Source: an uncultured Chloroflexia bacterium
Lineage (GTDB): Bacteria > Chloroflexota > Chloroflexia > QHBQ01 > JADMIH01
Direction of reading: 5' to 3'
Assembly: GCA_963797095.1 (NCBI GenBank)
Contig: CAWCNY010000005.1
Location: forward strand, 681,507-745,506
DNA length: 64,000 nt
Part shown: in pieces, positions 1 through 64,000 of the stretch
How the letters are laid out: the number at the start of each line of letters is the position of its first letter
Numbering within the stretch: the first letter of the stretch is position 1
Made by a program: the position numbers and the translations under genes
The notes under the pieces: generated by a model
What the model saw: the letters and a program-made list of their open reading frames with translations, nothing else
Database searches by the model: none
What the model was told of the DNA's origin: nothing

Positions 1-609
1 TCGTCGCCAAACAACCCGACGGGGAGCGTGACCAACCACAGCGCGATCATCAGGCTGTTGCAGACAGGGGTATGGGTGCTGGTGGACGAGAGCTACTTCG
101 AGTTCTGCGACCGCACTGTCGCGCCTTTTGTGACGGAGTTCGACAACCTGGTGGTGTTGAGGTCGTTCGGGCCGTGGGCGGGGCTGCACGGGCTGCCGGT
201 GGGGTATGCGCTGGCGTCGAACCGGGTGGTGGCGCGATTGCAGAGGCTGGCGACACCGGGGGGATTGAACAGCGCGGCTCAATTGGCTGGGATCGCTTCG
301 TTGCAGGATAGGGAGAATTTGCTGGGGAGAGTGCGTAGATTGAGGCTGGAGAGGGGAAGGTTGTTCAGGCAGTTGAGGAAGCTGAACCTGGTGCAGCCTT
401 ATTCGTCGGGTGCGAATTTTATGCTGTGCAGCGTGTTACGGGGGCAGGCTCTGATGATACAAAGGCATTTGCAGGAGGACGGCATCCTGGTGAAGTCGAT
501 TGCCGATAGGTGGCTGCCAAACCACCTGCGGATAGGGGTGGGCAGGCCGGACGACACAAGCGCGCTGATCGCGGCGCTGAAGAAGCTGGCGGGGCAGGAG
601 AGGATATAG
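1..609 (+). CDS. HisC-like class I/II PLP aminotransferase-fold protein (5' truncated by the window; catalytic Lys absent)
   Basis: Frame 1 is open from base 1: SPNNPTG, VDESY, LRSFGPWAGLHGLPVGY, ANFML, LRIGVG match histidinol-phosphate aminotransferase motifs. Confidence 0.8.
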   Translation, partial: SSPNNPTGSVTNHSAIIRLLQTGVWVLVDESYFEFCDRTVAPFVTEFDNLVVLRSFGPWAGLHGLPVGYALASNRVVARLQRLATPGGLNSAAQLAGIASLQDRENLLGRVRRLRLERGRLFRQLRKLNLVQPYSSGANFMLCSVLRGQALMIQRHLQEDGILVKSIADRWLPNHLRIGVGRPDDTSALIAALKKLAGQERI

Positions 610-610
610 G

Positions 611-715
611 GTGACGAGTAACGAGTAACGAGTGATTACTTCGTACTGCGTACTGCGTATTGCTTACTCCGTCACTCGTCACTCGTCACTCGTCACTCGT
701 CACTCGTCACTCGTT
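611..715. repeat. Palindromic array of 7-nt tandem repeats (GTGACGA...TACTGCG...GTCACTC x6)
   Basis: Seen directly; the left GTGACGA-type units are the reverse complement of the right TCGTCAC units. Confidence 0.9.
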
Positions 716-725
716 ATGAACTAAC

Positions 726-1637
726 ATGAGTATTGTGCTCGCTTATCTGGTGGCCGGGGTGATCGGGTATTTGGGTTACCGGGCGAGGGCGCTTACTTGG
801 GATGGGGCGGTGGCGGCTTGCCTGGTTGGTGGGACGATCTTCGGGTTCGGGGGCTTGGGGTGGGCGCTGCTGCTGGTGGTGTTCTTTGTGTCTTCTAGCG
901 CGCTGTCGTTTGTGGGTGGGAAGGATTCGCGGAAGAGGCAGGCGGCGGCCATGTTCGAGAAAGGCGGGCGGCGGGATGCGTGGCAGGTGGCTGCGAACGG
1001 CGGGGTGGCGGCTTTAGCGGCTTTGGGGGCGGGGATTGCTCGTGAGGCGCTTGCGAGTAGCGACCAGCAGATAGACATAGTCATTTCATGTTATTACTTG
1101 TTCGTAGGGGCATTGGCGGCGGCCACTGCCGATACCTGGGCCACTGAGGTAGGTGTGTTGAGCCAAACGGACCCCAGGCTGGTGACAACCGGGAAGAAAG
1201 TGCCGACAGGCACGTCAGGTGGGGTGACGGTTCTTGGGAGCGGGGCTGCGCTGGTGGGAGCCGGGCTGATCGGGCTGGCGGCAATAGTCATAGTGACCGT
1301 GGGACCTGATCCTTTCTCAATACCGGGCCATTTGATCGGCATCCGGTATTGGATATTGTTGCCGGTGGCGCTCGTGGGTGGATTGGGTGGGATGCTAGTC
1401 GATAGCTTGCTTGGTGCTACAGTGCAGGCTCAGTATATATGCCCGGCATGCAATAAGCCGACGGAGAGCAGAGTGCACAGGTGTGGAACGAAGACTACGC
1501 CGGTACGCGGCTTGCGTTGGGTCAATAATGATGTGGTGAATCTGGCAGGTACTGCGATAGGGGCAGTAGCGGGTGTATTGGTAGTGGGCATCATGCCGAT
1601 GGTAGAGGGTCCGATTATGGACTTCATAAGCAGGTAA
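726..1637 (+). CDS. DUF92 (TMEM19-like) integral membrane protein
   Basis: RDAWQVAANGG, ADTWATEVG, GTSGGVT, DSLLGATVQ and NNDVVN motifs; several hydrophobic segments. Confidence 0.9.
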   Translation: MSIVLAYLVAGVIGYLGYRARALTWDGAVAACLVGGTIFGFGGLGWALLLVVFFVSSSALSFVGGKDSRKRQAAAMFEKGGRRDAWQVAANGGVAALAALGAGIAREALASSDQQIDIVISCYYLFVGALAAATADTWATEVGVLSQTDPRLVTTGKKVPTGTSGGVTVLGSGAALVGAGLIGLAAIVIVTVGPDPFSIPGHLIGIRYWILLPVALVGGLGGMLVDSLLGATVQAQYICPACNKPTESRVHRCGTKTTPVRGLRWVNNDVVNLAGTAIGAVAGVLVVGIMPMVEGPIMDFISR

Positions 1638-1686
1638 TTGTGTATAATTGAGTGCAATCTGTAGTCAGTTTGAGCAGGAGAAGCAT

Positions 1687-2205
1687 ATGGACGATATGAC
1701 GAGCAACAATATGGAGGGCGCTTCGGGGCGCTCAGAAGCAGAGATGGCCTGGGACGCGGAGTTCGCGAATATGGAGGAACCTTCGGGGGGAGGGCTTACG
1801 GGCACACTGGATGGCGTGGCTAAATTGCTGATTAAGCTGCCTGCCGCGCTGGTGCAGCTCCCCATGGCGATCCTGCCGGAGGATACTCAGAAGCACGCAC
1901 GGGCGGCACTTTTGGAAAGCTTCCTGGCGGTAAGGTCGCTTTTGAGCGCGGTGGGAGATGGGATCGAAGGGGCATTGAGCGATTCCGGGCAGAAGAAGGC
2001 GACATACAAAGGCCCGCAGGGGACCTGGGGTGCGGGGCGATACAGCGGCTCAAGCAGGCCGCCGGGCAAGGTGCAGAGGATCGAGGTACAGGACGAGGTG
2101 AGCGAGGCCGGGGGCGGAGATGGATCGGGCACGCGCATCACGATCGATGACCTGGCCGACTCCAATGAGGAAGGGCGGGGGTTGCGGGCGGATATTGATT
2201 ATTGA
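1687..2205 (+). CDS. Hypothetical protein
   Basis: AGGAG RBS before ATG 1687; coherent ORF; no recognisable motif. Confidence 0.7.
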   Translation: MDDMTSNNMEGASGRSEAEMAWDAEFANMEEPSGGGLTGTLDGVAKLLIKLPAALVQLPMAILPEDTQKHARAALLESFLAVRSLLSAVGDGIEGALSDSGQKKATYKGPQGTWGAGRYSGSSRPPGKVQRIEVQDEVSEAGGGDGSGTRITIDDLADSNEEGRGLRADIDY

Positions 2206-2241
2206 GGACGAGTGACGAGTGACGAGTGGTGAGTGGCGAGT
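2206..2241. repeat. 7-nt tandem repeat (AGTGACG family)
   Basis: ggacg agtgacg agtgacg agtggtg agtggcg immediately after a stop codon. Confidence 0.85.
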
Positions 2242-2276
2242 TATTTTGGTTTTGAAGCAATCTTGCTGATTATATG

Positions 2277-2305
2277 AATGGGGGCCGTTGGTGGCCCTCA
2301 TTTTT
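2277..2305 (+). terminator. Intrinsic terminator between convergent genes
   Basis: ATGGGGGCC/GGCCCTCAT stem followed by a T tract. Confidence 0.6.
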
Positions 2306-2322
2306 GTTGGGCGGGGACCCGG

Positions 2323-3735
2323 TTAGCGGGCGTTGGGGGGTGGGATCGGGAAGATCTTACCGGGGTTGAGGAGGTTGTGGGGGTCGAGCGCCCATTTTAT
2401 GCGCTGCTGCATTTCTATGGTGGTGGCGTCGAGGCTTTCGGGCAGGAAATCGCGTTTGAGGGTGCCTATGCCGTGCTCGCCTGAGAGGGTGCCGCCCAGT
2501 TCGACGGCGGCTTCGAGGATCTCGCGGGCGGCGGATTGGACGCGGGCCATCTCTTCGGGGTCGCGCAGGTCGCAGAGGATGTTGGGGTGGAGATTGCCGT
2601 CGCCGATGTGGCCGAAAAGTGGGATGGCCAGGCGGTGGCGCAGGGCGATATCTTCGACGTGGCGCACCATAGCGGGGATCTGGGCGCGTGGGACGGAGAT
2701 GTCTTCGCCGAATTTGTTGGGCTTGAGGCGGGAGACGGCGGGAGAGACGGCGCGTCGGGCTGCCCAGAGGGCGTCACTCTCGGATTGGGTGGCGGCCTGC
2801 CGCACGTCTAGCGCCCCGCTTTGCTTGCAGAGAATGGCTATACGGGCGAGTTCGTCATCTACCACACGGCGGTCGGAGCCATCCTGGTCTATGAGGAGGA
2901 TGGTTTCGGCATCGAGTGGGAGGCCGAAGTCTTTGTAGGCCATGACGGAGCGGATGGAGGCGTTATCCATCATTTCGAGGGCGAGTGGGAGGATACCCGC
3001 GAGGAGGATGCGATTGACGGTGTCGGCGGCATCATCGAGACGTGAGAAGATTGCCATGACGGTGCCCCGGTGGGGCGGTTTGGGGATTAGGCGGAGAGTG
3101 ATTTCGGTGATGATGCCGAGGGTGCCCTCGGAGCCTGTGAATAGCTGGGTGAGGTTGTAGCCGGTCTGGACTTTGATCATTTTGCCGCCGGTGCGGATGA
3201 TACGGCCACCGGCGAGCACCACTTGAAGGGCGAGGACGTAGTCGCGAGTGGTGCCGTATTTGAGGCAGCGTGGGCCTCCGGCAGAGGTGGCTACGTTGCC
3301 GCCGATGGTGCACTGGCGCAGGGATTGGGGGTCGGGCGGGTAGAAGAGGCCGTGCTTCTCGACTTCGGCCTGGAGATTGGCGGTGACTACACCGGGCTGG
3401 ACGGTGATGGTCATGTTGGCGGTATCGATTTCGAGAACGCGATTCATGCGGGTCAAGTTGATGACTAGACCGCCCTGGGTGGCAAGAGCGCCCCCGGCCA
3501 TGCCCGTGCCACCACCACGCGGGACGATGGGGACGCCGAGGTTGGCGGCGATTTTGACGGCGGTGGAGATCTCTTCGGCGGTGAGAGGGGAAAGGACGGC
3601 GTCTGGCTTACCCAGGGACCAGGTGGCATCGTAGGAGTAAACGGCGAGGTCCTCTGGGGTGGTCTGGACCTGGTCGGGAGGGAACGCGGCGCGTAGCTGG
3701 GCCGCCAGGGTGGTAATGGTCTGCTGTGAGATCAT
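2323..3735 (-). CDS. glcD: FAD-linked oxidase, glycolate oxidase subunit GlcD / D-lactate dehydrogenase family
   Basis: PRGGGTG, FYPPDP, TIGGNVAT, GSEGTLGIITE, GHIGDGNLHP, SGEHGIG, DPHNLLNPGK; start placed at ATG 3735 (MISQQ). Confidence 0.88.
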   Translation of the reverse strand: MISQQTITTLAAQLRAAFPPDQVQTTPEDLAVYSYDATWSLGKPDAVLSPLTAEEISTAVKIAANLGVPIVPRGGGTGMAGGALATQGGLVINLTRMNRVLEIDTANMTITVQPGVVTANLQAEVEKHGLFYPPDPQSLRQCTIGGNVATSAGGPRCLKYGTTRDYVLALQVVLAGGRIIRTGGKMIKVQTGYNLTQLFTGSEGTLGIITEITLRLIPKPPHRGTVMAIFSRLDDAADTVNRILLAGILPLALEMMDNASIRSVMAYKDFGLPLDAETILLIDQDGSDRRVVDDELARIAILCKQSGALDVRQAATQSESDALWAARRAVSPAVSRLKPNKFGEDISVPRAQIPAMVRHVEDIALRHRLAIPLFGHIGDGNLHPNILCDLRDPEEMARVQSAAREILEAAVELGGTLSGEHGIGTLKRDFLPESLDATTIEMQQRIKWALDPHNLLNPGKIFPIPPPNAR

Positions 3736-3996
3736 GAGGATATTGTACTTTAATTGGAACCATAAAGGCACGAAGAGCGCTAGGAGATCACAAAGCTCTT
3801 TAGCCTTGTGCCCGTCCCTATTGATATTCGGTTGGGGAGAGCGGGCACACAGGCGGCCTGGGAGCAAATGGCATTTGGCAAAGCTTGCTAGATTGGGTCT
3901 TGAAGATATTTCCGACGCAAACGATTAGCTCGTAATCGAATCGTGCTCGAATTGAAGAAGCATCCTTACCAGGACAGGGCAGCTTCTTCATCGAGG

Positions 3997-6900
3997 CTAT
4001 CGAAACTGGAGCCCTCGGGTTTGGCAGTCGGGATAGAAGGTGTTGGCTACAATCTTGGAGGTCTGCCCCCTCGTCGCGTTGTTGCCTGGGCGGAAGTAGG
4101 GCAAGCTGTCCGGGCCGCAAGGCTCTCCCACTCCTCCACATAGGTAACCCGACATCACCCCTCGAGATCCTAGCCGCTGGATGAAGTCGTAGAATGGGGA
4201 GGCCGGCTCCACATCCTCGAACAACCGGTCTCCAGGCGGATCGGAGAGGCCCGCGGCATTGGACACTATCTTTGATATCTGACCTCGTGAGGCGTTGCCG
4301 TTAGGCCGGAAGTAAGGCAGACTGGCGGGGCCGCAAGGCTCTCCCACGCCGCCACAGGTATAACCGCTCACATAATCCCGGTCTGATAGTCTCCAGATGT
4401 AGTCGTAGAACGTCGAGCCGGGGGCTACGTCCTGGTACTGCTGCTCGCCCGTAGTTTCGGTGAAGTGCGCCGCATTGGCCACTATCTTAGCAAGCTGCCC
4501 TCTTGTGACATTATTGTTGGGTTTGAAGCACAGGCCGCCCGTCTCGCAGCCAGAGGTATACCCGTTGATGATGCCCCGACAAGCCATGCACCTGACGAAG
4601 CTGTAGAAGGTGCTATCCGAAGGCACGTCCGTGAACTGGATCGCACAGGCTGAAGGGGTTGCGGTAGCTGTGGGAGCGGGAGTGGGAATGGTTGGGCATG
4701 GGTCGTACCGTTCTATCAACGTGCGGCCAATCTCATAGTATCCGCCCGCCCACACACTATTGCCTGATGATACAGCCACTCCATAGAGGGTGGTGTCAAG
4801 TGCGCCCAGATCTGGACTCGGCACTATGCTCCAGGCGCTCCCATCCCAGTGCTCTATCAGCGTGCGTGGGTGAAAGGTGTAGAAGTTGGTGTCGCTGTCA
4901 TAGTAGCCTACAGCCCACACATCGTTGGCTGATACCGCGGCAACGCCGGTCAAGGAGGGCTCTAGCTCGTACAGATCCTCATGGGGAGTGTATACAACGT
5001 TCCATGTGCTCCCATTCCAGCGCTCGACAAAAGTCATCCATTGCTGGTTTTCGGCGGGCATAGGGCTCACCTCAACTAAACGACGCCCCACCGCCCACGC
5101 ATCGGTGCTCGACAACGCATCTACTGCATTGAAGGAACTGGCGAGGGTGACATCGTCTGGAGGATCAGGGCTTGGAACCACACTCCATACGCCCCCACTC
5201 CAGTGTACCGTGAGTGTGTGTGATCCATTGCCGGTGTAGCCTACAGCCCATACATCATTGCTTGATATCGCCGTTACGCCGGTAAGGTAGTTGCTGTGAT
5301 CGCCCACATTTGGGCTGGATGCAACACTCCACGCACTCCCATCCCAGTGCTCGATCAACGTCAGGTCGCGACCAACAGTGCTGTTATGATATCGCCCCAC
5401 CGCCCATGCATCGTTTGCCGAGACCGCCGCTACCCCAGTAAGCGCGGTGTAGCCGGTGCCCGTATCGGGGCCTGGCACCACGCTCCACATGCTCCCATCC
5501 CAATGCATCGTCAGCGTCTTGTATTCGCTCTCTGAAGTGGAATAACGGTAACGCCCTACGGCCCATAGATCATCATTGGAGACCCCCGATACCGCCTGGA
5601 GATAGTTGTCGTATGTGCTCGCGTTGGGACTGGGCACCACACTCCAAGCGCTCCCGTCCCAGTGCTCTATCAATGTTCGGTACGCGCCGACATCGGAATC
5701 GTCATGATATCCGACAGCCCACACATCGTTGGCCGAAACCGCAGTTATTCCCTCGAATGTACCACAATTGCAACCGAAATTGTCGCTTGGCACCACACTC
5801 CATGCACTCCCGTCCCAATGCTCTATCAGCGTCTGATCTCGGTTGGCGCTGCTGTTATGGTACATTCCTGCGGCCCATATATCGCTGCCCGATACGACAG
5901 CCACTCCGCCCAGGTAGCTGCCTGGACCCATATCCGGGCTGGGCATCACGCTCCATGAGAGCCCGTCCCAATGCTCTATCAGCGTCTGGGTCTGAGAATT
6001 GTTGTTGGAGTATGCGCCTACAGCCCACACATCGCTTGCGGATACCGCTCCTACTCCCCTGAGGTAGCCGTATGCGCCCACAGTAGGGCTTGATACTACA
6101 CTCCACGCGCTCCCGTCCCAGTGTATGGCCAGCGGCTGGTGCGTTGCAAGAGTCATTTCACCTACAGCCCACACGTCGTTGCTGGATACCGCAGATACCG
6201 AACTCAACGAGTTCCAGCCTTCTATGATAGGAGTCGGCACTATGCTCCATGCACTCCCATCCCAGTGCATCACCAGCATATTCTCACCGGTGCCAACATA
6301 ACCCACTGCCCAGATGTCGTTGCTTGATATTGCAGCCACATCACCCAGGCCGCTGAACGTGCCTACGCTGGGGCTTGGCACCACGCTCCACTCGCTCCCG
6401 TCCCAGTGCATGGTTAGCGGGCGCGTCGAGCTATCCCTGTACTGGCCTACAGCCCACACATCATTAGCCGATACTACTGCTATTCCACCCAGGTAGCTCT
6501 CACTCCCCATAGTTGGATTTGGCACCGCACTCCACTCGCTCCCGTCCCAGTGCATGGTTAGGGCACGATAAATCGACGGCTCGGTGACGGATAAGCCAAC
6601 AGCCCACACGTCGTTAGCCGATACTCCAGCAACATCAGAAAGGTGATCGATGTCGCCGATAGGTTCGTATGAAACAGCGCTCCAGGTGCTCCCATCCCAA
6701 TACTCCAGTAAGCCCCAATCTCGACCCCAGGCCCACAGATCCTCAGCAGACACTGCTGCTATCCCACTCAGTTGTCCTTCCGGCGGGCCCACGGTCGGGG
6801 TTGGCACGAGGGTCCAGTCGGGTCCGCACTCCGGCGTATACGGCAGATCAAGTACAGGTTGCGCTTTCTCCGCCTGAGCCGAAGCCGAAGTCAGGTTCGC

Positions 6901-7005
6901 AGCGGACGTTGCAGCTGAGCTATTGGCGTTTATGAGCACCAAGCCGATTGCGGTAACAAGGATCGCGATAATCGCGGCGGTGATTTGCAGGGCTTTCGTC
7001 TTCAC
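3997..7005 (-). CDS. Secreted beta-propeller repeat protein with three C-terminal SLH domains
   Basis: Signal peptide; 14 repeats of about 50 aa (AVSANDVWAVG...HWDGSAWS); PT linker; FTDV...FKPNNNVTRGQ-type SLH motif three times. Confidence 0.88.
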   Translation of the reverse strand: MKTKALQITAAIIAILVTAIGLVLINANSSAATSAANLTSASAQAEKAQPVLDLPYTPECGPDWTLVPTPTVGPPEGQLSGIAAVSAEDLWAWGRDWGLLEYWDGSTWSAVSYEPIGDIDHLSDVAGVSANDVWAVGLSVTEPSIYRALTMHWDGSEWSAVPNPTMGSESYLGGIAVVSANDVWAVGQYRDSSTRPLTMHWDGSEWSVVPSPSVGTFSGLGDVAAISSNDIWAVGYVGTGENMLVMHWDGSAWSIVPTPIIEGWNSLSSVSAVSSNDVWAVGEMTLATHQPLAIHWDGSAWSVVSSPTVGAYGYLRGVGAVSASDVWAVGAYSNNNSQTQTLIEHWDGLSWSVMPSPDMGPGSYLGGVAVVSGSDIWAAGMYHNSSANRDQTLIEHWDGSAWSVVPSDNFGCNCGTFEGITAVSANDVWAVGYHDDSDVGAYRTLIEHWDGSAWSVVPSPNASTYDNYLQAVSGVSNDDLWAVGRYRYSTSESEYKTLTMHWDGSMWSVVPGPDTGTGYTALTGVAAVSANDAWAVGRYHNSTVGRDLTLIEHWDGSAWSVASSPNVGDHSNYLTGVTAISSNDVWAVGYTGNGSHTLTVHWSGGVWSVVPSPDPPDDVTLASSFNAVDALSSTDAWAVGRRLVEVSPMPAENQQWMTFVERWNGSTWNVVYTPHEDLYELEPSLTGVAAVSANDVWAVGYYDSDTNFYTFHPRTLIEHWDGSAWSIVPSPDLGALDTTLYGVAVSSGNSVWAGGYYEIGRTLIERYDPCPTIPTPAPTATATPSACAIQFTDVPSDSTFYSFVRCMACRGIINGYTSGCETGGLCFKPNNNVTRGQLAKIVANAAHFTETTGEQQYQDVAPGSTFYDYIWRLSDRDYVSGYTCGGVGEPCGPASLPYFRPNGNASRGQISKIVSNAAGLSDPPGDRLFEDVEPASPFYDFIQRLGSRGVMSGYLCGGVGEPCGPDSLPYFRPGNNATRGQTSKIVANTFYPDCQTRGLQFR

Positions 7006-7021
7006 GGTTTGATCCTTCCCT

Positions 7022-7154
7022 CAGTTCGCTCTCGTCGTCTGACCAAAGACTTTGAGAGACTGCCACAGACGAGCGAAGCCTTCATTTATGTGGCGATGAT
7101 ACGCCTTATGGTTAGGAGATTGGCTCATCATGGATGGTTTTCAGACCCTTTCTC
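7022..7154 (+). mobile_element. IS5-family transposase C-terminal remnant with right end
   Basis: Translates RRLTKDFERLPQTSEAFIYVAMIRLMVRRLA, the typical IS5-family C-terminus, followed by an end-like TTTTCAGACCCTTTCTC. Confidence 0.75.
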
Positions 7155-7322
7155 ATACATTCATACGTCGCACGTCCTCGACGCAGTACAACGTCACATG
7201 GCCCTATTGCTTTTGCGAGAGCCATGTGTGGTGAGAGGTGTTATGTTATGAGCACTTCTACTGTAGCGCACCAGGGTGTAAAGCTGGGTAAATACAGGTG
7301 AATGCCGGGCAAGAAATGCCAG

Positions 7323-7418
7323 CTAAATTGCAGGCACGCCCGGGTTGGCGGCGATCGTGACGGCTGTGGGGATTTCTATTTGGGCCGCCAGGGTGCTATT
7401 GGCCTGCTGTGATATCAT
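7323..7418 (-). pseudogene. Internally deleted copy of the glcD 5' end
   Basis: Encodes MISQQANSTLAAQIEIPTAVTIAANPGVPAI versus GlcD MISQQTITTLAAQ...EEISTAVKIAANLGVPI; upstream GGATATTGT also shared. Confidence 0.8.
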
Positions 7419-7571
7419 GCGGATATTGTGCTGCGCCCAGACGATTCTATTGGTTACCACAGAGACACAGAGACACAGAGGTTATTTTTGGGTTTTGGAA
7501 CACGAAGAAGTGGAGGAGGCGAAGACAGCTTATTTGAATGATATGTTTGAGAGGCGGGTGTAAGTACTTGA

Positions 7572-9020
7572 TCATGCTTCGACTTCGGTGGCGGGCGGCA
7601 GGTTCAAGAGGCCTTCCATCGCATGGAACTCGTACATCTGCATGAGAGCGCGCATCTTGGGGTCCATGTGCTGGTAGAGCGCTTCGGTGAGGCCCTTGCG
7701 GATCTCGGGAGGAAAGAGCTTGGCGAACTTGTTGCTCTCGATGGCGATGAAGAGCTTGTAGTAGTCGAGCAGGGCGGTGGGGTCGATGTTGAGGTCCTGG
7801 TCGGTGAGGCGGATCTTGCCGATGTGCATACGGACCTTGAGGCGATTTTCGCGGGCGAAGCGATTTAGCTCGTACTCGAACTCCATTGCCTTGCGAGAAT
7901 AACCGTACATGACAAGCTTGATGTAGATAGCTTCGACTGTGTATTTGAATAGCTCCATGACGGTCTGCTTGTCGGGCGGGACGGGCTGAACCAGGCTGAG
8001 CTTGGTGAGGCCGTGGAGGAGCTTGGCGGTGTCGAACTGGGTGCGCTGGCGCTTGCGGGCGATGCTCGATACGTCGCTGACACCGTCGACCATCGCCAGG
8101 ACTTCGCGGGCTTCGTCGGAGAGAGGGCCGGTGACGGGGCGTGGGAGGCGGCGGAAAGCCATGAGGACGGAAGGGATGATAGGCGAGATGCGTATCCACT
8201 CGTCAACGCGGCGTGTGCCTTCGATAATGAGCTTTTCGGCGCTGACCGAGACGGGGATTCCATCGGCTTTGACCAGGAGGTCGCCCTGAAAGGTGAAGCG
8301 GCAGTTTCGCCAGAGGAAGAGGGTGTAGATGGTAGTTTCGAGAGTTTGCTCTTCGCACCACTGAAGCTCTTCCTGGGTGGCGAGTTTGTATTTGAGAAGG
8401 ATGGCGGCCTGATCGGGGGTCTGATTGCCGCCGGAGGCGACAGTATAGTCGGGCAGAGTGAAGGAGTCGACGTTGTCTAAATTGCCCATATAGGGGTCGG
8501 TGCGGGTGGAAACGGACATATCGGCGAGGACGCCGCTGTTGAGGACGCGCCTGGACTTGGCAGCGCTCTCGCGAGAGGCACTGGAGCTATTACCGTTGGA
8601 ATGGCTGGAGCCGTTGCTGCTCTCGTGCCCATTGCCGTTGGAGGAGGAGGCAACGACAGCGTGAGGGGCTGTGCTATGGCCGTTGAGAGAGGGGGCACCT
8701 GGCTCGGAGTTGGGTTCCAGGTGTTCGGGGTCCTGCACGCCGAGGGTCTTTTTCCAGTTGGGACCGAGGGTTTGGACCAGTTTCTTGGGCGTGATCTGGC
8801 CGGACTGGAGAAGCATTTCGACAGGCGTGGGGAGGCGAGTGGCCGCCGCTATGTAAGTTATGCGGCCCTGTTCGTAGCAGATGGTGCGGGTGTTCCAACC
8901 CTGGATGAGGGTGAGGGTCCCGGTTTTCTGCGTGAACGATAGAGTTTGAAGAAGGTCGGAAAGGCTGAAGCAGCCAATACGTCCTTGTAGGTCAAAATCG
9001 TCTTTTTCTGTGTTATCCAT
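7572..9020 (-). CDS. DUF4388 (PatA N-terminal-like) domain protein
   Basis: LQGRIGCFSLSDLLQTL...KTGTLTL...GRITYI and LFLW...FTF...LIIEGTRRVDEW; Ser/Asn-rich low-complexity insertion. Confidence 0.8.
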   Translation of the reverse strand: MDNTEKDDFDLQGRIGCFSLSDLLQTLSFTQKTGTLTLIQGWNTRTICYEQGRITYIAAATRLPTPVEMLLQSGQITPKKLVQTLGPNWKKTLGVQDPEHLEPNSEPGAPSLNGHSTAPHAVVASSSNGNGHESSNGSSHSNGNSSSASRESAAKSRRVLNSGVLADMSVSTRTDPYMGNLDNVDSFTLPDYTVASGGNQTPDQAAILLKYKLATQEELQWCEEQTLETTIYTLFLWRNCRFTFQGDLLVKADGIPVSVSAEKLIIEGTRRVDEWIRISPIIPSVLMAFRRLPRPVTGPLSDEAREVLAMVDGVSDVSSIARKRQRTQFDTAKLLHGLTKLSLVQPVPPDKQTVMELFKYTVEAIYIKLVMYGYSRKAMEFEYELNRFARENRLKVRMHIGKIRLTDQDLNIDPTALLDYYKLFIAIESNKFAKLFPPEIRKGLTEALYQHMDPKMRALMQMYEFHAMEGLLNLPPATEVEA

Positions 9021-9215
9021 CGTGCTGCCTAACGCTATGAGCAGAGGCGTGGTATATCCACCCCACAGGCACAGCTGGAGCATGGAGTTTTCCGAATAGC
9101 CTGCGGGTATGGTCTCCCTGCGTATATCTTAGCAAGGTAAGGACGGATGGGGAACGGGAAAATGGTACTACACGTATGCAGACATAGGGGGCAGGACCGG
9201 GGAGTGGCGAGTTGT

Positions 9216-9306
9216 TGGTAGTCGGTAGTCGGTTGCCGGCAGTCGGAGGACCATAGTGGTTCCTGGTTCTGGCAACTGACTGCCGACTACCGACTACCGA
9301 CTACCG
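9216..9306. repeat. Inverted array of 7-nt repeats (GGTAGTC / GACTACC)
   Basis: tggtagtcggtagtcgg ... ccgactaccgactaccgactaccg. Confidence 0.9.
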
Positions 9307-9349
9307 CCTCCGTTGCGTTTGGGGTGCGAATTTCGGTATAGTAAAAATT

Positions 9350-9691
9350 ATGGGAAAGCACGAATTATTAGCACATCGTATCAAGGAATTGCGGCAGGGA
9401 CTTAGTTGGACTCAGCAAGACCTTTCAATCGAGAGTGGGCTGAGCAGGTCTTATATATCCAGGTTGGAGATGGGAGACATCGCTCTGCCATCGAATGAGC
9501 GGTTGAGGGCGCTGTCAAATGCTCTACATACTTCGCTGGACGACCTGCTGCAAGCCGCAGGATTCCTGGATGCGCCATCTCCCGAGAACGGGCTGCCCGA
9601 CCTGAGAACTTATCTTCGGCAACGCTACAGTATTGTTGAGCCGGGTGTGCTCCAGGCGTTTGAGACGCTTGTGAGAGAATTGCAGAAGTAG
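9350..9691 (+). CDS. XRE-family helix-turn-helix transcriptional regulator
   Basis: RIKELRQGLSWTQQDLS...GLSRSYISRLEMG...LSNALHTSLDDLL. Confidence 0.88.
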   Translation: MGKHELLAHRIKELRQGLSWTQQDLSIESGLSRSYISRLEMGDIALPSNERLRALSNALHTSLDDLLQAAGFLDAPSPENGLPDLRTYLRQRYSIVEPGVLQAFETLVRELQK

Positions 9692-9697
9692 AGCCGA

Positions 9698-9770
9698 ACT
9701 GCGTACTGCATATTCTGTATTTCATAATGCATGCTGCATACTGCGTGTTGCGTATGGCATACTGCGTGCT
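9698..9770. repeat. Degenerate 7-nt tandem repeat (TACTGCG/TACTGCA family)
   Basis: About ten degenerate heptamers directly after the XRE stop codon. Confidence 0.75.
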
Positions 9771-9907
9771 CCGTAGAGGTGGTAGTACCATGGTACCCAG
9801 GCACGGTTTGGGGCGTTGGTACTATTGAGCTATTCACGCGTGAACGAGGGGAATGTACAATTAGGTGGAAAGATATAGAGAAGTCGCTGTCATGCTCCTC
9901 CTGGTTC

Positions 9908-9937
9908 AGAGGTCTCGAAAGAGACCTCTTTTCTTTT
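9908..9937 (+). terminator. Intrinsic terminator
   Basis: AGAGGTCTC-GAAA-GAGACCTCT followed by a T tract. Confidence 0.7.
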
Positions 9938-10167
9938 AATGGCATTCTCCATGCGGGATCTATTGTTTGTAACTGTCAGTATTGCACACAAAGACCCCTC
10001 TCCAAATTGGTAGGGGCTTTCCAAAACAGCCAAACCGCCATTTTGGCTGTTTTGGAACCAGATTGCACGCCTGCGAACCTGAATCTAAAGTTCGGGATGC
10101 CTCATGTTTTAGGGCAAAAGCTTTCTTGTGTGAACATAGAGTACAGGTTCCGGTGCTTCCTATTTGA

Positions 10168-11935
10168 CTATACTACTTCCGGCTCGGCGTAGGGTTCGTA
10201 GTGGCGGGCCTTCTTGGGCAGGAGGAAGGCCAGGAAGAAGGTCAGCACGAAGAGGCCCGCCTCGTACCAGAGGGTCTGCTGCATGGAGGCCGAGAAGGTT
10301 AGTTGGGTTGCTTCGGTGGCGGCGGGTGTTAGCACGACCTGAATCTGCTGGGCTACCTGGGGAGGTATTGCCTGAGATGACTGATCGGACTCGAAAGCCT
10401 GGCAGCTTGCGGGCACCACGAAGGGGTCCTTCTGGACCATGCGGTCGTGGAAGCAGAGGTTGAAGCCGTGCACTATCTGGTCCTGAACGGTGGAGGGCAC
10501 ACCCGCCGACTGGAGGCCGCTCCTGATCTGAGGGGCTACCGCGTCGGCGCTGGGAGTGGCCTGGGTGCCCAGGATGCCCGAAGAAGATCACGCCTATGAC
10601 GGCCACGCCGATGGCTCCACCTAGCTGATTGATAGTGCTGACCACTCCGGACGCCGAGCCTGCGTTTTCGAGGGGCACGCCTGCGAGAACGATATCGGCG
10701 ATGGGGGCGATAACCAGGCCCATGCCTGTGCCACCTATGAGCATGGAGGGAATTAGATGCCAGGAGGTTATGTCGGTGCCTGCAAGCTGGATGGTGAAGA
10801 TCATGAGGACCATACCGGCGGCCATCAGGAGCACCCCCGCAATGATCACCTTGCGGCCGATTTTGGGAGCAAGAGCGATGGAAGCGCCTGAAAAGACGAT
10901 CGCGCCGATAGAGGCGGGGAGTCCGGTGAGGGCGGCGTGGATGGCGGACCAGCCGAGGCCGATCTGCACATAGAGTGTGTAGACCATGAAGAAGGAGGAC
11001 ATCCCCGCGAAGAAGATGATGGCAGTGAGGAGGCCCACCACGAAGGAACGCTCACGGAAGAGGCTGAGGGCGACCAGGGGAGAGCCGTCGAGGCGGGTCT
11101 TGTGGCGCTCATAGAATACGAAGAGGGCGAGCACGGGGATGGAGGCAGCCATCGAGATGAAGATCCAGGCGGGCCAGTCGAGGTCTCGGCCTTGAACGAG
11201 CGGGTCGACCAGCAGAAGGAGGCCGCCGGTGACCAGAAGCATTCCAACGAGGTCGAGCTTGATAGCCTGGGGCGAGCGAGATTCGCGCACCACCGCGCCG
11301 GAGATGATGAGAGCAAGAATACCTACGGGGATGTTGATCAAGAAGATGGGACGCCAGTCGAGGCCGAAGAGATTGCCTTCGATCAGGAAGCCGCCCAGAA
11401 GGGGACCTGCCACGGCAGCGAGACCCGCCACCGCGCCGTACATCCCGAAGGCTTTTGCACGCTCACGCCGGGGGAACGTTACCTGTATAATTGACAGCAC
11501 CTGGGGCGTCATGATGGCGGCCATCGCGCCCTGGACCACGCGGGCGGCAACCAGGACTTCGGGGTTGGCGGAAAGGCCGCACATCAGGGAAGCGAGGGTG
11601 AAGCCCGTTACGCCGATCATAAAGACCCGCTTCCTGCCGAAGATATCTCCGAGGCGACCGCCCGTGATGAGGGTTAGGGCGAAAGCGAGCGAGTAGCCCG
11701 CGATGATCCACTGGATGGTGGAGTAGGGGGCGGCAAGGTCGCGCTGGATGGAGGGGATGGCTATGTTGACGATGCTCACATCGAGGAGGTCCATAAAGCC
11801 CGCGAAGAGAAGGACGATCAAGGCGAGCCAGCGGCGGGTGTCGGCTTGCTCAACAATGGGAGTTGCCAGGGGTTGTGCCGCCTGGGTTGCGGCGTTTTGC
11901 CAGGAGGTCGGGTTAGACTGAATCTCAGTACTCAT
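10168..11935 (-). CDS. DHA2 (EmrB/QacA) MFS efflux transporter, +1 frameshift at 10577-10579
   Basis: MDLLDVSIVNIAIP, GGRLGDIFGRKR, WRPIFLINIPVG. Removing one G from TTCGGGCATC restores VIFFGILGTQ and joins the 10168..10500 ORF carrying the last TM helix. Confidence 0.85.
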
Positions 11936-12012
11936 TGCTTTTGTCCTTTTTCGGTGGTATGATTGGCCTGAAAGGGTTATCTTAGTTTCAGTGTATATCA
12001 GCAAGTAAAATG

Positions 12013-12025
12013 CTTAGTAACTAAG
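12013..12025. promoter_or_regulatory. Probable MarR operator palindrome
   Basis: CTTAGT-A-ACTAAG between the divergent MFS and MarR genes; a second ATCTTAG half-site lies near 11979. Confidence 0.55.
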
Positions 12026-12055
12026 ATAATCGCATTATAAGAGGTGTATTGCGAA

Positions 12056-13165
12056 ATGTCAAGAGGGAATTCCAAACGCGCGGAGATAATTGAGGGGCTC
12101 ACAACAGAGTTCAGGAAGAGCAGCGCGGGGTCTGTGCTGCTCAGCCAGTCGGTGGCGGATGCTGTGGGCGTTAATTCGACCGACCTGGAATGCCTGGACA
12201 TCCTGCAAATGTCGGGGCCGATGACGGCGGGGAGCCTGGCCGAAATAACGGGGCTGACCACAGGGGCGATCACGGGGGTGATCGACCGGCTGGAGAAGAA
12301 GGGGCTGGCTGAACGGGCCAAAGACCTTGAGGATCGAAGGCGAGTGATCGTGCAGACGGTAGCGGAAGGTGTAAAGAAACTTGAGCCGTATTACGAATGG
12401 GTGCAGGAGGCAGTTGACGCCATATACGAGAAGTACAATGACGAAGAACTGGCGCTGGTGCTCGAGTTCATGAAGCGGATGAACGACGCTGCACAAGCGG
12501 GGATAGCCAGGTTACGGGAAGGACCCGGCCAGGTACCGGGGGTAGCGGCGGGCAGGCAGGAGGGCAAGCACTTTTCAGCATCTCTGGGGAACGTGAGGAG
12601 GGGGAGCCTGGTGTTTGAGAACGGCACGACCAGGCTGACGATCAGGGCAGGGGATGATAGGGAGGAGCTCTATCACGCGCACTTTGAGCACCCCATACCG
12701 GAGGTGAAGGTGCAGGGTGGGAATGTGAGCATGAAATATACGGGCATCCCGTTTTTGACATTCAGGGAAAAGCCCGCCGAAGTGATACTCAACCGGCGGA
12801 TCCCGTGGAAGGTTGAGATCAAGGTGGGGGCGTCGAGGCTGAACGCGGATTTGAGGGGATTGGATTTGACGAGCTTCGAGATACACTGGGGGGTGAGCGG
12901 GGCGACAATAGCACTGCCGAGGCCTGAGGGGACCGTGCCCGTGAAGATTTCGGGTGGGGCGAGCAATGTTACGATTTCAAGGCCGCGAGGTGTGCCCGTG
13001 AGGGTGTACGTGCACCCAGGAGGGAAGAACCTGCGGCTGGATGGGGAACGATTCAGCGAGACGGAGTCGAAGCGCTGGGAGAGCGCTGGATACGGGAGAG
13101 CAAAAGACCGGTATGAGATAGAGGTGGCGTTCGGGGCCAAAGATCTGGTGGTGGAGGAGCAGTAG
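12056..13165 (+). CDS. MarR-family regulator fused to a C-terminal beta-rich (DUF4097/toast-rack-like) domain
   Basis: TDLECLDIL...GLTTGAITGVIDRLEKKG...DRRRV at the N-terminus; periodic GAS/GVS beta repeats at the C-terminus. Confidence 0.82.
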   Translation: MSRGNSKRAEIIEGLTTEFRKSSAGSVLLSQSVADAVGVNSTDLECLDILQMSGPMTAGSLAEITGLTTGAITGVIDRLEKKGLAERAKDLEDRRRVIVQTVAEGVKKLEPYYEWVQEAVDAIYEKYNDEELALVLEFMKRMNDAAQAGIARLREGPGQVPGVAAGRQEGKHFSASLGNVRRGSLVFENGTTRLTIRAGDDREELYHAHFEHPIPEVKVQGGNVSMKYTGIPFLTFREKPAEVILNRRIPWKVEIKVGASRLNADLRGLDLTSFEIHWGVSGATIALPRPEGTVPVKISGGASNVTISRPRGVPVRVYVHPGGKNLRLDGERFSETESKRWESAGYGRAKDRYEIEVAFGAKDLVVEEQ

Positions 13166-13170
13166 AGCCG

Positions 13171-13758
13171 ATGGGCCGGTTGAATATCGTCAATTTCGGG
13201 TACCGCTCGACCAACTACTACGTGCTGGCGGACACCGCGCCGAGGTTGCTGGTGGATGCAGGATGGCCCGGCACGCTTGGCATGATGCGGCAGTCGTGCA
13301 GCAGGAAGGGGATCAGGCTAGAGGATATAGAGTGCCAGATGGTGACACACTTTCACCCCGATCACGCGGGGCTTGCGGAGGATTTGAAGCGGTTGGGGGT
13401 GAGGCTGATCGTGGTCAATACACAGCTTGGGGGTATTCCGTTGCTTAGCACATATGTGAAGCCAGGAGATAAGTACACACCGATCGAGGTTGTGGGCAGC
13501 ACGATATTAAAGGTGGAGGAGACCCGTACATTTCTGGCGGGGATCGGGATCGAGGGGGAGATCATCAGCACGCCGGGACATTCGGACGATAGCGTTACGC
13601 TGGTGCTGGACGAGGGGCTGGCTTTTACGGGGGATTTGACTACGCCGACGGCTGTGCCTGATGACCCCTCGGATCTTACGTACCAGAGTTGGGCGAAGAT
13701 CCGGGCTAAGGGGGTGCATACTGTGTTTCCTGGGCACGGCCCTGCCTGGCATATCTGA
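13171..13758 (+). CDS. Metallo-beta-lactamase fold hydrolase
   Basis: LVDAG, THFHPDHAG, TPGHS, FTGD, PGHG. Confidence 0.9.
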   Translation: MGRLNIVNFGYRSTNYYVLADTAPRLLVDAGWPGTLGMMRQSCSRKGIRLEDIECQMVTHFHPDHAGLAEDLKRLGVRLIVVNTQLGGIPLLSTYVKPGDKYTPIEVVGSTILKVEETRTFLAGIGIEGEIISTPGHSDDSVTLVLDEGLAFTGDLTTPTAVPDDPSDLTYQSWAKIRAKGVHTVFPGHGPAWHI

Positions 13759-13788
13759 GCCTGGCGGCTGACGAACGCGGAGGTGTAG

Positions 13789-15153
13789 CTAGGCGGTAAC
13801 CCTGCTTCTACTGCGCGAGCGTCTGCGCCGCCGGGACGAGAAGCTAGCAGGGGCAGCAGTTTGCGATGGCTGGGCTGACCTACTCTGTGCGGGCTTGGGC
13901 GTGGCGAGGCGGGTGGGAAGCAGGAGTTGGGGTGCGGGCGCGGGAGCAGGTTGAGCACCGGCGGGTTGTGGGCGGCTGGTGCGCGGACGGCGGGGTTCGC
14001 GGGCGAACTCGGTGTTGCGCTGGGGCGCGGGTTGGCTGTAGTCGAAGCCCTTGAGGATGCGGCGCTCGATCTTGTCACCGAGGACGCGTTCGATTGAGCG
14101 GACGATATCGTTATCTTGTTCGGTGACGAGGGTGAAGGCATCGCCCGTTTTGGCGGCACGGCCTGTGCGACCTATACGGTGCGTGTAGGCATCGGTGGTG
14201 CTGGGGATGTCGTAGTTGATGACGTGGGAAATGCGGGTCACGTCGATGCCTCGGGCGGCGATGTCGGTAGCGACTAGGATCTGGTATTTACCGTCGCGGA
14301 AACCATCGAGGGCAGCCTGGCGGCGGGTCTGCGAGAGATTGCCCTGGAGGGATGTGACAATAAAGCCCACTTTGCTCAGCTGCTCCGCCAGGCGCTTGGC
14401 GCGGTGCTTGGTGCGGGTGAAGACGAGGACAGACTCGGTGTCGGTGTGGTCGAGCAATTGCATGAGGAGAGCGGTCTTGAGATGGGAGGAGATGGGGTAG
14501 AGAGCATGAGAGACCGTACCGACCGGCTCGATGTGGCCCACCTGCACAGTTACGGGATCGCGAAGGACCTCGCGAGCCAGGGTGCGAATGTCAGGCGGCA
14601 TGGTGGCCGAGAAAAGTAACGTCTGGCGGTTGGCGGGGAGGTGGCTCAGGAGCCGGCGGATGTCGGGGAGGAAGCCCATGTCGAACATGTTGTCGGCTTC
14701 ATCGAGCACCAGCACCTCAAGGTCGGACAGATTGATAGCGCTCTGTGAGATGTGGTCGAGCAGGCGACCGGGGCAGGCCACCACGATCTCGACGCCCCGG
14801 CGAAAGGCTGCCAGTTGCGGGCGCGGGCTGACGCCACCGTAGATAGTAACGGTTCGCAGGCCGGTGTGCCTGCCGAGGTCATTGATGGCGTCGCCTATCT
14901 GCTCGGCCAACTCGCGGGTGGGAGCGAGGATGAGGGCACGCACGCGACCGCGAGGGCCGGTGAGTAGACGCTGGAGGATGGGGAGGACGAAGGCAGCGGT
15001 CTTGCCGGTGCCTGTGTTGGCTAGGCCCATAACGTCGCGGCCCTGCATGACGGGCGGGATGGCCTGCTGCTGAATGGGGGTTGGCACCTCGTAGCCGAGC
15101 GCCTGCACGCCTGACATGATGTGTAGATCTAGATTGAATGATTTGAAAGACAC
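13789..15153 (-). CDS. DEAD-box RNA helicase (RhlE-like)
   Basis: PTPIQ, TGTGKT, PTRELA, DEAD, SAT, ARGID, HRIGRTGRA; basic tail; start placed at GTG 15153. Confidence 0.93.
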   Translation of the reverse strand: MSFKSFNLDLHIMSGVQALGYEVPTPIQQQAIPPVMQGRDVMGLANTGTGKTAAFVLPILQRLLTGPRGRVRALILAPTRELAEQIGDAINDLGRHTGLRTVTIYGGVSPRPQLAAFRRGVEIVVACPGRLLDHISQSAINLSDLEVLVLDEADNMFDMGFLPDIRRLLSHLPANRQTLLFSATMPPDIRTLAREVLRDPVTVQVGHIEPVGTVSHALYPISSHLKTALLMQLLDHTDTESVLVFTRTKHRAKRLAEQLSKVGFIVTSLQGNLSQTRRQAALDGFRDGKYQILVATDIAARGIDVTRISHVINYDIPSTTDAYTHRIGRTGRAAKTGDAFTLVTEQDNDIVRSIERVLGDKIERRILKGFDYSQPAPQRNTEFAREPRRPRTSRPQPAGAQPAPAPAPQLLLPTRLATPKPAQSRSAQPSQTAAPASFSSRRRRRSRSRSRVTA

Positions 15154-15213
15154 TGTTATGTAAAGTCCTTTGGGTAAAGTGCTGCCCAACCTGTATTGTG
15201 GGTGGAAAGCAAC

Positions 15214-15240
15214 AAAAAAGAGCCTCGGCTTGCCGGGCTC
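15214..15240 (-). terminator. Terminator-like hairpin downstream of tRNA-Arg, upstream of the helicase
   Basis: GAGCCCGGC-AA-GCCGAGGCTC-TTTTTT on the minus strand. Confidence 0.55.
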
Positions 15241-15340
15241 AAACATAGGCTATATTGCACTGGGCTTGGTATTTGTACCTTTGCAGTAAAGGTATTCTAG
15301 TTATTTATACCATTAAACTGCTGTCGAAGCAACTACCGAG

Positions 15341-15416
15341 TGGTACGCCCGGAGGGACTCGAACCCCCGCACCTGGCTCCGGAGGCCAGCGCTCTATCCG
15401 ACTGAGCTACGGGCGC
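15341..15416 (-). tRNA. tRNA-Arg(CCG)
   Basis: Cloverleaf GCGCCCG...CTGGC-CTCCGGA-GCCAG...GTTCGAG...CGGGCGT-ACCA. Confidence 0.97.
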
Positions 15417-15484
15417 GTACTTGATGTACCTTCTATTATAGCGCGGGCGGGGGTGAGGCGCAAGGGAGGACGAAGGGCGAGCTA

Positions 15485-17169
15485 GAGCATCGGTCAAGTA
15501 ATCAGGCAGCCGCAGCCAAGAACTGCGGGGAACGAGCCAATACATGCAGATTGTTCACCACAGCACAGCGCCGCAGATCAAACAGGTTCTTGCGTACGCC
15601 AATGTAGCGGGCGTCCTCGCCCTGCCAGTGCCCGACGTGCGCCAAGCTGTGCTCTACCCCCACCCGTTCCCGCAGCTTGGCTCGTCCGCTGGCTGTCTGC
15701 TGCCGCTCCCGCAACTCCGCCAGCAACGCCTCATCCGGGTGGATACTCACGCTGCGCCCTGCTTTACTACTCGTGCAGCGCTCCCGCAATCCACAGGCGT
15801 CGCACTGCTCGACCGGAAAATGCACCAGAGCTCCCAGCTCGAAGTTCAACTCGATGCCGTTGGGGCAACGGATCGTCTGCTTCTCCCAATCGAGGGTGAA
15901 CGCCGTCTTGTCGAAGTAAACCCCGTTGCGCACCGGCCAAGTCTTACAATAGACTTGCTGGCCACCCTGGCGCTGGCGCACCCAACTGCTACTCAGGTAG
16001 GCACGATCGATGTGCAACTCGCGCCAACTGATGCCCAGGTGCAACAGGTCCGCGGCCATGCTCTCAGTCACGCTAGCCTCCGGCGCATTGGCTGGCGTGA
16101 TGCCGACTGCCACCAGCAACTCACTATCCAAGTCACGCAGCACATGGCGCTTGTAACCATCGATCAAGCGGCTCTTGCTCTTGCGACCATGACGCATCTG
16201 GGCGTCCTCGATGCTGATGCGTCGCTCTGGCGCGACCCCTTGCCGCAAGATCGCCCCACCCGCAGCATCCGTGGTCACGTCTTGCTCTTGTACTTGCGCG
16301 GCAGCAGCCAGGCTAGCCTTGACCTGGGGCTGCTCAACCGCATCTTGTTCGCGCAGATAAGCTTCACCGGCAGCAAGTGCCGCCAGCACCAACTGCAAGG
16401 CTTGTTGTTGCTGCGCCGGGTCGTCCCAATCCAGATCGAGTGCCGCCTTGAGGCTGGAGCCCGAGACCAACTCCGCCCCAGCCGCACTTGCCACCTCCGC
16501 CAGCTCCCGCCCCTGCTGCGCGGCCAACACGCCCAAAGCCTTACGCAGGGCGTGACCCAACAGATTGAAGGTATCTTCCACCCGTGCGGCACCCCACAGG
16601 GGACTGCTGTCAAGGGCCACCCGCAACTGGCGCGAACCGAAGTCGCCACTTTGTTCAGCCAACTCAACGGTACGCTCAATCAAGCGACGGTCGAGGTTGT
16701 GTTTGATGAGAGCGGCACGAAAGGCGACCAGGGTACCCTTGCTGAAGGGGGCGGTGTCGCTGTCGAGACAATCGAGAACCAGTTGCCAGCGGCGGTCCAT
16801 CAGGCTAGCCTCGATGACCTCGTCGTCGGAAACCCCGCTGTAGGCTTGCAGCAGCGTAGCCAAGGCGAGTTGAGCGGGCGGAATAGGAGGTTGACCACGA
16901 GAGCTATCCTCATAGAGGGTAGCCAGCTCAGCTTGGAAATCGATGGAAAAGAGGCGGTGGCGGTGCAGGCGCAAGAAGACAAAGAGCTTGGCGCGACGAA
17001 TACGCTTGACGACCTGTTGTTCAAGGGTAGAGAGTTCAATAGGAGGCTCCCAGACAGCGGGGCGCATGGCATTATTCCTTTCTGTTGGCCTATAGTTGGT
17101 TTGCCAACTCTAGCAAACCATGCCCTGTCCGCCTTGTCAAGCCTTCGCCCGATTACTTGACCGATGTTC
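15485..17169 (-). mobile_element. IS1182-like insertion sequence
   Basis: Terminal IRs GAGCATCGGTCAAGTAATCAGGC / GAACATCGGTCAAGTAATCGGGC (21 of 23); CTAG at both junctions (15482-85, 17169-72). Confidence 0.9.
15502..17067 (-). CDS. DDE transposase (IS1182/IS5-like)
   Basis: GQPPIPP...LLQAY, LDSSP, GYKRH, IDRAY, Cys-rich insertion, RVGVEH. Confidence 0.9.
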   Translation of the reverse strand: MRPAVWEPPIELSTLEQQVVKRIRRAKLFVFLRLHRHRLFSIDFQAELATLYEDSSRGQPPIPPAQLALATLLQAYSGVSDDEVIEASLMDRRWQLVLDCLDSDTAPFSKGTLVAFRAALIKHNLDRRLIERTVELAEQSGDFGSRQLRVALDSSPLWGAARVEDTFNLLGHALRKALGVLAAQQGRELAEVASAAGAELVSGSSLKAALDLDWDDPAQQQQALQLVLAALAAGEAYLREQDAVEQPQVKASLAAAAQVQEQDVTTDAAGGAILRQGVAPERRISIEDAQMRHGRKSKSRLIDGYKRHVLRDLDSELLVAVGITPANAPEASVTESMAADLLHLGISWRELHIDRAYLSSSWVRQRQGGQQVYCKTWPVRNGVYFDKTAFTLDWEKQTIRCPNGIELNFELGALVHFPVEQCDACGLRERCTSSKAGRSVSIHPDEALLAELRERQQTASGRAKLRERVGVEHSLAHVGHWQGEDARYIGVRKNLFDLRRCAVVNNLHVLARSPQFLAAAA

Positions 17170-17792
17170 TAGGGCACGATGCATGCTAAAAGAAGTGGGT
17201 GAAAGGAAAAGAACAACGAGCGTTCCTCTGCTAAGATAGGCTTCGACCAAGAAACCCAAAGCAGAAAGGAACGCCCAATGCAGTATACAGCTTCCAATGT
17301 AGGTAAGACGGGTGAGTGCACCTGCACCTGCACGTTTTGCAATTGCACACACAAGCAGTTCGAGATCGGGTTTAGCGACTTGTTCCAGGCCTGCTCCACC
17401 ATTGCTGACCCACGCCGTGCTCAAGGTCGGGTCTACTGGCTGCCCAGTTTGCTCTGCATGGCTGTGGCGGCTATCCTTTGCAACTGCCTATCGGTGTTGG
17501 CTATCGCTGAATGGGCGCCAAACCTCTCACCCGATCTGCGTGAGGCGCTCAGCTTACCCAAAGATCGCAGTCCTGACCATTCCACCTTGGATCGCCTCTT
17601 TCGACGCCTCGATCCAAACCAATTGAGCAGTGCACTCACCGATTACTTCGAGCATGAGCAACAAGAGCAACAACAGAATGCGCACAGAGGGGTCTACATC
17701 GCATAGCCTCAGCTTTACGAGCCAACAGTCAGCGCCCACATCAAGCTCTCGTGCTCATGGGCCTCCTCAATTCCTCTGACGCATAAGCCCTA
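17170..17792 (+). mobile_element. Internally deleted ISAs1-family element
   Basis: Ends TAGGGCACGATGC and GCATAAGCCCTA enclose a truncated ISAs1 transposase. Confidence 0.65.
17278..17706 (+). pseudogene. ISAs1-family transposase N-terminal fragment
   Basis: DPRRAQGRVY...LLCMAVAAILC...IAEW...PDHSTLDRLFRRLDP; stops before the DDE core. Confidence 0.85.
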
Positions 17793-17800
17793 AGGGGCGA

Positions 17801-17871
17801 TGGTAGTCGGTAGTCGGTAGTCGGTAGTCGGTCTTATCACTCTTCGCCTTTCGTCCTTCGCCATTCGCCCT
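17801..17871. repeat. 7-nt repeats (GGTAGTC x4; TTCGCCT-type x4)
   Basis: Seen directly. Confidence 0.85.
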
Positions 17872-18355
17872 ATCGTGGCACGTGGCCTGCGGCCATTGTG
17901 GGGGCGGTGGAAGTTGAGGGAGTTTTCTCGCGGGCGGCTTCCTGAAGCCAGACATAGACTACCTGGGGAAGATAGGTGGCGGCGAGGAAGATGTAGAGCC
18001 AGAGAATCAGGGGGATGCCGGGGGGTGTAAAGGCGGCGATGAGGGTGAGCACCACAGATGCGCCTACGAAGAGGCCGGCCATAAGGAGGTAGGTGCGAGC
18101 GGCGTGCCAGCTATCCTGTCGGTAAGCATAGGCTGCGCCGATGCAGCTGGCAAGGAAAAGCGCCCCGAAATATTGGAGAAGTAGAAGAGGTGACGAAGGG
18201 GGAAGTGGGGCCGGCATGAAGAAGCTGTTCCAGAGCGATTCGGAGAAGAGGGCCGCCGCGCCAAAGGCGAATTGTGTGACAAAAGATATGATCAGGACCA
18301 CTTTGGTCCAGGTCAGAAGTGTACCGTTCTTTGAGCCTGCGCTGAGATTGTTCAT
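17870..18355 (-). CDS. Hypothetical membrane protein (about 4 TM helices)
   Basis: GGAGG RBS; four hydrophobic segments. Confidence 0.75.
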   Translation of the reverse strand: MNNLSAGSKNGTLLTWTKVVLIISFVTQFAFGAAALFSESLWNSFFMPAPLPPSSPLLLLQYFGALFLASCIGAAYAYRQDSWHAARTYLLMAGLFVGASVVLTLIAAFTPPGIPLILWLYIFLAATYLPQVVYVWLQEAAREKTPSTSTAPTMAAGHVPR

Positions 18356-18607
18356 TTTATCCTCCCTGGTGTTTATCTTTTAGAAAGGGCAGACAATGGC
18401 ATTGTAGGTAGCCATTACCCTCGACGGTGATAGTTTAGGTCCGGTAATTACTCATTTGCCAGACCGAAAGATGCTCATTGAGTGCTCAGTTGGGCGTTCA
18501 GTCGATGTTGTTGCGAGTGAGGGCAGATGCTATACTGGGCCACAAGATTCGAAGCGCTGGATAGGTCCGGGTAGCGGAACGCAAAACAGCTGGTAAGGAG
18601 AAATGAA

Positions 18608-19141
18608 ATGGATGCTGTTACTTTATTGCGAGAGCAGTTTCAGACTGCCCACCAATTTCTGGAAGGGACAATGGCGGATGTCACTCAGGAGCAAGCGGAT
18701 TGGACGCCGCCGGGGGTGGCAACGCCGCTAGGGGCCACCTACGCGCACGCAATCATATCTGAGGACCTGCTTATGAACGGGATGTTCCAGGGGGCGGCTC
18801 CCCTGTGCATGAGCACGTGGACGGGGAAAGTAGGCGTGAGCGAGATGATGCCTATGCCCGGCCCTGAGTGGGCGAACTATGAGGCCTGGACGCGAAGCGT
18901 GCGCATCGATCTGCCGGCCATACGCGAGTATGCGCAGGCGGTGTACAACGCGACCGACGAATATATGGCATCGCTGACGCCGGAGGACCTGGACAGGCAA
19001 CTCGACCTAAGTGGAGTGGGGATGGGACAGCTTAGCCTGGCGTGGGCGATAAGTAACCTGGCGATGGGACACATCCACGACCTGATGGGCGAGATTTCGT
19101 GCTTGAAGGGCTTGCAGGGGGCGAAGGGGTATCCGTTCTGA
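18608..19141 (+). CDS. DinB-superfamily protein
   Basis: AAGGAG RBS; YAHAIISED and GHIHDLMGEISCLKG...KGYPF His pattern. Confidence 0.8.
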   Translation: MDAVTLLREQFQTAHQFLEGTMADVTQEQADWTPPGVATPLGATYAHAIISEDLLMNGMFQGAAPLCMSTWTGKVGVSEMMPMPGPEWANYEAWTRSVRIDLPAIREYAQAVYNATDEYMASLTPEDLDRQLDLSGVGMGQLSLAWAISNLAMGHIHDLMGEISCLKGLQGAKGYPF

Positions 19142-19143
19142 TA

Positions 19144-19272
19144 GACGAAGGGCGAAGGGCGAAGGACGATGGTAGTCGGTAGTCGGTAGTCGGTAGTCAG
19201 AAGTTCCTAGTTCCTAATTCCTGCTTTCGTCCTTCGTCTTTCGTCCTCTGACTACCGACTACCCGCTACCGG
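19144..19272. repeat. Composite palindromic heptamer array (GAAGGGC, GGTAGTC, AGTTCCT, TTCGTCC, GACTACC)
   Basis: Several heptamer families and their reverse complements within about 130 bp. Confidence 0.9.
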
Positions 19273-19296
19273 CGTTTTGCGTGCCCTTATTTTGGC

Positions 19297-19325
19297 TTGA
19301 CAGGCGTCATTGCGTGCTGTATAAT
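19297..19325 (+). promoter_or_regulatory. Sigma-70 promoter of the tRNA-tuf operon
   Basis: TTGACA-N17-TATAAT, perfect consensus. Confidence 0.85.
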
Positions 19326-19420
19326 TGTTTGCGTCCTTGAAAACGACACCCTTGAAAAAGGCGCAGAAGGACGATGCACTTGAAAAAGCTAATGAAATAA
19401 AGAGAAAAGCGCTAGGATGC

Positions 19421-19495
19421 GCCGACGTAGCTCAGTGGCAGAGCAGCTGTTTTGTAAACAGCTGGTCGAGGGTTCGAATCCCCCCGTCGGCTCCA
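19421..19495 (+). tRNA. tRNA-Thr(TGT)
   Basis: GCCGACG...GCTGT-TTTGTAA-ACAGC...CGTCGGC-TCCA. Confidence 0.97.
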
Positions 19496-19524
19496 TCAAG
19501 GAAACACGTCATTCTCGCTAGTTT

Positions 19525-19611
19525 GGGCAGTTGCCGGAGTGGACAATCGGAACTGGCTGTAAACCAGTCGGGCTACGCCCTGCGGAGGTTCGAATCCTTC
19601 ACTGCCCACCA
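19525..19611 (+). tRNA. tRNA-Tyr(GTA)
   Basis: GGGCAGT...ACTGG-CTGTAAA-CCAGT, long variable arm, ACTGCCC-ACCA. Confidence 0.97.
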
Positions 19612-19713
19612 GTCGTGATACGTAAGATGTAGTACGTGTTTAGTAGAGCACAGGGAATACAATCGGCCTTGGGAACGATTGAATGTTGCCAGGAAGGGCT
19701 CTATCATGTAGGG

Positions 19714-20172
19714 ATGAAGAGGTGCTCGCGTTGTAAGGAGGAGAAGGACGAGGGGGAGTTCCAGCGTAACCGCTCTTCCAGGGATGGTTTGCAGGACCAA
19801 TGTAAGGCCTGCCGGAGGGAGACCGACCGGCGGACCTATGCGAAGCAGTCGGAGGAGCAGAAGGCACGGTATAGGGAAGCAAACTTGCGCACTATCGAGC
19901 GCAATCGGCGTTTGCTGTATGAGTACCTTCTTGGGCATCCCTGTGTTGATTGTGACGAAAGCGATCCTGTAGTTCTCGAGCTTGATCACATAGCAGAGAA
20001 GAAGGGTAATATAGCCAACTTGATTCGTTCTGGGCGAGGTTGGCAATCGATCTATCGCGAGATCCAGAAGTGCGAAGTCAGATGCGCCAATTGCCACAGG
20101 AAAATCACAGCGAGGCGAAGCGGTACCTGCAAGAAATTGATCTGGAGCCTGGAAGAGAACAGGCCCACGTAG
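19714..20172 (+). CDS. HNH endonuclease with N-terminal Cys4 zinc finger
   Basis: KRCSRCKEEK...F...DGLQDQCKAC, then HPCVDC...VLELDH...CEVRCANCHRKIT; stop codon lies inside tRNA-Thr(GGT). Confidence 0.85.
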   Translation: MKRCSRCKEEKDEGEFQRNRSSRDGLQDQCKACRRETDRRTYAKQSEEQKARYREANLRTIERNRRLLYEYLLGHPCVDCDESDPVVLELDHIAEKKGNIANLIRSGRGWQSIYREIQKCEVRCANCHRKITARRSGTCKKLIWSLEENRPT

Positions 20173-20238
20173 CTCAGTTGGCAGAGCACGCCCTTGGTAA
20201 GGGCGAGGTCATCAGTTCGAATCTGATCGTGGGCTCCA
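20163..20238 (+). tRNA. tRNA-Thr(GGT)
   Basis: GCCCACG...CGCCC-TTGGTAA-GGGCG...CGTGGGC-TCCA. Confidence 0.97.
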
Positions 20239-20334
20239 GAATCAAAGCCTGGACTCCAAGTTTATTGGCAATCACCATATCAAAAGCCTGGCGGAAGATA
20301 GCGTCGGGCTAATTCAGCAGGAGGAAACAATACA

Positions 20335-21537
<1,203 letters not shown>

Positions 21538-21545
21538 GATAATTA

Positions 21546-21621
21546 GTATCGAGTACTGAGTACCGAGTACCGAGTGCTTTTGACGCTTGGTCCTCGGTAC
21601 TCAGCACCTGGTACTCGGAGT
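21546..21621. repeat. Inverted heptamer array (GAGTACT/GAGTACC)
   Basis: gagtactgagtaccgagtaccgag ... ctcggtactcagcac...ggtactc between tuf and rpmG. Confidence 0.85.
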
Positions 21622-21627
21622 AATTCA

Positions 21628-21792
21628 ATGGCAAAGAAAGCAGACCGCATCATCATCTACCTGGCCTGCACCGAGTGCAAGGAGCGAAATTATACAAGCT
21701 CCAAGAACAAGCGCAACGACCCTAACAGGTTGGAGTTGCAGAAGTTCTGTCCTCGCTGCCGCCAGCATAGATTGCATCGCGAGACGAAGTAA
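21628..21792 (+). CDS. rpmG: 50S ribosomal protein L33 (zinc-binding form)
   Basis: [16 protein letters not shown]...KNKRN...[20 protein letters not shown]. Confidence 0.98.
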
Positions 21793-21847
21793 TCGCGAGT
21801 GACGAGTAGGGCCGGCCCCGCGTGGGTGGCTTGAAATAGGCATTATT

Positions 21848-21885
21848 GAAGCACAGGGATATAGACTTCCTGTGCTTCTTCATTT
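21848..21885 (+). terminator. Terminator after rpmG
   Basis: GAAGCACAGG / CCTGTGCTTC stem followed by T-rich tail. Confidence 0.65.
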
Positions 21886-22011
21886 AACTGTGGGCGTGTG
21901 TCAGTGCTATAATGTATGCCGCAGGTATTGGGATTGCGGTTGCGCCGCAGATGGTCGTAGTTGCAGGCTGTCTGGTCAACAGACAGCATTGCGTGGAAGG
22001 ACTTCTTTGTC

Positions 22012-23124
22012 ATGAGTGGTACCCCTGCTGCTATTGAATCCAGCAGGCTCGGGGGTGAGCTTATTGCGCGTCCCTACGAAGTTAGTTGGATCGACCGTTT
22101 TACTGACTCGATAGAGCGGTTGCCAGGCTCACGCTGGCTCTATTACCTCATCATCTGGCTGGTTCCGGTTGCTGCTATGGTACTGACCAAGTGGGCCGAT
22201 GGCACGTACTCTCCCCCTTATGTGAGCCCATTTCATGTCGCACTTGCTTCGGGCGCAGCATATATCGCGGCCAATATCGCTTTTTTGGACCATGTGGCCG
22301 GCAAAGCCCTGGCTACTTTCCGGCCAACGTCCACTCTGACCGAGGACCAGTACGAAGCCTTTGAATACCGCCTTACCACGCTCCCGGCCCGGCCTACTCT
22401 CCTTTGGACACTCGTCCCCCTGGTTCTGATCGTGGTGGGTATGGGCAGCGCAATTCTGTTCGATGGTTCCTTATTCTCTGCTGAAGTAGAAGTACTTGCT
22501 CTCTTCACGTCCCCTCTCAGCAGCGTGATAGATGGAGTGCTCTTTTTTGCCTGGATCCCATTATTAGGGGTCTGGTACTACCACACCTATCACCAGTTGA
22601 AAGTTGTTGACGAGCTTTACGTTGGATATACCAAGATCGACCTCTTCTATCTCAAGCCGCTCTATTCTTTCTCCAGGCTCACAGCATATACTGCCGTCAG
22701 TCTTCTCATCCCGACCTTCTGTGGTCCTGCCACCGTACCCAGTTACCTCGATGACCCTGTGTTCCTGGCAGACATCGCGGTGTTTGTAGGGGTCACGATA
22801 ATCGCAATCGCAATCTTCATCTGGCCGCTTCTCGGGATACACCGCCTGCTTGTCGAGGAGAAAGAGAAACTGCTGCTCTCTTCTGCCAAACGAATACAAT
22901 CTGCTATCTCCGAGTTCGACCGCCGTATTGATACAGGCGAGCTACAAGCTATGGATAAGATGAAAGCTACGCTGGACGGCCTGGTCACGAAGCAGAGTTT
23001 CATAGACCAGATTCCAACCTGGCCCTGGAGCACCGACACATCTCGCCTGGTCGCTACCGCAGTTGCGCTTCCTGTTTTCCTGTACGCCATCCAGCGCCTG
23101 ATAGAGATCATCTTCCGCACTTGA
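22012..23124 (+). CDS. Hypothetical multi-pass membrane protein
   Basis: Long ORF with about 7 hydrophobic segments and a TWPW motif; alternative TTG start at 21961. Confidence 0.75.
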   Translation: MSGTPAAIESSRLGGELIARPYEVSWIDRFTDSIERLPGSRWLYYLIIWLVPVAAMVLTKWADGTYSPPYVSPFHVALASGAAYIAANIAFLDHVAGKALATFRPTSTLTEDQYEAFEYRLTTLPARPTLLWTLVPLVLIVVGMGSAILFDGSLFSAEVEVLALFTSPLSSVIDGVLFFAWIPLLGVWYYHTYHQLKVVDELYVGYTKIDLFYLKPLYSFSRLTAYTAVSLLIPTFCGPATVPSYLDDPVFLADIAVFVGVTIIAIAIFIWPLLGIHRLLVEEKEKLLLSSAKRIQSAISEFDRRIDTGELQAMDKMKATLDGLVTKQSFIDQIPTWPWSTDTSRLVATAVALPVFLYAIQRLIEIIFRT

Positions 23125-23239
23125 CAAACAGGCCGAGTAAGCAATTCGGCCTTGGCTATTGCTTTCGTAGTGGTCATTCACCACCAGCCCCATGCACCCC
23201 CTACCGAGAAGGAATAGCCCCTGTATGAGCGTGTTTTGC

Positions 23240-23269
23240 TTGACACTCGTCGCCGATCTCCCGTATAAT
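23240..23269 (+). promoter_or_regulatory. Sigma-70 promoter of tRNA-Trp-secE-nusG
   Basis: TTGACA-N18-TATAAT. Confidence 0.8.
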
Positions 23270-23319
23270 GATAGACGCACGACCTCTATGAGGGGGTTAG
23301 CAAAGAGTTACCTGGACAT

Positions 23320-23392
23320 ACGGGCGTGGCGCAATTGGCAGCGCAGGGATCTCCAAAGTCCAAGGTTGTAGGTTCGAGTCCTACCGCCCGTG
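23320..23392 (+). tRNA. tRNA-Trp(CCA), CCA end not encoded
   Basis: ACGGGCG...GGGAT-CTCCAAA-GTCCA...GTAGG-TTCGAGT-CCTAC-CGCCCGT-G; canonical position before secE. Confidence 0.95.
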
Positions 23393-23506
23393 CTACTTTC
23401 CAACTGCTAATTACGCATTTTGAACTATGAACCATGAGTTGGCACGTGCTGTGCTCATGTTTGAAGTCAGAGTCATATTTCGTTTGAGAAGGCAAAGGGA
23501 AACAAG

Positions 23507-23791
23507 ATGGCAATGCTAGGCCGCAAAGAACCGGCGACACAACAAACACAAGCGCCAGCGCCGCGCAAGGATAGCCGCACGGCGGCCAGCGCTAATGAGA
23601 AGCCAGGACGGTTGGCGAAGCTGCAAGAGCAGCTACGCAATATCCGCTCGGAGCTTCAAAAGGTGACGTGGCCTACGCGGGATGAGACGCGCAATCTTAC
23701 GGTTGTGGTGCTCGGCCTGACGGGGGCCGTGGGAATAAGCCTCTACTTTCTGGATACATTATTGAGCTGGCTATACAGGCTGGCACGCTAA
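23507..23791 (+). CDS. secE: Preprotein translocase subunit SecE
   Basis: SELQKVTWPTRDE plus one TM helix; synteny. Confidence 0.95.
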   Translation: MAMLGRKEPATQQTQAPAPRKDSRTAASANEKPGRLAKLQEQLRNIRSELQKVTWPTRDETRNLTVVVLGLTGAVGISLYFLDTLLSWLYRLAR

Positions 23792-23793
23792 AG

Positions 23794-24390
23794 ATGCCAG
23801 GACAAACTGACATGATGGATACAGCTAACAACGCTGACAACACCAATATGGACGGGTCGGACGGGCGGTTGTGGTACATAATCCACACCTACTCCGGCTA
23901 TGAGAACAAGGTCAAGAAGAACCTTGAGCACCGCATCCTGACCCTCGATATGAGCGAGCGGATCTTCCGAGTGGAAGTGCCGACCGTGGAAGAGATCGAG
24001 ATCAAGGGCGGGCAAAGACATACTGTGCCGCGCAAGATCTTCCCCGGCTACGTGCTGGTGGAGATGATCATGGACGAGAGGTCGTGGCACGTGGTGCGGA
24101 ATACGCCGGGCGTGACCGGGTTCGTTGGCATAGGGAACAAGCCGACACCCCTGCCCAAGGAGGAGGCCGACACCATCCTGAAGCAGATGCAGACGGCAGC
24201 CCCTACCAAGTTCAAGGTAACGCTCCAGCCCGGAATGGCTGTCAAGATCATCGATGGCCCGTTCGAGGGCTTCGAGGGGATCGTGGAGAGCGTGAACCAG
24301 GAAAAGGGCAAGGTGAGGGTCCGCGTATCGTTCTTCGGGCGTGAGACGCCGGTTGAGCTTGATTTCTTGCAGGTTGAAAGGCTCGTTTAG
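23794..24390 (+). CDS. nusG: Transcription termination/antitermination factor NusG
   Basis: WYIIHTYSGYENKV, FPGYVLVEM, TPGVTGFVG, KOW motif IIDGPF, FGRETPVEL. Confidence 0.99.
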   Translation: MPGQTDMMDTANNADNTNMDGSDGRLWYIIHTYSGYENKVKKNLEHRILTLDMSERIFRVEVPTVEEIEIKGGQRHTVPRKIFPGYVLVEMIMDERSWHVVRNTPGVTGFVGIGNKPTPLPKEEADTILKQMQTAAPTKFKVTLQPGMAVKIIDGPFEGFEGIVESVNQEKGKVRVRVSFFGRETPVELDFLQVERLV

Positions 24391-24421
24391 CCTCTACCAG
24401 CAGACAAATGAAGATTTCCAT

Positions 24422-24459
24422 GAGCACTTGAGTCGTTTTCGATAACAGGTGCTCTTTTT
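24422..24459 (+). terminator. Terminator after nusG
   Basis: GAGCACTTG...CAGGTGCTC-TTTTT. Confidence 0.65.
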
Positions 24460-24472
24460 GTTGAGGGAAGCA

Positions 24473-25552
24473 ATGAGTGGTTCGGAACAGGTCCTATATG
24501 CAGGCAGCAACGCTTCGGCGAAACAGCCGGGCATCTTTGAATTCAGTTTCGATAGCACAACAGGGGAATTGAGAGAACGAAGCTCAATAGCGGGCATTGA
24601 GAATCCGTCATATCTTGTGCTGCACCCGAAGGGGCCATGGATGTACGCCGTGAGTGAAACAGATAGCGCAAACGGAATGGCAGGGTCAGTGTGGGCGTTC
24701 AATATCAGCGAGCAACATTCGCAGATGGGACCGGTAAATAAGCAGCCGAGTGGGGGCGATTCCCCCTGCCACCTGGCGATTGACGGCACAGGGCGATGGC
24801 TTGTGGTGTCGAATTATGGGAGTGGAAGCGTGGGTGTGCTCCAGATTCTGTCTGATGGGTCGCTGGGGAAGACGAGCGATTTTGCGCAGCACCAGGGCAG
24901 CGGCCCAAACCCGGAAAGGCAGGAGGGGCCGCACGCGCACTCGGCGATCTTCAGCCCGGATAACCGGTTCCTGATCGTGGCCGACCTGGGTATCGATGCG
25001 CTGATGGTCTACAGGTTCGACGCGGAAAGCGGCAAGATAAGCCCGCACGAGCAGGCCAGGACGCGGCCAGGGGTGGGGCCGCGCCATATGGCATGGCACC
25101 CTGAAAAGCCATTGCTCTATGTAGCCAACGAACTCGAAAGCTCGATAGCAGTTTATGAGTATGAGCGGGCAGAAGGCCACCTTCGTGAGGTGCAGGTGGC
25201 CTCGACGTTACCTGATGGAGCGCCCGAAAACCTGGTCGCGGATATCCATGTCGATCCGGCGGGGAATCGTGTATATGTGTCGAACAGGGGACACAACAGC
25301 ATTGCTGTGTTTGACATTCAGGCGGATGGGACGCTGAACCGGATCGCTATCTCGCCGTGCGGCGGCAACTGGCCGCGCGCATTCGCGCTCGCGCCGGGAG
25401 GGCGTTTTATGGTGGCAGCCAACGAGCGCAGCGGGCAGGTAGCGGTGCTTCCTATTCAGGCCGAAACCGGGGCGATTGGCGCAGCGGTAGCGGTGGTCAA
25501 CGTGCCGCAAGCATCGATTGTGCAGTTTCGTGAGGTGGTAAACCGCGAATAA
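24473..25552 (+). CDS. pgl: 6-phosphogluconolactonase / lactonase-family beta-propeller
   Basis: NPSYL, SPCHL, SNYGSG, RQEGPHAH, DLGID, GPRH, SNRGHNSI, GNWPR. Confidence 0.88.
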   Translation: MSGSEQVLYAGSNASAKQPGIFEFSFDSTTGELRERSSIAGIENPSYLVLHPKGPWMYAVSETDSANGMAGSVWAFNISEQHSQMGPVNKQPSGGDSPCHLAIDGTGRWLVVSNYGSGSVGVLQILSDGSLGKTSDFAQHQGSGPNPERQEGPHAHSAIFSPDNRFLIVADLGIDALMVYRFDAESGKISPHEQARTRPGVGPRHMAWHPEKPLLYVANELESSIAVYEYERAEGHLREVQVASTLPDGAPENLVADIHVDPAGNRVYVSNRGHNSIAVFDIQADGTLNRIAISPCGGNWPRAFALAPGGRFMVAANERSGQVAVLPIQAETGAIGAAVAVVNVPQASIVQFREVVNRE

Positions 25553-25601
25553 TAGTGGTATAATAGCGTGTTGCCATCGAGCAACGCACAATTAAAGAAG
25601 C

Positions 25602-25712
25602 GAGGGAGGGGTTCTCTGGAAGAATCCCGCCAACTACCTCAAACTCCATGAGTGGGAACGGCTGCTTTGATGCAGCTGACTGGGTTTGAGGATGAGTCCT
25701 CAAGCCTTTTTT
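25602..25712 (+). promoter_or_regulatory. rplK-rplA leader with alternative hairpins and intrinsic terminator (putative L1-responsive attenuator)
   Basis: Extended -10 TGGTATAAT at 25556-64; hairpin 25602-25640; terminator GGTTTGAGGA-TGAG-TCCTCAAGCC-TTTTTT. Confidence 0.6.
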
Positions 25713-25738
25713 GTTTGGGAAAGCAAAAGGAGAAAGCT

Positions 25739-26164
25739 TTGGCTAAGAAAGTACGCGCAATAGTGAAAATACAGATCAATGCCGGTAAAGCCACGCCTGC
25801 GCCCCCGGTTGGCCCGGCGCTCGGCTCGCACGGTATCAATATCATGCAGTTCGTGAAGGAGTACAACGAAAAGACCGCCGATATGGCCGGTATGGTGATC
25901 CCGGCGGAGATCACCATCTTCGAGGATCGCTCGTTTACCTTCATCACGAAGACGCCCCCCGCCGCCGACCTGCTCAAGAGGGCAGCGGGAGTGCCAGCAG
26001 GTTCGGGCACGCCAAATAAGAGCAAGGTAGGCAGCGTGAGCAGGGACCAGGTGCGCGATATCGCCCGCACCAAGATGAAGGACCTGAACGCCTACGACGA
26101 AGACGCGGCTATCAAGATGATCGAAGGCACTGCCCGCAGCATGGGCATTGAGGTTAGAGGGTAA
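25739..26164 (+). CDS. rplK: 50S ribosomal protein L11 (TTG start)
   Basis: [37 protein letters not shown]; AAGGAG RBS. Confidence 0.99.
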
Positions 26165-26178
26165 AGGAGGAAAAGAAG

Positions 26179-26913
26179 ATGCCCAAGCATGGGAAGAAAT
26201 ATAACGCAGCGGTTGCGCTGGTGGACGACGATTCGAATTACAGGCCAAATGAGGCCGTTGATCTGTTGAAGAAGACATCTTATGTGACCTTCGATCCTAC
26301 GATTGAAGTGCATATGAAGCTGGGGATCGACCCGCGCCACGCTGACCAGCAGGTGCGCGCTATGGCGAGTTTGCCGAATGGGACGGGCAAGGCTGTGCGC
26401 GTGCTGGTGTTCGCCGAGGGCGAAGGAGAGAGGATCGCGCTGGAGGCTGGGGCCGATTACGCTGGTAGCGACGAGTTGATCAACCGCATCAACAGCGGGT
26501 GGGTCGATTTCGATGTGGCTATCGCAGTGGCCGACCAGATGGGCAAGATCGGCAAGGCCGGTCTTGGTAAGGTGCTTGGGCGCAGGGGCCTCATGCCGAA
26601 CCCCAAGAGCGGCACGATCGTGGCTAACCCGGCGGATTTGCCTCGCGTGATCCAAGAATCAAAGGGCGGCAGGGTGGAGTTCCGCAACGACAAGACTGGG
26701 CTGCTGCATGTCGGCATCGGTAAGCTGTCGTTCAGTGAGGGCCAGATCATGGAGAACCTGCTGTCATTCATCGACGCTGTTGTGAGGGCCAAGCCAACGG
26801 GCGCTAAAGGCACCTATGTGAAGTCGATCACCCTCACAAGCACGATGGGCCCCGGCATCCACATGGACGTGACGCAGACACTGGCCGAGGCGTCGGGAGC
26901 GCAGAAGGAATAG
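26179..26913 (+). CDS. rplA: 50S ribosomal protein L1
   Basis: LGIDPRHADQQVR, LPNGTGK, GLMPNPKSGT, STMGPG. Confidence 0.99.
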   Translation: MPKHGKKYNAAVALVDDDSNYRPNEAVDLLKKTSYVTFDPTIEVHMKLGIDPRHADQQVRAMASLPNGTGKAVRVLVFAEGEGERIALEAGADYAGSDELINRINSGWVDFDVAIAVADQMGKIGKAGLGKVLGRRGLMPNPKSGTIVANPADLPRVIQESKGGRVEFRNDKTGLLHVGIGKLSFSEGQIMENLLSFIDAVVRAKPTGAKGTYVKSITLTSTMGPGIHMDVTQTLAEASGAQKE

Positions 26914-27098
26914 GCTGTACGCGGCGTAGTGCATACTTCGTACTGCGTACTCCTTGTCTTGAGTGCGGGTTATTGGTTGTTGTTTAGCGCGTAGCGCATA
27001 TTGTATAATGCGGATAGACGGCCTGACAGGTGTATGTTAGGCCGTTTATTCTATGATGGCACGAGCCTGGATAATGACCGGCTGCGAGGGTACGTGTC

Positions 27099-28628
27099 AT
27101 GACGGCAGGCGCTAAAGCCGAAGTCGAAAACCCAGAGAGTTATGCTAGCCGGGTCCCTAGTGGCCTGAGGTCTTTACTTGTCCCCTCCAGGCTTATTTGG
27201 CTGGCGCTACTAGGCGGGGGGTTGCTACGGTTCTATAGATTCGATGCCCTGAGCCTGTGGGTAGACGAAGGTTGGGTCGTAGGGATTACGAGACAGCCGT
27301 GGGACGTGGTGCTTGGGCTACACGGGGCTTACGATAACCATCCACCGCTCTATTTCGCGCTCGCGAAGTTGATGGGGCTTATCGCGCCGGAGGTGACGGC
27401 GGGGCGGCTGGTGAGTGTGGTGGCGGGTACGCTTACTTTGCCGGTAATGTATGGGCTTGCCCGCAGGATGATCGGCGAGTGGGGCGGGCTGCTGGCTACG
27501 CTGGTAGTGGCGCTGTCGCCGCTGCACATCTGGTACTCGCAGGAGGCACGTCCATACGCCCTGACCGTACTGGCGGTAAGCGCTACATACCTTGCGGTGG
27601 CGGGCTTCCGCGAATCGCGCGGTTGGGGGTGGGCCTGGTTGTATGGGGCTGCGATAGCGGTCGGACTGTATTCCAGTTACAGCGCGATATATGCGCTTGT
27701 GCCGCAGGGGGCGCTGCTAATTTACCTGTCGGTAGTATATGGCAAGCAGGTGTGGCGGTTATGGCTGGCGGGGGTTGCAGGAGTGATAGCATTCTTGCCC
27801 TGGGTGCCGCAGTTGGTCGGCACTTTGGGCAACCTGGGAGATCGGAGCTATCTGGAAGTAAGCCCCGACAGGATTGGAAACACCCTGCTATCGATCACGG
27901 GGATTGGAGGTGAGGGGAGTTATTTCTGGGGGAGGTCTCCCACGGCATGGGACCGCTGGCCTGAGTTGCAGGTCATCATGGTTGTGGGACTGGTAGTGGT
28001 GTGTGTGGCGGGGCTTGCGGCGCTGTGGAAGCGCGGGTTATTTAGCTTGCTGTGCGGGATATGTCTCTTTGCGGGGACTGTAGTTGTGTGTGCCGGTTTG
28101 AGCATAGCCAGCCCAGGTTATGCAGAGCGCACACTGGTCAGCGCGACACTGGGGTGGGCGTTGATAGTGGGAGCCATCCCATTTGCGACGGTGGCACGTG
28201 GAGCGCGTGGATTGAAGTGGGCAGGCATTTCGGCGCTGGTAGTGGCGATGTTTCTCTCGCTGGCGTCGCTGTGGGCTATTTACAGAGGGGGCGATAAGCA
28301 GCACTGGCGCGAGTTTGCAAATGATGCCAGAGAGGTGGGGAAATCGGGAGAATTGGAGATACTGTATCCCGACATTACAGGCGTGCTGTTCGATGTATAT
28401 GAGCCGCACGCGTTCGACCAGGCTATGGTGATCTCCGACCTGGGAAGCCTGCCTGATAGCGTGCGGCCTGAGGCGGGGGCCGGATCGCTATGGCTGGCTT
28501 ATGTTGAAACGGCAGGGATTGAGAACATACAGGAGCAATTGGCAGAGCGCGGCTATACGCGGGTGGAACACAAGTATTACTGGAACCCCATGTGGTTGGA
28601 CCATTACGAGGGTGTTGGCGGCCAATAA
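27099..28628 (+). CDS. GT-C glycosyltransferase (PMT_2 / GT39-like)
   Basis: SLWVDEG, NHPPLY, YSQEARPYAL; many TM helices. Confidence 0.85.
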   Translation: MTAGAKAEVENPESYASRVPSGLRSLLVPSRLIWLALLGGGLLRFYRFDALSLWVDEGWVVGITRQPWDVVLGLHGAYDNHPPLYFALAKLMGLIAPEVTAGRLVSVVAGTLTLPVMYGLARRMIGEWGGLLATLVVALSPLHIWYSQEARPYALTVLAVSATYLAVAGFRESRGWGWAWLYGAAIAVGLYSSYSAIYALVPQGALLIYLSVVYGKQVWRLWLAGVAGVIAFLPWVPQLVGTLGNLGDRSYLEVSPDRIGNTLLSITGIGGEGSYFWGRSPTAWDRWPELQVIMVVGLVVVCVAGLAALWKRGLFSLLCGICLFAGTVVVCAGLSIASPGYAERTLVSATLGWALIVGAIPFATVARGARGLKWAGISALVVAMFLSLASLWAIYRGGDKQHWREFANDAREVGKSGELEILYPDITGVLFDVYEPHAFDQAMVISDLGSLPDSVRPEAGAGSLWLAYVETAGIENIQEQLAERGYTRVEHKYYWNPMWLDHYEGVGGQ

Positions 28629-28838
28629 GAGGGCAGCAGCGGGCACCAAAAGTGTCATCCACACACAGTACCTATTGGTATGGATCGATCACTCACCTGG
28701 TGGGTGCCGGTGTGGTATCATAATCAGCAGGCAGGGGCGATGTCTCGACCTGCATAAAACCTATTGGACTTCCGTTCGTATATAGGTGAGGGAAACCGCG
28801 AGAGTAGAGCGCATGATAGGAATGGGAACACAAGGGGC

Positions 28839-29744
28839 ATGATGAGGGCCGCCCGGGAAACAACGGTAAGCACGACCGCCACGCGCACGCGAGGGCGGTA
28901 TTGCAATATGTGCGGCACAAGGCTTGCGCGCGGAAGCGGGCTTGCGCTCTTCCCGAGCAGGCACAGCATCGAATGGCACGATTCGAGCGACGATGCCAAC
29001 GACGCGGGTCGAGCAACCACCTGGTCCTTATGTGAGGAATGTTACGCCGACAGATTGAAATGTGCTTCATGCGGCTTGCAGGTGGGCACGCAGGCTTTCA
29101 TGCTCGAGGGCGAGACAAGGATCTATTGCAAGCATTGTTTCGAGGAAAGGCCGAGGTGTGATACCTGCGGCGCGCCCGTAGGTGCACATTACTGGAACCG
29201 CACCGATGGCAGGAAGCTATGTGACAGGTGCCAATCGACGGTCGTCTCGGATAAGAAGCAGGCCGAAGGGCTGTATGACGGCGTGCGCACTGCGCTTATG
29301 CGCATGCTGGGGGTGACCCTGAAGAAGCCGTGCGGGTTGCAGCTTGTGAGCCGCAGCCAGTTGTTGGGGCTGATCGCGAAGTCTTCGCTTTACAGCCTGG
29401 ACGCTGAGAGCAAAGACAGATGCTTCGGTCTGTTCATCAGGGAAGGCAGGCACAGGGCGATTTTTGTGGAGTATGCGCTGCCCCAGATCGTGTTGCTAGA
29501 AGTGATGGCACATGAGTACGCCCACGCCTGGCAGAATGAGCAGTGCCAGCACGAGCTTGATCCTGAGATGCAGGAAGGGTTCGCCGAGTGGATTACCTAT
29601 AAGCTGCTCCAGGGGTGGAACTGCAAGAAACGCATGGAGCGAATGCTGAGGCGCGATGATATTTACGGTCGTGGCTTGAAAAAAATGCTACAATGGGAGG
29701 CCGAAGGGGGTATAGCCAAAGTATTCAGGCAAGTGCAGGGATAA
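28839..29744 (+). CDS. DA1-like protein: LIM-like zinc fingers plus HEXXH metallopeptidase
   Basis: Six CxxC pairs followed by AHEYAHAW...QEGFAEW...DIYGRG, resembling the DA1/DUF3633 peptidase; start placed after AAGGGG. Confidence 0.8.
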   Translation: MMRAARETTVSTTATRTRGRYCNMCGTRLARGSGLALFPSRHSIEWHDSSDDANDAGRATTWSLCEECYADRLKCASCGLQVGTQAFMLEGETRIYCKHCFEERPRCDTCGAPVGAHYWNRTDGRKLCDRCQSTVVSDKKQAEGLYDGVRTALMRMLGVTLKKPCGLQLVSRSQLLGLIAKSSLYSLDAESKDRCFGLFIREGRHRAIFVEYALPQIVLLEVMAHEYAHAWQNEQCQHELDPEMQEGFAEWITYKLLQGWNCKKRMERMLRRDDIYGRGLKKMLQWEAEGGIAKVFRQVQG

Positions 29745-29767
29745 GTTCCAGGTTCGGAGGACGGAGC

Positions 29768-31150
29768 ATGACTGATGAAATAGCGCTCAATTGCTTGCTG
29801 AACATGCGCACCGTGCCCGCAGCGAGTGAGCCGCGATTGCTTTATCTGCTGATCGATGTAAAGCCGGGCGCGGGGGCCGCGCCTTTACAAGCGCCTATGA
29901 ATATCGCCGTGGTGATCGACGTAAGCGAGTCGATGCGCCTCCCCGTGCTGTCACAAGAGCAGTTCGAGGAGTTATCGCGGTTGGGGCATGTGAACCAGAC
30001 CACATCTGACGGGGTGCCCGTGTGGACCTTCAAGAGCATTCCTGAGCATATTCGGAAGCGAGCGCCATCTAACCTTGAGGCTGTGCAGGCGTCTATCTCG
30101 CAGGCAGCCCAGCATTTTGAGGGCGGCGACCGGGTATCGCTGGTGGCCTTTGCCGACCAGCCGCAGGTGCTATTGAGCGGGCTGGCTGGAAGCGAGCTCG
30201 GGCAGGTGTTGGATGCTGTGCAATCGTTAGAGCAGGTGAAACTGGGCGATGGCACGGATATAGCTAAGGGGTTAGAAGCGGGGCTGACCGAGGTGCACAA
30301 AGGCATGGGCAACAAGGCCAATTTCGTAAACAGGGTGCTGGTGCTAACGGACGGCTTTACGCAGGACCCCGTCAAGGCCACCGCAAGAGCGAAGCAGGGG
30401 CGGAATGTGGGGATAGCGGTCAGCACGATAGGTATTGGTACGGAGTTCAACGAGAAGTTGCTGCTCGATATGGCAGATATCAGCCTGGGGAACGCCTATT
30501 TCGCACGCACACCAGCCGAGATACCGCCCGCCTTCGGGCAGGAGTTGGCGGCTGTACAGTCGGTAATCTTGAGAGATATAGAGGTGGAGATGAAGTTCAG
30601 CACGGGGGTGGAAGTAAGGAGGGCCTACAGGGTGCGCCCGGCCATCGCCACCGTGCGAGACGCCCGGCGCGAAGGGCGCGCATTGGGCGTGACGATGGGC
30701 GACCTGGACCCTGCGAACCCGCCCGCCTTGCTGGTGGAGTGCATCATCCCCACCCATGCAGGGGGCACGTTCAGGATCACTAGGGTAACCGCCACGTACA
30801 AGAACGAACATGGCGAGCGAGTGCCGGGGGCAACCTCGGACGTGGTGGTTAACTATTCCACCAGCAAGCGCAAGGACGAACCCGATCCGATGGTGATGAA
30901 CACGGTAGAGAGGGTAACGGCATACGCACTGCAAACGCGGGCGCTGGACGACCTGGCGACCGGGAACGTGGCAGCAGCCACCCAGAAGTTGCGTGCGGCA
31001 GTTACAAGGCTGCTGACGGTAGGAGAAACAGCACTAGCGGACGCTGTGCAAGCAGAGGCCGCGCGGTTGGCCCGAAGTGGGGAAGTGTCGCCGGAGAGCC
31101 AGAAGGAATTGCGCTATGCGACGCGCAGGCTTACGCAGAAGTTGGAGTAG
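29768..31150 (+). CDS. von Willebrand factor A (vWA) domain protein
   Basis: MIDAS DVSES, GTD, VLTDG, STIGIG; beta-sandwich region and helical C-terminus. Confidence 0.9.
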   Translation: MTDEIALNCLLNMRTVPAASEPRLLYLLIDVKPGAGAAPLQAPMNIAVVIDVSESMRLPVLSQEQFEELSRLGHVNQTTSDGVPVWTFKSIPEHIRKRAPSNLEAVQASISQAAQHFEGGDRVSLVAFADQPQVLLSGLAGSELGQVLDAVQSLEQVKLGDGTDIAKGLEAGLTEVHKGMGNKANFVNRVLVLTDGFTQDPVKATARAKQGRNVGIAVSTIGIGTEFNEKLLLDMADISLGNAYFARTPAEIPPAFGQELAAVQSVILRDIEVEMKFSTGVEVRRAYRVRPAIATVRDARREGRALGVTMGDLDPANPPALLVECIIPTHAGGTFRITRVTATYKNEHGERVPGATSDVVVNYSTSKRKDEPDPMVMNTVERVTAYALQTRALDDLATGNVAAATQKLRAAVTRLLTVGETALADAVQAEAARLARSGEVSPESQKELRYATRRLTQKLE

Positions 31151-31244
31151 CTGGTAGACGGGGTGTAAGTTCCTGGTTCCGACTACCGGCTTCCAGTGCC
31201 TCAATCGAAACAAAGGTTGTTAGCCAGACGTATAACATACTGAG

Positions 31245-33540
31245 ATGTCACGAATTTGCCCTATTTGTGGAAAGATGAACCCGGACACGGCGGGCAGTTG
31301 CGATGTGTGTGGAACACCGCTGCACGCGACTGAAGCCGTGGGCGCAGGCCAGGTGAATGGTGTGGCTGTGCAGACTGTGGGCAGCGCCCTGGGTGCGTTT
31401 GGGAATGGGATCGATTCTATTCTTGGCCCCGGCGACGCGCTACCGTCCGGGCAGCCGATGAGCGGGCCGATCTGCCCCAAGTGCAGGCGGGGCAATCGTG
31501 CTCATTCGGCGTTTTGCGCGTATTGTGGATACAGGTTGAAGTCGGACAACGGCACCGGCAATGGGCTTGCTCCTCATAATGGGTCGAACGGATTGCAGGC
31601 GCAGGCTTACGCCGCCTCAGCAGTATCGCCCGCGCCGCCTACATCACCTATGCCGCCGGTGGATGGGTCGGGCAACATACCGGCAGGGGTCATTCTCAAG
31701 AGGAGATTCCGCATTCCTGCGAAAGATCGCGCAGGGCGGTATGGGCGCGGTCTACGAAAGCCTGGACGTTACCGAGAATGACGGCAGGCGCTGGGCGGTG
31801 AAGGAGATGAGCCCGGCGGCCCTCCCGGCCAACGAGCGGACGGCTGCCGTGGCCGATTTCAGGCGGGAAGCGTCGATTTTGCACGGGTTGAAGCACCCCA
31901 ACCTGCCCGAAGTGCGCGAGACATTCGAGGAGATGGGCAGGTATTTCCTGGTGATGGAGTTCATCGCCGGGCGCACGCTGCTGAACCTTGTGGATATGAC
32001 GCCGGGCTTCATTCCGGAAGAGCGGGTCATGGTGTGGGCGCGACAATTGATCGAAGTGCTGCACTATCTCCATTCTCAGGACCCGCCAATCATCTACCGC
32101 GACGTGAAACCGGCCAATGTGATGCTGGTGGAGGGAACCGAGCGGATCAAGCTTATCGACTTCGGCATTGCGCGGTTCCACAGGCAGGGCAAGGTGCAGG
32201 ACACCGAGGCATTCGGGACGGCGGGCTACGCGCCTCCTGAGCAGTACGGCAAGGGACAGACCGACCAGCGCTCGGATATTTACGCGCTGGGGGCCACGCT
32301 ACACCATATCCTGACCAAGCAGGACCCCAGCCTCAACCCGTTCAATTGGGTACCCGCGCGACGGATGAACCCTAACGTATCACCCGCAATGGAAAACGCC
32401 CTGATGATCGCCACCAGCCTCGACCCTGCGCGTAGATTCAGGACAATCGAGGACTTTGGGCAGGCGCTGGGCGTCTACCTGCCGGGTGGGCTTGCGCATG
32501 CCAAGCCGATCATGGTAGGTCTCAACAACCCACGCCCGTATGTGGTATCCGCGCCGCCACCGCCGGTGATTCCAACAGAACCCATACCTGCTGCCAAGCC
32601 CGCAACAGCCACGTCAACGAGCCAGAAGCCGCGCACAAGCACATCGAAGAAGAAGACGACTTCGAGCGCGGCGGCGACGCCTGCACCTGCCAAGCCCGCG
32701 TCGAAGGTCACACCTGCCGGTGCTGCGCTTACGCCTGTACCGATTGTGGCATCAACTTCCTCGGCTGGGACAGTGATCGAAAACTCCGAGGTGCTGATAC
32801 CGACCAACACCGGCGTTGTGGACGAGAGCCAGGTAGCCACGCCACCGGCAACTTCTACTGCGGTTGCTCCGGTTGCCCAGCCTGCGCTGCCCGCCGAGAA
32901 GAAGCAGGAAAGTGGCAAGCCGGTGCTGGCTCAACAGATACTGGACCTGGGCGAGGCGCGTTGGAACAGCCGCGTTACCAAGAAAGTGCCTGTTACAACC
33001 ACCGGCGGGGCAGTGAGGGGGATGGTACTTGCAACTCAACCGTGGATAGCTTACAATCCACAGCACTTCCAGGGAAGCGCGGTCAGCATAGATGTGCACG
33101 TTAAGAGGCGTCAATTGAAGTTTGGACGCGTGGAGTTGCAAGTCCCGAATCTATTCGCTATTATATGGGCACGGTCACGCAGGGTCCTACCATTCATCCT
33201 GGTGTGGTTCTGGTTACTACTCCTGCTGGTAGGCACACTTGGTAGGATACTTCTGACCACAGCAGCGGTGGCAATAGGAGGGCTGCTGGTGCTTGAGGGT
33301 CTGATGTGGCTGTGGGCACAGCACGTTCGCCTGCTTGTGCCATCGGAGAGGGTCAATACGGGACGATTGATGGTGAAAAGCTCTGGCGGCGACAGCAGTA
33401 TCGAGGTGCGTGTGCTTGCCAGGCCATCATGGGTACAACGCACGGTAGGTTGGTCGATTGCTCTATTATTGTTCGTAACCGAGATAGTTCTGGCGACGTG
33501 GACTGTCCTGTCTCTGTTCGGGATCGAGATACCGCTTTGA
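31245..33540 (+). CDS. Double zinc-ribbon Ser/Thr protein kinase with C-terminal TM helices, +1 frameshift at 31716-31717
   Basis: Removing one C from CGCATTCCTGCGAAAG gives RRFRILRKIAQGGMGAVY and joins ORFs 31245 and 31561; AVKE, YRDVKPAN, DFG and APPE are intact. Confidence 0.85.
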
Positions 33541-33552
33541 GGAGGAATAAGG

Positions 33553-35127
33553 ATGAGATGTCCTAATTGTGGAAATGAAAACCCACCTGATTACCTGTTC
33601 TGCGACGAGTGCGGGGCACGGCTCATCGGCAACGATGTGGCTGCTATGTCAGGCACCCAGGACGCGGGCACAGACATGGACGCCGGTGGAGGTGGAGGTG
33701 GCGACAGCGCCATGTCCACGCAAGACCAGGCCGGAGCTGATATGGGAGGCGCAGCCAACTATGGAAGCTATGGCATGGGAGCCGACCAGTCTGTGCAGGG
33801 TGATGGTATGGGCGACATGGGCATGAGCGACGCAAACAACGGCGCAGCCCAGATGGCCGCCGACAGTGCGGACGATGAGACAGGGATGTCAGCTGTGCCC
33901 GTTACAGAAGATACAATGGCCGGTGAGGGCGCAGGAGCAGCAGAAGCAGCGCCTATGCCGGACGTGATCCGGCCGCTGACACCTATAGCTTCAAATGCGG
34001 ATCAGGACGCATCCATGGCCGATCAGGATGTGCAAGCAGGGGCATCCGCCAACGACGATGCACAGGAGAGCATGTCCGGGCCTGCCGATGATGCCAGGAT
34101 GGCGGTTGATGAGGGCATGGCCGAGGCGACAGGCATCTCAGGGAGCGCAGCCAGCATAAGCTCGATGCCCGACGCCGGGTATACAGAGGACGAAGCAGTA
34201 GCTGTGCCGATGGGCGATGTAGCCGACGAGAGCGGGCTGGCTGGCGCGGCGGGCAGCGAATGGGCTGCACATGCGCTTGATCTGTTGAACAGGGCACAGG
34301 ATGCCCTTTCAAACGCAGATTGGCGTATGTTCGGCGAGTTCATGCACAATCTGAAGTCGTCGTTGCAAGCGTCAGCGGCAGGAGCAGCAAGCTCAGCGGG
34401 TGCGATGCCGGTGGCACAGCCGGAAAGCGAAGCGCCCGCGATGCCTATGAGCGCTGATAGCGATATGTCGGGCACGCAGGCGCAAGATATGGGCGGTGCA
34501 AGCCCTAGCGCAGGTATGGCAAGCGACGCGGGCGCAGACAGCACAATGATGAGCGGCTCTCCAAGCAGCATGGCTATGGATGGAGGAGCACCATCAGCAC
34601 CGGCGACATACGAAGCCCCGCCGGTGGCCCCGATGAGCAGCACAGCCGATAGTATGGACAGCGGTATGCAGGCTACGAGTATGGATGCGGGGATGAGTAC
34701 AGCAAGCGCACCTTCGGAAGCGATGATGAACGCAGCGCCCACCAGCCCGCCTCCCACAGTCACCCCAATGGCATCAACTCCACCGCAGCCCGCCCCCGCG
34801 CCCTCCGGTGCCAGGCTGATCCTCATTTCGACAGGCGCTGAGATGGCGCTGCCCGACCAGGAGGAGATCACTGTTGGGCGCGAAGACCCCAGCAGCGGCA
34901 TCTTCCCCGATGTTGACCTGACTCCTTATGGAGGAGAAGACGGGGGAGTGTCTCGCAGGCACTCCAGGCTGCTCCATATAGGCGACGACTACTTCGTGGA
35001 GGACTTGCAGTCTACCAACTTCACCAAGCTGGACGGCCAGCGCCTGCCGGCGCATGTGCGCGAGCGGTTGGAAGATGGAGCGCGGCTCGATTTCGGACGC
35101 GTGGCGATGATCTTCCGCCGGGGGTAA
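33553..35127 (+). CDS. Zinc ribbon - acidic low-complexity linker - FHA domain protein
   Basis: CPNCGNEN...FCDECG; Ala/Asp/Met/Ser-rich middle; VGRED, VSRRH, DLQSTNFT, LEDGARL. Confidence 0.9.
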   Translation: MRCPNCGNENPPDYLFCDECGARLIGNDVAAMSGTQDAGTDMDAGGGGGGDSAMSTQDQAGADMGGAANYGSYGMGADQSVQGDGMGDMGMSDANNGAAQMAADSADDETGMSAVPVTEDTMAGEGAGAAEAAPMPDVIRPLTPIASNADQDASMADQDVQAGASANDDAQESMSGPADDARMAVDEGMAEATGISGSAASISSMPDAGYTEDEAVAVPMGDVADESGLAGAAGSEWAAHALDLLNRAQDALSNADWRMFGEFMHNLKSSLQASAAGAASSAGAMPVAQPESEAPAMPMSADSDMSGTQAQDMGGASPSAGMASDAGADSTMMSGSPSSMAMDGGAPSAPATYEAPPVAPMSSTADSMDSGMQATSMDAGMSTASAPSEAMMNAAPTSPPPTVTPMASTPPQPAPAPSGARLILISTGAEMALPDQEEITVGREDPSSGIFPDVDLTPYGGEDGGVSRRHSRLLHIGDDYFVEDLQSTNFTKLDGQRLPAHVRERLEDGARLDFGRVAMIFRRG

Positions 35128-35134
35128 AATCCGC

Positions 35135-35181
35135 AAGATCTAAAAAACCTGGACGCTGAGCGTCCAGGTTTTTTAGATCTT
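35135..35181. terminator. Bidirectional terminator between the two convergent signalling operons
   Basis: Perfect palindrome AAGATCTAAAAAACCTGGACGCT-G-AGCGTCCAGGTTTTTTAGATCTT. Confidence 0.9.
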
Positions 35182-35186
35182 ATCAA

Positions 35187-37775
35187 TTACATATTGTTAA
35201 GCGCAGTCGGGTGATCGGCCATGGGAAGGTATTCGGTCACATCGATCACGATAGTGGTGATATTGTCGTGGCCACCTGCCTGGTTGGCAAGCTCTATCAG
35301 GTCGTGGGCAGCCACGTTGGGATCGTCGGTGTTAGCGAGGGCATCTTCGATAGCCTCGTCTTCAACCATGCTGTTGAGACCGTCAGAGCAGAGAAGGAGG
35401 CGGTCGCCCGGTTGGAGGGTACGCACAAAAGTATCCACTTCCACAGGGGGTGGTCCACCGAGCGAGCGGTAGATGAAGTTGCGGTGCGGGTGTATCTTAG
35501 CCTCTTCGGGGTCAAGTTGGCCTAACTCCACCAGGCGATGCACCAGCGAGTGGTCCACGGAGACCTGGGAGAGGGTATATTCGCTCCTGTCGATCTTGGG
35601 CTTGCCAAGATCAAGAGGGATTTCAGGCGGGGCAGATGGCATGAGGGGAGCGGTACCGGCGAGGGGAGTGGTGCCTTTGACGATTGGCGCGGTCTCGCGG
35701 ACGGCGGCTTCGGCTGAGCTACGCGGCCTGGCATAGTGATAAATCCTGCTGTCGCCCACGTTTACGATATAGGCTTTGCCCCCCGCTACGAGAGCGGCCA
35801 CTATGGTGGTGCCCATGTCGTTCTGGCGGTTATCCCTGGCGCGATAGATGCGCTCGTTAGCCGATTGCACAGCGCGCACCATGCCCGCGAATATGGCCTC
35901 GTTGTTGGGCGCAGCACGCTCGGCAGGAGCCGCTATAAGAGAAGACACGACGCGGGACAGCACCTCGCCATAGAAGGCCTGTACGGCCAGGGCGCTGGCT
36001 ATCTCGCCGCCTTTGTGCCCGCCCAGACCGTCGGCAACCACATAGAGGCCAACGCGCAGCGGACGCTCGGCGCTGCCCTGTACAAACTCGGCCATGCCGA
36101 AAGAGTCCTGGTTGTTGTCGCGCAGGCGACCAACGTTGGTAAGACCGGCGGCGGTGAAAGCGACCGGGATGCCTGGTCTCTCAAGCTCGGCCACCGCCTC
36201 CATAGCCACGGCCAGGAGGTCGCGCCAGCGAGCCGCGCTGATGGGAGGTGCTATGCCCTGGGCAGGCTCGATGGCGGTGCGGAAGGCAGCGCCTACCTGT
36301 TCAGGAGCCGAGGACGGCATGGGCAGGATGCCCTCAGGGCTGAGGGAGGCAGCTTGGCCTGTGTAGGCTTCGTACATCGTGCCCGCAAGACGGGCCAGGT
36401 CGATCACCTGGTTCTGGGTCATCTCATCGACACTCTCCACCCGCGTGCGGGCGTTCTGAAGAGATGCAAGGGATGCGCGATCGCCTTGAACCAGGATATC
36501 GTCGGCTTCGGCACCGGCACCGACCACGCCACGGCTATGCAGATAGTCGAGGGCATCGGCCAATTGCATGGCCCAGTTGAGGACCTGGCCACCGTTGCGG
36601 GGGAGGCTCAACTGGCTGAGGCGCACACCCTGGCGAGGCTCGGCGACCGCGTAGTATCGGGTATGGCCGAACGGTTTGTAGCTGAAGAAATCTATCACCG
36701 GCACGAGGTTAGGGTGATACAGGTTGAGATCCATGATGCCGGGGTCCTGCATGAGGCTGGTTGGCATATAGCTCTCGGCCATCAGGTAGAAGTCAGCGGT
36801 GGCTTGGTCGGTTAAGGCCGTGCCGCAGTGAGGACAGTCTGCAAGGTCTACGCTGGAGATACGCCCGCAAGTTGGGCATTTCTGCTGCTTCTTCGTGGAA
36901 ACACGGTAGAGATTGCGGTCCTCACCGTGGTGCAGCAGGCTGCCGACCACATATTTGTTGTCAATAACGAAGTTGACGGCGAGAGGGGTAAGTTCCTCCT
37001 GCACTTCGGACTCAAGTTGAGGGCTGGTCTCAAGTCCCGGATCGGTATCGCGGTCCTCAAGCTCAGATATAGGAGATGCAGCCGTAGGATCCGCTGCGGC
37101 CTCCGCATGTACCGGACTTTCGCCTTCGGCGTCGCGTACGGGTGGGGCAACATCTTCTCCTTGTGCGGCCTCTTCCGATACTTCTACAGGTTCGACAGCG
37201 GTACCCTCTAGCTGCTGAACGGCCACAGCCTCATCCTCAGCGATTAGCGGGGCCTGTGCAGCATCTTCCACGGCTGCCATTTCGGGAGATGCCTCCTGGG
37301 TAGCAGGCTCACGTGGGGCGAGGGCTTCCATAGGAAGAGGCGAGGTCTGAGGTACGACCTTTCCACCACGCCTGGGGCGGACGGGGAGGTCGGGCGTGGG
37401 CGGCAAATCAGCTACGGGTTCCGCCTCCACACCATTTTCAGCAACCAATTCCGCCTCAGCACCGGTTTCCATACCTGATGCCGCCTCGGTACCGTTTCCC
37501 CCAATCGAAGCTGCGACCTCATCCTCGGCGGTTTCATCGGGCAAGTACATGCCCTCAGGCAATCTACCCAGGAGAGCAGCGGCAGCCTCGTTCTCATCGT
37601 CGTACTCATCTTGCTCAGGGGACATTGGAACATCCTGCTGGTCGGCAACCGGCTCAGATTCTGCCACATTCTGCTGGTCGGCAACCGGCTCAGGTTTGAT
37701 GCCGGGATCGGGATCGCTCTGGGTTTCGTCTGGCGGTGGGGCCTGTTGTTTAGATGTGCGGCGTATCCTATTCAT
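35187..37775 (-). CDS. Acidic N-terminus - zinc-ribbon pseudokinase - PP2C (PPM) phosphatase fusion
   Basis: NQDSF, VADGLGGH, MGTT, NVGDSR, LCSDGL and GGHDNIT intact; kinase-like HPNLVPVIDFF and QLADALDYLH, but no HRD or DFG. Confidence 0.88.
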   Translation of the reverse strand: MNRIRRTSKQQAPPPDETQSDPDPGIKPEPVADQQNVAESEPVADQQDVPMSPEQDEYDDENEAAAALLGRLPEGMYLPDETAEDEVAASIGGNGTEAASGMETGAEAELVAENGVEAEPVADLPPTPDLPVRPRRGGKVVPQTSPLPMEALAPREPATQEASPEMAAVEDAAQAPLIAEDEAVAVQQLEGTAVEPVEVSEEAAQGEDVAPPVRDAEGESPVHAEAAADPTAASPISELEDRDTDPGLETSPQLESEVQEELTPLAVNFVIDNKYVVGSLLHHGEDRNLYRVSTKKQQKCPTCGRISSVDLADCPHCGTALTDQATADFYLMAESYMPTSLMQDPGIMDLNLYHPNLVPVIDFFSYKPFGHTRYYAVAEPRQGVRLSQLSLPRNGGQVLNWAMQLADALDYLHSRGVVGAGAEADDILVQGDRASLASLQNARTRVESVDEMTQNQVIDLARLAGTMYEAYTGQAASLSPEGILPMPSSAPEQVGAAFRTAIEPAQGIAPPISAARWRDLLAVAMEAVAELERPGIPVAFTAAGLTNVGRLRDNNQDSFGMAEFVQGSAERPLRVGLYVVADGLGGHKGGEIASALAVQAFYGEVLSRVVSSLIAAPAERAAPNNEAIFAGMVRAVQSANERIYRARDNRQNDMGTTIVAALVAGGKAYIVNVGDSRIYHYARPRSSAEAAVRETAPIVKGTTPLAGTAPLMPSAPPEIPLDLGKPKIDRSEYTLSQVSVDHSLVHRLVELGQLDPEEAKIHPHRNFIYRSLGGPPPVEVDTFVRTLQPGDRLLLCSDGLNSMVEDEAIEDALANTDDPNVAAHDLIELANQAGGHDNITTIVIDVTEYLPMADHPTALNNM

Positions 37776-37810
37776 TTATACTCCGTATCATGATTGCCAT
37801 TGGATAAGTT

Positions 37811-37850
37811 CCGAGTACTGAGTACTGAGTATTGGGTATTGAGTAGCGAG
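37811..37850. repeat. 7-nt tandem repeat (GAGTACT family)
   Basis: gagtact gagtact gagtatt gggtatt gagtagc. Confidence 0.8.
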
Positions 37851-37909
37851 TTCCGGGTTCGTGGTTGTGACTTCCTGACCTGGTTCAGTGAATCCTTTCG
37901 CATGTAAAG

Positions 37910-38935
37910 CTATGGGATGCGATAAACGAAGCGGACGCTGCCGATCCGTAATTGATCGCCGTTGGAGATGGCAGCAGCGGTGTTGGCTTCCAGCCGGGTA
38001 TCGTTGATGAACGTGCCGGTGGGAGCGCCGAGATCTGTAACGGAGAATGAGCCATCGTCGTTGCGGAGAAGCTGGGCGTGGCGCGGGGCGACAGTGGAGC
38101 CACCCGCAAAGACCTTATCTATCATGATGTCGCAACCTGATGCCGAACCAAGCACGATACGCTTGCGAGAAAGGACGTATTCCAACTGCTCATCTGTACG
38201 GTCGAGGGTCTCCAGGTAGGGCATATCTTCGGTGACTACATCGGCAGGTGGAGACATGGTCGCGATGATGGAGGCACGCACGGGGCGCAAGTCCTGACCG
38301 CAATTATGACAGAAGTTCTCGTTCCAATCGTTTTCGGTGTTGCAGTTGGGACATGTAAGAGTGGCAGGAAGGGTGGAAGGGGCAGAAGGCGCGGGCGCGG
38401 CGGCTGCTGTGGCAGCAGGAGTTGTGGTGGTTGTGGGAGCAACTGTTGGTGTAGGACGGACGCGTGGAGCGGCCGGCGCTGCCACTGTGGGACCCGCGGC
38501 ACTAAGCATGGGACGTCGCGAGCGCAACATAAGCACAACGATCACGCCAAGCGCAACCACTACGAGCAGGATGATCGTTATCAGCCAGGGGAAGCCCCCG
38601 GAAGGGGACGCAGCGCTGGGTGTTACGTTCTGGCCCGGAGGGGCTGTATCTGAGTTGGGGTTAGCGGGCACACCGTCACCGGTAGGCACCGCTGCGGGCG
38701 GCACACCGCTGGGGGCAGGCAGGGGAACTGTCGGTACTTCCACGGGGGCGGTGGCCTGTGCGAGCGGACCTGAGAGCGATTTAAGAGAACCTGATGCCTG
38801 GGCAGCGCCCCAACCGAATGCCAAAATGAAGACGAGGAAGAGCGCCGAAATGGAAATAACGCCACTAAGCGTGCCCGCTGATGTAGCGCGACCGGCGCTT
38901 CTAGCTGAATGTGTGCGATTAGTACGATGGTTCAA
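37910..38935 (-). CDS. Membrane protein with cytoplasmic zinc ribbon and degenerate FHA domain
   Basis: AGGAGG RBS, TTG start; signal/TM helix, Pro-rich linker, TM helix, CPNC..N..FCHNCG, FHA fold (DLGAPTGTFIN, ISNGDQLRIG). Confidence 0.85.
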   Translation of the reverse strand: MNHRTNRTHSARSAGRATSAGTLSGVISISALFLVFILAFGWGAAQASGSLKSLSGPLAQATAPVEVPTVPLPAPSGVPPAAVPTGDGVPANPNSDTAPPGQNVTPSAASPSGGFPWLITIILLVVVALGVIVVLMLRSRRPMLSAAGPTVAAPAAPRVRPTPTVAPTTTTTPAATAAAAPAPSAPSTLPATLTCPNCNTENDWNENFCHNCGQDLRPVRASIIATMSPPADVVTEDMPYLETLDRTDEQLEYVLSRKRIVLGSASGCDIMIDKVFAGGSTVAPRHAQLLRNDDGSFSVTDLGAPTGTFINDTRLEANTAAAISNGDQLRIGSVRFVYRIP

Positions 38936-39043
38936 TTACGAAGTTTCCTCCTGGGTATATCCGGATTCCGGTTTAGTCACAAGAACCCATTATACCAGCC
39001 ACGTTCTGGAAACGGCAATCTTTGGATGGATTACAGACGATAT

Positions 39044-39106
39044 GTGACGAGTGGCGCGTGGCGAGTGACGAGTGGCGCGTGGCGAGTGACGAGTGACAAG
39101 TGGCGG
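39044..39106. repeat. 7-nt tandem repeat (GTGACGA/GTGGCGC family)
   Basis: About nine heptamers in the intergenic space. Confidence 0.85.
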
Positions 39107-39115
39107 GCGATGAAG

Positions 39116-40651
39116 TTAGCCTCCGAGGATAAAGTTGCATTGGACTTTGCCGATGCGAACCCGATCGCCATTGCGAAGGCGAGTGGGAACGCCACCGGGC
39201 AAGCGGCGATCATTGAGGAAGGTGCCATTGGCGCTTCCCAGGTCTTCGAGGAAATAGCCACCAGCATCGGAGAGGATGCGAGCGTGCTGCCTGGATACGT
39301 AGGCAGCGGGGTCGTTATAGGTGAGGTCGAGGTGAGGGAATATCTGGCGCGAGAGGCTGCGGCGGCCTACGTTGAAGGGGTTTTCGAGGATGCGCCGCTC
39401 CCAGAGCACACCGTTGGGGCCTAGCACCTGGATCTTGCCGGGCGGCCTGCCCGCTAGCGATGCTCCACAGCGCCCGCAGAAGTGGGCCTTGCCCTGGTTG
39501 GTAGCCCCGCACACCATACAGACCTTATCTGTGCTGGGTATGGGCTGGATGGGTTGGATGGGCTGGCCGGGGTTGGTAGGAGGCGCGGGTATGGTAGGGG
39601 AGGTGGGAGGCATACCAAGCCCAGGGTTGGAGACGACTTGGGGATAGGCCCCCTGGCCCGGGTTCGCCAACGGCTGGATGGGCGAGATAGGGGAGATGGG
39701 GTTGATTCCAGGCTGGGTGGCAGGGTTGGAAGGCAAAGGTTGGATTAGCGAAGCCCGCTCGTCGCCGACGGGAGCGGTGTAGGGTTTGCCCAGGCAGGAA
39801 CGCAGCTCATGCTCGAGGATAAGGGCGGTCTGCGGGCGTGCGTTCATATCACGCGACATGGAACGAATAACGAGGATCTCTGTCTTGGGGCTGATGCGGG
39901 GGTTATGGTCGCGCAGATTGGCGGGGGTGGTGGCGGGAGTGGGTGGCCTGCCGGTCAGCAGGTGGTAGAGAGTAGCCGCCAGCGAATAAACATCTGAGCG
40001 GGCATCGGTCTGGCCTTTGCCGAACTGCTCGAATGGAGCGTAGGCGGCGGTGCCCATAGACATAGTGTCTTTGCGCTTGCCCTCTTTGTAAGTGCGCGCT
40101 ATGCCGAAGTCGATCAGCTTGATCTGGGCGTTCGGCATGATCATAATATTGGCGGGCTTGACATCGCGGAAGATGATGGGCGGGTCCTGGGTATGCAGGA
40201 ACTGGAGGACTTCGCACATCTGGATGCCATACTGAAGAGCCTCTTCCTCGTTCATGGGCTGGCCGTGCAGGCGGTCGATCTTCTTTTCAAGCGATTCGCC
40301 AGGGATCAATTCCATTACGAGGTAGGGCCTGCCGCCTTCGGTAAAGAAATCCGTGACGCGGGGAAGGTTATGGTGGCGCAGATCGCTAAGTATCTGGGCC
40401 TCGCGTCTGAAGGCTTCGAGTAGCTGACGGCGTTCTTCGCGCTCGCGGGCGTGATCTTCTTCGGTCTGGGCGGCGGGAGGGCGAGCAGCGTGGGACTCTA
40501 TATCGGTACGCATCTCTTTGACGGCCACATGCATACCGCCGTTGCGGGTATCCTCGGATTTATACACAGCGCCCATGCCGCCGCCCCCGATCACGCGCAG
40601 GATGCGGTAGCGGCCACGCAACATATAGCCGATGGGAAGAAATTCGTACAT
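39116..40651 (-). CDS. Ser/Thr protein kinase - Pro-rich linker - zinc ribbon - FHA
   Basis: GGGGMGAVY, AVKE, FRDVKPAN, DFG, APFE; CMVC..N..FCGRCG; VGRR, VSRQH, DLGSANGT. Confidence 0.93.
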   Translation of the reverse strand: MYEFLPIGYMLRGRYRILRVIGGGGMGAVYKSEDTRNGGMHVAVKEMRTDIESHAARPPAAQTEEDHAREREERRQLLEAFRREAQILSDLRHHNLPRVTDFFTEGGRPYLVMELIPGESLEKKIDRLHGQPMNEEEALQYGIQMCEVLQFLHTQDPPIIFRDVKPANIMIMPNAQIKLIDFGIARTYKEGKRKDTMSMGTAAYAPFEQFGKGQTDARSDVYSLAATLYHLLTGRPPTPATTPANLRDHNPRISPKTEILVIRSMSRDMNARPQTALILEHELRSCLGKPYTAPVGDERASLIQPLPSNPATQPGINPISPISPIQPLANPGQGAYPQVVSNPGLGMPPTSPTIPAPPTNPGQPIQPIQPIPSTDKVCMVCGATNQGKAHFCGRCGASLAGRPPGKIQVLGPNGVLWERRILENPFNVGRRSLSRQIFPHLDLTYNDPAAYVSRQHARILSDAGGYFLEDLGSANGTFLNDRRLPGGVPTRLRNGDRVRIGKVQCNFILGG

Positions 40652-40896
40652 TGCTCATCTAGATTATAGGTTGGCACGTGGCTTATGTCAACGAGTGGGA
40701 AGTAGGAAAGGGGTACTAATCGCTTAAAGATTTTCGGCTGGTATGGTCTTGCACACAGGGCCGCAACTCATAGATGGGTGATTGCGTAAGTGATATGGAT
40801 GGGGGTTGCTTCCGTCCCAATTAAGCGGATTGCGGACGGAAGCACACTCCTTACGCTAATGATGGCACATACGCGCCGTAAGGCTTATAATCAGGG

Positions 40897-40952
40897 CGTG
40901 ATACGCGACTGGCGTGCTACGTGATACGTGCTGCGCTATACGTGCTGCGCTC
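40897..40952. repeat. 7-nt tandem repeat (GTGATAC/GTGCTAC family)
   Basis: About eight degenerate heptamers upstream of the UPF0182 gene. Confidence 0.7.
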
Positions 40953-40986
40953 GGTACTCTGGGTCCTAAAAGGGCGGTGTATTGTT

Positions 40987-43953
40987 ATGTCTACTAATAA
41001 TTCGGGGAACAACAGGCAAGGGCGATCCGGTAATAACAATTCTTCTACGGTGCGGATGATGCCCAATCGGCCATCGAGAAGGTGGCGAAGTTGGATCATA
41101 TGGATCGTCGTGGCGATCTTCGTACTGGCTATTTTGATCCCTTCGCTGCTGGCCGAGGCGATCACCGACTGGATGTGGTTCGGCAGCCAGGGGCTGGCCG
41201 ATGTGTACACGACTCGGCTGTGGCTCGCGTTGGGCGTATTCGTAGGAGGGCTGGCGCTGGGGCTGATATTCCTCCTTGTCAACTGGCTTGGTGCTCTCAG
41301 AGCCGTACAGCCGGGCACGCTATTCGAGGGGCAGCAGGAAGTGATACCGAGGGGCGCGGCGCGCTGGATCGCGATTAGCCTGGCGGTGGCGATTGCCTTC
41401 TTCATGGGGCTGGCGGCAGCCGATGAGTGGCCCAATATCCTCCTGTTCGTGAATGGCGGGCCGTTCGGGCAGACCGACCCCATCTTCGGCAACGATATAG
41501 GGTTTTATGTGTTTGAGTTGCCTTTCTTCCGCCTGCTGAGGGGGTGGGCGCTTGTACTGCTGATCCTGACAGCCATAGGCACGGTGATCATCTACGCGGT
41601 GGGGCATTCCCCGCAGTTCGTACGCCAGTTGAGCGAGCAGTTACCTAGGCAAGGCGGGCCAAGGCGTAGCACGATCAATTTGCAGGGCCTATCTTTCCGC
41701 CTTCCCCAATCGGCGAGTGTGCACCTGACGGTGCTGGGGGCGATCTTCCTGGCCCTGATCGGGATCGGCTACTGGTTCGACCGCTTCGATCTGCTCTATT
41801 CGGAGCACGATCTGGTCTACGGAGCAGATTATACTGATGTGAACGCGACGCTTCCGGCGCTCAATATTATGATGGTTATAGCAGGGGCGATGGTGATATT
41901 GCTGATCGCCAACCTGTGGGTAAGGACGTGGCGGCTGCTGGCGGGGGCGCTGGGGTTGTGGCTCATCGCGCTGATACTGGTCAAGGGCCTCTATCCGACC
42001 ATAATCCAGCAATTCGTTGTACAACCCAACCAGTCGCAACTTGAAACGCCCTATATAGAGAACAGCATCAAAGCCACGCGGCAGGCGTTCGGGTTGGACC
42101 AGTTCCATGAGCAGGAAGTGCCAGCAGTTTCTTCGATAACCAGGGAGCAGGTAAACGAAAACCCCAACATCACCAACAATATACGCCTGTGGGACTACCG
42201 GCCTTTGCTCGATACGTACAGCAAGTTGCAGGAGATAAGGACCTATTACTCACTGGATGACGTGGATATTGACCGTTACACCCTGGATGGGAAACAGAGG
42301 CAGGTAATGCTCTCGGCGCGTGAGCTTAACTCCAATGAATTGAGCGAAAACATCAGGACATGGGAGAATGTGCACTTCCGGTACACTCACGGCTACGGGG
42401 TGGTCATGTCAACGGTGAACGATATAGAGGGCGAGGGATTGCCTAACCTGCTGATCAAGGATATACCGCCCGTGGCAAGCGCGCCGGAGCTTCAAATCAC
42501 GCGCCCTGAGATCTATTACGGGGAGGAGACGGACGAGTACGTGTTCGTCAACTCAACAGATATCCAGGAGTTCGACTACCCGCTAGGCGATACCAACAAG
42601 TTCACCAGCTACAAGGGCAGCGGAGGGGTGGAAGTCAGCGATTTCTTCACCAAGCTGCTGTTCGCGGTGCGGTTCGGGGATGGCAATATCATGTTGTCGC
42701 CCTATATTACGCCTGGTACAAGAGTGCTCTATCACCGGAATATCTCCGAAATGCTGGAGCAGCTAGCGCCCTTCCTGAGGTATGAGGATGACCCTTACAT
42801 GGTGGTGGTGGATGGCAAACTGTACTGGATAGAGGACGCGCACACTTACACAGACCGCTATCCATATTCGACGCCTTTCAAGTACGGCGCGTTCGACACC
42901 GGTCTCAATTACATCCGCAACTCGGTGAAGGTGGTAATCGACGCCTATGAGGGCACCGCGACCTACTATGTGATCGATCCGACCGATCCGTTGATCAACG
43001 CTTACAGACGCATCTTCCCCGACCTGTTCAAGGATGCGAGCGAGATGCCCGCCGGAATCAGGGCGCACCTGCGATACCCGGAAGGGCTTATGGATATTCA
43101 GGCCCGGATGTACACAGTGTTCCACATGACCGACCCGCAGGTGTTCTACACGAAGGAAGACGTGTGGGCACTGCCATCGGACAGCGCGATAAACGCCAGT
43201 AACAGCAACGTGGTGATCCCCGAAGCATATTATGTCAATATACAACTGCCCGGCGAGCAAAAGGTGGACTTTATGCTGATCCAGTCGTTCACGCCCAATA
43301 CGAAAGACAATATGATCGCGTGGATGGCGGCGAAGAGCGACCCGCAGGACTACGGGCAGGTGGAGGTGATCAGGTATCCGAAACAGCAGCTCGTGTACGG
43401 GCCAAGCCAGATAGAAGCGCGCATCGACCAGAACACTACCATTTCGCAGCAATTATCGCTGTGGAACGGGAGCGGCTCGGAGGTGATCAGGGGGAACCTG
43501 CTGACGATTCCGATCTCGAACACGCTGTTGTATATAGAGCCGCTCTTCTTGAAGGCCACCACGCCAGGAAGCTTCCCGGAGCTAAAGCGAATCATTGTAG
43601 CGACCGGCAACAACGTGGGGATCGGGGATGACCTGGCGGAAGCGTTGGATGTGGCGTTCAATCTGAAAGCGCCTGAAGTAATCCCTGGCACGGGCGAGGC
43701 CACGCCAACACCGGCACCGGGGGTGACGCCGCAGCCTACAAGCCCGCAACCCACGCCTGGAGGGACCGTAACTGTGACCGGGCGCAGTGTGGAGGAGATA
43801 ACCCAGTCAGCCCTCGACCACTACAACCGCGCCCAGGAAGCGCTAAAGCGAGGCGATTGGACCACCTACGGGGAAGAGATCGACGCCATGAAAGCCGACC
43901 TCGATGAGTTAGCCCAGATCACAGGCGTGCCCGTCCCAACGGCAATTCCATAG
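40987..43953 (+). CDS. UPF0182-family membrane protein
   Basis: TDWMWF, DPIFGNDIGFYVFELP, NIRLWDYRP, YTHGYG, RPEIYYGE, NYIRNSVK, HLRYPE, VIRGNLL, AQEALKRGDW..YGE. Confidence 0.95.
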   Translation: MSTNNSGNNRQGRSGNNNSSTVRMMPNRPSRRWRSWIIWIVVAIFVLAILIPSLLAEAITDWMWFGSQGLADVYTTRLWLALGVFVGGLALGLIFLLVNWLGALRAVQPGTLFEGQQEVIPRGAARWIAISLAVAIAFFMGLAAADEWPNILLFVNGGPFGQTDPIFGNDIGFYVFELPFFRLLRGWALVLLILTAIGTVIIYAVGHSPQFVRQLSEQLPRQGGPRRSTINLQGLSFRLPQSASVHLTVLGAIFLALIGIGYWFDRFDLLYSEHDLVYGADYTDVNATLPALNIMMVIAGAMVILLIANLWVRTWRLLAGALGLWLIALILVKGLYPTIIQQFVVQPNQSQLETPYIENSIKATRQAFGLDQFHEQEVPAVSSITREQVNENPNITNNIRLWDYRPLLDTYSKLQEIRTYYSLDDVDIDRYTLDGKQRQVMLSARELNSNELSENIRTWENVHFRYTHGYGVVMSTVNDIEGEGLPNLLIKDIPPVASAPELQITRPEIYYGEETDEYVFVNSTDIQEFDYPLGDTNKFTSYKGSGGVEVSDFFTKLLFAVRFGDGNIMLSPYITPGTRVLYHRNISEMLEQLAPFLRYEDDPYMVVVDGKLYWIEDAHTYTDRYPYSTPFKYGAFDTGLNYIRNSVKVVIDAYEGTATYYVIDPTDPLINAYRRIFPDLFKDASEMPAGIRAHLRYPEGLMDIQARMYTVFHMTDPQVFYTKEDVWALPSDSAINASNSNVVIPEAYYVNIQLPGEQKVDFMLIQSFTPNTKDNMIAWMAAKSDPQDYGQVEVIRYPKQQLVYGPSQIEARIDQNTTISQQLSLWNGSGSEVIRGNLLTIPISNTLLYIEPLFLKATTPGSFPELKRIIVATGNNVGIGDDLAEALDVAFNLKAPEVIPGTGEATPTPAPGVTPQPTSPQPTPGGTVTVTGRSVEEITQSALDHYNRAQEALKRGDWTTYGEEIDAMKADLDELAQITGVPVPTAIP

Positions 43954-44204
43954 GTTGACAGGGCAAATCTATCCGACCCTAAGATCGAGCGCTACACAAG
44001 TCGTAGTCCCTACGGGACTTGGCACCACGGCTTTCCATCATTTTCCTAATATTCTGAGTGCCTTATGAATGTCCTCCCAACCACGCACCCTGAGGTTCAC
44101 GCCAAAAAACTGTACCAAAGTACATATATTCGATGGGAAATGTTATCGCACTAGCTTTGCAGGGATGGCTCCGCCCCCTGCCCACGATGGATCGTTAGCC
44201 ATAC

Positions 44205-44786
44205 TTAGCGGGAGGGGTTGCGCGTCAGTTGGCCCAGTCTACGGCCATGTTGCGAGTCCTCGATCAGCGTGGCGAGTCGCCGCTGCCTGGTGGCCTCTTG
44301 CCTGGCGCTCACAACCCAAAAGATCGCGGTGCGCCTGTAGCCCGGCGGCTGAGCCTGGAAGAACTCCCATGCTTCTCTGTTCGCTCGGAACTGAGCTTCA
44401 TACTCGCTACCAAGCTCATGCTTCTCTTGCTCAAACGAATAGATGCCCGATTTGTCTTCCCTGTGCTTATTGAAAGCTTCCATACCGGGCGGCTGCATCC
44501 GGCCCATCTCTTGAAGCTCGCCAACACGCTTGATGTTCACGTTGCTCCAGATGCTGTTGGGCTTGCGCGGTGTAAAGCGAATCGTGAAGCTCGATCCATC
44601 GAGCGACTTGCGGACGCCATCTATCCAGCCGAAGCAAAGCATCTGGTCCAACGCCTCAGGGTAGGTGATTCCACCCCGGCCTGAGGCTTTCTTGTAGAAA
44701 CCTACAATTAGCTCGCGGGCCGTGGCGTGATTCGCCTGTAGCCACTCGCGCAACTCGGAGGGTGTTTTGAAGAAGGTAGCTTCCAT
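44205..44786 (-). CDS. YdeI/OmpD-associated family protein
   Basis: LREWLQANH, CFGWIDG, FTPRKPNSIWS, AWEFF, ATRQRRL. Confidence 0.9.
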   Translation of the reverse strand: MEATFFKTPSELREWLQANHATARELIVGFYKKASGRGGITYPEALDQMLCFGWIDGVRKSLDGSSFTIRFTPRKPNSIWSNVNIKRVGELQEMGRMQPPGMEAFNKHREDKSGIYSFEQEKHELGSEYEAQFRANREAWEFFQAQPPGYRRTAIFWVVSARQEATRQRRLATLIEDSQHGRRLGQLTRNPSR

Positions 44787-44820
44787 GCGTTGGCAACTGG
44801 AAAAATCAAATTAGGTTTAG

Positions 44821-45651
44821 TTATCTCGCCTCTAACTCCTGCTTAGCGAAGCCTGCGCCAACATGCAGAGACCACGCATCGACCGGAGCGCTACGGCCTT
44901 TGAGATCAAGGAGGCGCGGCTCCAACCCCTCCACCGGTAGACCTGAGGCAGCCCGTGTGGCCTCAGTGAGCAATATCTCTCCGGCGGAGGAGGTGGCGGC
45001 AAGGCGAGCGGTCAGATTCACGTCATCTCCCAGGGCGGTAATATCGTTCACTCCAGCCGAGCCAACAGAGCCGACAAAGGCGTTGCCTGTGTGAATGCCG
45101 ACACCAACCGGAACCCAGGGATCACCTCTGTCTTCGTGCCCGGTAGCTTTCAGGATGCGGCGAGCCGCCCGCACAGCCGCCTCCGCGTGCGCGCTACCCG
45201 ACAGCACAGGCACAAAGAGCGCTATCACTTCATCGCCGATCAGCCGGTCGATCAAGGCATTCTCATCTATCAGGACATGAGTGACTGCATCATAGAAGCG
45301 GGCGATCAGAGCTGAAAACTGGGTGGTGCCAAGTCTTTCTGCAAGGGTGGTAGAACCGCGAATGTCGGCAAACAGTAATGTTAAAGGGACCTCGGCACCA
45401 CCTGGGGCTTCGCGCGCGTGGGTCTCGCAAACAGCGCAAATACGAGGATTCATCTTGGCCGGACCTCTGCCCATAAGCCGCATGACATAGCCCCCAGGCC
45501 CACGGAACGGTGCATAACACACTTTGCAGCGGGGTGAGGCCGGAAGGAGGCGGAATGCGCGCTGGGACCTGCGAAGGGTGGGATCCTCGCCCGTGAGAAA
45601 GGCCCGCCAATTTTCATTAATCTTGGCTTGCTCGTCAGACGGCTTGTCCAT
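44821..45651 (-). CDS. Class III nucleotidyl cyclase with N-terminal Cys4 motif
   Basis: LFADIRGST, LIGDEV, GVGIHTG, TALGDDVNLTARL, LKGR; CKVC...CAVC at the N-terminus. Confidence 0.88.
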   Translation of the reverse strand: MDKPSDEQAKINENWRAFLTGEDPTLRRSQRAFRLLPASPRCKVCYAPFRGPGGYVMRLMGRGPAKMNPRICAVCETHAREAPGGAEVPLTLLFADIRGSTTLAERLGTTQFSALIARFYDAVTHVLIDENALIDRLIGDEVIALFVPVLSGSAHAEAAVRAARRILKATGHEDRGDPWVPVGVGIHTGNAFVGSVGSAGVNDITALGDDVNLTARLAATSSAGEILLTEATRAASGLPVEGLEPRLLDLKGRSAPVDAWSLHVGAGFAKQELEAR

Positions 45652-45732
45652 AGCCCCTCTCCTTCCCGCCCTGTTTGCAAGTCTCAAATGAGAGTATGGC
45701 ACGGAGGGCATAACCTGTCAACACACCCTGTC

Positions 45733-45950
45733 TGAGATCCACTCATAACTGCCCACAGGCACGAATCACGCGTGCGACGCATCTTCCAAGTGGTCAGTTG
45801 AGGTGCCGACGGCAGCAATGGCCCACCATGCCAACCCTCATGCTGTGCGTGTTCAAGTTTGCCGGCAGGTGGTCTTGGGCAGTGTAACGCGCCCACTCGA
45901 CCTTCTGGATGCTCCCACCACGCACCGAGCCGGTTTATGAGTGGATCTCA
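45733..45950. mobile_element. MITE-like element (218 bp)
   Basis: Perfect 16-bp terminal IR TGAGATCCACTCATAA; ACCCTGT direct repeat on both flanks. Confidence 0.65.
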
Positions 45951-46049
45951 AACCCTGTAAGGCTGCGTTGTGTATAGAGGAAGGAACAAGATACACGTGG
46001 CAAACGTAAGATAAGGGTAAGGAGTTTTGTTACAATTAACACATAATGC

Positions 46050-46074
46050 GCAACCTCCGGTGCGCCGTCGCGTT
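46050..46074 (+). promoter_or_regulatory. Possible ECF-type (autoregulatory) promoter
   Basis: GCAAC-N16-CGTT upstream of the ECF sigma gene. Confidence 0.4.
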
Positions 46075-46108
46075 TTACCTGTAGAGGTTGTCCCGGAGGG
46101 ATAGAGTG

Positions 46109-46714
46109 TTGGCTGTGGCTATAGATGAAAAGGGCTGGGTGAGCCGGGCGCGGGAGGGCGACACCGCCGCGTTTGAGGCGATTTACAATCGCTACGAGCG
46201 CCGTATCTACGCCTTCGTTTACCGGCTGATGGGCAACGCAGAGGACGCCTACGACTTGACGCAGGATACGTTCGTCAAGGCGTACATGGCCTTGCCCCGC
46301 ATCTCTAGCGATGCCGACCTTAATCTATCAGCATGGCTGCACAGGATAGCTTCCAACGCCTGCATGGATGTGCTGAGGCGGCGAAAGCTGATCAGGTGGC
46401 TGCCCTGGGAAACGTTCGACACCAATCCCGCGATGGAGCCGGCGGCGGACGACGACCCGGTTGGCGAGTACAGCCAGGTGGAAACAACAGGTGAAGTGCA
46501 GGCTGTATTGAGCAAGCTGACAGCCAAGCACCGCATGGCGCTGGTGTTGAAGGAATACCAGGGGATGTCGTGCGACGAAATAGGAGAAGTGATGGGCGCG
46601 AGCAGGTCGGCGATCAAATCGCTGCTGTTTCGCGCCCGCGAGGAGTTCAGGCAGGTATACCTGGCGAAATATGGACACGCACCGGGGATGGAAGATGCGG
46701 TGAGGGATACGTAG
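46109..46714 (+). CDS. ECF RNA polymerase sigma factor
   Basis: GDTAAFEAIY, DAYDLTQDTF, AWLHRIASNAC, GMSCDEIGEV, IKSLLFRARE; start codon uncertain (46088/46106/46109). Confidence 0.92.
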   Translation: MAVAIDEKGWVSRAREGDTAAFEAIYNRYERRIYAFVYRLMGNAEDAYDLTQDTFVKAYMALPRISSDADLNLSAWLHRIASNACMDVLRRRKLIRWLPWETFDTNPAMEPAADDDPVGEYSQVETTGEVQAVLSKLTAKHRMALVLKEYQGMSCDEIGEVMGASRSAIKSLLFRAREEFRQVYLAKYGHAPGMEDAVRDT

Positions 46715-46761
46715 TGACGAGTGACGAGTGACGAGTGACGAGTGACGAGTGACAAGTGGCG
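46713..46761. repeat. 7-nt tandem repeat (AGTGACG family)
   Basis: Five exact AGTGACG copies plus degenerate units directly after the sigma stop codon. Confidence 0.9.
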
Positions 46762-46826
46762 ATGAAAGTAAGCAGTAAACAGTACGCAATTGTCACTCCT
46801 CACAAAGGTTCAAGGATAAGATTTAG

Positions 46827-48530
46827 ATGGATTGCACGGCCGTTCGACCACTAATTTCATACTACTACGATGGAGAGGCCACGCCGGAGGAAAGAGCGCA
46901 GGTCGAGCAGCACCTTGCTACCTGCGAGGATTGCAGGCGCGTGCTAGCGCAGTACCGCACGATAGGGAGCGATATACGTGAGTTGTCTATGCCGGTGCCC
47001 CCTGTTGGGCTGCACCGCGATGTGTGGCGCGCTATAGAAGCCCAGCAAGCAGGGGCGCGCCGCCCCGCCGCGCAACAGAACAAGGGTAAAGTAGTAGATT
47101 TTTCGACAGCGCAGAAGCAGAAGCGCCCCGCGCTCGTGACCACGCTTGCCAATGTTGGTGGAAGCTGGGCCAGGGCGCTACCAGCGGCTCTGCTGGTAGT
47201 CGCACTTGGGATAATGATCGCGGTGTTCATCTTTGTGCAGGGCAGAACGCCCAGCGACCTCGCCAAGCTGGTTGATGCGGGGCCTTTCAGCGATTACAAC
47301 TCTCAGCTTCAGGTGCTGTTCAGCAAGCAGGTTGTGCCGGGCGATGTTGAGAAATATACAAGCGTCAGCGTGGTCGATGGCGCAAGCCTGAACCATGTGA
47401 CAACCACCAATACGTTCCAGGGGCAGATATTGACCATGAAGCCGGAGTTCCCCTGGCAGGCAGGCGCGAAATATCAGGTGACGGTGGATGCAACAAAGAT
47501 ACGCCTGGCGGGTATCGGCTCGCCGTTGGATACGCAGGCGATTACGCTGGAGTTCAGCACGTTGGCATACACGCCCACGCCCACCGAAACGCCGGTGCCG
47601 CCAACCGCGACCGTTGTGCCAACCAATACGCCTGAGCCTACGCTGGAACCAACCCAGGCACCGGAGAACACACCGGAGCCGACGGCAGTCGCCTTCACGC
47701 CTACATCAGAGCCTGTAGTGGAGCCGAGCGCGGTAGTTACAGACACGCCGAAGCCAGCGCCAACGAACACACCCAGGCCTGCACCCACCGATACGCCCGT
47801 GCCACCCAAGCCAAGCGACACGCCCACCGAGGAGCCCACGGATACACCTGCGCCGGTTGTGCCCACGCCTACGGATACGCCCGTGGTGTCCGGAACGACC
47901 CTGCCAGGGGAACCGACCCCTTCGGCAACGCCTCAGCTGCCTACACCTACAGCTACGGCAGGACTTCCATGCAACATCATACCTGTGAACGGGTTCGGAA
48001 AGGTCTGGACCGAGAATGAGAGCGTGCGCAACCGGATAGGCTGCCCGGAGGAGGACGAGTACGCCATACTCGACGCGGCACAGGAGCGGTTCGAGGGCGG
48101 ATATATGTTCTGGCGGCAGGATACCAAGAAGATATACGTCTTCTTCGGCAACCCGAACACCGATACCTCCGGCACATGGGTCGAGTACGACGACACCTGG
48201 GTGGACGGCGAGCCCATGCCAACCGTCGAGCCTAACGATACACCCGGCGTGAGGGGCTCGGCCACACCGCCGGCAGGCAAGTACGCCCCGGTGCGAGGCT
48301 TCGGGAAGCTATGGTACTCGGATCCAGACCTGCGGGCCAGGTTAGGGTGGGCGCTGGAGCCTGAGCAGGCGGTGCAGGCAGCTTTCCAGACGTTCGAGCA
48401 CGGTTATGCACTGTGGACCGACAACAAGGTGATCCGGATCATGTACAAGGAGCAGACCATAGCGGAGAATATCTGGGAGCGCTTCACGGATACCTTCGCA
48501 ATGCCGACCCCAAGCGCCACACCGCACTAG
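46827..48530 (+). CDS. Zinc-finger (ZAS/zf-HC2) anti-sigma factor with large extracytoplasmic part
   Basis: HLATCEDC; one TM helix; Ig-like region; long PT-rich linker; C-terminal domain with two GFGKxW repeats. Confidence 0.85.
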   Translation: MDCTAVRPLISYYYDGEATPEERAQVEQHLATCEDCRRVLAQYRTIGSDIRELSMPVPPVGLHRDVWRAIEAQQAGARRPAAQQNKGKVVDFSTAQKQKRPALVTTLANVGGSWARALPAALLVVALGIMIAVFIFVQGRTPSDLAKLVDAGPFSDYNSQLQVLFSKQVVPGDVEKYTSVSVVDGASLNHVTTTNTFQGQILTMKPEFPWQAGAKYQVTVDATKIRLAGIGSPLDTQAITLEFSTLAYTPTPTETPVPPTATVVPTNTPEPTLEPTQAPENTPEPTAVAFTPTSEPVVEPSAVVTDTPKPAPTNTPRPAPTDTPVPPKPSDTPTEEPTDTPAPVVPTPTDTPVVSGTTLPGEPTPSATPQLPTPTATAGLPCNIIPVNGFGKVWTENESVRNRIGCPEEDEYAILDAAQERFEGGYMFWRQDTKKIYVFFGNPNTDTSGTWVEYDDTWVDGEPMPTVEPNDTPGVRGSATPPAGKYAPVRGFGKLWYSDPDLRARLGWALEPEQAVQAAFQTFEHGYALWTDNKVIRIMYKEQTIAENIWERFTDTFAMPTPSATPH

Positions 48531-48547
48531 CACTCGTAATCAACAAG

Positions 48548-48580
48548 AAACAGGCCGCCTTAATGTGTGGCCTGTTTTTT
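48548..48580. terminator. Terminator between convergent genes
   Basis: AAACAGGCCGC...GTGGCCTGTTTTTT. Confidence 0.75.
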
Positions 48581-48589
48581 GTTGATAAG

Positions 48590-49384
48590 CTAGAGACCAA
48601 CTTCGAGGCGGGAGATCAGGCGTGGGGGGAAGTTGAGGCGGCGCATTATCTCTTGCGTTTCGGCAATGGGATATTCGGTGCGCCAGAAGGTGAGACGGGC
48701 GGTCCAATCCCAATCGGCTGAGGTGGCCGAGTTGGGGATGTCAAGCACCATGTAGGCGGCGCGGGGGTCGCCGTCGCGAGGTTGGCCGACGCTGCCGGGG
48801 TTGACGATCATGCGGGGGCCGCCCGACATATCGGTCTGTTCCAGCTTGGGCCAGACGTTTAGATCGAGCGTCTCGCCCGGTTCAGGGATGGCCGCCTTCA
48901 CCACGCCTTCCATATCGCGAAAGATGAGCGGCACGTGGGTGTGGCCGACAAAACAGTAGCGCGAGTTGAAGAGGGGAAAGCACTCGGCTGCATCGAAGAG
49001 GTCGAGGAGATATTCCCACATGGGGTCGCGGGGAGAGGCATGGACCATTGTGAAGACCTGGCCGAAGGCCTTGAGCGTGACGGGGAGATTTTCTATGTAC
49101 TCGCGGTTATCTGGCGTGATGGTCATGGCGGTCCAGTCGAGGGTGAAGCGCGCATCACGATTGAACAACTCTTCATCGAGCCTGCCGAGCATACCCCAGT
49201 CGTGATTACCGGGAATGCAAAGGTGGGGGTACTGGCGGACGGCCTCGACGCACTCGTTAGGCTGAGGGCCATAGCCGACCAGGTCACCCAGGCACCATAG
49301 CGAGTCGACCTCGCCCATCTCTTCAAGGACGGTGCGCAAGGCCACGTAGTTGCCGTGCAGATCGGAGATTATGCCGATGCGCAC
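48590..49384 (-). CDS. Calcineurin-like metallophosphoesterase
   Basis: SDLHGN, LGDLVGYGP, GNHD, VHASP, GHTH, NPGSVGQPRDG. Confidence 0.92.
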   Translation of the reverse strand: MRIGIISDLHGNYVALRTVLEEMGEVDSLWCLGDLVGYGPQPNECVEAVRQYPHLCIPGNHDWGMLGRLDEELFNRDARFTLDWTAMTITPDNREYIENLPVTLKAFGQVFTMVHASPRDPMWEYLLDLFDAAECFPLFNSRYCFVGHTHVPLIFRDMEGVVKAAIPEPGETLDLNVWPKLEQTDMSGGPRMIVNPGSVGQPRDGDPRAAYMVLDIPNSATSADWDWTARLTFWRTEYPIAETQEIMRRLNFPPRLISRLEVGL

Positions 49385-49675
49385 GACATACCTCTGGTGC
49401 GGAATTTAGAGCACGAAGCATGGGATGTTGGTTGTATTTCACCGCAGAGGCGCAGAGTGCGCGAAGGCTTGCTTGAGGGTATTATCGGTCGTATGCGCAT
49501 CTGTGTAGGGTCAATCTCCTGTACAGCGGTGGTAGGACTCATTTGGTCTTCCATCCATTATACAGGTTCTGGATACCAGGCATATATAAAATACCCAATT
49601 ATCCCTGACCGAGGGCCTGTAGGGGCCGGCTCAGGTCGCTTGCCAACGGGTGTAGGGTGTGTTATAAGCGATCCA

Positions 49676-51259
49676 ATGGCGATGGACCGAGTGTGGAAAG
49701 CGGTAAACGAGCATAGAACTGCGTGGGTGGGCGTATTGCTCGCGCTGGGGGCGTTTGTGCTTTATGGACTGACACTTGCCCCCTCGGTAATGCCGGGAGA
49801 TTACGCGGAGTTCCAATTCAGCGCGGCGGTACTGGGCGTGCCGCACCCTACCGGCTACCCACTTTATGTGCTCCTGGGCAAGCTGTTCACGATGCTGCCG
49901 TTTGGAGATGTGGCCTACAGGGTGAACCTATCGTCGGCGGTATACATGGCCGGGGCGGTGGGCGTGGGCTACGGGGGGGCGGTGAGGCTGCTGCGTCTAT
50001 CTGGGTTGCGTCGGGTATGGTGGGCGGGGGTAGTGGGGTTGGGGTTGTTCGCCATCTCGCCGACAGCCTGGTCAATGGCGCTGGTAGCAAGGAGTTACGC
50101 GCTCAACGCGCTGCTGGTGGCCTCGGTGATATTTACGCTGATCACCTGGAGAGCCACTCGCAAGGCAGGTTGGTTCTATGCTTCATGCCTGTTGATCGGG
50201 CTGAGCATCGCGCACCACGGCACAACCTACCTGCTGCTGCCCGCCTACGGGCTATACCTGCTTTTTGTTGAGTGGGAGAACCGGCGACCGGGGGCGGAGG
50301 GCAATCGCACAGCATTGGCACATCCGGCGCGCAGATCGGCGTTGGGGGTAGGGTGCTTGCTGCTGGGTCTTAGCCCACTGCTCTTTCTTGTGTATCGCTT
50401 CGTGTGGGGCGGGCCGTACTACTGGGGGAACCCCACGACCTGGAAGGACTTCTTCAGCCTCCTTACCGGGGGACCGTTCCAGAACCAGGTGTTCGGGTTC
50501 GGCATGGACCTGGGCACGCAGTTCGAGCGAGTATTGTTCGGGCTCAATGAGCTTTCGAATCAGTTTACGCCTATTGGCATAGCTCTCGGGCTGGTTGGGA
50601 TCGTTGTGCTGGCGCGCTACAGGCGGGCGGAGGCCGGGCTGCTCCTGTTGATGATAGCGGGGAACTTCCTGTTCTCCATGAATTACTCGCTGGTAGGATA
50701 CCTCTATTTCATTCCGACGTACCTGATATGGGCGCTGTTTATGTCGGTGGGGGTTGGGTGGGGCGCGCAGGCGGTATGGGCGAGGCTTGAAGGGAGGATC
50801 GGCAAGGCTGTAGCACGGACTTCGCTGGCAGTTGGAGGCGCGGTATTTGTGCTGGCGGTAGGATGGGCGGTCGCGCTGCGCTACCCGAATATGGATCAGA
50901 GCGGGCAGACCGCCAAACGCGATGCTGCGCTTGCTTTACTGAGCAGCGCACCGCAGGGCGCGAGCATCTACCTAGATTGGGAAGACCTGTCGGTGGTGCG
51001 GTTCTACAGGCTTGTATATGGTATGCGAACGGACCTGACGCTCCATTCAGGCGACCCGGCGGATTGGCCGGAAGGTGTCTATTGCGACCTGGAATATGGG
51101 TCATCCGTCTACGTCGCGCCGTTCGCAGGGGCAGAGCCTCCACTGGTGGCCCGCGACTTCGACCTGGAGCCTGCGCCGATGGGCTGGCGGGTAACGGGTG
51201 TGGAGAACGCCAGCCTGTACGCGGTGCCTGCTTGCGGGACTTGTGCAACTTGCAGGTAA
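49676..51259 (+). CDS. DUF2723 (TMEM260-like) GT-C glycosyltransferase
   Basis: TLAPSV.PGDYAEF, GVPHPTGYPLY, AYRVNL.SA, YAL, HH.T; many TM helices. Confidence 0.85.
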   Translation: MAMDRVWKAVNEHRTAWVGVLLALGAFVLYGLTLAPSVMPGDYAEFQFSAAVLGVPHPTGYPLYVLLGKLFTMLPFGDVAYRVNLSSAVYMAGAVGVGYGGAVRLLRLSGLRRVWWAGVVGLGLFAISPTAWSMALVARSYALNALLVASVIFTLITWRATRKAGWFYASCLLIGLSIAHHGTTYLLLPAYGLYLLFVEWENRRPGAEGNRTALAHPARRSALGVGCLLLGLSPLLFLVYRFVWGGPYYWGNPTTWKDFFSLLTGGPFQNQVFGFGMDLGTQFERVLFGLNELSNQFTPIGIALGLVGIVVLARYRRAEAGLLLLMIAGNFLFSMNYSLVGYLYFIPTYLIWALFMSVGVGWGAQAVWARLEGRIGKAVARTSLAVGGAVFVLAVGWAVALRYPNMDQSGQTAKRDAALALLSSAPQGASIYLDWEDLSVVRFYRLVYGMRTDLTLHSGDPADWPEGVYCDLEYGSSVYVAPFAGAEPPLVARDFDLEPAPMGWRVTGVENASLYAVPACGTCATCR

Positions 51260-51268
51260 GGGATCCTG

Positions 51269-51305
51269 TTGCGTATTGCGTATTGCGTATTGCGTATTGC
51301 GTGTT
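51269..51305. repeat. 7-nt tandem repeat (TTGCGTA x5)
   Basis: Tandem copies between two glycosyltransferase genes. Confidence 0.9.
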
Positions 51306-51324
51306 GGTAAGTAGGAATGAGTAG

Positions 51325-52995
51325 ATGGCGGTGACAGAGAGAGCAAGACTATCGTTGGAGTTGGGACCCCTGGACCGTGTGGCGGTGGGAGCGATTGTGC
51401 TTGGGTATGTGGTAGTCACTGCGTTGATGCCACCTGTACGCGATTTCGCTTTGCTGGACGACTGGGTCTATACACGGCTGGCCGAGGGGATCGTGCACGG
51501 GCAGGGGCTTGCGCCATCGCAGTACGCTCAGGCCACGCTCATTTTTCATGAGTTCTGGGGCGCGGGGTTTGTGGCTCTATTGGGTGACACGTTCACCGCG
51601 GTCACTCTTGCGACCGTGACATTGAGCCTGCTGGGGGCGCTGGCTTTCTACGCGATCCTGAGGGTACTCGGATTCTCGACAAGTCTGAGCGCGCTGGGTG
51701 TGGCGATTCTTGTACTAAATCCTTATTACCTGTACCTGAGCTACACCTACATGACTGAGGTCACGTTCACCTCAATGGCGCTGATCTCTTGTTTCTGCTA
51801 TCTGCTAGGGATCTGTGGCAACAGGACGAAAGACGATGGACCAAAGGCGATGGACAATAGAGGGGCAAAGATGAGCGCATCCATCGTCTGGTTGGCGCTC
51901 GGCGGCCTGTTCGCGGCGCTGGCTTTCTTGACGAGGCAGTTCGGGCTGGCGCTGCCTGTGGCGGCCCTGGCCTGGCTGTTTGTGGCGCGCAAGATGACGA
52001 TTACGAAGGCTTTGGCAGTGTTGGCGCTACCGTTGGTGGCGGTCATTGGCTATTACGTGTGGAGCAGCAAGTTCGGAACGACTTTCAGCGGTAGCGTGGG
52101 CCGCGAAGAGATATTAGAACTGGCGAATCCGGGGGAATGGGCGCAAAGGGCTGCGCGGTTCGTCTATTTCGCCCTTTTCCTGCCGGGGCTGACCGTACCG
52201 CTGTGGAGCAAGCCCAGGCGATGGCGGGTCGGCCTTGCGCTGTCGGTGTTGGGGGGTGTGGCGGCTTTCGGGCTGTGGCAGTTAAAGCTGCGATTGGCAA
52301 GCGAAGGCCAAAGCTCTCTGGACGAGCTTTCCTTTACATGGCTGCGCCCTGTGTTCGGTGATGGAGTGCTTATCACGCTTGTGTACTCGGTTGGCGCGGG
52401 GCTGGCAGTATGGCTGCTGTTCGGGATGGCCGAGCGAGCCTGGCCCGCTCTGGTAGGGATATTCACGCGGAAGATGGAAGCACCGCCCGCGCTCCTCTTC
52501 TTCCTTGCGGGCGCGATCCTGTTCGCGGGCACTTATGTGGTGAGCGCGGGGTTCCTCGACAGGTACTGGGTGCCCGTGCTGCCGTTCCTGATTGCGGGTG
52601 GTTTGTATGGGGTAAAGAGATGGTCGTGGCGCTTGTTGGTTCCGGCGCTGGCGGTTGTCGGTGTATTTGGCGCACTTGTGCACCTGGACGATTATGCCGC
52701 GATGCAGGCTAGGTGGGACGCAGGCCGCGACCTGCTCGCGAGCGGGGTGCCCGTTGACAGGATAGAGAACGGCTACGCCTGGGACGGCTATTACCTGGGT
52801 GATAGCAGCATGGCGCGCTACCCTAACCTGGATGTGAGGGTCATAGGTCGCATCTTCCCTCCATACGAGGTGATCGTGCCGGATTATGTGATCGACAACG
52901 TGCCCATGGAAGGCTACACGATAGTGGATAGATACCGATACTTCAGTTACCTGAATGGATGGGGCTATCGTGAAATGCTGGTGCTGAAGAGGTAG
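51325..52995 (+). CDS. GT-C glycosyltransferase (ArnT/PMT-like)
   Basis: LDDWVY, NPYY..LSYTYMTEV, LTRQ, DRY; many TM helices. Confidence 0.82.
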   Translation: MAVTERARLSLELGPLDRVAVGAIVLGYVVVTALMPPVRDFALLDDWVYTRLAEGIVHGQGLAPSQYAQATLIFHEFWGAGFVALLGDTFTAVTLATVTLSLLGALAFYAILRVLGFSTSLSALGVAILVLNPYYLYLSYTYMTEVTFTSMALISCFCYLLGICGNRTKDDGPKAMDNRGAKMSASIVWLALGGLFAALAFLTRQFGLALPVAALAWLFVARKMTITKALAVLALPLVAVIGYYVWSSKFGTTFSGSVGREEILELANPGEWAQRAARFVYFALFLPGLTVPLWSKPRRWRVGLALSVLGGVAAFGLWQLKLRLASEGQSSLDELSFTWLRPVFGDGVLITLVYSVGAGLAVWLLFGMAERAWPALVGIFTRKMEAPPALLFFLAGAILFAGTYVVSAGFLDRYWVPVLPFLIAGGLYGVKRWSWRLLVPALAVVGVFGALVHLDDYAAMQARWDAGRDLLASGVPVDRIENGYAWDGYYLGDSSMARYPNLDVRVIGRIFPPYEVIVPDYVIDNVPMEGYTIVDRYRYFSYLNGWGYREMLVLKR

Positions 52996-55192
52996 CCTTT
53001 GGAGCGGATGTTTGCTCCATTCGCTTGAGGTGGACCAAAAGCACGGCTATATCGGCGGGGGTGACGCCCGCGATGCGCGAAGCCTGTCCAACGGTGGCTG
53101 GGCGGAAGCGCGCCAACTTTTCACGAGCCTCGATCTTGAGGGCGACAAGGTCCAAATAAGGGAAGTCGGTGGGGATTGCGCGTTCTTCCAGCCTATGTGT
53201 GCGGGCGATCTCGGCCTCCTGCTTGGCTATGTAGCCGGCATACTTGGCGGCGATCTCGGTTCCCTGGGCGGCCTCGTCCATAAAAGGATCAGAAATATCG
53301 ACGTCGGGAAGGAGTACCGGGAGCGCGGTATAAGGGGTATCCTGGCGGCGCATATATTCGAGCATTGTGGTGTGCTTGCCGGGCTCGGGGGAGTCGTAAC
53401 CCGCAGAGCGTAATTGCGCGCCTACCGCGTTGGTGACCACGCCTTCTCCCAGGCGCGTGAGGGCATCGTCTATGATCTCTTGCTTGCGAAGCACCTGCTT
53501 GTATCCCTCCTCATCAATGAGGCCGAGAGCATGGCCTATCGGCGTGAGCCGCAGGTCGGCATTATCGGAGCGAAGTAGCAGGCGATATTCAGCGCGGGAG
53601 GTCATCAGACGATAAGGCTCGCGATGGTCCATGCCGGTGAGGTCGCTCGCCATCACGCCGATGTAAGCAAGGTGGCGAGGGAGCACCAACGGCCTGCGCG
53701 CATGAATGTCCTCCATAAGATCGTGATACGATAAGTGATTATTGCGTACTGCGTATTGCGTAGTGCTTAGTTCTTGCCCCGGCCCATCGTCCGGCCTTCG
53801 TCCTTCGCCTTGTGTCCTTCGACAATATAGGGCTGCATTGACGCCCGCCATGATACCCTGTCCTGCGGCTTCTTCGTATCCTGAGGTGCCGTTGATCTGG
53901 CCCGCGAGGAAGAGGCCCGCCACGCGCTTGCTCTCAAACCAGGCTGTAATCTCACTGGGAGGGACGGCGTCGTACTCCACGGCGTAGCCGATGCGCATGA
54001 TCTCGGCGTTGCGGAGGGCAGGGATCGAGCGGATTAGCGCCCATTGCGCGTCTTCGGGGAGGGATGTGCTGCAACCCTGCACGTAAACCTCGTTGGTGCG
54101 CCAGCCTTCAGGCTCAAGGAAAAGCTGGTGGCTCTCTTTGTCGGCGAAGCGGTATATCTTGTCCTCGATGGAAGGGCAGTAGCGCGGCCCAACACCCTCG
54201 ATTGAGCCATTGAACATCGGAGCGCGATGGAGGTTATCGCGGATGATCTTATGGGTTTCGGGGGTAGTGTGGACGAGGTAGCAAGCCATTTGCCTGCGCC
54301 AGGGCTTCACAGACGAAGGACGATGGACGGTAGACGAAAGCTCGCTACCTTCGTCCTCCTGCGGATAGGTTGCGAGTGGCTCCAACTCTGTTGCAGGGAG
54401 GCGGTCGTGGCTGAAATAGATGGGCGTTGGGCTGCCAGGCTGGAACCCGGTGAGAGAAAAATCAATGGTGCGGGCGTCGATACGCGGGGGCGTGCCCGTC
54501 TTGAGCCGCATAAGTGGGAACTGGAGGTCGCCCAGCGCGCCTGATAATTCGTTGGAGGGGGCTTCGCCGGAGCGGCCCGCAGCCGAGGTGAACTCGCCGG
54601 AGATGATACGCCCGCGAAGGAAAGTGCCCGTGGTGAGCACCACGGAGAAGGCGCGATAGGCGCGGCCCGTGGCGGTGGTCACTCCAACTACCCTGAGCCT
54701 GCCGCGCTGGTCCAGCATGGCACGATCCGCCGCGCCGCTTTCGTGGCTGAGGGTGCGGGCGAGATGATCGGGAGCGGCTTCGGGGTGAAGGGGCTCCAGA
54801 AGGAGGCCCGCAACGATGGCCTGCTTGAGGTGCAGGTTGGGGGTGGTCTCCAGGACGGTCTTCATGGAAAGGGCGTAGAGCTTCTTGTCGCACTGTGCCC
54901 TGGGCACCTGTACAGCAGGCCCTTTGCGGACGTTGAGCATCCTTATCTGGATGGAAGTGCGGTCGGTGTTGCGCGCCATCTCACCGCCGAGGGCATCGAT
55001 TTCGCGCACAACATGGCCCTTGGCGGGACCGCCTACGGAGGGATTGCAGGGCATTAGAGCCACCGTATCAAGGTTCATGGTAAGGAGGAGAGTACGGTGG
55101 CCCATACGCGCCGAGGCTAATGCAGCCTCGCAGCCTGCATGCCCGGCACCCACGATTATTACGTCATAGATGTCTGAAGGTAGGGAAGTCAC
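52943..55192 (-). CDS. mnmG: tRNA uridine-5-carboxymethylaminomethyl modification enzyme MnmG (GidA), with three loop insertions
   Basis: GAGHAGCEAA, CNPSVGGPAKG, LKTGTPPR, GPRYCPSIEDK, AGQINGTSGYEEA, TSRAEYRL, GQASRIAGVTPADI. Confidence 0.97.
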   Translation of the reverse strand: MTSLPSDIYDVIIVGAGHAGCEAALASARMGHRTLLLTMNLDTVALMPCNPSVGGPAKGHVVREIDALGGEMARNTDRTSIQIRMLNVRKGPAVQVPRAQCDKKLYALSMKTVLETTPNLHLKQAIVAGLLLEPLHPEAAPDHLARTLSHESGAADRAMLDQRGRLRVVGVTTATGRAYRAFSVVLTTGTFLRGRIISGEFTSAAGRSGEAPSNELSGALGDLQFPLMRLKTGTPPRIDARTIDFSLTGFQPGSPTPIYFSHDRLPATELEPLATYPQEDEGSELSSTVHRPSSVKPWRRQMACYLVHTTPETHKIIRDNLHRAPMFNGSIEGVGPRYCPSIEDKIYRFADKESHQLFLEPEGWRTNEVYVQGCSTSLPEDAQWALIRSIPALRNAEIMRIGYAVEYDAVPPSEITAWFESKRVAGLFLAGQINGTSGYEEAAGQGIMAGVNAALYCRRTQGEGRRPDDGPGQELSTTQYAVRNNHLSYHDLMEDIHARRPLVLPRHLAYIGVMASDLTGMDHREPYRLMTSRAEYRLLLRSDNADLRLTPIGHALGLIDEEGYKQVLRKQEIIDDALTRLGEGVVTNAVGAQLRSAGYDSPEPGKHTTMLEYMRRQDTPYTALPVLLPDVDISDPFMDEAAQGTEIAAKYAGYIAKQEAEIARTHRLEERAIPTDFPYLDLVALKIEAREKLARFRPATVGQASRIAGVTPADIAVLLVHLKRMEQTSAPKATSSAPAFHDSPIHSGN

Positions 55193-55207
55193 GCGTATAT
55201 TTTACCA

Positions 55208-55273
55208 GACGGTAGTCGGTAGTCGGTAGTCGGTAGTCGGTAGTCGGAGTTAGAGTTCCTGGTTCCTGGTTCT
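55208..55273. repeat. 7-nt tandem repeats (GGTAGTC x5; GGTTCCT family)
   Basis: Seen directly upstream of mnmG. Confidence 0.9.
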
Positions 55274-55275
55274 GA

Positions 55276-56010
55276 TTATCGGCCACCATCTGAATATAGC
55301 TCGACAAAGGGGCGACGCTTGACATAGCGAAGACGATCCTGGAGTGGAAGGCCCGTGATCAGGCCTGTAATCAGCCAGTTGATCGTCATTGATATCAGGG
55401 AGCGCAACACGTAATCGTCGGATACGAGGCCGCCTGCCGCCAGGAGAGTGGCCCCGGTGAGGCCGCTCAGGGCAACGAAAGGCAAATAGAAGATGCCACC
55501 GGCAGCATTGGCGAGGGTCCATGCCCACCAGCCAAGATCGACTGTTTCGGGCAAGCGCCGGCTCAAGACAAACGACTGCGGAAGCCCGAACGCCGCACCA
55601 GACAGCGCGCCCCACAGGATGAGGGGGATAAGCACGTTGCACTGAGGGTAGCCGGTGTTCATCGCAAGCACAAGCACGGAGGCTACAGGCCCCAGGAGCG
55701 CCCAACGCAGGACGCCGCCCAGCGCGCTCGCCAATATCCAATCTCGCCAGCCCAGGAGCTTGAGATAGCGCAGTAGAACCAGGCCCTGGAAGAGGCCGAT
55801 CACTGCCCCGGCTACCAGCCCGAAGGGGACCAGCGTCAGCATTACGAGGGTCACAGGCGCATCGGCGGGCACGACCAGGCGAACTGTAGTCTGGGCGATG
55901 AGTTGGCCCAGGAAACCGCCGACCGTGGTGACTATGGCCCACAGCAGCCAGAAACCGCACCCAAGACCACGAGCTTGAGCGGCAGCGTAATCATCGCGTA
56001 CTTCTAGCAT
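55276..56010 (-). CDS. Hypothetical membrane protein with two internal repeats (G...G..Q..VL...W)
   Basis: GAGG RBS; about 6 hydrophobic segments. Confidence 0.75.
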   Translation of the reverse strand: MLEVRDDYAAAQARGLGCGFWLLWAIVTTVGGFLGQLIAQTTVRLVVPADAPVTLVMLTLVPFGLVAGAVIGLFQGLVLLRYLKLLGWRDWILASALGGVLRWALLGPVASVLVLAMNTGYPQCNVLIPLILWGALSGAAFGLPQSFVLSRRLPETVDLGWWAWTLANAAGGIFYLPFVALSGLTGATLLAAGGLVSDDYVLRSLISMTINWLITGLITGLPLQDRLRYVKRRPFVELYSDGGR

Positions 56011-56030
56011 GGAAGGTTATTCCTCTCTGG

Positions 56031-56132
56031 GGACGAAAGACGATAGTTCCTGGTAGTCGGTAGTCGGAGAACGATAGACCTTAAATTAGCAGTACGCAGT
56101 ACGCATTACTCACTCGCCACTCGTCACTCGTC
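56031..56132. repeat. Composite heptamer array (GACGAAA, GGTAGTC, CAGTACG, CACTCGT)
   Basis: Four heptamer families in a divergent intergenic region. Confidence 0.8.
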
Positions 56133-56252
56133 AAGAAATGGGTGCACCCTCGTTATAGCAGAGGATATGCCGCCGGGCATCGGTCTTGGGGCCTATGTTG
56201 AGCGGGTAGCCAAGTGTATAATTGAGGTGCTAATAACAGGAGGATCTTTGCC

Positions 56253-57152
56253 ATGTTTCCCGCGTTGCCAAAGCTGCGTATCGTCTATTTTTCTTCCCGT
56301 CCCTCGGACCTTACTAACGTGGTCGCCCAGGGCCTGCAACAGGCCGGGGCGAATCTATTACTGGTCGTGACCACGCCCGGCCCACCTGCCCGGCGCACCG
56401 ATGCCTACAAAGATGTCGTGCAAAATAAGCTGCCAGGCGTTGATATCCTGGTTACGAGCCACATCCAGAGGCTAACATCGATTATACGCGCACTGGAACC
56501 TGACATGATCTTTGTCACAGGCTTTCCGTGGCGCTTGCCCGCCGAGCTTTTATCGATCCCGCGCCTGGGTAGTATCAACACCCACCCAGCCGCCCTTCCC
56601 AAGTACCGAGGGCCAAACCCCATTTTCTGGCAGATGATGAACGGCGAGACGGAGCTTGGCCTGACGGTGCATCGCATGGATGCCGAGTTCGACACAGGCC
56701 CAATCCTCGCACAGGCTACGTTGCCTATCGACCCTGATTGGTATATAGAGGACCTGGGAGAGCACATAGGCGACATTGGAGTGAAAGTGATAGCGGATGG
56801 CTTCGCCGCCGCGCTTGCGGGGGAGCCAGGCAGGCCCCAGCCCACCGAGGGAGCGAGCTATGCCCCGCTGACCACCGAGGAGGACCGCAGGCTCGACTGG
56901 AACAAACCGGCGCAGCAGCTACGCAACCAGGTGCGAGCGTGGGGTGCCGAAGGAGCCACCGGCAAGATCGACGGCCAGGAGTGGATAGTGAGGCGGGCCA
57001 GGGTGGTCGAGGGCGGCAGGGAGAAGGCGCAAGCGGAGGCAGGCACATTGGTGGACATGGGGCCACAGGGCCAAGCAGTGCAGACCGGAGATGGCTTGCT
57101 GTTGCTTGAGGATGCCGAGCCTTTAGCAGAACCAACGATGATAGAAGAATGA
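56253..57152 (+). CDS. Methionyl-tRNA formyltransferase family protein (probably a paralogue)
   Basis: INTHPAALPKYRGPNP, GLTVHRMDAEFDTGPIL, LDWNKPA, VQTGDG. Confidence 0.82.
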   Translation: MFPALPKLRIVYFSSRPSDLTNVVAQGLQQAGANLLLVVTTPGPPARRTDAYKDVVQNKLPGVDILVTSHIQRLTSIIRALEPDMIFVTGFPWRLPAELLSIPRLGSINTHPAALPKYRGPNPIFWQMMNGETELGLTVHRMDAEFDTGPILAQATLPIDPDWYIEDLGEHIGDIGVKVIADGFAAALAGEPGRPQPTEGASYAPLTTEEDRRLDWNKPAQQLRNQVRAWGAEGATGKIDGQEWIVRRARVVEGGREKAQAEAGTLVDMGPQGQAVQTGDGLLLLEDAEPLAEPTMIEE

Positions 57153-57155
57153 GAC

Positions 57156-57891
57156 GGGTGCACGTCAGGATTTAGGCAACTTTGTTGAGGCGGGTCTTGG
57201 GCCAGCTTTGCTCCCAGCGTTGGCTCAACAACTCAGCTCTCAGCGCGAGCACTCCTTGCGCTCATCTTTTGCCCCAACACATGCCCGCCCCCTTCAACCT
57301 GGCTCCTATCAGCCGCTTGCATGCGCTTTCCACCGTGCCACTTCCAATAGGATATCCCCACGCTCTGTACTCCGAGTAGCGCATCCTCTCTTGGTTGGTC
57401 TCGAAGTAGTGGATCTCCGAGCCACCCGCTTCTCCTTGTGAGCCTTCACGCTTACCTTCTCAATTCAGAGCCACAATCACCGCTTCTACCCTCCCCTCCC
57501 ATAACTCGCGCTCCCACCGCTTCACCCACCTCGCAGCCTCGGTTGTGCCCTGCCCGAAGATGCCATTACCTGCCGCCCACAAGTGCTCCACCGCATGGTA
57601 CCAGTCCAGCACCTCTACTCGGTTGGCAAAGTGCTCATCGAAAAGTGCTCATCGAATTGTACCCAGTTGGAGGCTGCCCCATCTCCCAGGCACACTACCA
57701 CCTCGTTAGGACCGATCCCCCGCCTCCATGCCTCGGCAGCCAACCTCTCTCCTGCTTGTTCCATCGAGCCACACTCAGCTATGTAGCTCTGGCTTCCCTC
57801 TACTGCTTCTGCTCCCTCTACTTCACCCTGCTCATTCAACTTGGCAGTGGCTCGAAACACCACCCCTGCTTTGGCATCATGCCACCCACCC
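57156..57891 (-). mobile_element. ISKra4-family remnant (3' part of transposase, frameshifted)
   Basis: GWHDAKAG, LGDGAASNW, LDWYHAVEHL, GYPIGSGTVESACKRLI..RLKGAGM.W; end GGGTGCACGTC; flanked by 9-bp GAATGAGAC repeats. Confidence 0.85.
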
Positions 57892-57901
57892 GAATGAGAC
57901 G

Positions 57902-59399
57902 GATAGCGTTCAGAATTAGGGTGTGAGGGGCTGGGGTTGGGGCTGGGGTTGGGGTTGAGAGAGAAGGGTGAAACACTCAAAGAAGGGGTTGAGACCCTTA
58001 GCTCGCCAGGTGCCGAACAATGTAGCCAGCCTCATGCGTGTGGCACTCCCCCTTGCTGATTGCGACCCTCCCGACACCTTGCGCATCACCACCACCGCCC
58101 GCACACTCCTCTCCGCCAGGTTGTTGTCCGCCGAGAGGCCACTTTGTAGTACGAAGCGGAATAGCTCGTCCTGGTGGCGAAGCAACCTCTTGCACAGAGC
58201 ATGACATGGGTGCTCCTTGTGAGGCTTGGCTGAGGCGTACTTGCCTCCCAACTCTCTCACACCCTCCATTAGCTCAATGTACAACACTTCTCTCTCTACC
58301 GCAGAAGGTGGACCGTGTTCACCCTGTTCGCACTGTTCAGCTCGCAGGCACTCTTGGGCTGTGTCATACAGAACCCGCACCCCTTTGGCCCACTCCACCA
58401 CTTCTTCATTCCCTTTGTGCTCTTCCTTCAACTCGTGTAAGTCCCTCAGCAGATGCACCCAGCATCGTTGGTGTTCTCCTGGGAATTCATTGTATGCCGC
58501 GTAGAAGTCGGTGACCAACACTCCCTTGAACTGTGAGCCGAGGATACGCCTGGCCACTGCTCCTCCCCGACTGTGGTCATACTCGTAGTATCGCTCACCA
58601 TGGGGCGTGCAGAAGCACCAGATATAGCCATTCTGCCCACCTTCTCGCCACCCTGTCTCGTCCCCATGCACCACACTGCTCTGTCTTACCTCCTCTTTGA
58701 TATCTTGTGCTGCTTTTCTCACCTTCTCTGCCTCGGCCACTCGGTGCAGCAGGTCCGCAATCTCACCTGTAGAGATGAGCAAGTTGTGCACGATGTGCAG
58801 GTATTCTCTAATCAGACGCACCGGCATTCTCAGGGTGGTGCGTAAGTAAGCTATCAGGGAGGCGATGCGTATCCCCATTCTGCTTTGTCCAATCACCTCC
58901 CCCTGAGCGCTCAAATCGAGTGGAGGATAATGCCATTTGGAGCATCGGGCGCACCAACTCTTGAACAACTGGTGCTCGGTGACTTCTACAGGAAGGGGAG
59001 GAGGGAGTTCTATCACCTGGCGTCTGGAGCCGGAGGCCAGTTGGGGCTGGCTTAGTCCATATCCACAGTCAGGGCACATCTCTATGTAGTGCTGCACCGT
59101 TTGGGTGGGTGTTTGCTCTCTACGCCTGGCACCATTTTGGTCTTTGGCTCGTTTGCGGCGTGGTTTCTTCTCGGAGTTAGCCTGGTCTTTGGACTTGGCA
59201 GTGTTGGGCTTGACGAAAGAGGGTGGCTCGCTTCGGTACTTGTCTAGTTGTGCCTGCAACTGGGTGTTCGCAGCCAATGCTTGGGCAAGCTGCTCTTTGA
59301 GGATGACTACTTCAGCCCGCAAAGCCATTACTTCTTCTTCCCAGCTCATGCCTCATACAATATCGTGGAAATTGCCCCACCGCAAATCTGGACATTTAC
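57902..59399 (-). mobile_element. IS66-family element (single-ORF, ISBst12-like)
   Basis: Ends GTAAATGTCCAG / GATAGCGTTCAG; 8-bp TSD ATGAGACG at 57894-57901 and 59400-59407. Confidence 0.9.
57916..59349 (-). CDS. IS66-family transposase
   Basis: Leucine zipper, CPDCG zinc finger, HGDETGW, VTDFYAAY, QRCWVHLLRD, DNNLAERSVR, RKVSGG. Confidence 0.93.
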   Translation of the reverse strand: MSWEEEVMALRAEVVILKEQLAQALAANTQLQAQLDKYRSEPPSFVKPNTAKSKDQANSEKKPRRKRAKDQNGARRREQTPTQTVQHYIEMCPDCGYGLSQPQLASGSRRQVIELPPPLPVEVTEHQLFKSWCARCSKWHYPPLDLSAQGEVIGQSRMGIRIASLIAYLRTTLRMPVRLIREYLHIVHNLLISTGEIADLLHRVAEAEKVRKAAQDIKEEVRQSSVVHGDETGWREGGQNGYIWCFCTPHGERYYEYDHSRGGAVARRILGSQFKGVLVTDFYAAYNEFPGEHQRCWVHLLRDLHELKEEHKGNEEVVEWAKGVRVLYDTAQECLRAEQCEQGEHGPPSAVEREVLYIELMEGVRELGGKYASAKPHKEHPCHALCKRLLRHQDELFRFVLQSGLSADNNLAERSVRAVVVMRKVSGGSQSARGSATRMRLATLFGTWRAKGLNPFFECFTLLSQPQPQPQPQPLTP

Positions 59400-59413
59400 A
59401 TGAGACGCGAAAT

Positions 59414-59442
59414 TTGACGGGTCGCGAAATATCCTGTATAAT
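59414..59442 (+). promoter_or_regulatory. Sigma-70 promoter of rplJ-rplL
   Basis: TTGACG-N17-TATAAT. Confidence 0.8.
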
Positions 59443-59485
59443 GCGGTGTTCGGTTCGTTTTTCGAGCCGCCGAAAAAACAGAATA

Positions 59486-59669
59486 GCCTGAGACAGCCGG
59501 CGCGCCCGCAGAGGCGCTTAATACAACAGCCCGCCGAGGCGAGAATTCCGACAGCCCAACAGACGGCACAGGTTGTAACCATGTGCATGGGCGGTTTGGA
59601 AGAATTGGAGCACAAATGCCCCATGCCTCGCACGCGAAAAGCGTCACCTCAGGCATGAGGGCTTTTTTA
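59486..59669 (+). promoter_or_regulatory. L10 leader RNA with attenuator terminator
   Basis: AGACAGCCGG...TTAAT...CCCGCCGAGG core, then GCCCCATGCCT...AGGCATGAGGGC-TTTTTT. Confidence 0.8.
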
Positions 59670-59757
59670 ATTGCGGATTTTAGATTTTAGATTGCGGATT
59701 GTGAGTACCGCACCCGCAAGAATAAATCCGCAATCTAAAATCCAAGATCCAAAATCG
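59670..59757. repeat. Inverted heptamer array (GATTTTA/GATTGCG versus AATCTAA/AATCCGC) in the rplJ 5' UTR
   Basis: attgcggattttagattttagattgcggatt ... aatccgcaatctaaaatccaagatccaaaatc. Confidence 0.85.
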
Positions 59758-59783
59758 AACTGAAGGGGGGTGAAAACAGGATA

Positions 59784-60332
59784 ATGGCCACCAAAAAGAA
59801 GAAAGAGAAGGTCAAGGAGCTAGGCAACCTGTTCGCGAACAGCCAGGTGCTGATCTTCACCGACTATCGCGGGCTGAAGGTATCAGATATCACCAACCTG
59901 CGCCGCGTTCTGCGCGAGAAGGGGGTGGAGTACCACGTCACCAAGAACACCCTGGCCGAGCTTGCAGCCCACCGCTCAGGTATGGACAGCATGCTCCCTA
60001 TGCTCGACGGCCCGACGGCTATAGCCTTCGTTGGCGACGATATTCCAGGCGCGGCCAAGGCGCTCACTGATTTCGTGCGCATCTCGAAGGTACTTCAGAT
60101 CCGTGGCGGCCTGATGGGCAACAAGACCATCAGCGCAGACCAGGTAAGCGACCTGACCAAGATACTGACCAAAGAGCAGTATCTATCCCAACTGCTCGGC
60201 GCGATACGCGCCCCGATCCAGAACTTCGTGAACGTGTTGAATGCACCGCTTCAGGGCTTCGTGAATGTGCTCAACGCCAGGCTCGACAAGCTAAAGGAAG
60301 AAGGCGGAACAGCCGAGCCGGCCGAAGCATAG
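59784..60332 (+). CDS. rplJ: 50S ribosomal protein L10
   Basis: DYRGLKV..ITNLR, VTKNTL, GPTAIAF. Confidence 0.97.
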   Translation: MATKKKKEKVKELGNLFANSQVLIFTDYRGLKVSDITNLRRVLREKGVEYHVTKNTLAELAAHRSGMDSMLPMLDGPTAIAFVGDDIPGAAKALTDFVRISKVLQIRGGLMGNKTISADQVSDLTKILTKEQYLSQLLGAIRAPIQNFVNVLNAPLQGFVNVLNARLDKLKEEGGTAEPAEA

Positions 60333-60430
60333 CAAATTGCGAAAGACGACGAGTGACGAGTGATTAGTCAACAAGTAGTACGCACTCGCCACGCATCGAA
60401 AATCAACAATCAAAAGGAGAAAACAAACCA

Positions 60431-60832
60431 ATGGCAGCTACTCGTGAGGATATCCTCGAATCTATCAAAAATATGACGGTGCTGGAGCTTTCCCAGCTTG
60501 TTAAGGACATGGAAGAGACATTCGGCGTGACCGCCGCCGCTCCCATGATGATGGGCGCGATGCCTATGGCGGGCGCTGCCGCAGGCGACGGCGCTGCTGC
60601 GCCTCCTGCCGAGGAAGAGAAGACCGAATTTGATGTCGTCCTGACCGACTTCGGACCCAACAAGATCCAGGTGATCAAGGTCGTGCGCGAGCTGACCGGC
60701 CTGGGCCTGAAGGAAGCCAAAGACCTCGTAGAGGCCGCCCCCAAGGCTGTGCGCGAGGGCGTGAACAAGGCAGATGCCGAGGCCGCTAAGGCGAAGCTGG
60801 AAGCCGAAGGCGCGAAGGCCGAGGTCAGGTAA
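60431..60832 (+). CDS. rplL: 50S ribosomal protein L7/L12
   Basis: [48 protein letters not shown]. Confidence 0.99.
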
Positions 60833-60847
60833 TCATTCCGAGCAATG

Positions 60848-60885
60848 CAAGAACGGTTGGCGTTAGGCCAACCGTTCTTGTTCTT
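60848..60885 (+). terminator. Terminator after rplL
   Basis: CAAGAACGGTTGGC-GTTAG-GCCAACCGTTCTTG. Confidence 0.8.
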
Positions 60886-60902
60886 CCTGATATTATATAT
60901 TC

Positions 60903-61235
60903 ATGGACAACTTTAGAGAGCGGGTGTGGGCCTTTGTGCGATCTGTGCCTGCGGGGCGGGTAGTGACCTACGGGCAGGTAGCGGCTATGGTAGATGCGCC
61001 GAGGGGAGCGAGGGCCGTTGGGATGGTGCTGCACAACACGCCCGGCTTGGCTGATGTGCCATGCCAGCGCGTGGTGAACAGATGGGGGAGGCTCGCGCCC
61101 ACGTATGGGTGGGGCGGGCCTGAACAGCAAAAGGCCGAACTGGAGGCCGAAGGAGTTGAGGTCAGGCCTGATATGACCGTTGACCTGGAGGTGTACCAGT
61201 GGTGGCCCGATCCCTTCCCTCTCGGAAGTACCTGA
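60903..61235 (+). CDS. MGMT / alkyltransferase-like DNA-binding protein
   Basis: VPAGRVVTYGQVA, ARAVG, VPCQRVVN, LEAEGV. Confidence 0.88.
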   Translation: MDNFRERVWAFVRSVPAGRVVTYGQVAAMVDAPRGARAVGMVLHNTPGLADVPCQRVVNRWGRLAPTYGWGGPEQQKAELEAEGVEVRPDMTVDLEVYQWWPDPFPLGST

Positions 61236-61238
61236 TAA

Positions 61239-62378
61239 CTCACCTTACGCAGCCAGGCGAACAGGTTGAAGTTGGCGGAAGGTATCAAAGGCAACCTGCA
61301 TGGCACGCAAGTAGATAGTGCTCTTTAGAGCAAAGTGGTTGAGATGATTGGACAGCTTCAACAATTCGAGCTTGACGTACCCACACAAAGAGGCAAACAA
61401 ATGGTTGGTCTGGGTGCACACTGTGTGAGTTGGCGAGCGTTCCAAAGAAGCATTCTGCTTCAGCGACTTGTGATACTCTTCCACGTTCCACCGTCTCTGG
61501 TAGATTGTGGTGATTTGGTCGAAGGTGCATGTCACATCCGAGCACACCAGATACTGGGTGATTTGACCACCATCTTCGTTTGCGAAGAGTTGCTTGACCA
61601 ATATCAAGGGGAAGTCTATCCCTTCAAGATAGACCGTCCGCACCTCACCCGTCTCCAGCGGCACACTGTCCACACGCATGTACCGACCCTGTCGTTTGTC
61701 TCCCTCGGTAAAGGCCACCTTGCGGTTGGTCTTGAGAGGCATGATGAAATCCCCCTCCAATTCGACTTTGACGAAGCGCATATTGTCCGCCGAGGCATAC
61801 CACACGTCATTGAGCACGAAGTTGAGTACGAAGCGGAACAACACTTGGTTGTGCTTGGCTTGCCGCAACAACGCCTGATAGTGCTCGTTCTTACTGACCG
61901 GATCACGCCGCTTGGTTTTGCCGTCTTTAGGGTCCACATACTGCTCGGTCTTTCTTACCAACCGAAAACCCACGGGCAGCGACACCTCCAACTCAGGCAC
62001 ATGGTACAAGGCCGAGAGGAAGTTTATCCCCTTGACCGTTGTGCCTTTGGAGTGGTCATAGTGCCAGGCGATGATGTCGTTCTCATCTGTGTACGGCTTC
62101 TCCGAGATGGAGTCGTCCACGATGATGCACCCATCTTCTTGCTCAACGGCTCGCACATGAGGCTTGACAAAATGCCACAGGTCAGCAGAGGTGAACTCTC
62201 CCTTGGAGAGGAAGCGTTGAATGGGGTCATGGCTCACGCTTCCACTCAGCAATGCGCTCAAGCCCGTGCCGGTGGTCAGACCGAAAGAGCTTATCAGGTA
62301 GTCAGTGTACAGATCAAGCAGTTCTTTGTTCGTCATCCCTTTAGTCTACCATTCAACACTTCGGCTGCGTAAGGTGAG
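61239..62378 (-). mobile_element. IS701-family insertion sequence
   Basis: Perfect 16-bp IR CTCACCTTACGCAGCC; 7-bp TSD CTGATAA at 61232-38 and 62379-85. Confidence 0.92.
61245..62336 (-). CDS. IS701-family (ISAba11-like) transposase
   Basis: YTDYLISS, SHD...RFL, IVDDS..EKPY, NDVWY, RWNVEEYHKSLKQ. Confidence 0.88.
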   Translation of the reverse strand: MTNKELLDLYTDYLISSFGLTTGTGLSALLSGSVSHDPIQRFLSKGEFTSADLWHFVKPHVRAVEQEDGCIIVDDSISEKPYTDENDIIAWHYDHSKGTTVKGINFLSALYHVPELEVSLPVGFRLVRKTEQYVDPKDGKTKRRDPVSKNEHYQALLRQAKHNQVLFRFVLNFVLNDVWYASADNMRFVKVELEGDFIMPLKTNRKVAFTEGDKRQGRYMRVDSVPLETGEVRTVYLEGIDFPLILVKQLFANEDGGQITQYLVCSDVTCTFDQITTIYQRRWNVEEYHKSLKQNASLERSPTHTVCTQTNHLFASLCGYVKLELLKLSNHLNHFALKSTIYLRAMQVAFDTFRQLQPVRLAA

Positions 62379-62392
62379 CTGATAATCTGCGA

Positions 62393-62953
62393 TTATTTGC
62401 CAAGCCAGGAGCGGGTGATCTCAAGCGCATACGCCGTCGATTCGATCAGAAAGTCGTCGCCTTTGGCCTGCCTCAGTATGAGCGCCTCGGTGAAGGCGCG
62501 CTCGGCGGCGTCGAAGCGGCCCTGATCGAACAGGCTTTTGCCGTAGTGCTGGTAGGCAAAGTCGAGGTAGATATGGAGGTCGGGATCGGTACAGCAGCGT
62601 GCTATGCTGTCGATGAAGATCGCATCGGCTTCATCGAAGCGGCCCTGCCACTGATAGACATGGGCAAGGCGCAGGCTGTTAGCCAGATGCGAATTCCTAT
62701 TGTTGGCCTGCCCCGCTACTGTAATCGCGCTTTCCAGGTAACGGGCGGCCTGGTCGAGGTCGCCCAGCATACGCAAGTAAACGCCAACCGTACCCAGCAG
62801 GCGTAGTCTCTCATCGATGGGTAGGTCGTGGGCACCAAGTTGCTTCTCCAGGGAAGATGTGTAGGCGCGCATTTCGGCGGGCGAGTTGGGAAGATCCCGG
62901 AGGTTGGCGTCGAAGTGGTAAGAGAGGTCGTATGAGGGTTGCTGGGCAGTCAT
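62393..62953 (-). CDS. Tetratricopeptide repeat protein
   Basis: TPR-like helical pairs (LAHVYQWQGRFDEA, YGKSLFDQGRFDAA). Confidence 0.8.
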   Translation of the reverse strand: MTAQQPSYDLSYHFDANLRDLPNSPAEMRAYTSSLEKQLGAHDLPIDERLRLLGTVGVYLRMLGDLDQAARYLESAITVAGQANNRNSHLANSLRLAHVYQWQGRFDEADAIFIDSIARCCTDPDLHIYLDFAYQHYGKSLFDQGRFDAAERAFTEALILRQAKGDDFLIESTAYALEITRSWLGK

Positions 62954-63015
62954 AGGAGAAGAAAGAAGCGCGCCACGGCAGGTCCGGGCGCGCCTTGTTG
63001 CCTCGCCGTAACCGG

Positions 63016-63708
63016 CTATGGGGTGGGAGGAGCCGAGATACTGACCGCCTCGTCAAACTTGCTCCATGAGACGGTGCCAGAGGTGTCGGAGCTATTGATC
63101 TTCACCTGGCGCACATAAGGTTTAGAGTCAGGTCCGACCCACAAATCAACCGTACCTGTAGTGGTTGCGTCACCCCCCGCACCGGTGCTCAGGGAGGATA
63201 GCGCCTGCATATCACCTGTCATGTGCTTGGTATCTACGCCATCGATCTGCTCGATGGCGGGAGTGCCATCCTTGATCTGGTCTTTGTTCGCGTCTATATC
63301 CTCAGGCTTGAAGTTATCCCACATGCCGGTCATGGAGCCAAAGCCTGCCGTGACCGAACCGGTCATGGAAGAGTCCAGTTTCTGATAGGTTGTACCATCC
63401 TGGCTTATGTATACGTCAGTACCACCGATCACTATGACAGTAGCACTGACTCCACCGGACGTGGTATCAATTTTGTAGCTGTTGTTGGCAACATCGAAAT
63501 CGCCATCCAGTTTGGTAGGGCTTCCGGCGCTGGTGATGTCGGCGGTAAGGTGGTAGGTCTTGAGGGCCTTCATATTGGCGGCGGCGTCCTTAAGCAGGTC
63601 GGCGTTGCTTTTGCCACTGGCGCTGTCGCCACATGCCGCCAGGGCCAGCACTGCGACCAGAGCGGTCGCGACTATACCCAGGAATCTTGAACGTGTACTT
63701 AGAAACAT
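63016..63708 (-). CDS. Lipoprotein, LppX/LprAFG (LolA-like fold) family
   Basis: GGAGG RBS; lipobox LAAC; ALKTYHL, EQIDGVDTKH, DLWVG, SKFDEAVSISAP. Confidence 0.78.
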   Translation of the reverse strand: MFLSTRSRFLGIVATALVAVLALAACGDSASGKSNADLLKDAAANMKALKTYHLTADITSAGSPTKLDGDFDVANNSYKIDTTSGGVSATVIVIGGTDVYISQDGTTYQKLDSSMTGSVTAGFGSMTGMWDNFKPEDIDANKDQIKDGTPAIEQIDGVDTKHMTGDMQALSSLSTGAGGDATTTGTVDLWVGPDSKPYVRQVKINSSDTSGTVSWSKFDEAVSISAPPTP

Positions 63709-63925
63709 CTTTACCTCCCTCTGAATTGATACTACGTTTAGGCCCAGACCCTGGAGGAGACATACCTTGAGAGGAGGGTGGAGAACAAGCTGGCAGGTCA
63801 TCTGCGAGGGTAGGCGCTATTATATCAAGGGGAGTCACCAAAGGCAAACCGGTGCACATCAGGCTGGTCGCGGGGATGCGTTCGTGTTGCAAAGAGACAG
63901 GCAGTTTGGTATAATAATCACGCAT

Positions 63926-64000
63926 GGGCGTGTAGCTCAGTTGGTTAGAGCGCAGTCCTGATAAGACTGAGGTCCCTGGTTCGAGACCAGGCTCGCCCAC
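63926..64000 (+). tRNA. tRNA-Ile(GAT), 3' end cut by the window edge
   Basis: GGGCGTG...CAGTC-CTGATAA-GACTG...GTTCGAG...CTCGCCC-AC; TATAAT at 63910-15. Confidence 0.95.

Follow-up and report, generated by a model that had tools for sequence, protein, structure and literature searches.

A DA1-like peptidase and an ArnB-like vWA protein encoded within a kinase/FHA/PP2C gene cluster of Chloroflexota

In the genome of a soil Chloroflexia bacterium, eight genes (g1–g8) form a conserved cluster, raising the question of whether they constitute one signaling system or several that lie side by side. The initial annotation of the window (the whole stretch of DNA analysed, 64,000 nucleotides) favored the former, with kinases, FHA proteins and a phosphatase coupled to a zinc peptidase and to a UPF0182 membrane protein.

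Layout of the cluster and proteins of unit A

Reading of the open reading frames and Pfam searches bore out the placement of all eight genes and of a perfect palindromic terminator. The cluster comprises three separable units. Unit A (g1–g4, plus strand) encodes a DA1-like peptidase, an ArnB-like vWA protein, a zinc-ribbon kinase with a transmembrane (TM) tail and an ArnA-like zinc-ribbon FHA protein; unit B (g7-g6-g5, minus strand) encodes kinase-ribbon-FHA, TM-ribbon-FHA and pseudokinase-PP2C proteins; and unit C (g8, plus strand) encodes UPF0182. Units A and B converge on a bidirectional intrinsic terminator (35135–35181) consisting of a 22-bp perfect palindromic stem with A6/T6 flanks, with a fold of -35.1 kcal/mol (z -11.5) that none of 200 shuffled sequences equalled. 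The idea of a single eight-gene system did not hold, as unit B is found without unit A and adjacency of UPF0182 is confined to the order. The GC content of the cluster (0.57–0.61) is the same as that of its flanks, and the cluster is single-copy, adjoins rplA in a syntenic position and is present in 22 of the 24 genomes of the genus. Because of this copy number, synteny and ordinary composition, the site points to a housekeeping regulatory role, for example in envelope or membrane state, rather than to a mobile defense island.

The first gene of unit A, g1 (28839–29744, plus strand; frame open from a TTG at 28764), encodes a LIM-like zinc finger region followed by a DA1-like gluzincin metallopeptidase domain. 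It scores 31.1 bits against Pfam DA1-like (PF12315; cut-off 25), a match spanning just 59 of the 213 profile positions. Eight cysteines, the HExxH motif and an EGFAEW motif are invariant across 15 homologs; the g1 profile also matches LIM-domain chains (E 1.5e-3), and g1 homologs bear both PF00412 (LIM) and PF12315 and are named 'protein DA1' by NCBI. In an AF2 model (pLDDT 78.8), residues 137–301 align with the catalytic domains of M1 aminopeptidases (Z 11.3, rmsd 2.8, 141 aligned). Its sequence thus predicts a gluzincin with an intact HExxH...E site and LIM-like zinc fingers N-terminal to the peptidase.

The adjoining g2 (29768–31150, plus strand; frame open from an ATG at 29693) encodes a vWA protein (Pfam VWA, 66.8 bits) in which the MIDAS residues D51, S53, S55, T163 and D195 are invariant across 34 sequences. 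Using its AF2 model (pLDDT 92.2), the best Foldseek match was 4fx5 (E 4.6e-27), followed by 8s05_A of the ArnAB complex (E 2.2e-23, TM 0.65/0.76), the ArnB paralogue 5a8j (E 2.7e-21) and then Sec23/24. The best PDB matches by phmmer were again 8s05_A (E 1.8e-5) and 5a8j (E 2.3e-4), and the strand and helix order predicted for g2 agrees with the description of ArnB in the available text of PMC12852372. The protein therefore has the architecture of ArnB, in which a vWA domain interrupts a beta-sandwich and helices are bundled at the C-terminus, and its MIDAS is intact. A Y-x-T-R-R-L motif at its C-terminus is invariant, and the leucine at +3 fits the preference of FHA domains.

Likeness to the Arn proteins extends to g4 (33553–35127, plus strand), with a Zn_Ribbon_1 domain at residues 3–24 and an FHA domain at residues 439–515 (Pfam) carrying the GR, SRRH and N motifs. 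Its only two sequence matches in the PDB are both ArnA chains (5a8i_A, E 1.1e-4; 8s05_C, E 1.7e-4), and it has the ArnA architecture of zinc ribbon, linker and FHA domain.

Between these two lies g3 (31245–33540, plus strand), with a double zinc ribbon, a Ser/Thr kinase domain (Pfam Pkinase, 134 bits; YRD and DFG motifs present), a Pro/Thr-rich linker, a beta-rich segment and hydrophobic segments forming two to three TM helices at the C-terminal end. The domains expected of a zinc-ribbon kinase with a TM tail were all identified; the single open frame was not, owing to a 1-base frameshift in this assembly. Both ribbons are in the frame of 31245–31781 and the kinase is in the next frame from approximately 31714, with one surplus base at CGCAT(T)CCTGCG (~31715) relative to all four aligned relatives; one uninterrupted frame spans ribbon and kinase in L024, L025 and L017. 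Should the frameshift prove genuine, unit A of this bacterium would have no writer of its own.

Unit B and the UPF0182 gene

The first gene of unit B, g7 (39116–40651, minus strand), lies downstream of a promoter-like site (40691–40663, minus strand; TTGACA, 17 nt, TATAAT), assigned by its 12/12 match to a sigma-70-like consensus only. It encodes a Ser/Thr kinase (Pkinase, 139.8 bits; FRD and DFG present), a Zn_Ribbon_1 domain and a canonical FHA domain (63.6 bits; GR, SRQH and N present). Judged by sequence, both g3 and g7 carry the motifs of active Hanks-type kinases. The next gene, g6 (37910–38935, minus strand), encodes two hydrophobic/TM segments, a Zn_Ribbon_1 domain and an FHA domain (50.5 bits) whose canonical arginine and serine are replaced in this genome.

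The product of g5 (35187–37775, minus strand) has an acidic low-complexity N-terminus, a PP2C phosphatase and, between them, a pseudokinase into which a CxxC...CxxC ribbon is inserted. The PP2C_2 domain (residues 554–809, 67.7 bits) is preceded by an N-terminal part of ~540 residues, and the protein scores 215 bits against NCBIfam Stp1_PP2C_phos, slightly below the cut-off of 230. When aligned to g7 and g3, residues 260–540 have no glycine loop, VAIK lysine, HRD/N catalytic loop, DFG motif or activation segment, so that the earlier reading of g5 as a pseudokinase-PP2C protein is upheld by the loss of all catalytic motifs from the kinase-like region. Matches to g5 of pseudokinase-PP2C length also occur in Anaerolineae clusters (L063, L065, L066, L078, L079 and L087). 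Family f2, none of whose five genomes yielded the DA1-like gene, does have unit B, which is an autonomous kinase/FHA/PP2C operon, often though not always located beside unit A.

Divergent from g7 is g8 (40921–43953, plus strand), encoding a full-length UPF0182 membrane protein (PF03699, 958.8 bits). In the order, 11 of the 19 judgeable genomes, including one from another family (G035), have UPF0182 no more than 6 kb from g5, or 9 of 17 when the unpublished G021 and G022 are left out; it is non-adjacent in the other eight (G003, G005, G010, G026, G028, G029, G030 and G037). Within ~8 kb of UPF0182 at 20 loci of other Chloroflexota families, no match to the kinase, FHA, PP2C, vWA or DA1 proteins was found, the sole other match being one of 38 residues to the ribbon region of g6, ~7 kb away in L147. 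The gene occurs in 62 of 151 Chloroflexota genomes and also in family f2. The proposal that UPF0182 is a coupled component was not sustained by this contrast between 11/19 in the order and 0/20 elsewhere. Because the other families show no such link, UPF0182 looks like a syntenic neighbor kept by descent, reflecting lineage synteny and no family-wide association. Its description as a family of unknown function no longer holds entirely, since the available text of a preprint on Actinobacteria reports a phenotypic correlation with FtsH and YccA that connects UPF0182 to membrane-protein quality control (bioRxiv 10.1101/2025.11.14.688347, 2026). As a full-length UPF0182 protein, g8 belongs to the family treated in that work, but kinases, FHA and PP2C go unmentioned in the available text.

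Recurrence of the DA1-like/vWA pair and its possible roles

A g1 homolog was identified in 31 of 41 relatives. Across Chloroflexota, a DA1-like gene is followed directly by a vWA gene at 42 of 75 judgeable loci, counts that include related genomes, which are non-independent samples. The vWA-linked loci cluster on the g1 tree, requiring 13 changes compared with a shuffled mean of 27.4 (0/500 shuffles as low). Kinase, FHA or PP2C genes occur at 33 of 41 vWA-linked loci versus 5 of 33 unlinked ones, as detected by tblastn with the proteins of this window, from which distant vWA, kinase and FHA genes may escape. A kinase gene is found within 2.5 kb downstream of the vWA gene in 22 of the 34 loci with room for one, and the order g1, g2, ribbon-kinase is kept from Chloroflexia to Anaerolineae. 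One Anaerolineae locus (L085) has, all on one strand, vWA, ribbon-FHA, an FHA-ABC transporter, two kinases, DA1-like, vWA, ribbon-kinase and more kinases. The recurrent clustering of writer, reader and eraser genes with a zinc peptidase was thereby confirmed. The pairing of a DA1-like peptidase with a vWA protein is the robust signal, and it is apparently undescribed so far.

The arrangement is not universal. Units A and B still converge on a common terminator in 11 genomes of the order, including G035; in G010, G026, G028 and G030 they lie on separate contigs or at a great distance from each other. The remaining 33 DA1-like loci are without a vWA neighbor and belong mostly to Chloroflexales and Ktedonobacteria; the two inspected (L092 and L109) are surrounded by unrelated genes. 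Eight of the 41 vWA-linked loci have no kinase, FHA or PP2C match within the locus, among them L047 and L049, for which 10 kb was available on either side; no kinase was found within 10 kb of the pair in G028 and G030. Because of these eight loci, and because the genes downstream of vWA in G028 are unrelated (NHL/thioredoxin-like, an unknown and PMT_2), the peptidase-vWA pair may work without phosphorylation.

The reading towards which we lean, with restrained confidence, is that the locus encodes an ArnA/ArnB-type switch in which protein assembly depends on phosphorylation and to which a zinc peptidase has been added. In the mechanism that we infer, membrane-anchored g3, soluble g7 or both would phosphorylate threonines of g2 or of the long disordered linkers, and the FHA domains of g4 and g7 would read these marks and tighten the complex. 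The zinc ribbons, present in six of the seven proteins, could dock on g2 as a hub in the way that the ArnA ribbon docks on ArnB, and the PP2C domain of g5 would erase the marks. The g1 peptidase would provide an output or reset step by cutting one bound partner, the likeliest target being a disordered linker in g4 or g5 or else the tether holding g3 to the membrane.

It is also conceivable, but unlikely, that the adjacency is largely historical. Units A and B and UPF0182 would then be independent, and the peptidase and vWA protein would form a two-protein device that is complete in itself and needs no kinases; a MIDAS adhesin-like partner might, for instance, hold or present the peptidase. The occurrence of unit B in f2, the four genomes with separated units and the eight linked loci with no kinase, FHA or PP2C match are in keeping with this, and some co-occurrence is expected from the abundance of Ser/Thr kinases in Chloroflexota genomes (12–50 first-look g5 candidates per genome). 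Against it speak the excess of such genes at vWA-linked over unlinked loci, the identical order of DA1-like, vWA and ribbon-kinase genes in distant classes, the match of g2 and g4 to the phospho-regulated ArnB/ArnA pair and the common terminator of A and B in 11 genomes.

A role in conflict, in which infection would trigger phosphorylation and the peptidase would destroy a host or invader protein, as in systems of the TerY-P or vWA-kinase-PP2C kind, seems still less probable. The composition of the locus recalls TerY-P, and the available texts describe related sets of proteins in the conflict systems of bacteria that are multicellular, Chloroflexi among them (Kaur et al., 2020, PMC7159879), and in the Esr threat-sensing pathway of Actinomycetota (PMC13622651). 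Against this, PADLOC returned no family for g1, g2, g4, g6 or g8, kinase models only for g3 and g7, and marginal matches only for g5 (three kinase models and one PDC-M21C; E 2.9e-4 to 5.8e-3); MoxR, GTPase, nuclease and toxin genes were not found in the flanks; and the conserved single-copy site beside rplA, with its ordinary GC, showed no variability of the defense-island type. The full model proposed earlier, in which UPF0182 is a working part and unit B signals to or from it through the membrane protein g6, coupling phospho-signaling to regulated membrane proteolysis, we consider improbable. It draws on the divergence of g7 and UPF0182 from a 270-bp spacer with promoter-like sites on both strands, on their proximity in 11 genomes and on the FtsH/YccA link in the available part of the preprint, but UPF0182 is a separate transcription unit, its neighborhood varies within the order and lacks these genes at the 20 loci of other families, and it occurs widely, even where the DA1-like gene is missing.

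Comparison with known systems

Plant DA1 is activated by ubiquitylation, and its substrates are growth regulators and the kinase TMK1. Like members of that family (PF12315), g1 has an HExxH...E gluzincin domain above the Pfam cut-off with Cys-rich LIM-like fingers immediately N-terminal to it. It differs in that its zinc ligands are all cysteines with a 6-residue spacer separating the two fingers, its partner is a vWA protein, and neither UIM motifs nor a ubiquitin system were seen for it. A vWA protein, a Ser/Thr kinase and a PP2C phosphatase also make up the TerY-P triad and YegL-YegI-YegK of E. coli, and TerY-P is treated in the literature as a defense system. The locus shares this composition, but it also encodes FHA readers, zinc ribbons, a pseudokinase and a peptidase, and its g2 and g5 match no vWA or phosphatase component model of PADLOC.

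A theme of GAP1-N2 GTPase systems, namely a kinase with a zinc ribbon, a domain that is rich in beta-strands, or TM helices, together with a linked PP2C and a standalone vWA protein (Kaur et al., 2020, PMC7159879), suits g3, g5 and g2 as far as the available description goes. That theme, however, is reported there from Actinobacteria only, in association with GAP1-N2 GTPase systems; the flanks here contain no GTPase gene, and DA1 occurs nowhere in the main text of that article. Esr, the threat-sensing pathway of Actinomycetota, likewise has a vWA protein, a kinase paired with a phosphatase and, as output, an FHA protein, the last with zinc-finger variants (PMC13622651), but its MoxR ATPase, beta-propeller sensor proteins and Esx secretion link have no counterpart here, and the word 'peptidase' does not occur in the available text. 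The operon DRA0331–DRA0334 of Deinococcus radiodurans also encodes vWA, Ser/Thr kinase, FHA and PP2C components, with FHA domains serving as phospho-docking switches (bioRxiv 10.64898/2026.01.23.701218). According to the available part of that preprint, it has no peptidase, zinc ribbons are unmentioned and PP2C is fused to a KI-FHA domain, whereas here it is fused to a pseudokinase.

The Arn module of Sulfolobus acidocaldarius offers the closest architectural parallel, with ArnB and ArnA the nearest relatives of known structure for g2 and g4. As described in the available texts, ArnC phosphorylates the C-terminus of ArnB, FHA binding follows, the beta-sandwich and helical domain receive the ribbon, and the output is regulation of motility (PMC6509490, PMC12852372). 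With this module (PDB 8s05, 5a8j, 5a8i) the locus shares the ArnB topology of g2 (vWA-split beta-sandwich, C-terminal helix bundle, MIDAS), the ribbon-linker-FHA layout of g4 and an encoded Hanks kinase. The locus is, however, bacterial and Arn archaeal; the sequences resemble each other weakly (E 1e-4 to 1e-5, with ~16% identity in structural alignments), the g4 linker is ~400 residues long, and the kinase g3, with its ribbons and TM tail, is located between g2 and g4. The operon here opens with a DA1-like peptidase, and no peptidase was found in the available text of the two Arn accounts. The combination had initially been taken as undescribed; this stands for the peptidase partnership, which appears to be new, and not for vWA/kinase/FHA/PP2C operons, of which several, the ArnA/ArnB switch above all, have been described. 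The locus is a vWA/kinase/FHA/PP2C module of a kind already known with an added peptidase partner, which would act through the mechanism proposed above.

Gene content of the region

All eight genes that the initial annotation had placed at 28839–43953 of the window were confirmed, with their named domains, by the ORF list and Pfam. The plus-strand set consists of g1 (28839–29744; DA1-like in Pfam at 31.1 bits, the cut-off being 25), g2 (29768–31150; VWA in Pfam), g3 (31245–33540; zinc ribbons, Pkinase and a hydrophobic tail) and g4 (33553–35127; zinc ribbon and FHA), separated by intergenic spacers of 24, 94 and 12 nt. The minus strand carries g5 (35187–37775; a long N-terminal part and PP2C), g6 (37910–38935; two TM segments, a ribbon and FHA) and g7 (39116–40651; Pkinase, ribbon and FHA), and g8 (40921–43953; UPF0182 in Pfam, 959 bits) lies on the plus strand. 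The palindromic terminator described between the convergent sets was also found, as a 22-bp perfect stem with A6/T6 flanks (35135–35181) and a folding energy of -35.1 kcal/mol (z -11.5). A sigma-70-like site upstream of g7 has 12/12 consensus matches. Each of six of the seven non-UPF0182 proteins contains at least one CxxC...CxxC ribbon, the exception being g2. No Rfam family reached its gathering score between 26000 and 46000 of the window. Among NCBIfam equivalogs none reached its cut-off, the nearest being Stp1_PP2C_phos for g5 (215 vs 230). Since GC is even across the region and the cluster is flanked by rplA, a PMT_2 glycosyltransferase gene, a cyclase gene and an ECF sigma/anti-sigma pair, it is read as a resident regulatory system and not as a mobile defence island.

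Some of these neighbours recur elsewhere. Downstream of the UPF0182 gene lie an adenylate/guanylate cyclase-domain gene (44821–45711) and the genes of the ECF sigma/anti-sigma pair (46088–48530), whose anti-sigma member is a zf-HC2 protein that also contains Big_5 and LGFP domains. A paralogue of the anti-sigma gene, approximately 40% identical, is divergent upstream of the DA1-like gene in nine of 18 relatives' loci (L013, L015, L016, L020, L021, L022, L026, L027, L028); the window and the relatives closest to it have rplA and the PMT_2 glycosyltransferase gene there instead. Homologues of the cyclase (~30–33% identity) occur ~3.8 kb upstream of DA1-like genes without a vWA link at four Ktedonobacteria-type loci (L070, L103, L107, L108), which may be chance, the domain being a common one.

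The kinase domains of g3 and g7 score 134 and 140 bits, respectively, in Pfam, and the glycine loop, VAIK Lys, (H/Y/F)RD, DFG and APE-like motifs of both are visible in the alignment. The earlier description of g3 as a zinc-ribbon kinase with a TM tail holds for its domains and fails for its single open frame, as the two ribbons are encoded in one frame and the kinase in the next, with the shift upstream of the glycine loop. When compared with the relatives, g3 has one extra base near 31715 (31700–31720; 4/4 aligned relatives). A programmed frameshift was rejected because the relatives encode ribbon and kinase in a single frame; the extra base may stem from a faulty assembly or from a recent inactivation of the gene. 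Three soil-metagenome runs, which gave short contigs only, contained no contig spanning the site.

Residues ~260–540 of g5 align with g7 and g3 over the alphaC–alphaE region, with weak kinase-model matches at residues 351–442. Going by this alignment, the label "pseudokinase" originally given to the g5 pseudokinase-PP2C protein appears to be correct, since the kinase-aligned region is without the glycine loop, Lys, RD/N, DFG and activation segment, that is, every catalytic motif. At the place of the glycine loop/beta3 of the active kinases, g5 has an inserted CxxC...CxxC ribbon (residues ~299–318; CPTCG...CPHCG), to which no Pfam ribbon model matches. In the FHA domain of g6 (37910–38179) the canonical Arg (GR) reads GS and the Ser (SR-x-H) reads AP-R-H, and judging from these residues phosphothreonine binding may have been lost in this reader. 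The close relative at locus L025 has GT, and the more distant L111, L118 and L127 retain GR and Ser.

Conservation of the gene set and the position of UPF0182

Synteny within the order, judged by tblastn and by coordinates, resolves the cluster into three units, namely unit A (g1–g4), unit B (g7-g6-g5) and unit C (the UPF0182 gene), so the single eight-gene phosphorylation/proteolysis system proposed at the outset is not borne out. The convergent placement of units A and B seen in the window recurs in G000, G003, G004, G005, G007, G008, G014, G015, G021, G023 and G035 (G021, like G022 below, is an unpublished genome), and they are separated in G010, G026, G028 and G030. A homologue of g1 is present in 31 of 41 relatives (22/24 in the window's own family, and 8/9 in f3 and 0/5 in f2, two other families of the order). 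Unit B was found in f2 genomes with no detected DA1-like gene, as a full operon in G029 and in part in G027 and G033.

A scan of the genome collection gave 226 relatives of g1, and 79 of the 80 best loci come from Chloroflexota-labelled records. The link of the DA1-like gene with vWA, kinase, FHA and PP2C genes noted in the window recurs in this profiling: a vWA gene is directly downstream in 42 of 81 rows and not in 33, with six having no room to judge. On a quick IQ-TREE tree of g1, the vWA-linked rows group together, falling in Anaerolineae/Thermoflexales and in the clade to which the window belongs, and most rows of the Chloroflexales and Ktedonobacteria clades have no such link. With the window's own proteins as queries, related genomes that are non-independent and loci of varying length, a kinase, FHA or PP2C match was obtained at 33/41 vWA-linked loci vs 5/33 unlinked ones, all three at 16/41 vs 2/33, and a kinase within 2.5 kb after the vWA gene at 22 of the 34 loci with room. 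One Anaerolineae locus (L085) carries on one strand a vWA gene, a triple-ribbon FHA gene, an FHA-FHA-ABC transporter gene, two kinases, the DA1-like gene, a vWA gene, a ribbon-kinase and more kinases. Unrelated genes follow the DA1-like/vWA pair in G028, and the neighbours at two unlinked DA1-like loci examined (L092, L109) are unrelated.

The FHA-ABC fusion of L085 (L085:3417–6380) is a 987-residue protein comprised of two FHA domains, an ABC transporter ATPase and an ABC-2 permease, and its gene sits between the ribbon-FHA gene and the two kinase genes.

The g8 product matches PF03699 at full length (958.8 bits, profile positions 2–770 of 770), and UPF0182 was identified in 37/41 relatives and in 62 of 151 Chloroflexota genomes. 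Within the order, it lies no more than 6 kb from g5 and divergent from g7 in 11 of 19 judgeable genomes (G000, G004, G007, G009, G011, G012, G018, G021, G022, G024, G035; tblastn confirmed five of these, and the other six were placed from coordinates only). The gene is found elsewhere in G003, G005, G010, G026, G028, G029, G030 and G037, and in other families none of 20 UPF0182 loci had a kinase, PP2C, vWA or DA1-like match within ~8 kb on each side. Because adjacency reaches 11/19 in the order and 0/20 in other families, it is best read as inherited synteny, and membership of UPF0182 in the signalling set is not supported. This removes a tempting but weak lead, there being no link to the signalling set outside one order. 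A 2026 preprint (10.1101/2025.11.14.688347) ties UPF0182 to FtsH and YccA. At L147 the g6 ribbon region has a short match ~7 kb from UPF0182, and at G003:C9:108398–110747 (L120) UPF0182 matches as two overlapping pieces with an in-frame TAG, the gene being broken or mis-assembled.

Structural relationships of g1, g2 and g4

The match of g1 to PF12315 covers profile positions 74–132 of 213 only, yet it lies above the gathering cut-off, and precomputed annotations assign PF12315 to most close homologues. NCBI names homologues "protein DA1". Across 15/15 sequences there is no variation in H225, E226, H229 or the EGFAEW motif, and a profile search matched the HExxH region of M1 aminopeptidases. 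No PDB entry matched the g1 model in Foldseek at E 1e-3 or better; in a wider structural search, model residues 137–301 aligned to M1 aminopeptidase catalytic domains (Z 11.3), and also to thermolysin and MATCAP. As modelled, g1 is a zincin in fold, with the HExxH zinc site completed by a Glu ligand further downstream. It also has eight invariant Cys with the LIM-like spacing CxxC-x18-CxxC-x6-CxxC-x17-CxxC, and its profile matches LIM chains weakly (E 1.5e-3 to 7e-3). The LIM family PF00412 is found in a minority of homologues, some of them with both LIM and DA1-like Pfam matches, and the window g1 itself has no PF00412 match at E 0.01 or better in Pfam. In plant DA1 the LIM domain is N-terminal to the peptidase, and the protein possesses UIM motifs and is activated by ubiquitylation; the UIM family is absent from the Pfam scan of g1.

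The DA1-like family comprises 3258 cluster representatives at E 1e-3 or better, mostly annotated as hypothetical. Many members have 350–470 residues, with the profile matching in three or four separate stretches; examples of longer forms are P0124, P0130, P0152 and P0210. Names on two of ten longer forms looked up were Candidatus Sumerlaeota and candidate division CSSED10-310, and the family therefore extends beyond Chloroflexota.

For g2, the AF2 model (pLDDT 92.2) predicts a beta-sandwich (strands 5–33 and 268–364) split by the vWA domain (44–264), then a four-helix C-terminal bundle (helices 374–453). This is the topology given for ArnB of Sulfolobus acidocaldarius in section 2.1 of PMC12852372. 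Structurally g2 is closest to a Catenulispora vWA protein (4fx5), the ArnA-ArnB complex 8s05 (8s05_A, Foldseek E 2.2e-23, TM 0.65/0.76) and the ArnB paralogue 5a8j, followed by Sec23/24, and the best PDB matches by sequence are 8s05_A and 5a8j. The MIDAS residues (D51-x-S53-x-S55, T163, D195) are invariant in 34/34 orthologues, as are Y450, T452 and R453 near the C-terminus. This terminal motif, Y-A-T-R-R-L-T at 31117–31150 in the window, is a candidate FHA-binding phosphosite because the invariant Thr has, in the window sequence, a Leu at +3. Complex prediction of g1 with g2 scored 0.00 in both runs, which had no controls and count neither for nor against binding.

In g4, Pfam places Zn_Ribbon_1 at 3–24 and FHA at 439–515, joined by an acidic, Met/Ala/Ser-rich linker of ~400 residues. 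The FHA domain is canonical, the phosphothreonine-binding residues GR, SRRH and N being present, and phmmer against the PDB returned ArnA chains only (5a8i_A, 1.1e-4; 8s05_C, 1.7e-4).

Proposed phospho-switch model and known systems

Analysis of the cluster best supports its being an ArnAB-type switch, following the Arn model as outlined in PMC6509490 and PMC12852372. The kinase would phosphorylate the C-terminal domain of the vWA protein and/or the long linkers, the FHA domains would bind the resulting phosphothreonines, the ribbons would provide docking independent of phosphorylation and the PP2C would reset the switch; the added peptidase would presumably cut a bound partner. A fuller version has a bacterial phospho-switch of the ArnAB type act through the LIM-like/DA1-like peptidase as its proteolytic output. 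There, zinc ribbons would serve as a common docking tag by which the kinases, the FHA readers, the peptidase and the pseudokinase-PP2C assemble on a Sec23/24-like vWA hub, and phosphorylation would license the peptidase to cut its partner, for example freeing the membrane-tethered kinase. Plant DA1 cuts the receptor kinase TMK1, and a parallel may be drawn with it. Taken whole, with ribbon hub, licensed cutting and kinship to DA1 included, we consider this version unlikely; if true, it would make the bacterial LIM-peptidases prokaryotic relatives of the plant DA1 growth regulators, and possibly their source. Modules of vWA, kinase, FHA and PP2C recur in bacteria and archaea with outputs that are mostly unknown, and a conserved peptidase gives such a module an output step that is concrete and can be tested. 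The large family of bacterial DA1-like proteins also gains its first functional context.

TerY-P and YegIKL are described sets of the vWA/kinase/PP2C kind, and PADLOC includes TerY-P models. In PADLOC, no family was found for g2, g3 and g7 matched generic kinase models (PD-T4-6, mad6, MkoA) and g5 gave marginal matches only (E 2.9e-4 to 5.8e-3) to PD-T4-6 kinase models and PDC-M21C. The literature searched, supplementary tables aside, yielded no description of a DA1-like peptidase in a vWA/FHA/kinase set, and "DA1" has zero occurrences in the main text of Kaur et al. 2020 (PMC7159879), where the ribbon-kinase/PP2C/vWA theme is treated. Sets of vWA, kinase, FHA and PP2C have been described for Arn (PMC6509490, PMC12852372), for Deinococcus (DRA0331–0334; bioRxiv 10.64898/2026.01.23.701218) and for Esr (PMC13622651). 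The module itself is thus already known, and what appears to be new here is the peptidase partner. With ArnB, g2 shares the vWA domain set in a beta-sandwich, the C-terminal helix bundle and an intact MIDAS, and with ArnA, g4 shares the N-terminal zinc ribbon and the C-terminal FHA domain with its phosphothreonine-binding residues, a likeness that would extend to bacteria the ArnA/ArnB switch hitherto studied in Sulfolobus.

What the first reader, a model, noticed from the sequence alone, without database searches (positions are those of the whole stretch)
34261..43911. The UPF0182 C-terminal helical motif is duplicated inside the neighbouring FHA protein
Seen: in the otherwise disordered middle of the FHA protein (34261-34368) lies ALDLLNRAQDALSNADWRMFGEFMHNLKSSL. 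The UPF0182 C-terminus (43801-43911) reads ALDHYNRAQEALKRGDWTTYGEEIDAMKADL. They align with no gaps and 15 of 31 identities, and both hang on flexible linkers. Established: the AQ.AL..GDW..YGE motif is the conserved tail of UPF0182 proteins. Inference: it is a portable docking hairpin for hetero-dimerisation or for binding a shared partner, which links UPF0182 to phospho-signalling. Caveat: the UPF0182 tail follows a PT linker and may be extracytoplasmic, whereas the FHA protein has no signal peptide.
Basis: partly seen in the sequence, partly recalled or inferred. Interest (0 to 1): 0.8.

Follow-up and report, generated by a model that had tools for sequence, protein, structure and literature searches.

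The report
UPF0182 tail hairpin copied into FHA protein
A small two-helix module that normally ends a widespread membrane protein (UPF0182) has been copied into the floppy middle of a nearby phospho-signalling (FHA) protein in one group of uncultured Chloroflexia, but the two copies probably sit on opposite sides of the membrane and so probably do not touch.

Summary
The two segments share 15 of 31 ungapped identities, and 0 of 200 shuffles reach that. A profile built only from UPF0182 tails finds the FHA protein as the only other hit in the 6-Mb genome, at E 1.1e-4. Profile-profile E is 6.7e-12. The segment is kept in all 23 in-genus FHA proteins I extracted, although their linkers are otherwise unalignable. 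AlphaFold2 gives helix-turn-helix in the same register in both proteins, flanked by disorder.

The hairpin is native to UPF0182 tails across Chloroflexota and occurs in a Longimicrobiales protein. The only second architecture found is zinc ribbon, linker, hairpin, linker, FHA, and it is confined to one genus.

The proposed hetero-dimerisation or shared partner is not supported:
- UPF0182 has 7 TM helices with its C-terminal domain outside (bioRxiv 10.1101/2025.11.14.688347).
- Two lineages carry cysteine pairs in the tail hairpin.
- The FHA protein has no membrane segment.
- The polar surface residues invariant in the tails are not kept in the FHA copy.

Best reading: a co-opted, autonomously folding interaction module, probably self-associating. 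This function is inferred, not shown.

The parts
33553..35127 (+). Gene for the 524-aa zinc-ribbon / disordered linker / hairpin / disordered linker / FHA protein. It starts 13 nt after the stop of the upstream Ser/Thr kinase gene.
   Evidence: ORF; Pfam Zn_Ribbon_1 at residues 3-24 and FHA at 439-515; the same 524-aa protein is on record in the protein collection.
33559..33624 (+). N-terminal zinc ribbon (residues 3-24).
   Evidence: PF13240, 31.2 bits against a cut-off of 25; mostly invariant or nearly invariant in 22 orthologues.
33898..33918 (+). Short conserved linear motif P-V-T-E-D-T-M (residues 116-122) inside the disordered linker. It is a candidate phospho-threonine site (inference).
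   Evidence: E119 is invariant and P116, T118, D120 and T121 are nearly invariant in 22 orthologues.
34258..34395 (+). The FHA-protein hairpin: helix 236-253, G/A-D turn, helix 257-281. The conserved core is residues 237-274 (window 34261-34374).
   Evidence: AlphaFold2 pLDDT about 97 for 241-270; W237, A238, A241, L242, L245, A248, Q249, G255, D256, W257, G261, L267 and L271 are invariant or nearly so; it is an island of conservation between linkers with majority-residue fraction 0.23-0.33.
34867..35097 (+). C-terminal FHA (phospho-threonine-binding) domain, residues 439-515.
   Evidence: PF00498, 40.6 bits against a cut-off of 20.7.
40921..43953 (+). UPF0182 gene. The ORF from GTG 40921 gives 1010 aa. 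The form on record is 988 aa, so the start is probably the ATG at 40987.
   Evidence: PF03699, 958.8 bits, residues 61-848; NCBIfam NF000825 covers residues 51-998; a 988-aa protein from a contig of the same length as the window's contig (745,506 bases).
41095..41991 (+). Seven transmembrane segments (residues about 59-357), N-terminus inside, C-terminal domain outside.
   Evidence: Hydropathy peaks with alternating K/R-rich and D/E-rich loops; the family is described as 7 TM helices plus a large periplasmic domain.
43684..43776 (+). Pro/Thr-rich flexible linker (residues about 922-952) between the periplasmic domain and the tail hairpin.
   Evidence: pLDDT below 50 in the AlphaFold2 model of residues 841-1010; composition read from the sequence.
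43789..43923 (+). UPF0182 C-terminal hairpin: helices about 957-976 and 980-1001, with a G-D-W turn.
   Evidence: AlphaFold2 pLDDT 85-90; H, Y, A, A, L, D, Y, E and L are invariant in 28 tails; hhalign against the FHA hairpins gives probability 97.5%, E 6.7e-12.
29693..31150 (+). Context: vWA-domain protein.
   Evidence: PF00092, E 3.6e-18.
31561..33540 (+). Context: Ser/Thr protein kinase with a hydrophobic C-terminal region, immediately upstream of the FHA gene.
   Evidence: PF00069, E 7.4e-39; sequence.
35187..37775 (-). Context: PP2C-type phosphatase (862 aa).
   Evidence: PF13672, E 1.4e-18.
37910..38935 (-). Context: second zinc-ribbon/FHA protein (341 aa), without a hairpin.
   Evidence: Pfam; the genome-wide hairpin searches hit only two places.
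39116..40651 (-). Context: kinase / zinc-ribbon / FHA fusion (511 aa), divergent from the UPF0182 gene.
   Evidence: Pfam.

Best explanation
The segment in the FHA protein is a true homologue of the C-terminal two-helix hairpin of UPF0182 proteins. That hairpin is a roughly 40-residue module tethered by a flexible linker to the extracytoplasmic domain of a 7-TM protein. The module is native to UPF0182. In the ancestor of one genus-level lineage of uncultured Chloroflexia, a copy became embedded in the disordered linker of a cytoplasmic zinc-ribbon/FHA protein whose gene lies about 10 kb from the UPF0182 gene. The donor cannot be resolved. It may have been the neighbouring gene or a foreign UPF0182. 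In the FHA protein the hairpin is the only folded island between the zinc ribbon and the FHA domain. It most likely works as an autonomous protein-protein interaction module. My preferred mechanism is self-association, with two hairpins forming a four-helix bundle, which would make the phospho-threonine reader multivalent. It does not contact the UPF0182 tail, because the two copies lie on opposite sides of the membrane and have different conserved surfaces. Shown here: homology, conservation, predicted fold, distribution and predicted topology. Inferred: the direction and mode of transfer, and self-association.
For: Homology: BLASTP E 6e-5. A tails-only HMM (A2, 28 sequences) run against the whole genome in six frames gives self at 1.8e-29, the FHA protein at 1.1e-4, and the next hit at 0.23. 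An HMM built only from FHA hairpins (A1), run against 1.84 billion representatives, finds UPF0182 proteins and C-terminal fragments at E 1e-8 to 1e-4. All 28 tails score 19-41 bits with the FHA HMM, and all 23 FHA hairpins score 16-33 bits with the tail HMM. hhalign gives probability 97.5%, E 6.7e-12 over 40 ungapped columns.

Conservation: 23 of 23 in-genus FHA proteins keep the segment. The hairpin profile hits FHA-sized frames in 24 of 26 genomes of the genus. The linkers around it are unalignable.

Fold: both models give helix, turn, helix with helix 1 ending at alignment column 22 and helix 2 starting at column 26.

Direction: UPF0182 tails with the hairpin occur in most UPF0182-bearing families of the class, across Chloroflexota (297 of 364 pattern matches confirmed), and in a Longimicrobiales protein. 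The FHA form was found only in the one genus. FHA orthologues of the two sister families lack it.

Proximity: the FHA and UPF0182 genes are 9-14 kb apart on one contig in 7 of 26 genus genomes. They are also on one contig in G035 of sister family f3, whose FHA orthologue gave no hairpin-profile hit. FHA orthologues of other f3 genomes were read and lack the hairpin.

Separate compartments.

Interaction surface: in the FHA copies the heptad positions a, d and g are apolar in both helices (fractions 1.0, 1.0 and 0.6-0.8). That face is wider than a lone hairpin needs.
Against: Self-association is not shown. It rests on the apolar a/d/g stripe alone, and a docking partner would explain that stripe equally well.

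Both hairpin alignments were cut out with the same regular expression, which inflates the hhalign figure. The genome-wide searches and the database search do not depend on that regex.

The FHA hairpins are no closer to the tails of their own genus than to tails of other families. Own-order tails score a mean of 30.8 bits with the FHA HMM. Tails of families f16, f17 and f12 score up to 48 bits, and the best foreign tails score 38-54 bits. A simple local duplication is therefore not demonstrated.

The topology is predicted, not measured.

A 40-residue helical motif rich in Ala, Leu and Gln could in principle converge.
Confidence: 0.5

Rival explanations
1. One reading: the hairpin is a docking element through which the FHA protein and UPF0182 hetero-dimerise, or through which both bind the same partner. 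This would couple UPF0182 to Ser/Thr phospho-signalling.
For: The two hairpins are homologous. The genes are near neighbours, about 10 kb apart on one contig in 7 of 26 genus genomes. The hairpin is under strong constraint in both proteins.
Against: Predicted topology puts the UPF0182 tail outside and the FHA protein inside (preprint passages). Cysteine pairs occur in tails of families f3 (7 of 7) and f7 (4 of 4), and there are none in the 23 FHA copies. Invariant polar tail residues H13, T28, E32 and D39 are not kept in the FHA copies. Sister families keep the gene neighbourhood without the FHA hairpin. In G003 (20 contigs) the two genes lie on different contigs.
Confidence: 0.1
2. The FHA hairpin is a docking site for a cytoplasmic partner encoded in the same cluster (the vWA protein, a kinase or the PP2C phosphatase). 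It would be a new partner unrelated to whatever the UPF0182 tail binds.
For: The FHA copies have their own conserved positions (W6, A7, L11, apolar g positions) that the tails lack. The gene sits in a vWA / kinase / FHA / PP2C / FHA / kinase-FHA cluster.
Against: Nothing tested here bears on any particular partner. The same apolar face is explained equally well by self-association.
Confidence: 0.25
3. The likeness is convergence or chance. Both are generic amphipathic helix-turn-helix segments with a common G-D-aromatic turn, and they are not homologous.
For: A local A..AL..GD[WY]..[FY]G pattern also occurs in unrelated galactokinase-like GHMP kinases. The motif is short and of biased composition.
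Against: The GHMP matches cover only about 20 columns at E 0.14 against the PDB, or about 4e-4 per genome. The FHA/UPF match covers 40 ungapped columns. It is the only such pair in the genome. It recurs in orthologous pairs in at least ten genomes in a search that used no regex. 0 of 200 shuffles reach the observed identity.
Confidence: 0.07

Closest known systems
C-terminal region of UPF0182 proteins, including the 'disorder region plus coiled-coil' of Corynebacterium diphtheriae DIP0733 (PMC6123952; passages read)
   Same: Same host family. The preprint lists the C. diphtheriae adhesion phenotype among UPF0182-family phenotypes. Same position: the last 30-40 residues, after a disordered linker. 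It is thought by those authors to be extracellular, and they left open whether it binds other proteins or holds oligomers together.
   Different: I did not test whether the DIP0733 coil is homologous to this hairpin, because no actinobacterial sequence was available to me. Those authors report the coil only in some Corynebacterium species. Here the hairpin is near-universal in Chloroflexia UPF0182. Their additional files could not be seen.
UPF0182 family as described in bioRxiv 10.1101/2025.11.14.688347 (section 9 read): 7 TM helices plus a periplasmic dome, an AlphaFold3-predicted homotetramer, phenotypically linked to FtsH and YccA
   Same: The window's protein is a full-length member (PF03699, 958.8 bits) with 7 predicted TM segments.
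   Different: The section I read says nothing about the C-terminal hairpin or about FHA proteins. No FtsH or YccA gene lies among the neighbours I scanned.
Bacterial FHA scaffold proteins with long disordered linkers, such as mycobacterial FhaA and FhaB/FipA (recalled; only the NCBIfam FhaB_Rv0019c model was compared)
   Same: A C-terminal FHA domain, a long low-complexity linker, and a location in a kinase/phosphatase cluster.
   Different: It is not an FhaB equivalog (36 bits against a cut-off of 125). It has an N-terminal zinc ribbon and the UPF0182-type hairpin in the linker. I found neither annotated for this architecture: the database names are only 'FHA domain-containing protein' and 'zinc-ribbon domain-containing protein'.
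Helix-turn-helix of galactokinase-type GHMP kinases
   Same: The local pattern A..AL..GD[YW]..FG..M.
   Different: It covers only about 18-20 columns, is not significant (E 0.14), and is embedded in a large enzyme fold. It is an analogue or a false positive, not a relative.

Membership tests
UPF0182 C-terminal hairpin module (no curated family of its own), tested on the FHA-protein segment | Two helices joined by a tight G-D-W turn, in the same register | tested here: met
   AlphaFold2: helix 1 ends at alignment column 22 and helix 2 starts at column 26 in both proteins.
UPF0182 C-terminal hairpin module, tested on the FHA-protein segment | Framework residues A10, apolar 14, A17-Q18, A20, apolar 21, G24-D25-W26, [FY]29-G30, apolar 33 and 36, [KR]37, L40 | tested here: met
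   Column profiles of 23 FHA hairpins and 28 tails; the tails-only HMM hits the FHA protein at E 1.1e-4 genome-wide.
UPF0182 C-terminal hairpin module, tested on the FHA-protein segment | Invariant polar surface residues of the tails (H13, T28, E32, D39) | tested here: not met
   These columns are variable or apolar in the FHA copies.
UPF0182 C-terminal hairpin module, tested on the FHA-protein segment | Sits at the C-terminus of a UPF0182 protein, outside the cell membrane | tested here: not met
   It is internal (residues 236-281 of 524) in a protein with no hydrophobic segment (maximum 19-residue hydropathy 0.8).
UPF0182 (PF03699), tested on the 1010-aa ORF | Full-length match to the family model above the curated cut-off, and 7 N-terminal TM segments | tested here: met
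   958.8 bits against a cut-off of 27, model positions 2-770 of 770; 7 TM segments. The NCBIfam subfamily and equivalog models all fall below their own cut-offs (873.9 against 995), so no named subfamily is claimed.
FHA domain (PF00498), tested on the 524-aa protein | Match above the gathering score | tested here: met
   40.6 bits against 20.7, residues 439-515.
FhaB/FipA equivalog (NF049868) | Score above the equivalog cut-off | tested here: not met
   36 bits against 125.
TPR and DUF4363 as possible parents of the hairpin | A significant Pfam match | tested here: not met
   TPR_18 E 0.14. DUF4363 gives 15.6 bits against 27.5, for the UPF tail only. Nothing matches the FHA hairpin.
DIP0733-type C-terminal coiled coil | Sequence homology to the coil at residues 961-983 of DIP0733 | not tested
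Only passages of the paper were read.

The most novel reading that the evidence does not exclude
The cytoplasmic FHA protein captured the tail module of the neighbouring FtsH-linked membrane protein in order to engage the same assembly. For example, it might bind UPF0182 or a common transmembrane partner before or during membrane insertion, or through a partner that spans the membrane. Ser/Thr phospho-signalling would then gate membrane-protein quality control in these Chloroflexia. The evidence makes this unlikely on topology and on the differing surfaces, but does not exclude it, because both the topology and the partner are only predicted.
Probability: 0.07. Interest if true: 0.75.

Novelty: new variant of a known kind. 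Interest (0 to 1): 0.4.

Why it matters
UPF0182 is a large and widespread family whose function is still poorly understood. A 2026 preprint ties it to FtsH-mediated membrane-protein quality control. An older paper found the C-terminal coil of one member important for adhesion. This work delimits that tail as a discrete, autonomously folding hairpin of about 40 residues. The hairpin lies outside the Pfam model and has been reused at least once in a quite different protein, in the opposite compartment. That reuse argues the hairpin carries a self-contained activity, most simply oligomerisation or docking, that can be studied as a peptide. It gives a simple handle on what the UPF0182 tail does. 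It is also a clean example of a mini-domain moving between genes that are now neighbours. It does not, as things stand, connect UPF0182 to phospho-signalling.

Tried and rejected
- Complex prediction with two copies of the FHA hairpin (alignment A1) gave no verdict. The median score was 0.36 against a mark of 0.42. I do not use it for or against binding.
- The search for related loci with A3 and with A1 failed because no stretch was conserved enough. A2 worked.
- The ESM Atlas search with the hairpin, leaving out PF03699, gave no usable hit.
- PDB by sequence gave no UPF0182 structure and no significant relative of the hairpin.
- Pfam on the hairpins gave nothing significant.
- Third carriers were considered and set aside:
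  - Frames of about 405 aa in several genomes are galactokinase-like, with partial matches only.
  - P0037 is a 1415-aa repeat protein with eight partial (columns 19-39) matches.
  - P0073 and P0104 come from contigs of 562 and 660 bases.
  - P0053 and P0064 have unrelated N-termini joined to a UPF0182-like end. I could not tell real genes from chimeric assemblies.
- I tried to identify the donor by HMM scores. This is unresolved, and the foreign tails were pre-selected by the same HMM, so that comparison is biased.
- I made no fold search with the models, because a 45-residue hairpin would match countless helical pairs.

Full report
**1. What is there**

Window 33553-35127 (+) encodes a 524-aa protein. 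It has an N-terminal zinc ribbon (residues 3-24) and a C-terminal FHA domain (439-515), with low-complexity sequence in between. Window 40921-43953 (+) encodes a UPF0182 protein (PF03699, 958.8 bits, residues 61-848). The form on record is 988 aa, so the true start is probably the ATG at 40987.

The genes between and around them are:
- a vWA protein (29693-31150);
- a Ser/Thr kinase (31561-33540, ending 13 nt before the FHA gene);
- a PP2C phosphatase (35187-37775, minus strand);
- a second zinc-ribbon/FHA protein (37910-38935, minus strand);
- a kinase/zinc-ribbon/FHA fusion (39116-40651, minus strand).

Further neighbours are unrelated: a DA1-like peptidase, a PMT_2 glycosyltransferase, ribosomal protein L1, an ECF sigma factor with its anti-sigma factor, and a cyclase. 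No FtsH or YccA gene is among them. Names given by public sources to the closest database proteins place the organism among uncultured Chloroflexia.

**2.

They share 15 of 31 ungapped identities. In 200 shuffles of the FHA protein, the best ungapped 31-mer against UPF0182 averaged 9.7 with a maximum of 12, and none reached 15. BLASTP gives 17/43 identities, no gaps, E 6e-5.

Searching the whole 6.0-Mb genome in six frames gives:
- with the 37-aa tail, only the tail itself and the FHA protein (E 7e-4);
- with a profile of 28 UPF0182 tails and no FHA sequence, self at 1.8e-29, the FHA protein at 1.1e-4, and the next hit at 0.23.

**3. Orthologous FHA proteins conserve the segment**

A search of 40 relatives with the FHA protein gave 23 in-genus loci, including the window's own. 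All 23 carry the segment. Twenty-two were found by a loose pattern. The 23rd (L011) has Ala for the Gly after the aromatic residue.

Three of the 23 loci (L015, L024, L025) come from genomes flagged as unpublished (G016, G021, G022). Without them the count is 20 of 20.

In the full-length alignment of 22 orthologues, the majority-residue fraction by region is:

| Region | Fraction |
|---|---|
| Zinc ribbon | 0.95 |
| FHA region | 0.90 |
| Hairpin (232-272) | 0.62 |
| Flanking linkers | 0.23-0.35 |

The hairpin is therefore an island of constraint. In the class-wide search, the hairpin profile hit an FHA-sized frame in 24 of 26 genomes of the genus. The two without a hit are 71% and 57% complete.

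**4. Reciprocal and profile evidence of homology**

A profile of the 23 FHA hairpins alone was run against 1.84 billion representative proteins. It gave 219 hits at E <= 1e-3 and 31 at E <= 1e-10.

By pattern, 29 of the 150 listed hits have a zinc ribbon or FHA signature, and two more (P0009, P0010) are mid-protein fragments of the same kind. These account for the 31 top hits. Of the rest:
- 23 carry UPF0182 core signatures upstream;
- 5 carry the conserved segment that precedes the linker;
- 93 fell into 'other'.

On reading, most of the 93 are short C-terminal pieces beginning at or near that same pre-linker segment. I did not classify each one rigorously.

Cross-scoring gives 19-41 bits for all 28 tails under the FHA profile, and 16-33 bits for all 23 FHA hairpins under the tail profile. 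hhalign of the two alignments gives probability 97.5%, E 6.7e-12 over 40 ungapped columns. Both alignments were cut out with one regular expression, which favours this number. The searches do not share that bias. In one search, a 162-aa tail query hit the FHA proteins of at least ten genomes.

**5. Fold**

AlphaFold2 on the FHA protein with its 22-sequence alignment gives a mean pLDDT of only 50.5. Helices 236-253 and 257-281 nevertheless reach pLDDT about 97, the most confident part of the model. The linkers are below 50.

The last 170 residues of UPF0182, with 26 sequences, give helices at protein residues about 957-976 and 980-1001 (pLDDT 85-90). They follow a linker (about 922-952) below 50.

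In alignment columns, helix 1 ends at 22 and helix 2 begins at 26 in both proteins.

**6. Where the module belongs**

In 301 genomes of the class, PF03699 is present in 124 and the combined hairpin profile matches in 116. By family the two go together:

| Family | UPF0182 present | Hairpin profile matches |
|---|---|---|
| f7 | 9/9 | 9/9 |
| f12 | 53/62 | 52/62 |
| f16 | 3/3 | 3/3 |
| f17 | 2/2 | 2/2 |
| f2 | 5/5 | 5/5 |
| f3 | 8/9 | 8/9 |
| f6 | 16/16 | 5/16, weakly |

- A pattern scan of all species genomes found 364 matches, of which 297 were confirmed. The 80 kept are titled Chloroflexia, Anaerolineae, Caldilineaceae, Thermomicrobiales, Limnocylindria and others.
- One hit of the FHA profile is a Longimicrobiales UPF0182 protein.
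- NCBIfam full-length models extend over the hairpin, although Pfam's model stops at residue 848.
- The word-indexed search of 5.8 billion proteins with the combined profile gave 82 hits among 7999 scored candidates. Of these, 68 carry PF03699, 3 have the zinc-ribbon/FHA architecture, and 11 short proteins have no Pfam hit, five of which JGI names as UPF0182 family.

I found no convincing third architecture (see Tried and rejected).

**7. The FHA copy is lineage-specific**

- Outside the genus, every strong hit lay in a frame of about 900-1400 aa or in a short, contig-truncated one. I inspected three of these (G158, G165, G225), and all are UPF0182. The others I did not inspect one by one.
- FHA orthologues of sister family f3 have glycine-zipper-like repeats and extra zinc ribbons instead of the hairpin (L026-L032; L031 comes from an unpublished genome).
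- FHA orthologues of family f2 have neither the zinc ribbon nor the hairpin (L095-L098).
- The FHA and UPF0182 genes lie 9-14 kb apart on one contig in 7 of 26 genus genomes (G000, G004, G007, G012, G018, G021, G121).
- They are also on one contig in f3 genome G035, where the FHA orthologue gave no hairpin-profile hit. The neighbourhood therefore seems older than the hairpin in the FHA gene.
- In the remaining genomes the two genes are on different contigs, and most of those assemblies are fragmented. In G003 (20 contigs) they are on different contigs, and UPF0182 there is split by an in-frame TAG.

The donor is unresolved. With the FHA profile, own-order tails score a mean of 30.8 bits. Tails of f16, f17 and f12 score 25-48 bits. 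The best foreign tails score 38-54 bits, but they were pre-selected by that same profile.

**8. Compartments**

UPF0182 has seven hydrophobic segments. The flanking regions alternate as follows:

| Region | K/R | D/E |
|---|---|---|
| N-terminus | 11 | 0 |
| Loop 1 | 1 | 3 |
| Loop 2 | 3 | 2 |
| Loop 3 | 0 | 4 |
| Loop 4 | 5 | 1 |
| Loop 5 | 1 | 6 |
| Loop 6 | 2 | 0 |

By the positive-inside rule, this puts the N-terminus inside and the 650-residue C-terminal domain outside. The preprint 10.1101/2025.11.14.688347 (section 9 read) describes the family as 7 TM helices plus a large periplasmic domain. It predicts a homotetrameric dome with AlphaFold3 and links the family phenotypically to FtsH and YccA.

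Two lineages carry conserved cysteine pairs in the tail:
- f3 has one Cys just before the hairpin and one near the end of helix 2 (7 of 7; 6 of 6 without the unpublished L061).
- f7 has Cys at columns 20 and 28, either side of the turn (4 of 4).

The 23 FHA hairpins have no Cys. I read the pairs as disulfides, which fits an oxidising, extracytoplasmic location. This is an inference.

The FHA protein has no hydrophobic segment (maximum windowed hydropathy 0.8), and zinc ribbons and FHA domains are cytoplasmic modules. Direct contact between the two hairpins is therefore unlikely.

**9. Surfaces differ**

Both sets share the framework: A10, apolar 14, A17, Q18, A20, apolar 21, G24, D25, W26, F/Y29, G30, apolar 33 and 36, K/R37, L40. 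The tails also keep H13, T28, E32 and D39 invariant or nearly so. Those columns are variable or apolar in the FHA copies, which instead keep W6, A7 and L11 and have apolar g positions.

A shared fold with divergent surfaces argues against a shared partner. In the FHA copies a, d and g are apolar on both helices, a wider stripe than one hairpin needs to close on itself. That is my only positive argument for self-association or docking, and it is weak.

**10. Literature**

A full-text search for 'UPF0182' listed 12 papers, none with the term in the title or abstract. I read passages of the preprint above. I also read passages of PMC6123952, found by searching 'DIP0733' with 'coiled-coil'. That paper reports that a C-terminal disorder region plus coiled coil of a C. 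diphtheriae protein, thought to be extracellular, is needed for adhesion. It leaves open whether the coil binds host proteins or holds oligomers. I did not test whether that coil is this hairpin. I found no mention of the hairpin in FHA proteins in these two searches.

**11. Verdict**

- Homology and portability are supported.
- The functional link to phospho-signalling is not supported.

The finding is a tidy case of a mini-module co-opted across compartments, and it gives a useful delimitation of an unannotated UPF0182 tail domain.

Noticed in passing
L028-L032 (FHA orthologues of sister family f3): Where the genus has the hairpin, these proteins carry long glycine-zipper-like repeats (runs of G-x-x-x-G with Ala, Val and Ile) and two or three extra zinc ribbons. 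The linker of this FHA protein family seems to be a slot for different inserted modules.
   Followed up: partly
L095-L098 (FHA orthologues of family f2): These have no zinc ribbon and no hairpin. They have a different conserved island of about 45 residues near residue 85-130, of unknown nature.
   Followed up: no
window 33898-33918 (FHA protein residues 116-122): A near-invariant short motif, P-V-T-E-D-T-M, sits in the otherwise unalignable linker of 22 orthologues. It is a candidate phospho-threonine site for an FHA domain or for the adjacent kinase.
   Followed up: no
L056-L062 (f3) and L185-L188 (f7), UPF0182 tails: There are two different conserved cysteine pairs in or around the tail hairpin. 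In f3 they flank the whole hairpin. In f7 they lie at columns 20 and 28, either side of the turn. These are probably disulfide staples that arose independently.
   Followed up: partly
window 43789-43923 (UPF0182 tail), alignment A2: His13, Thr28, Glu32 and Asp39 (alignment columns) are invariant or nearly so in 28 tails and lie on surface heptad positions. They may form a polar binding patch or a metal site. They are not kept in the FHA copies.
   Followed up: no
window 40921-40987: The longest UPF0182 ORF starts at GTG 40921 (1010 aa), but the protein on record is 988 aa. That points to the ATG at 40987 as the start.
   Followed up: partly
G003:C9:108398-110747: UPF0182 of this relative is split by an in-frame TAG into two open frames. 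It is either a broken gene or a sequencing error.
   Followed up: no
L099-L101 (G135, G265, G291): Galactokinase-like GHMP kinases of about 400 aa give repeated partial hits (about 20 columns) to the hairpin profile, through a local A..A...GDW..FG.LM helix-turn-helix. This is a likely source of false positives for any future hairpin model.
   Followed up: yes
P0037 (1415 aa, from the representative library): This repeat protein has eight partial matches (columns 19-39) to the FHA hairpin profile, within units that recur along the protein. It looks unrelated to UPF0182 and was not studied further.
   Followed up: no
window 28764-29744: A DA1-like / putative metallopeptidase ORF lies directly upstream of the vWA gene and may belong to the same signalling cluster.
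   Followed up: no
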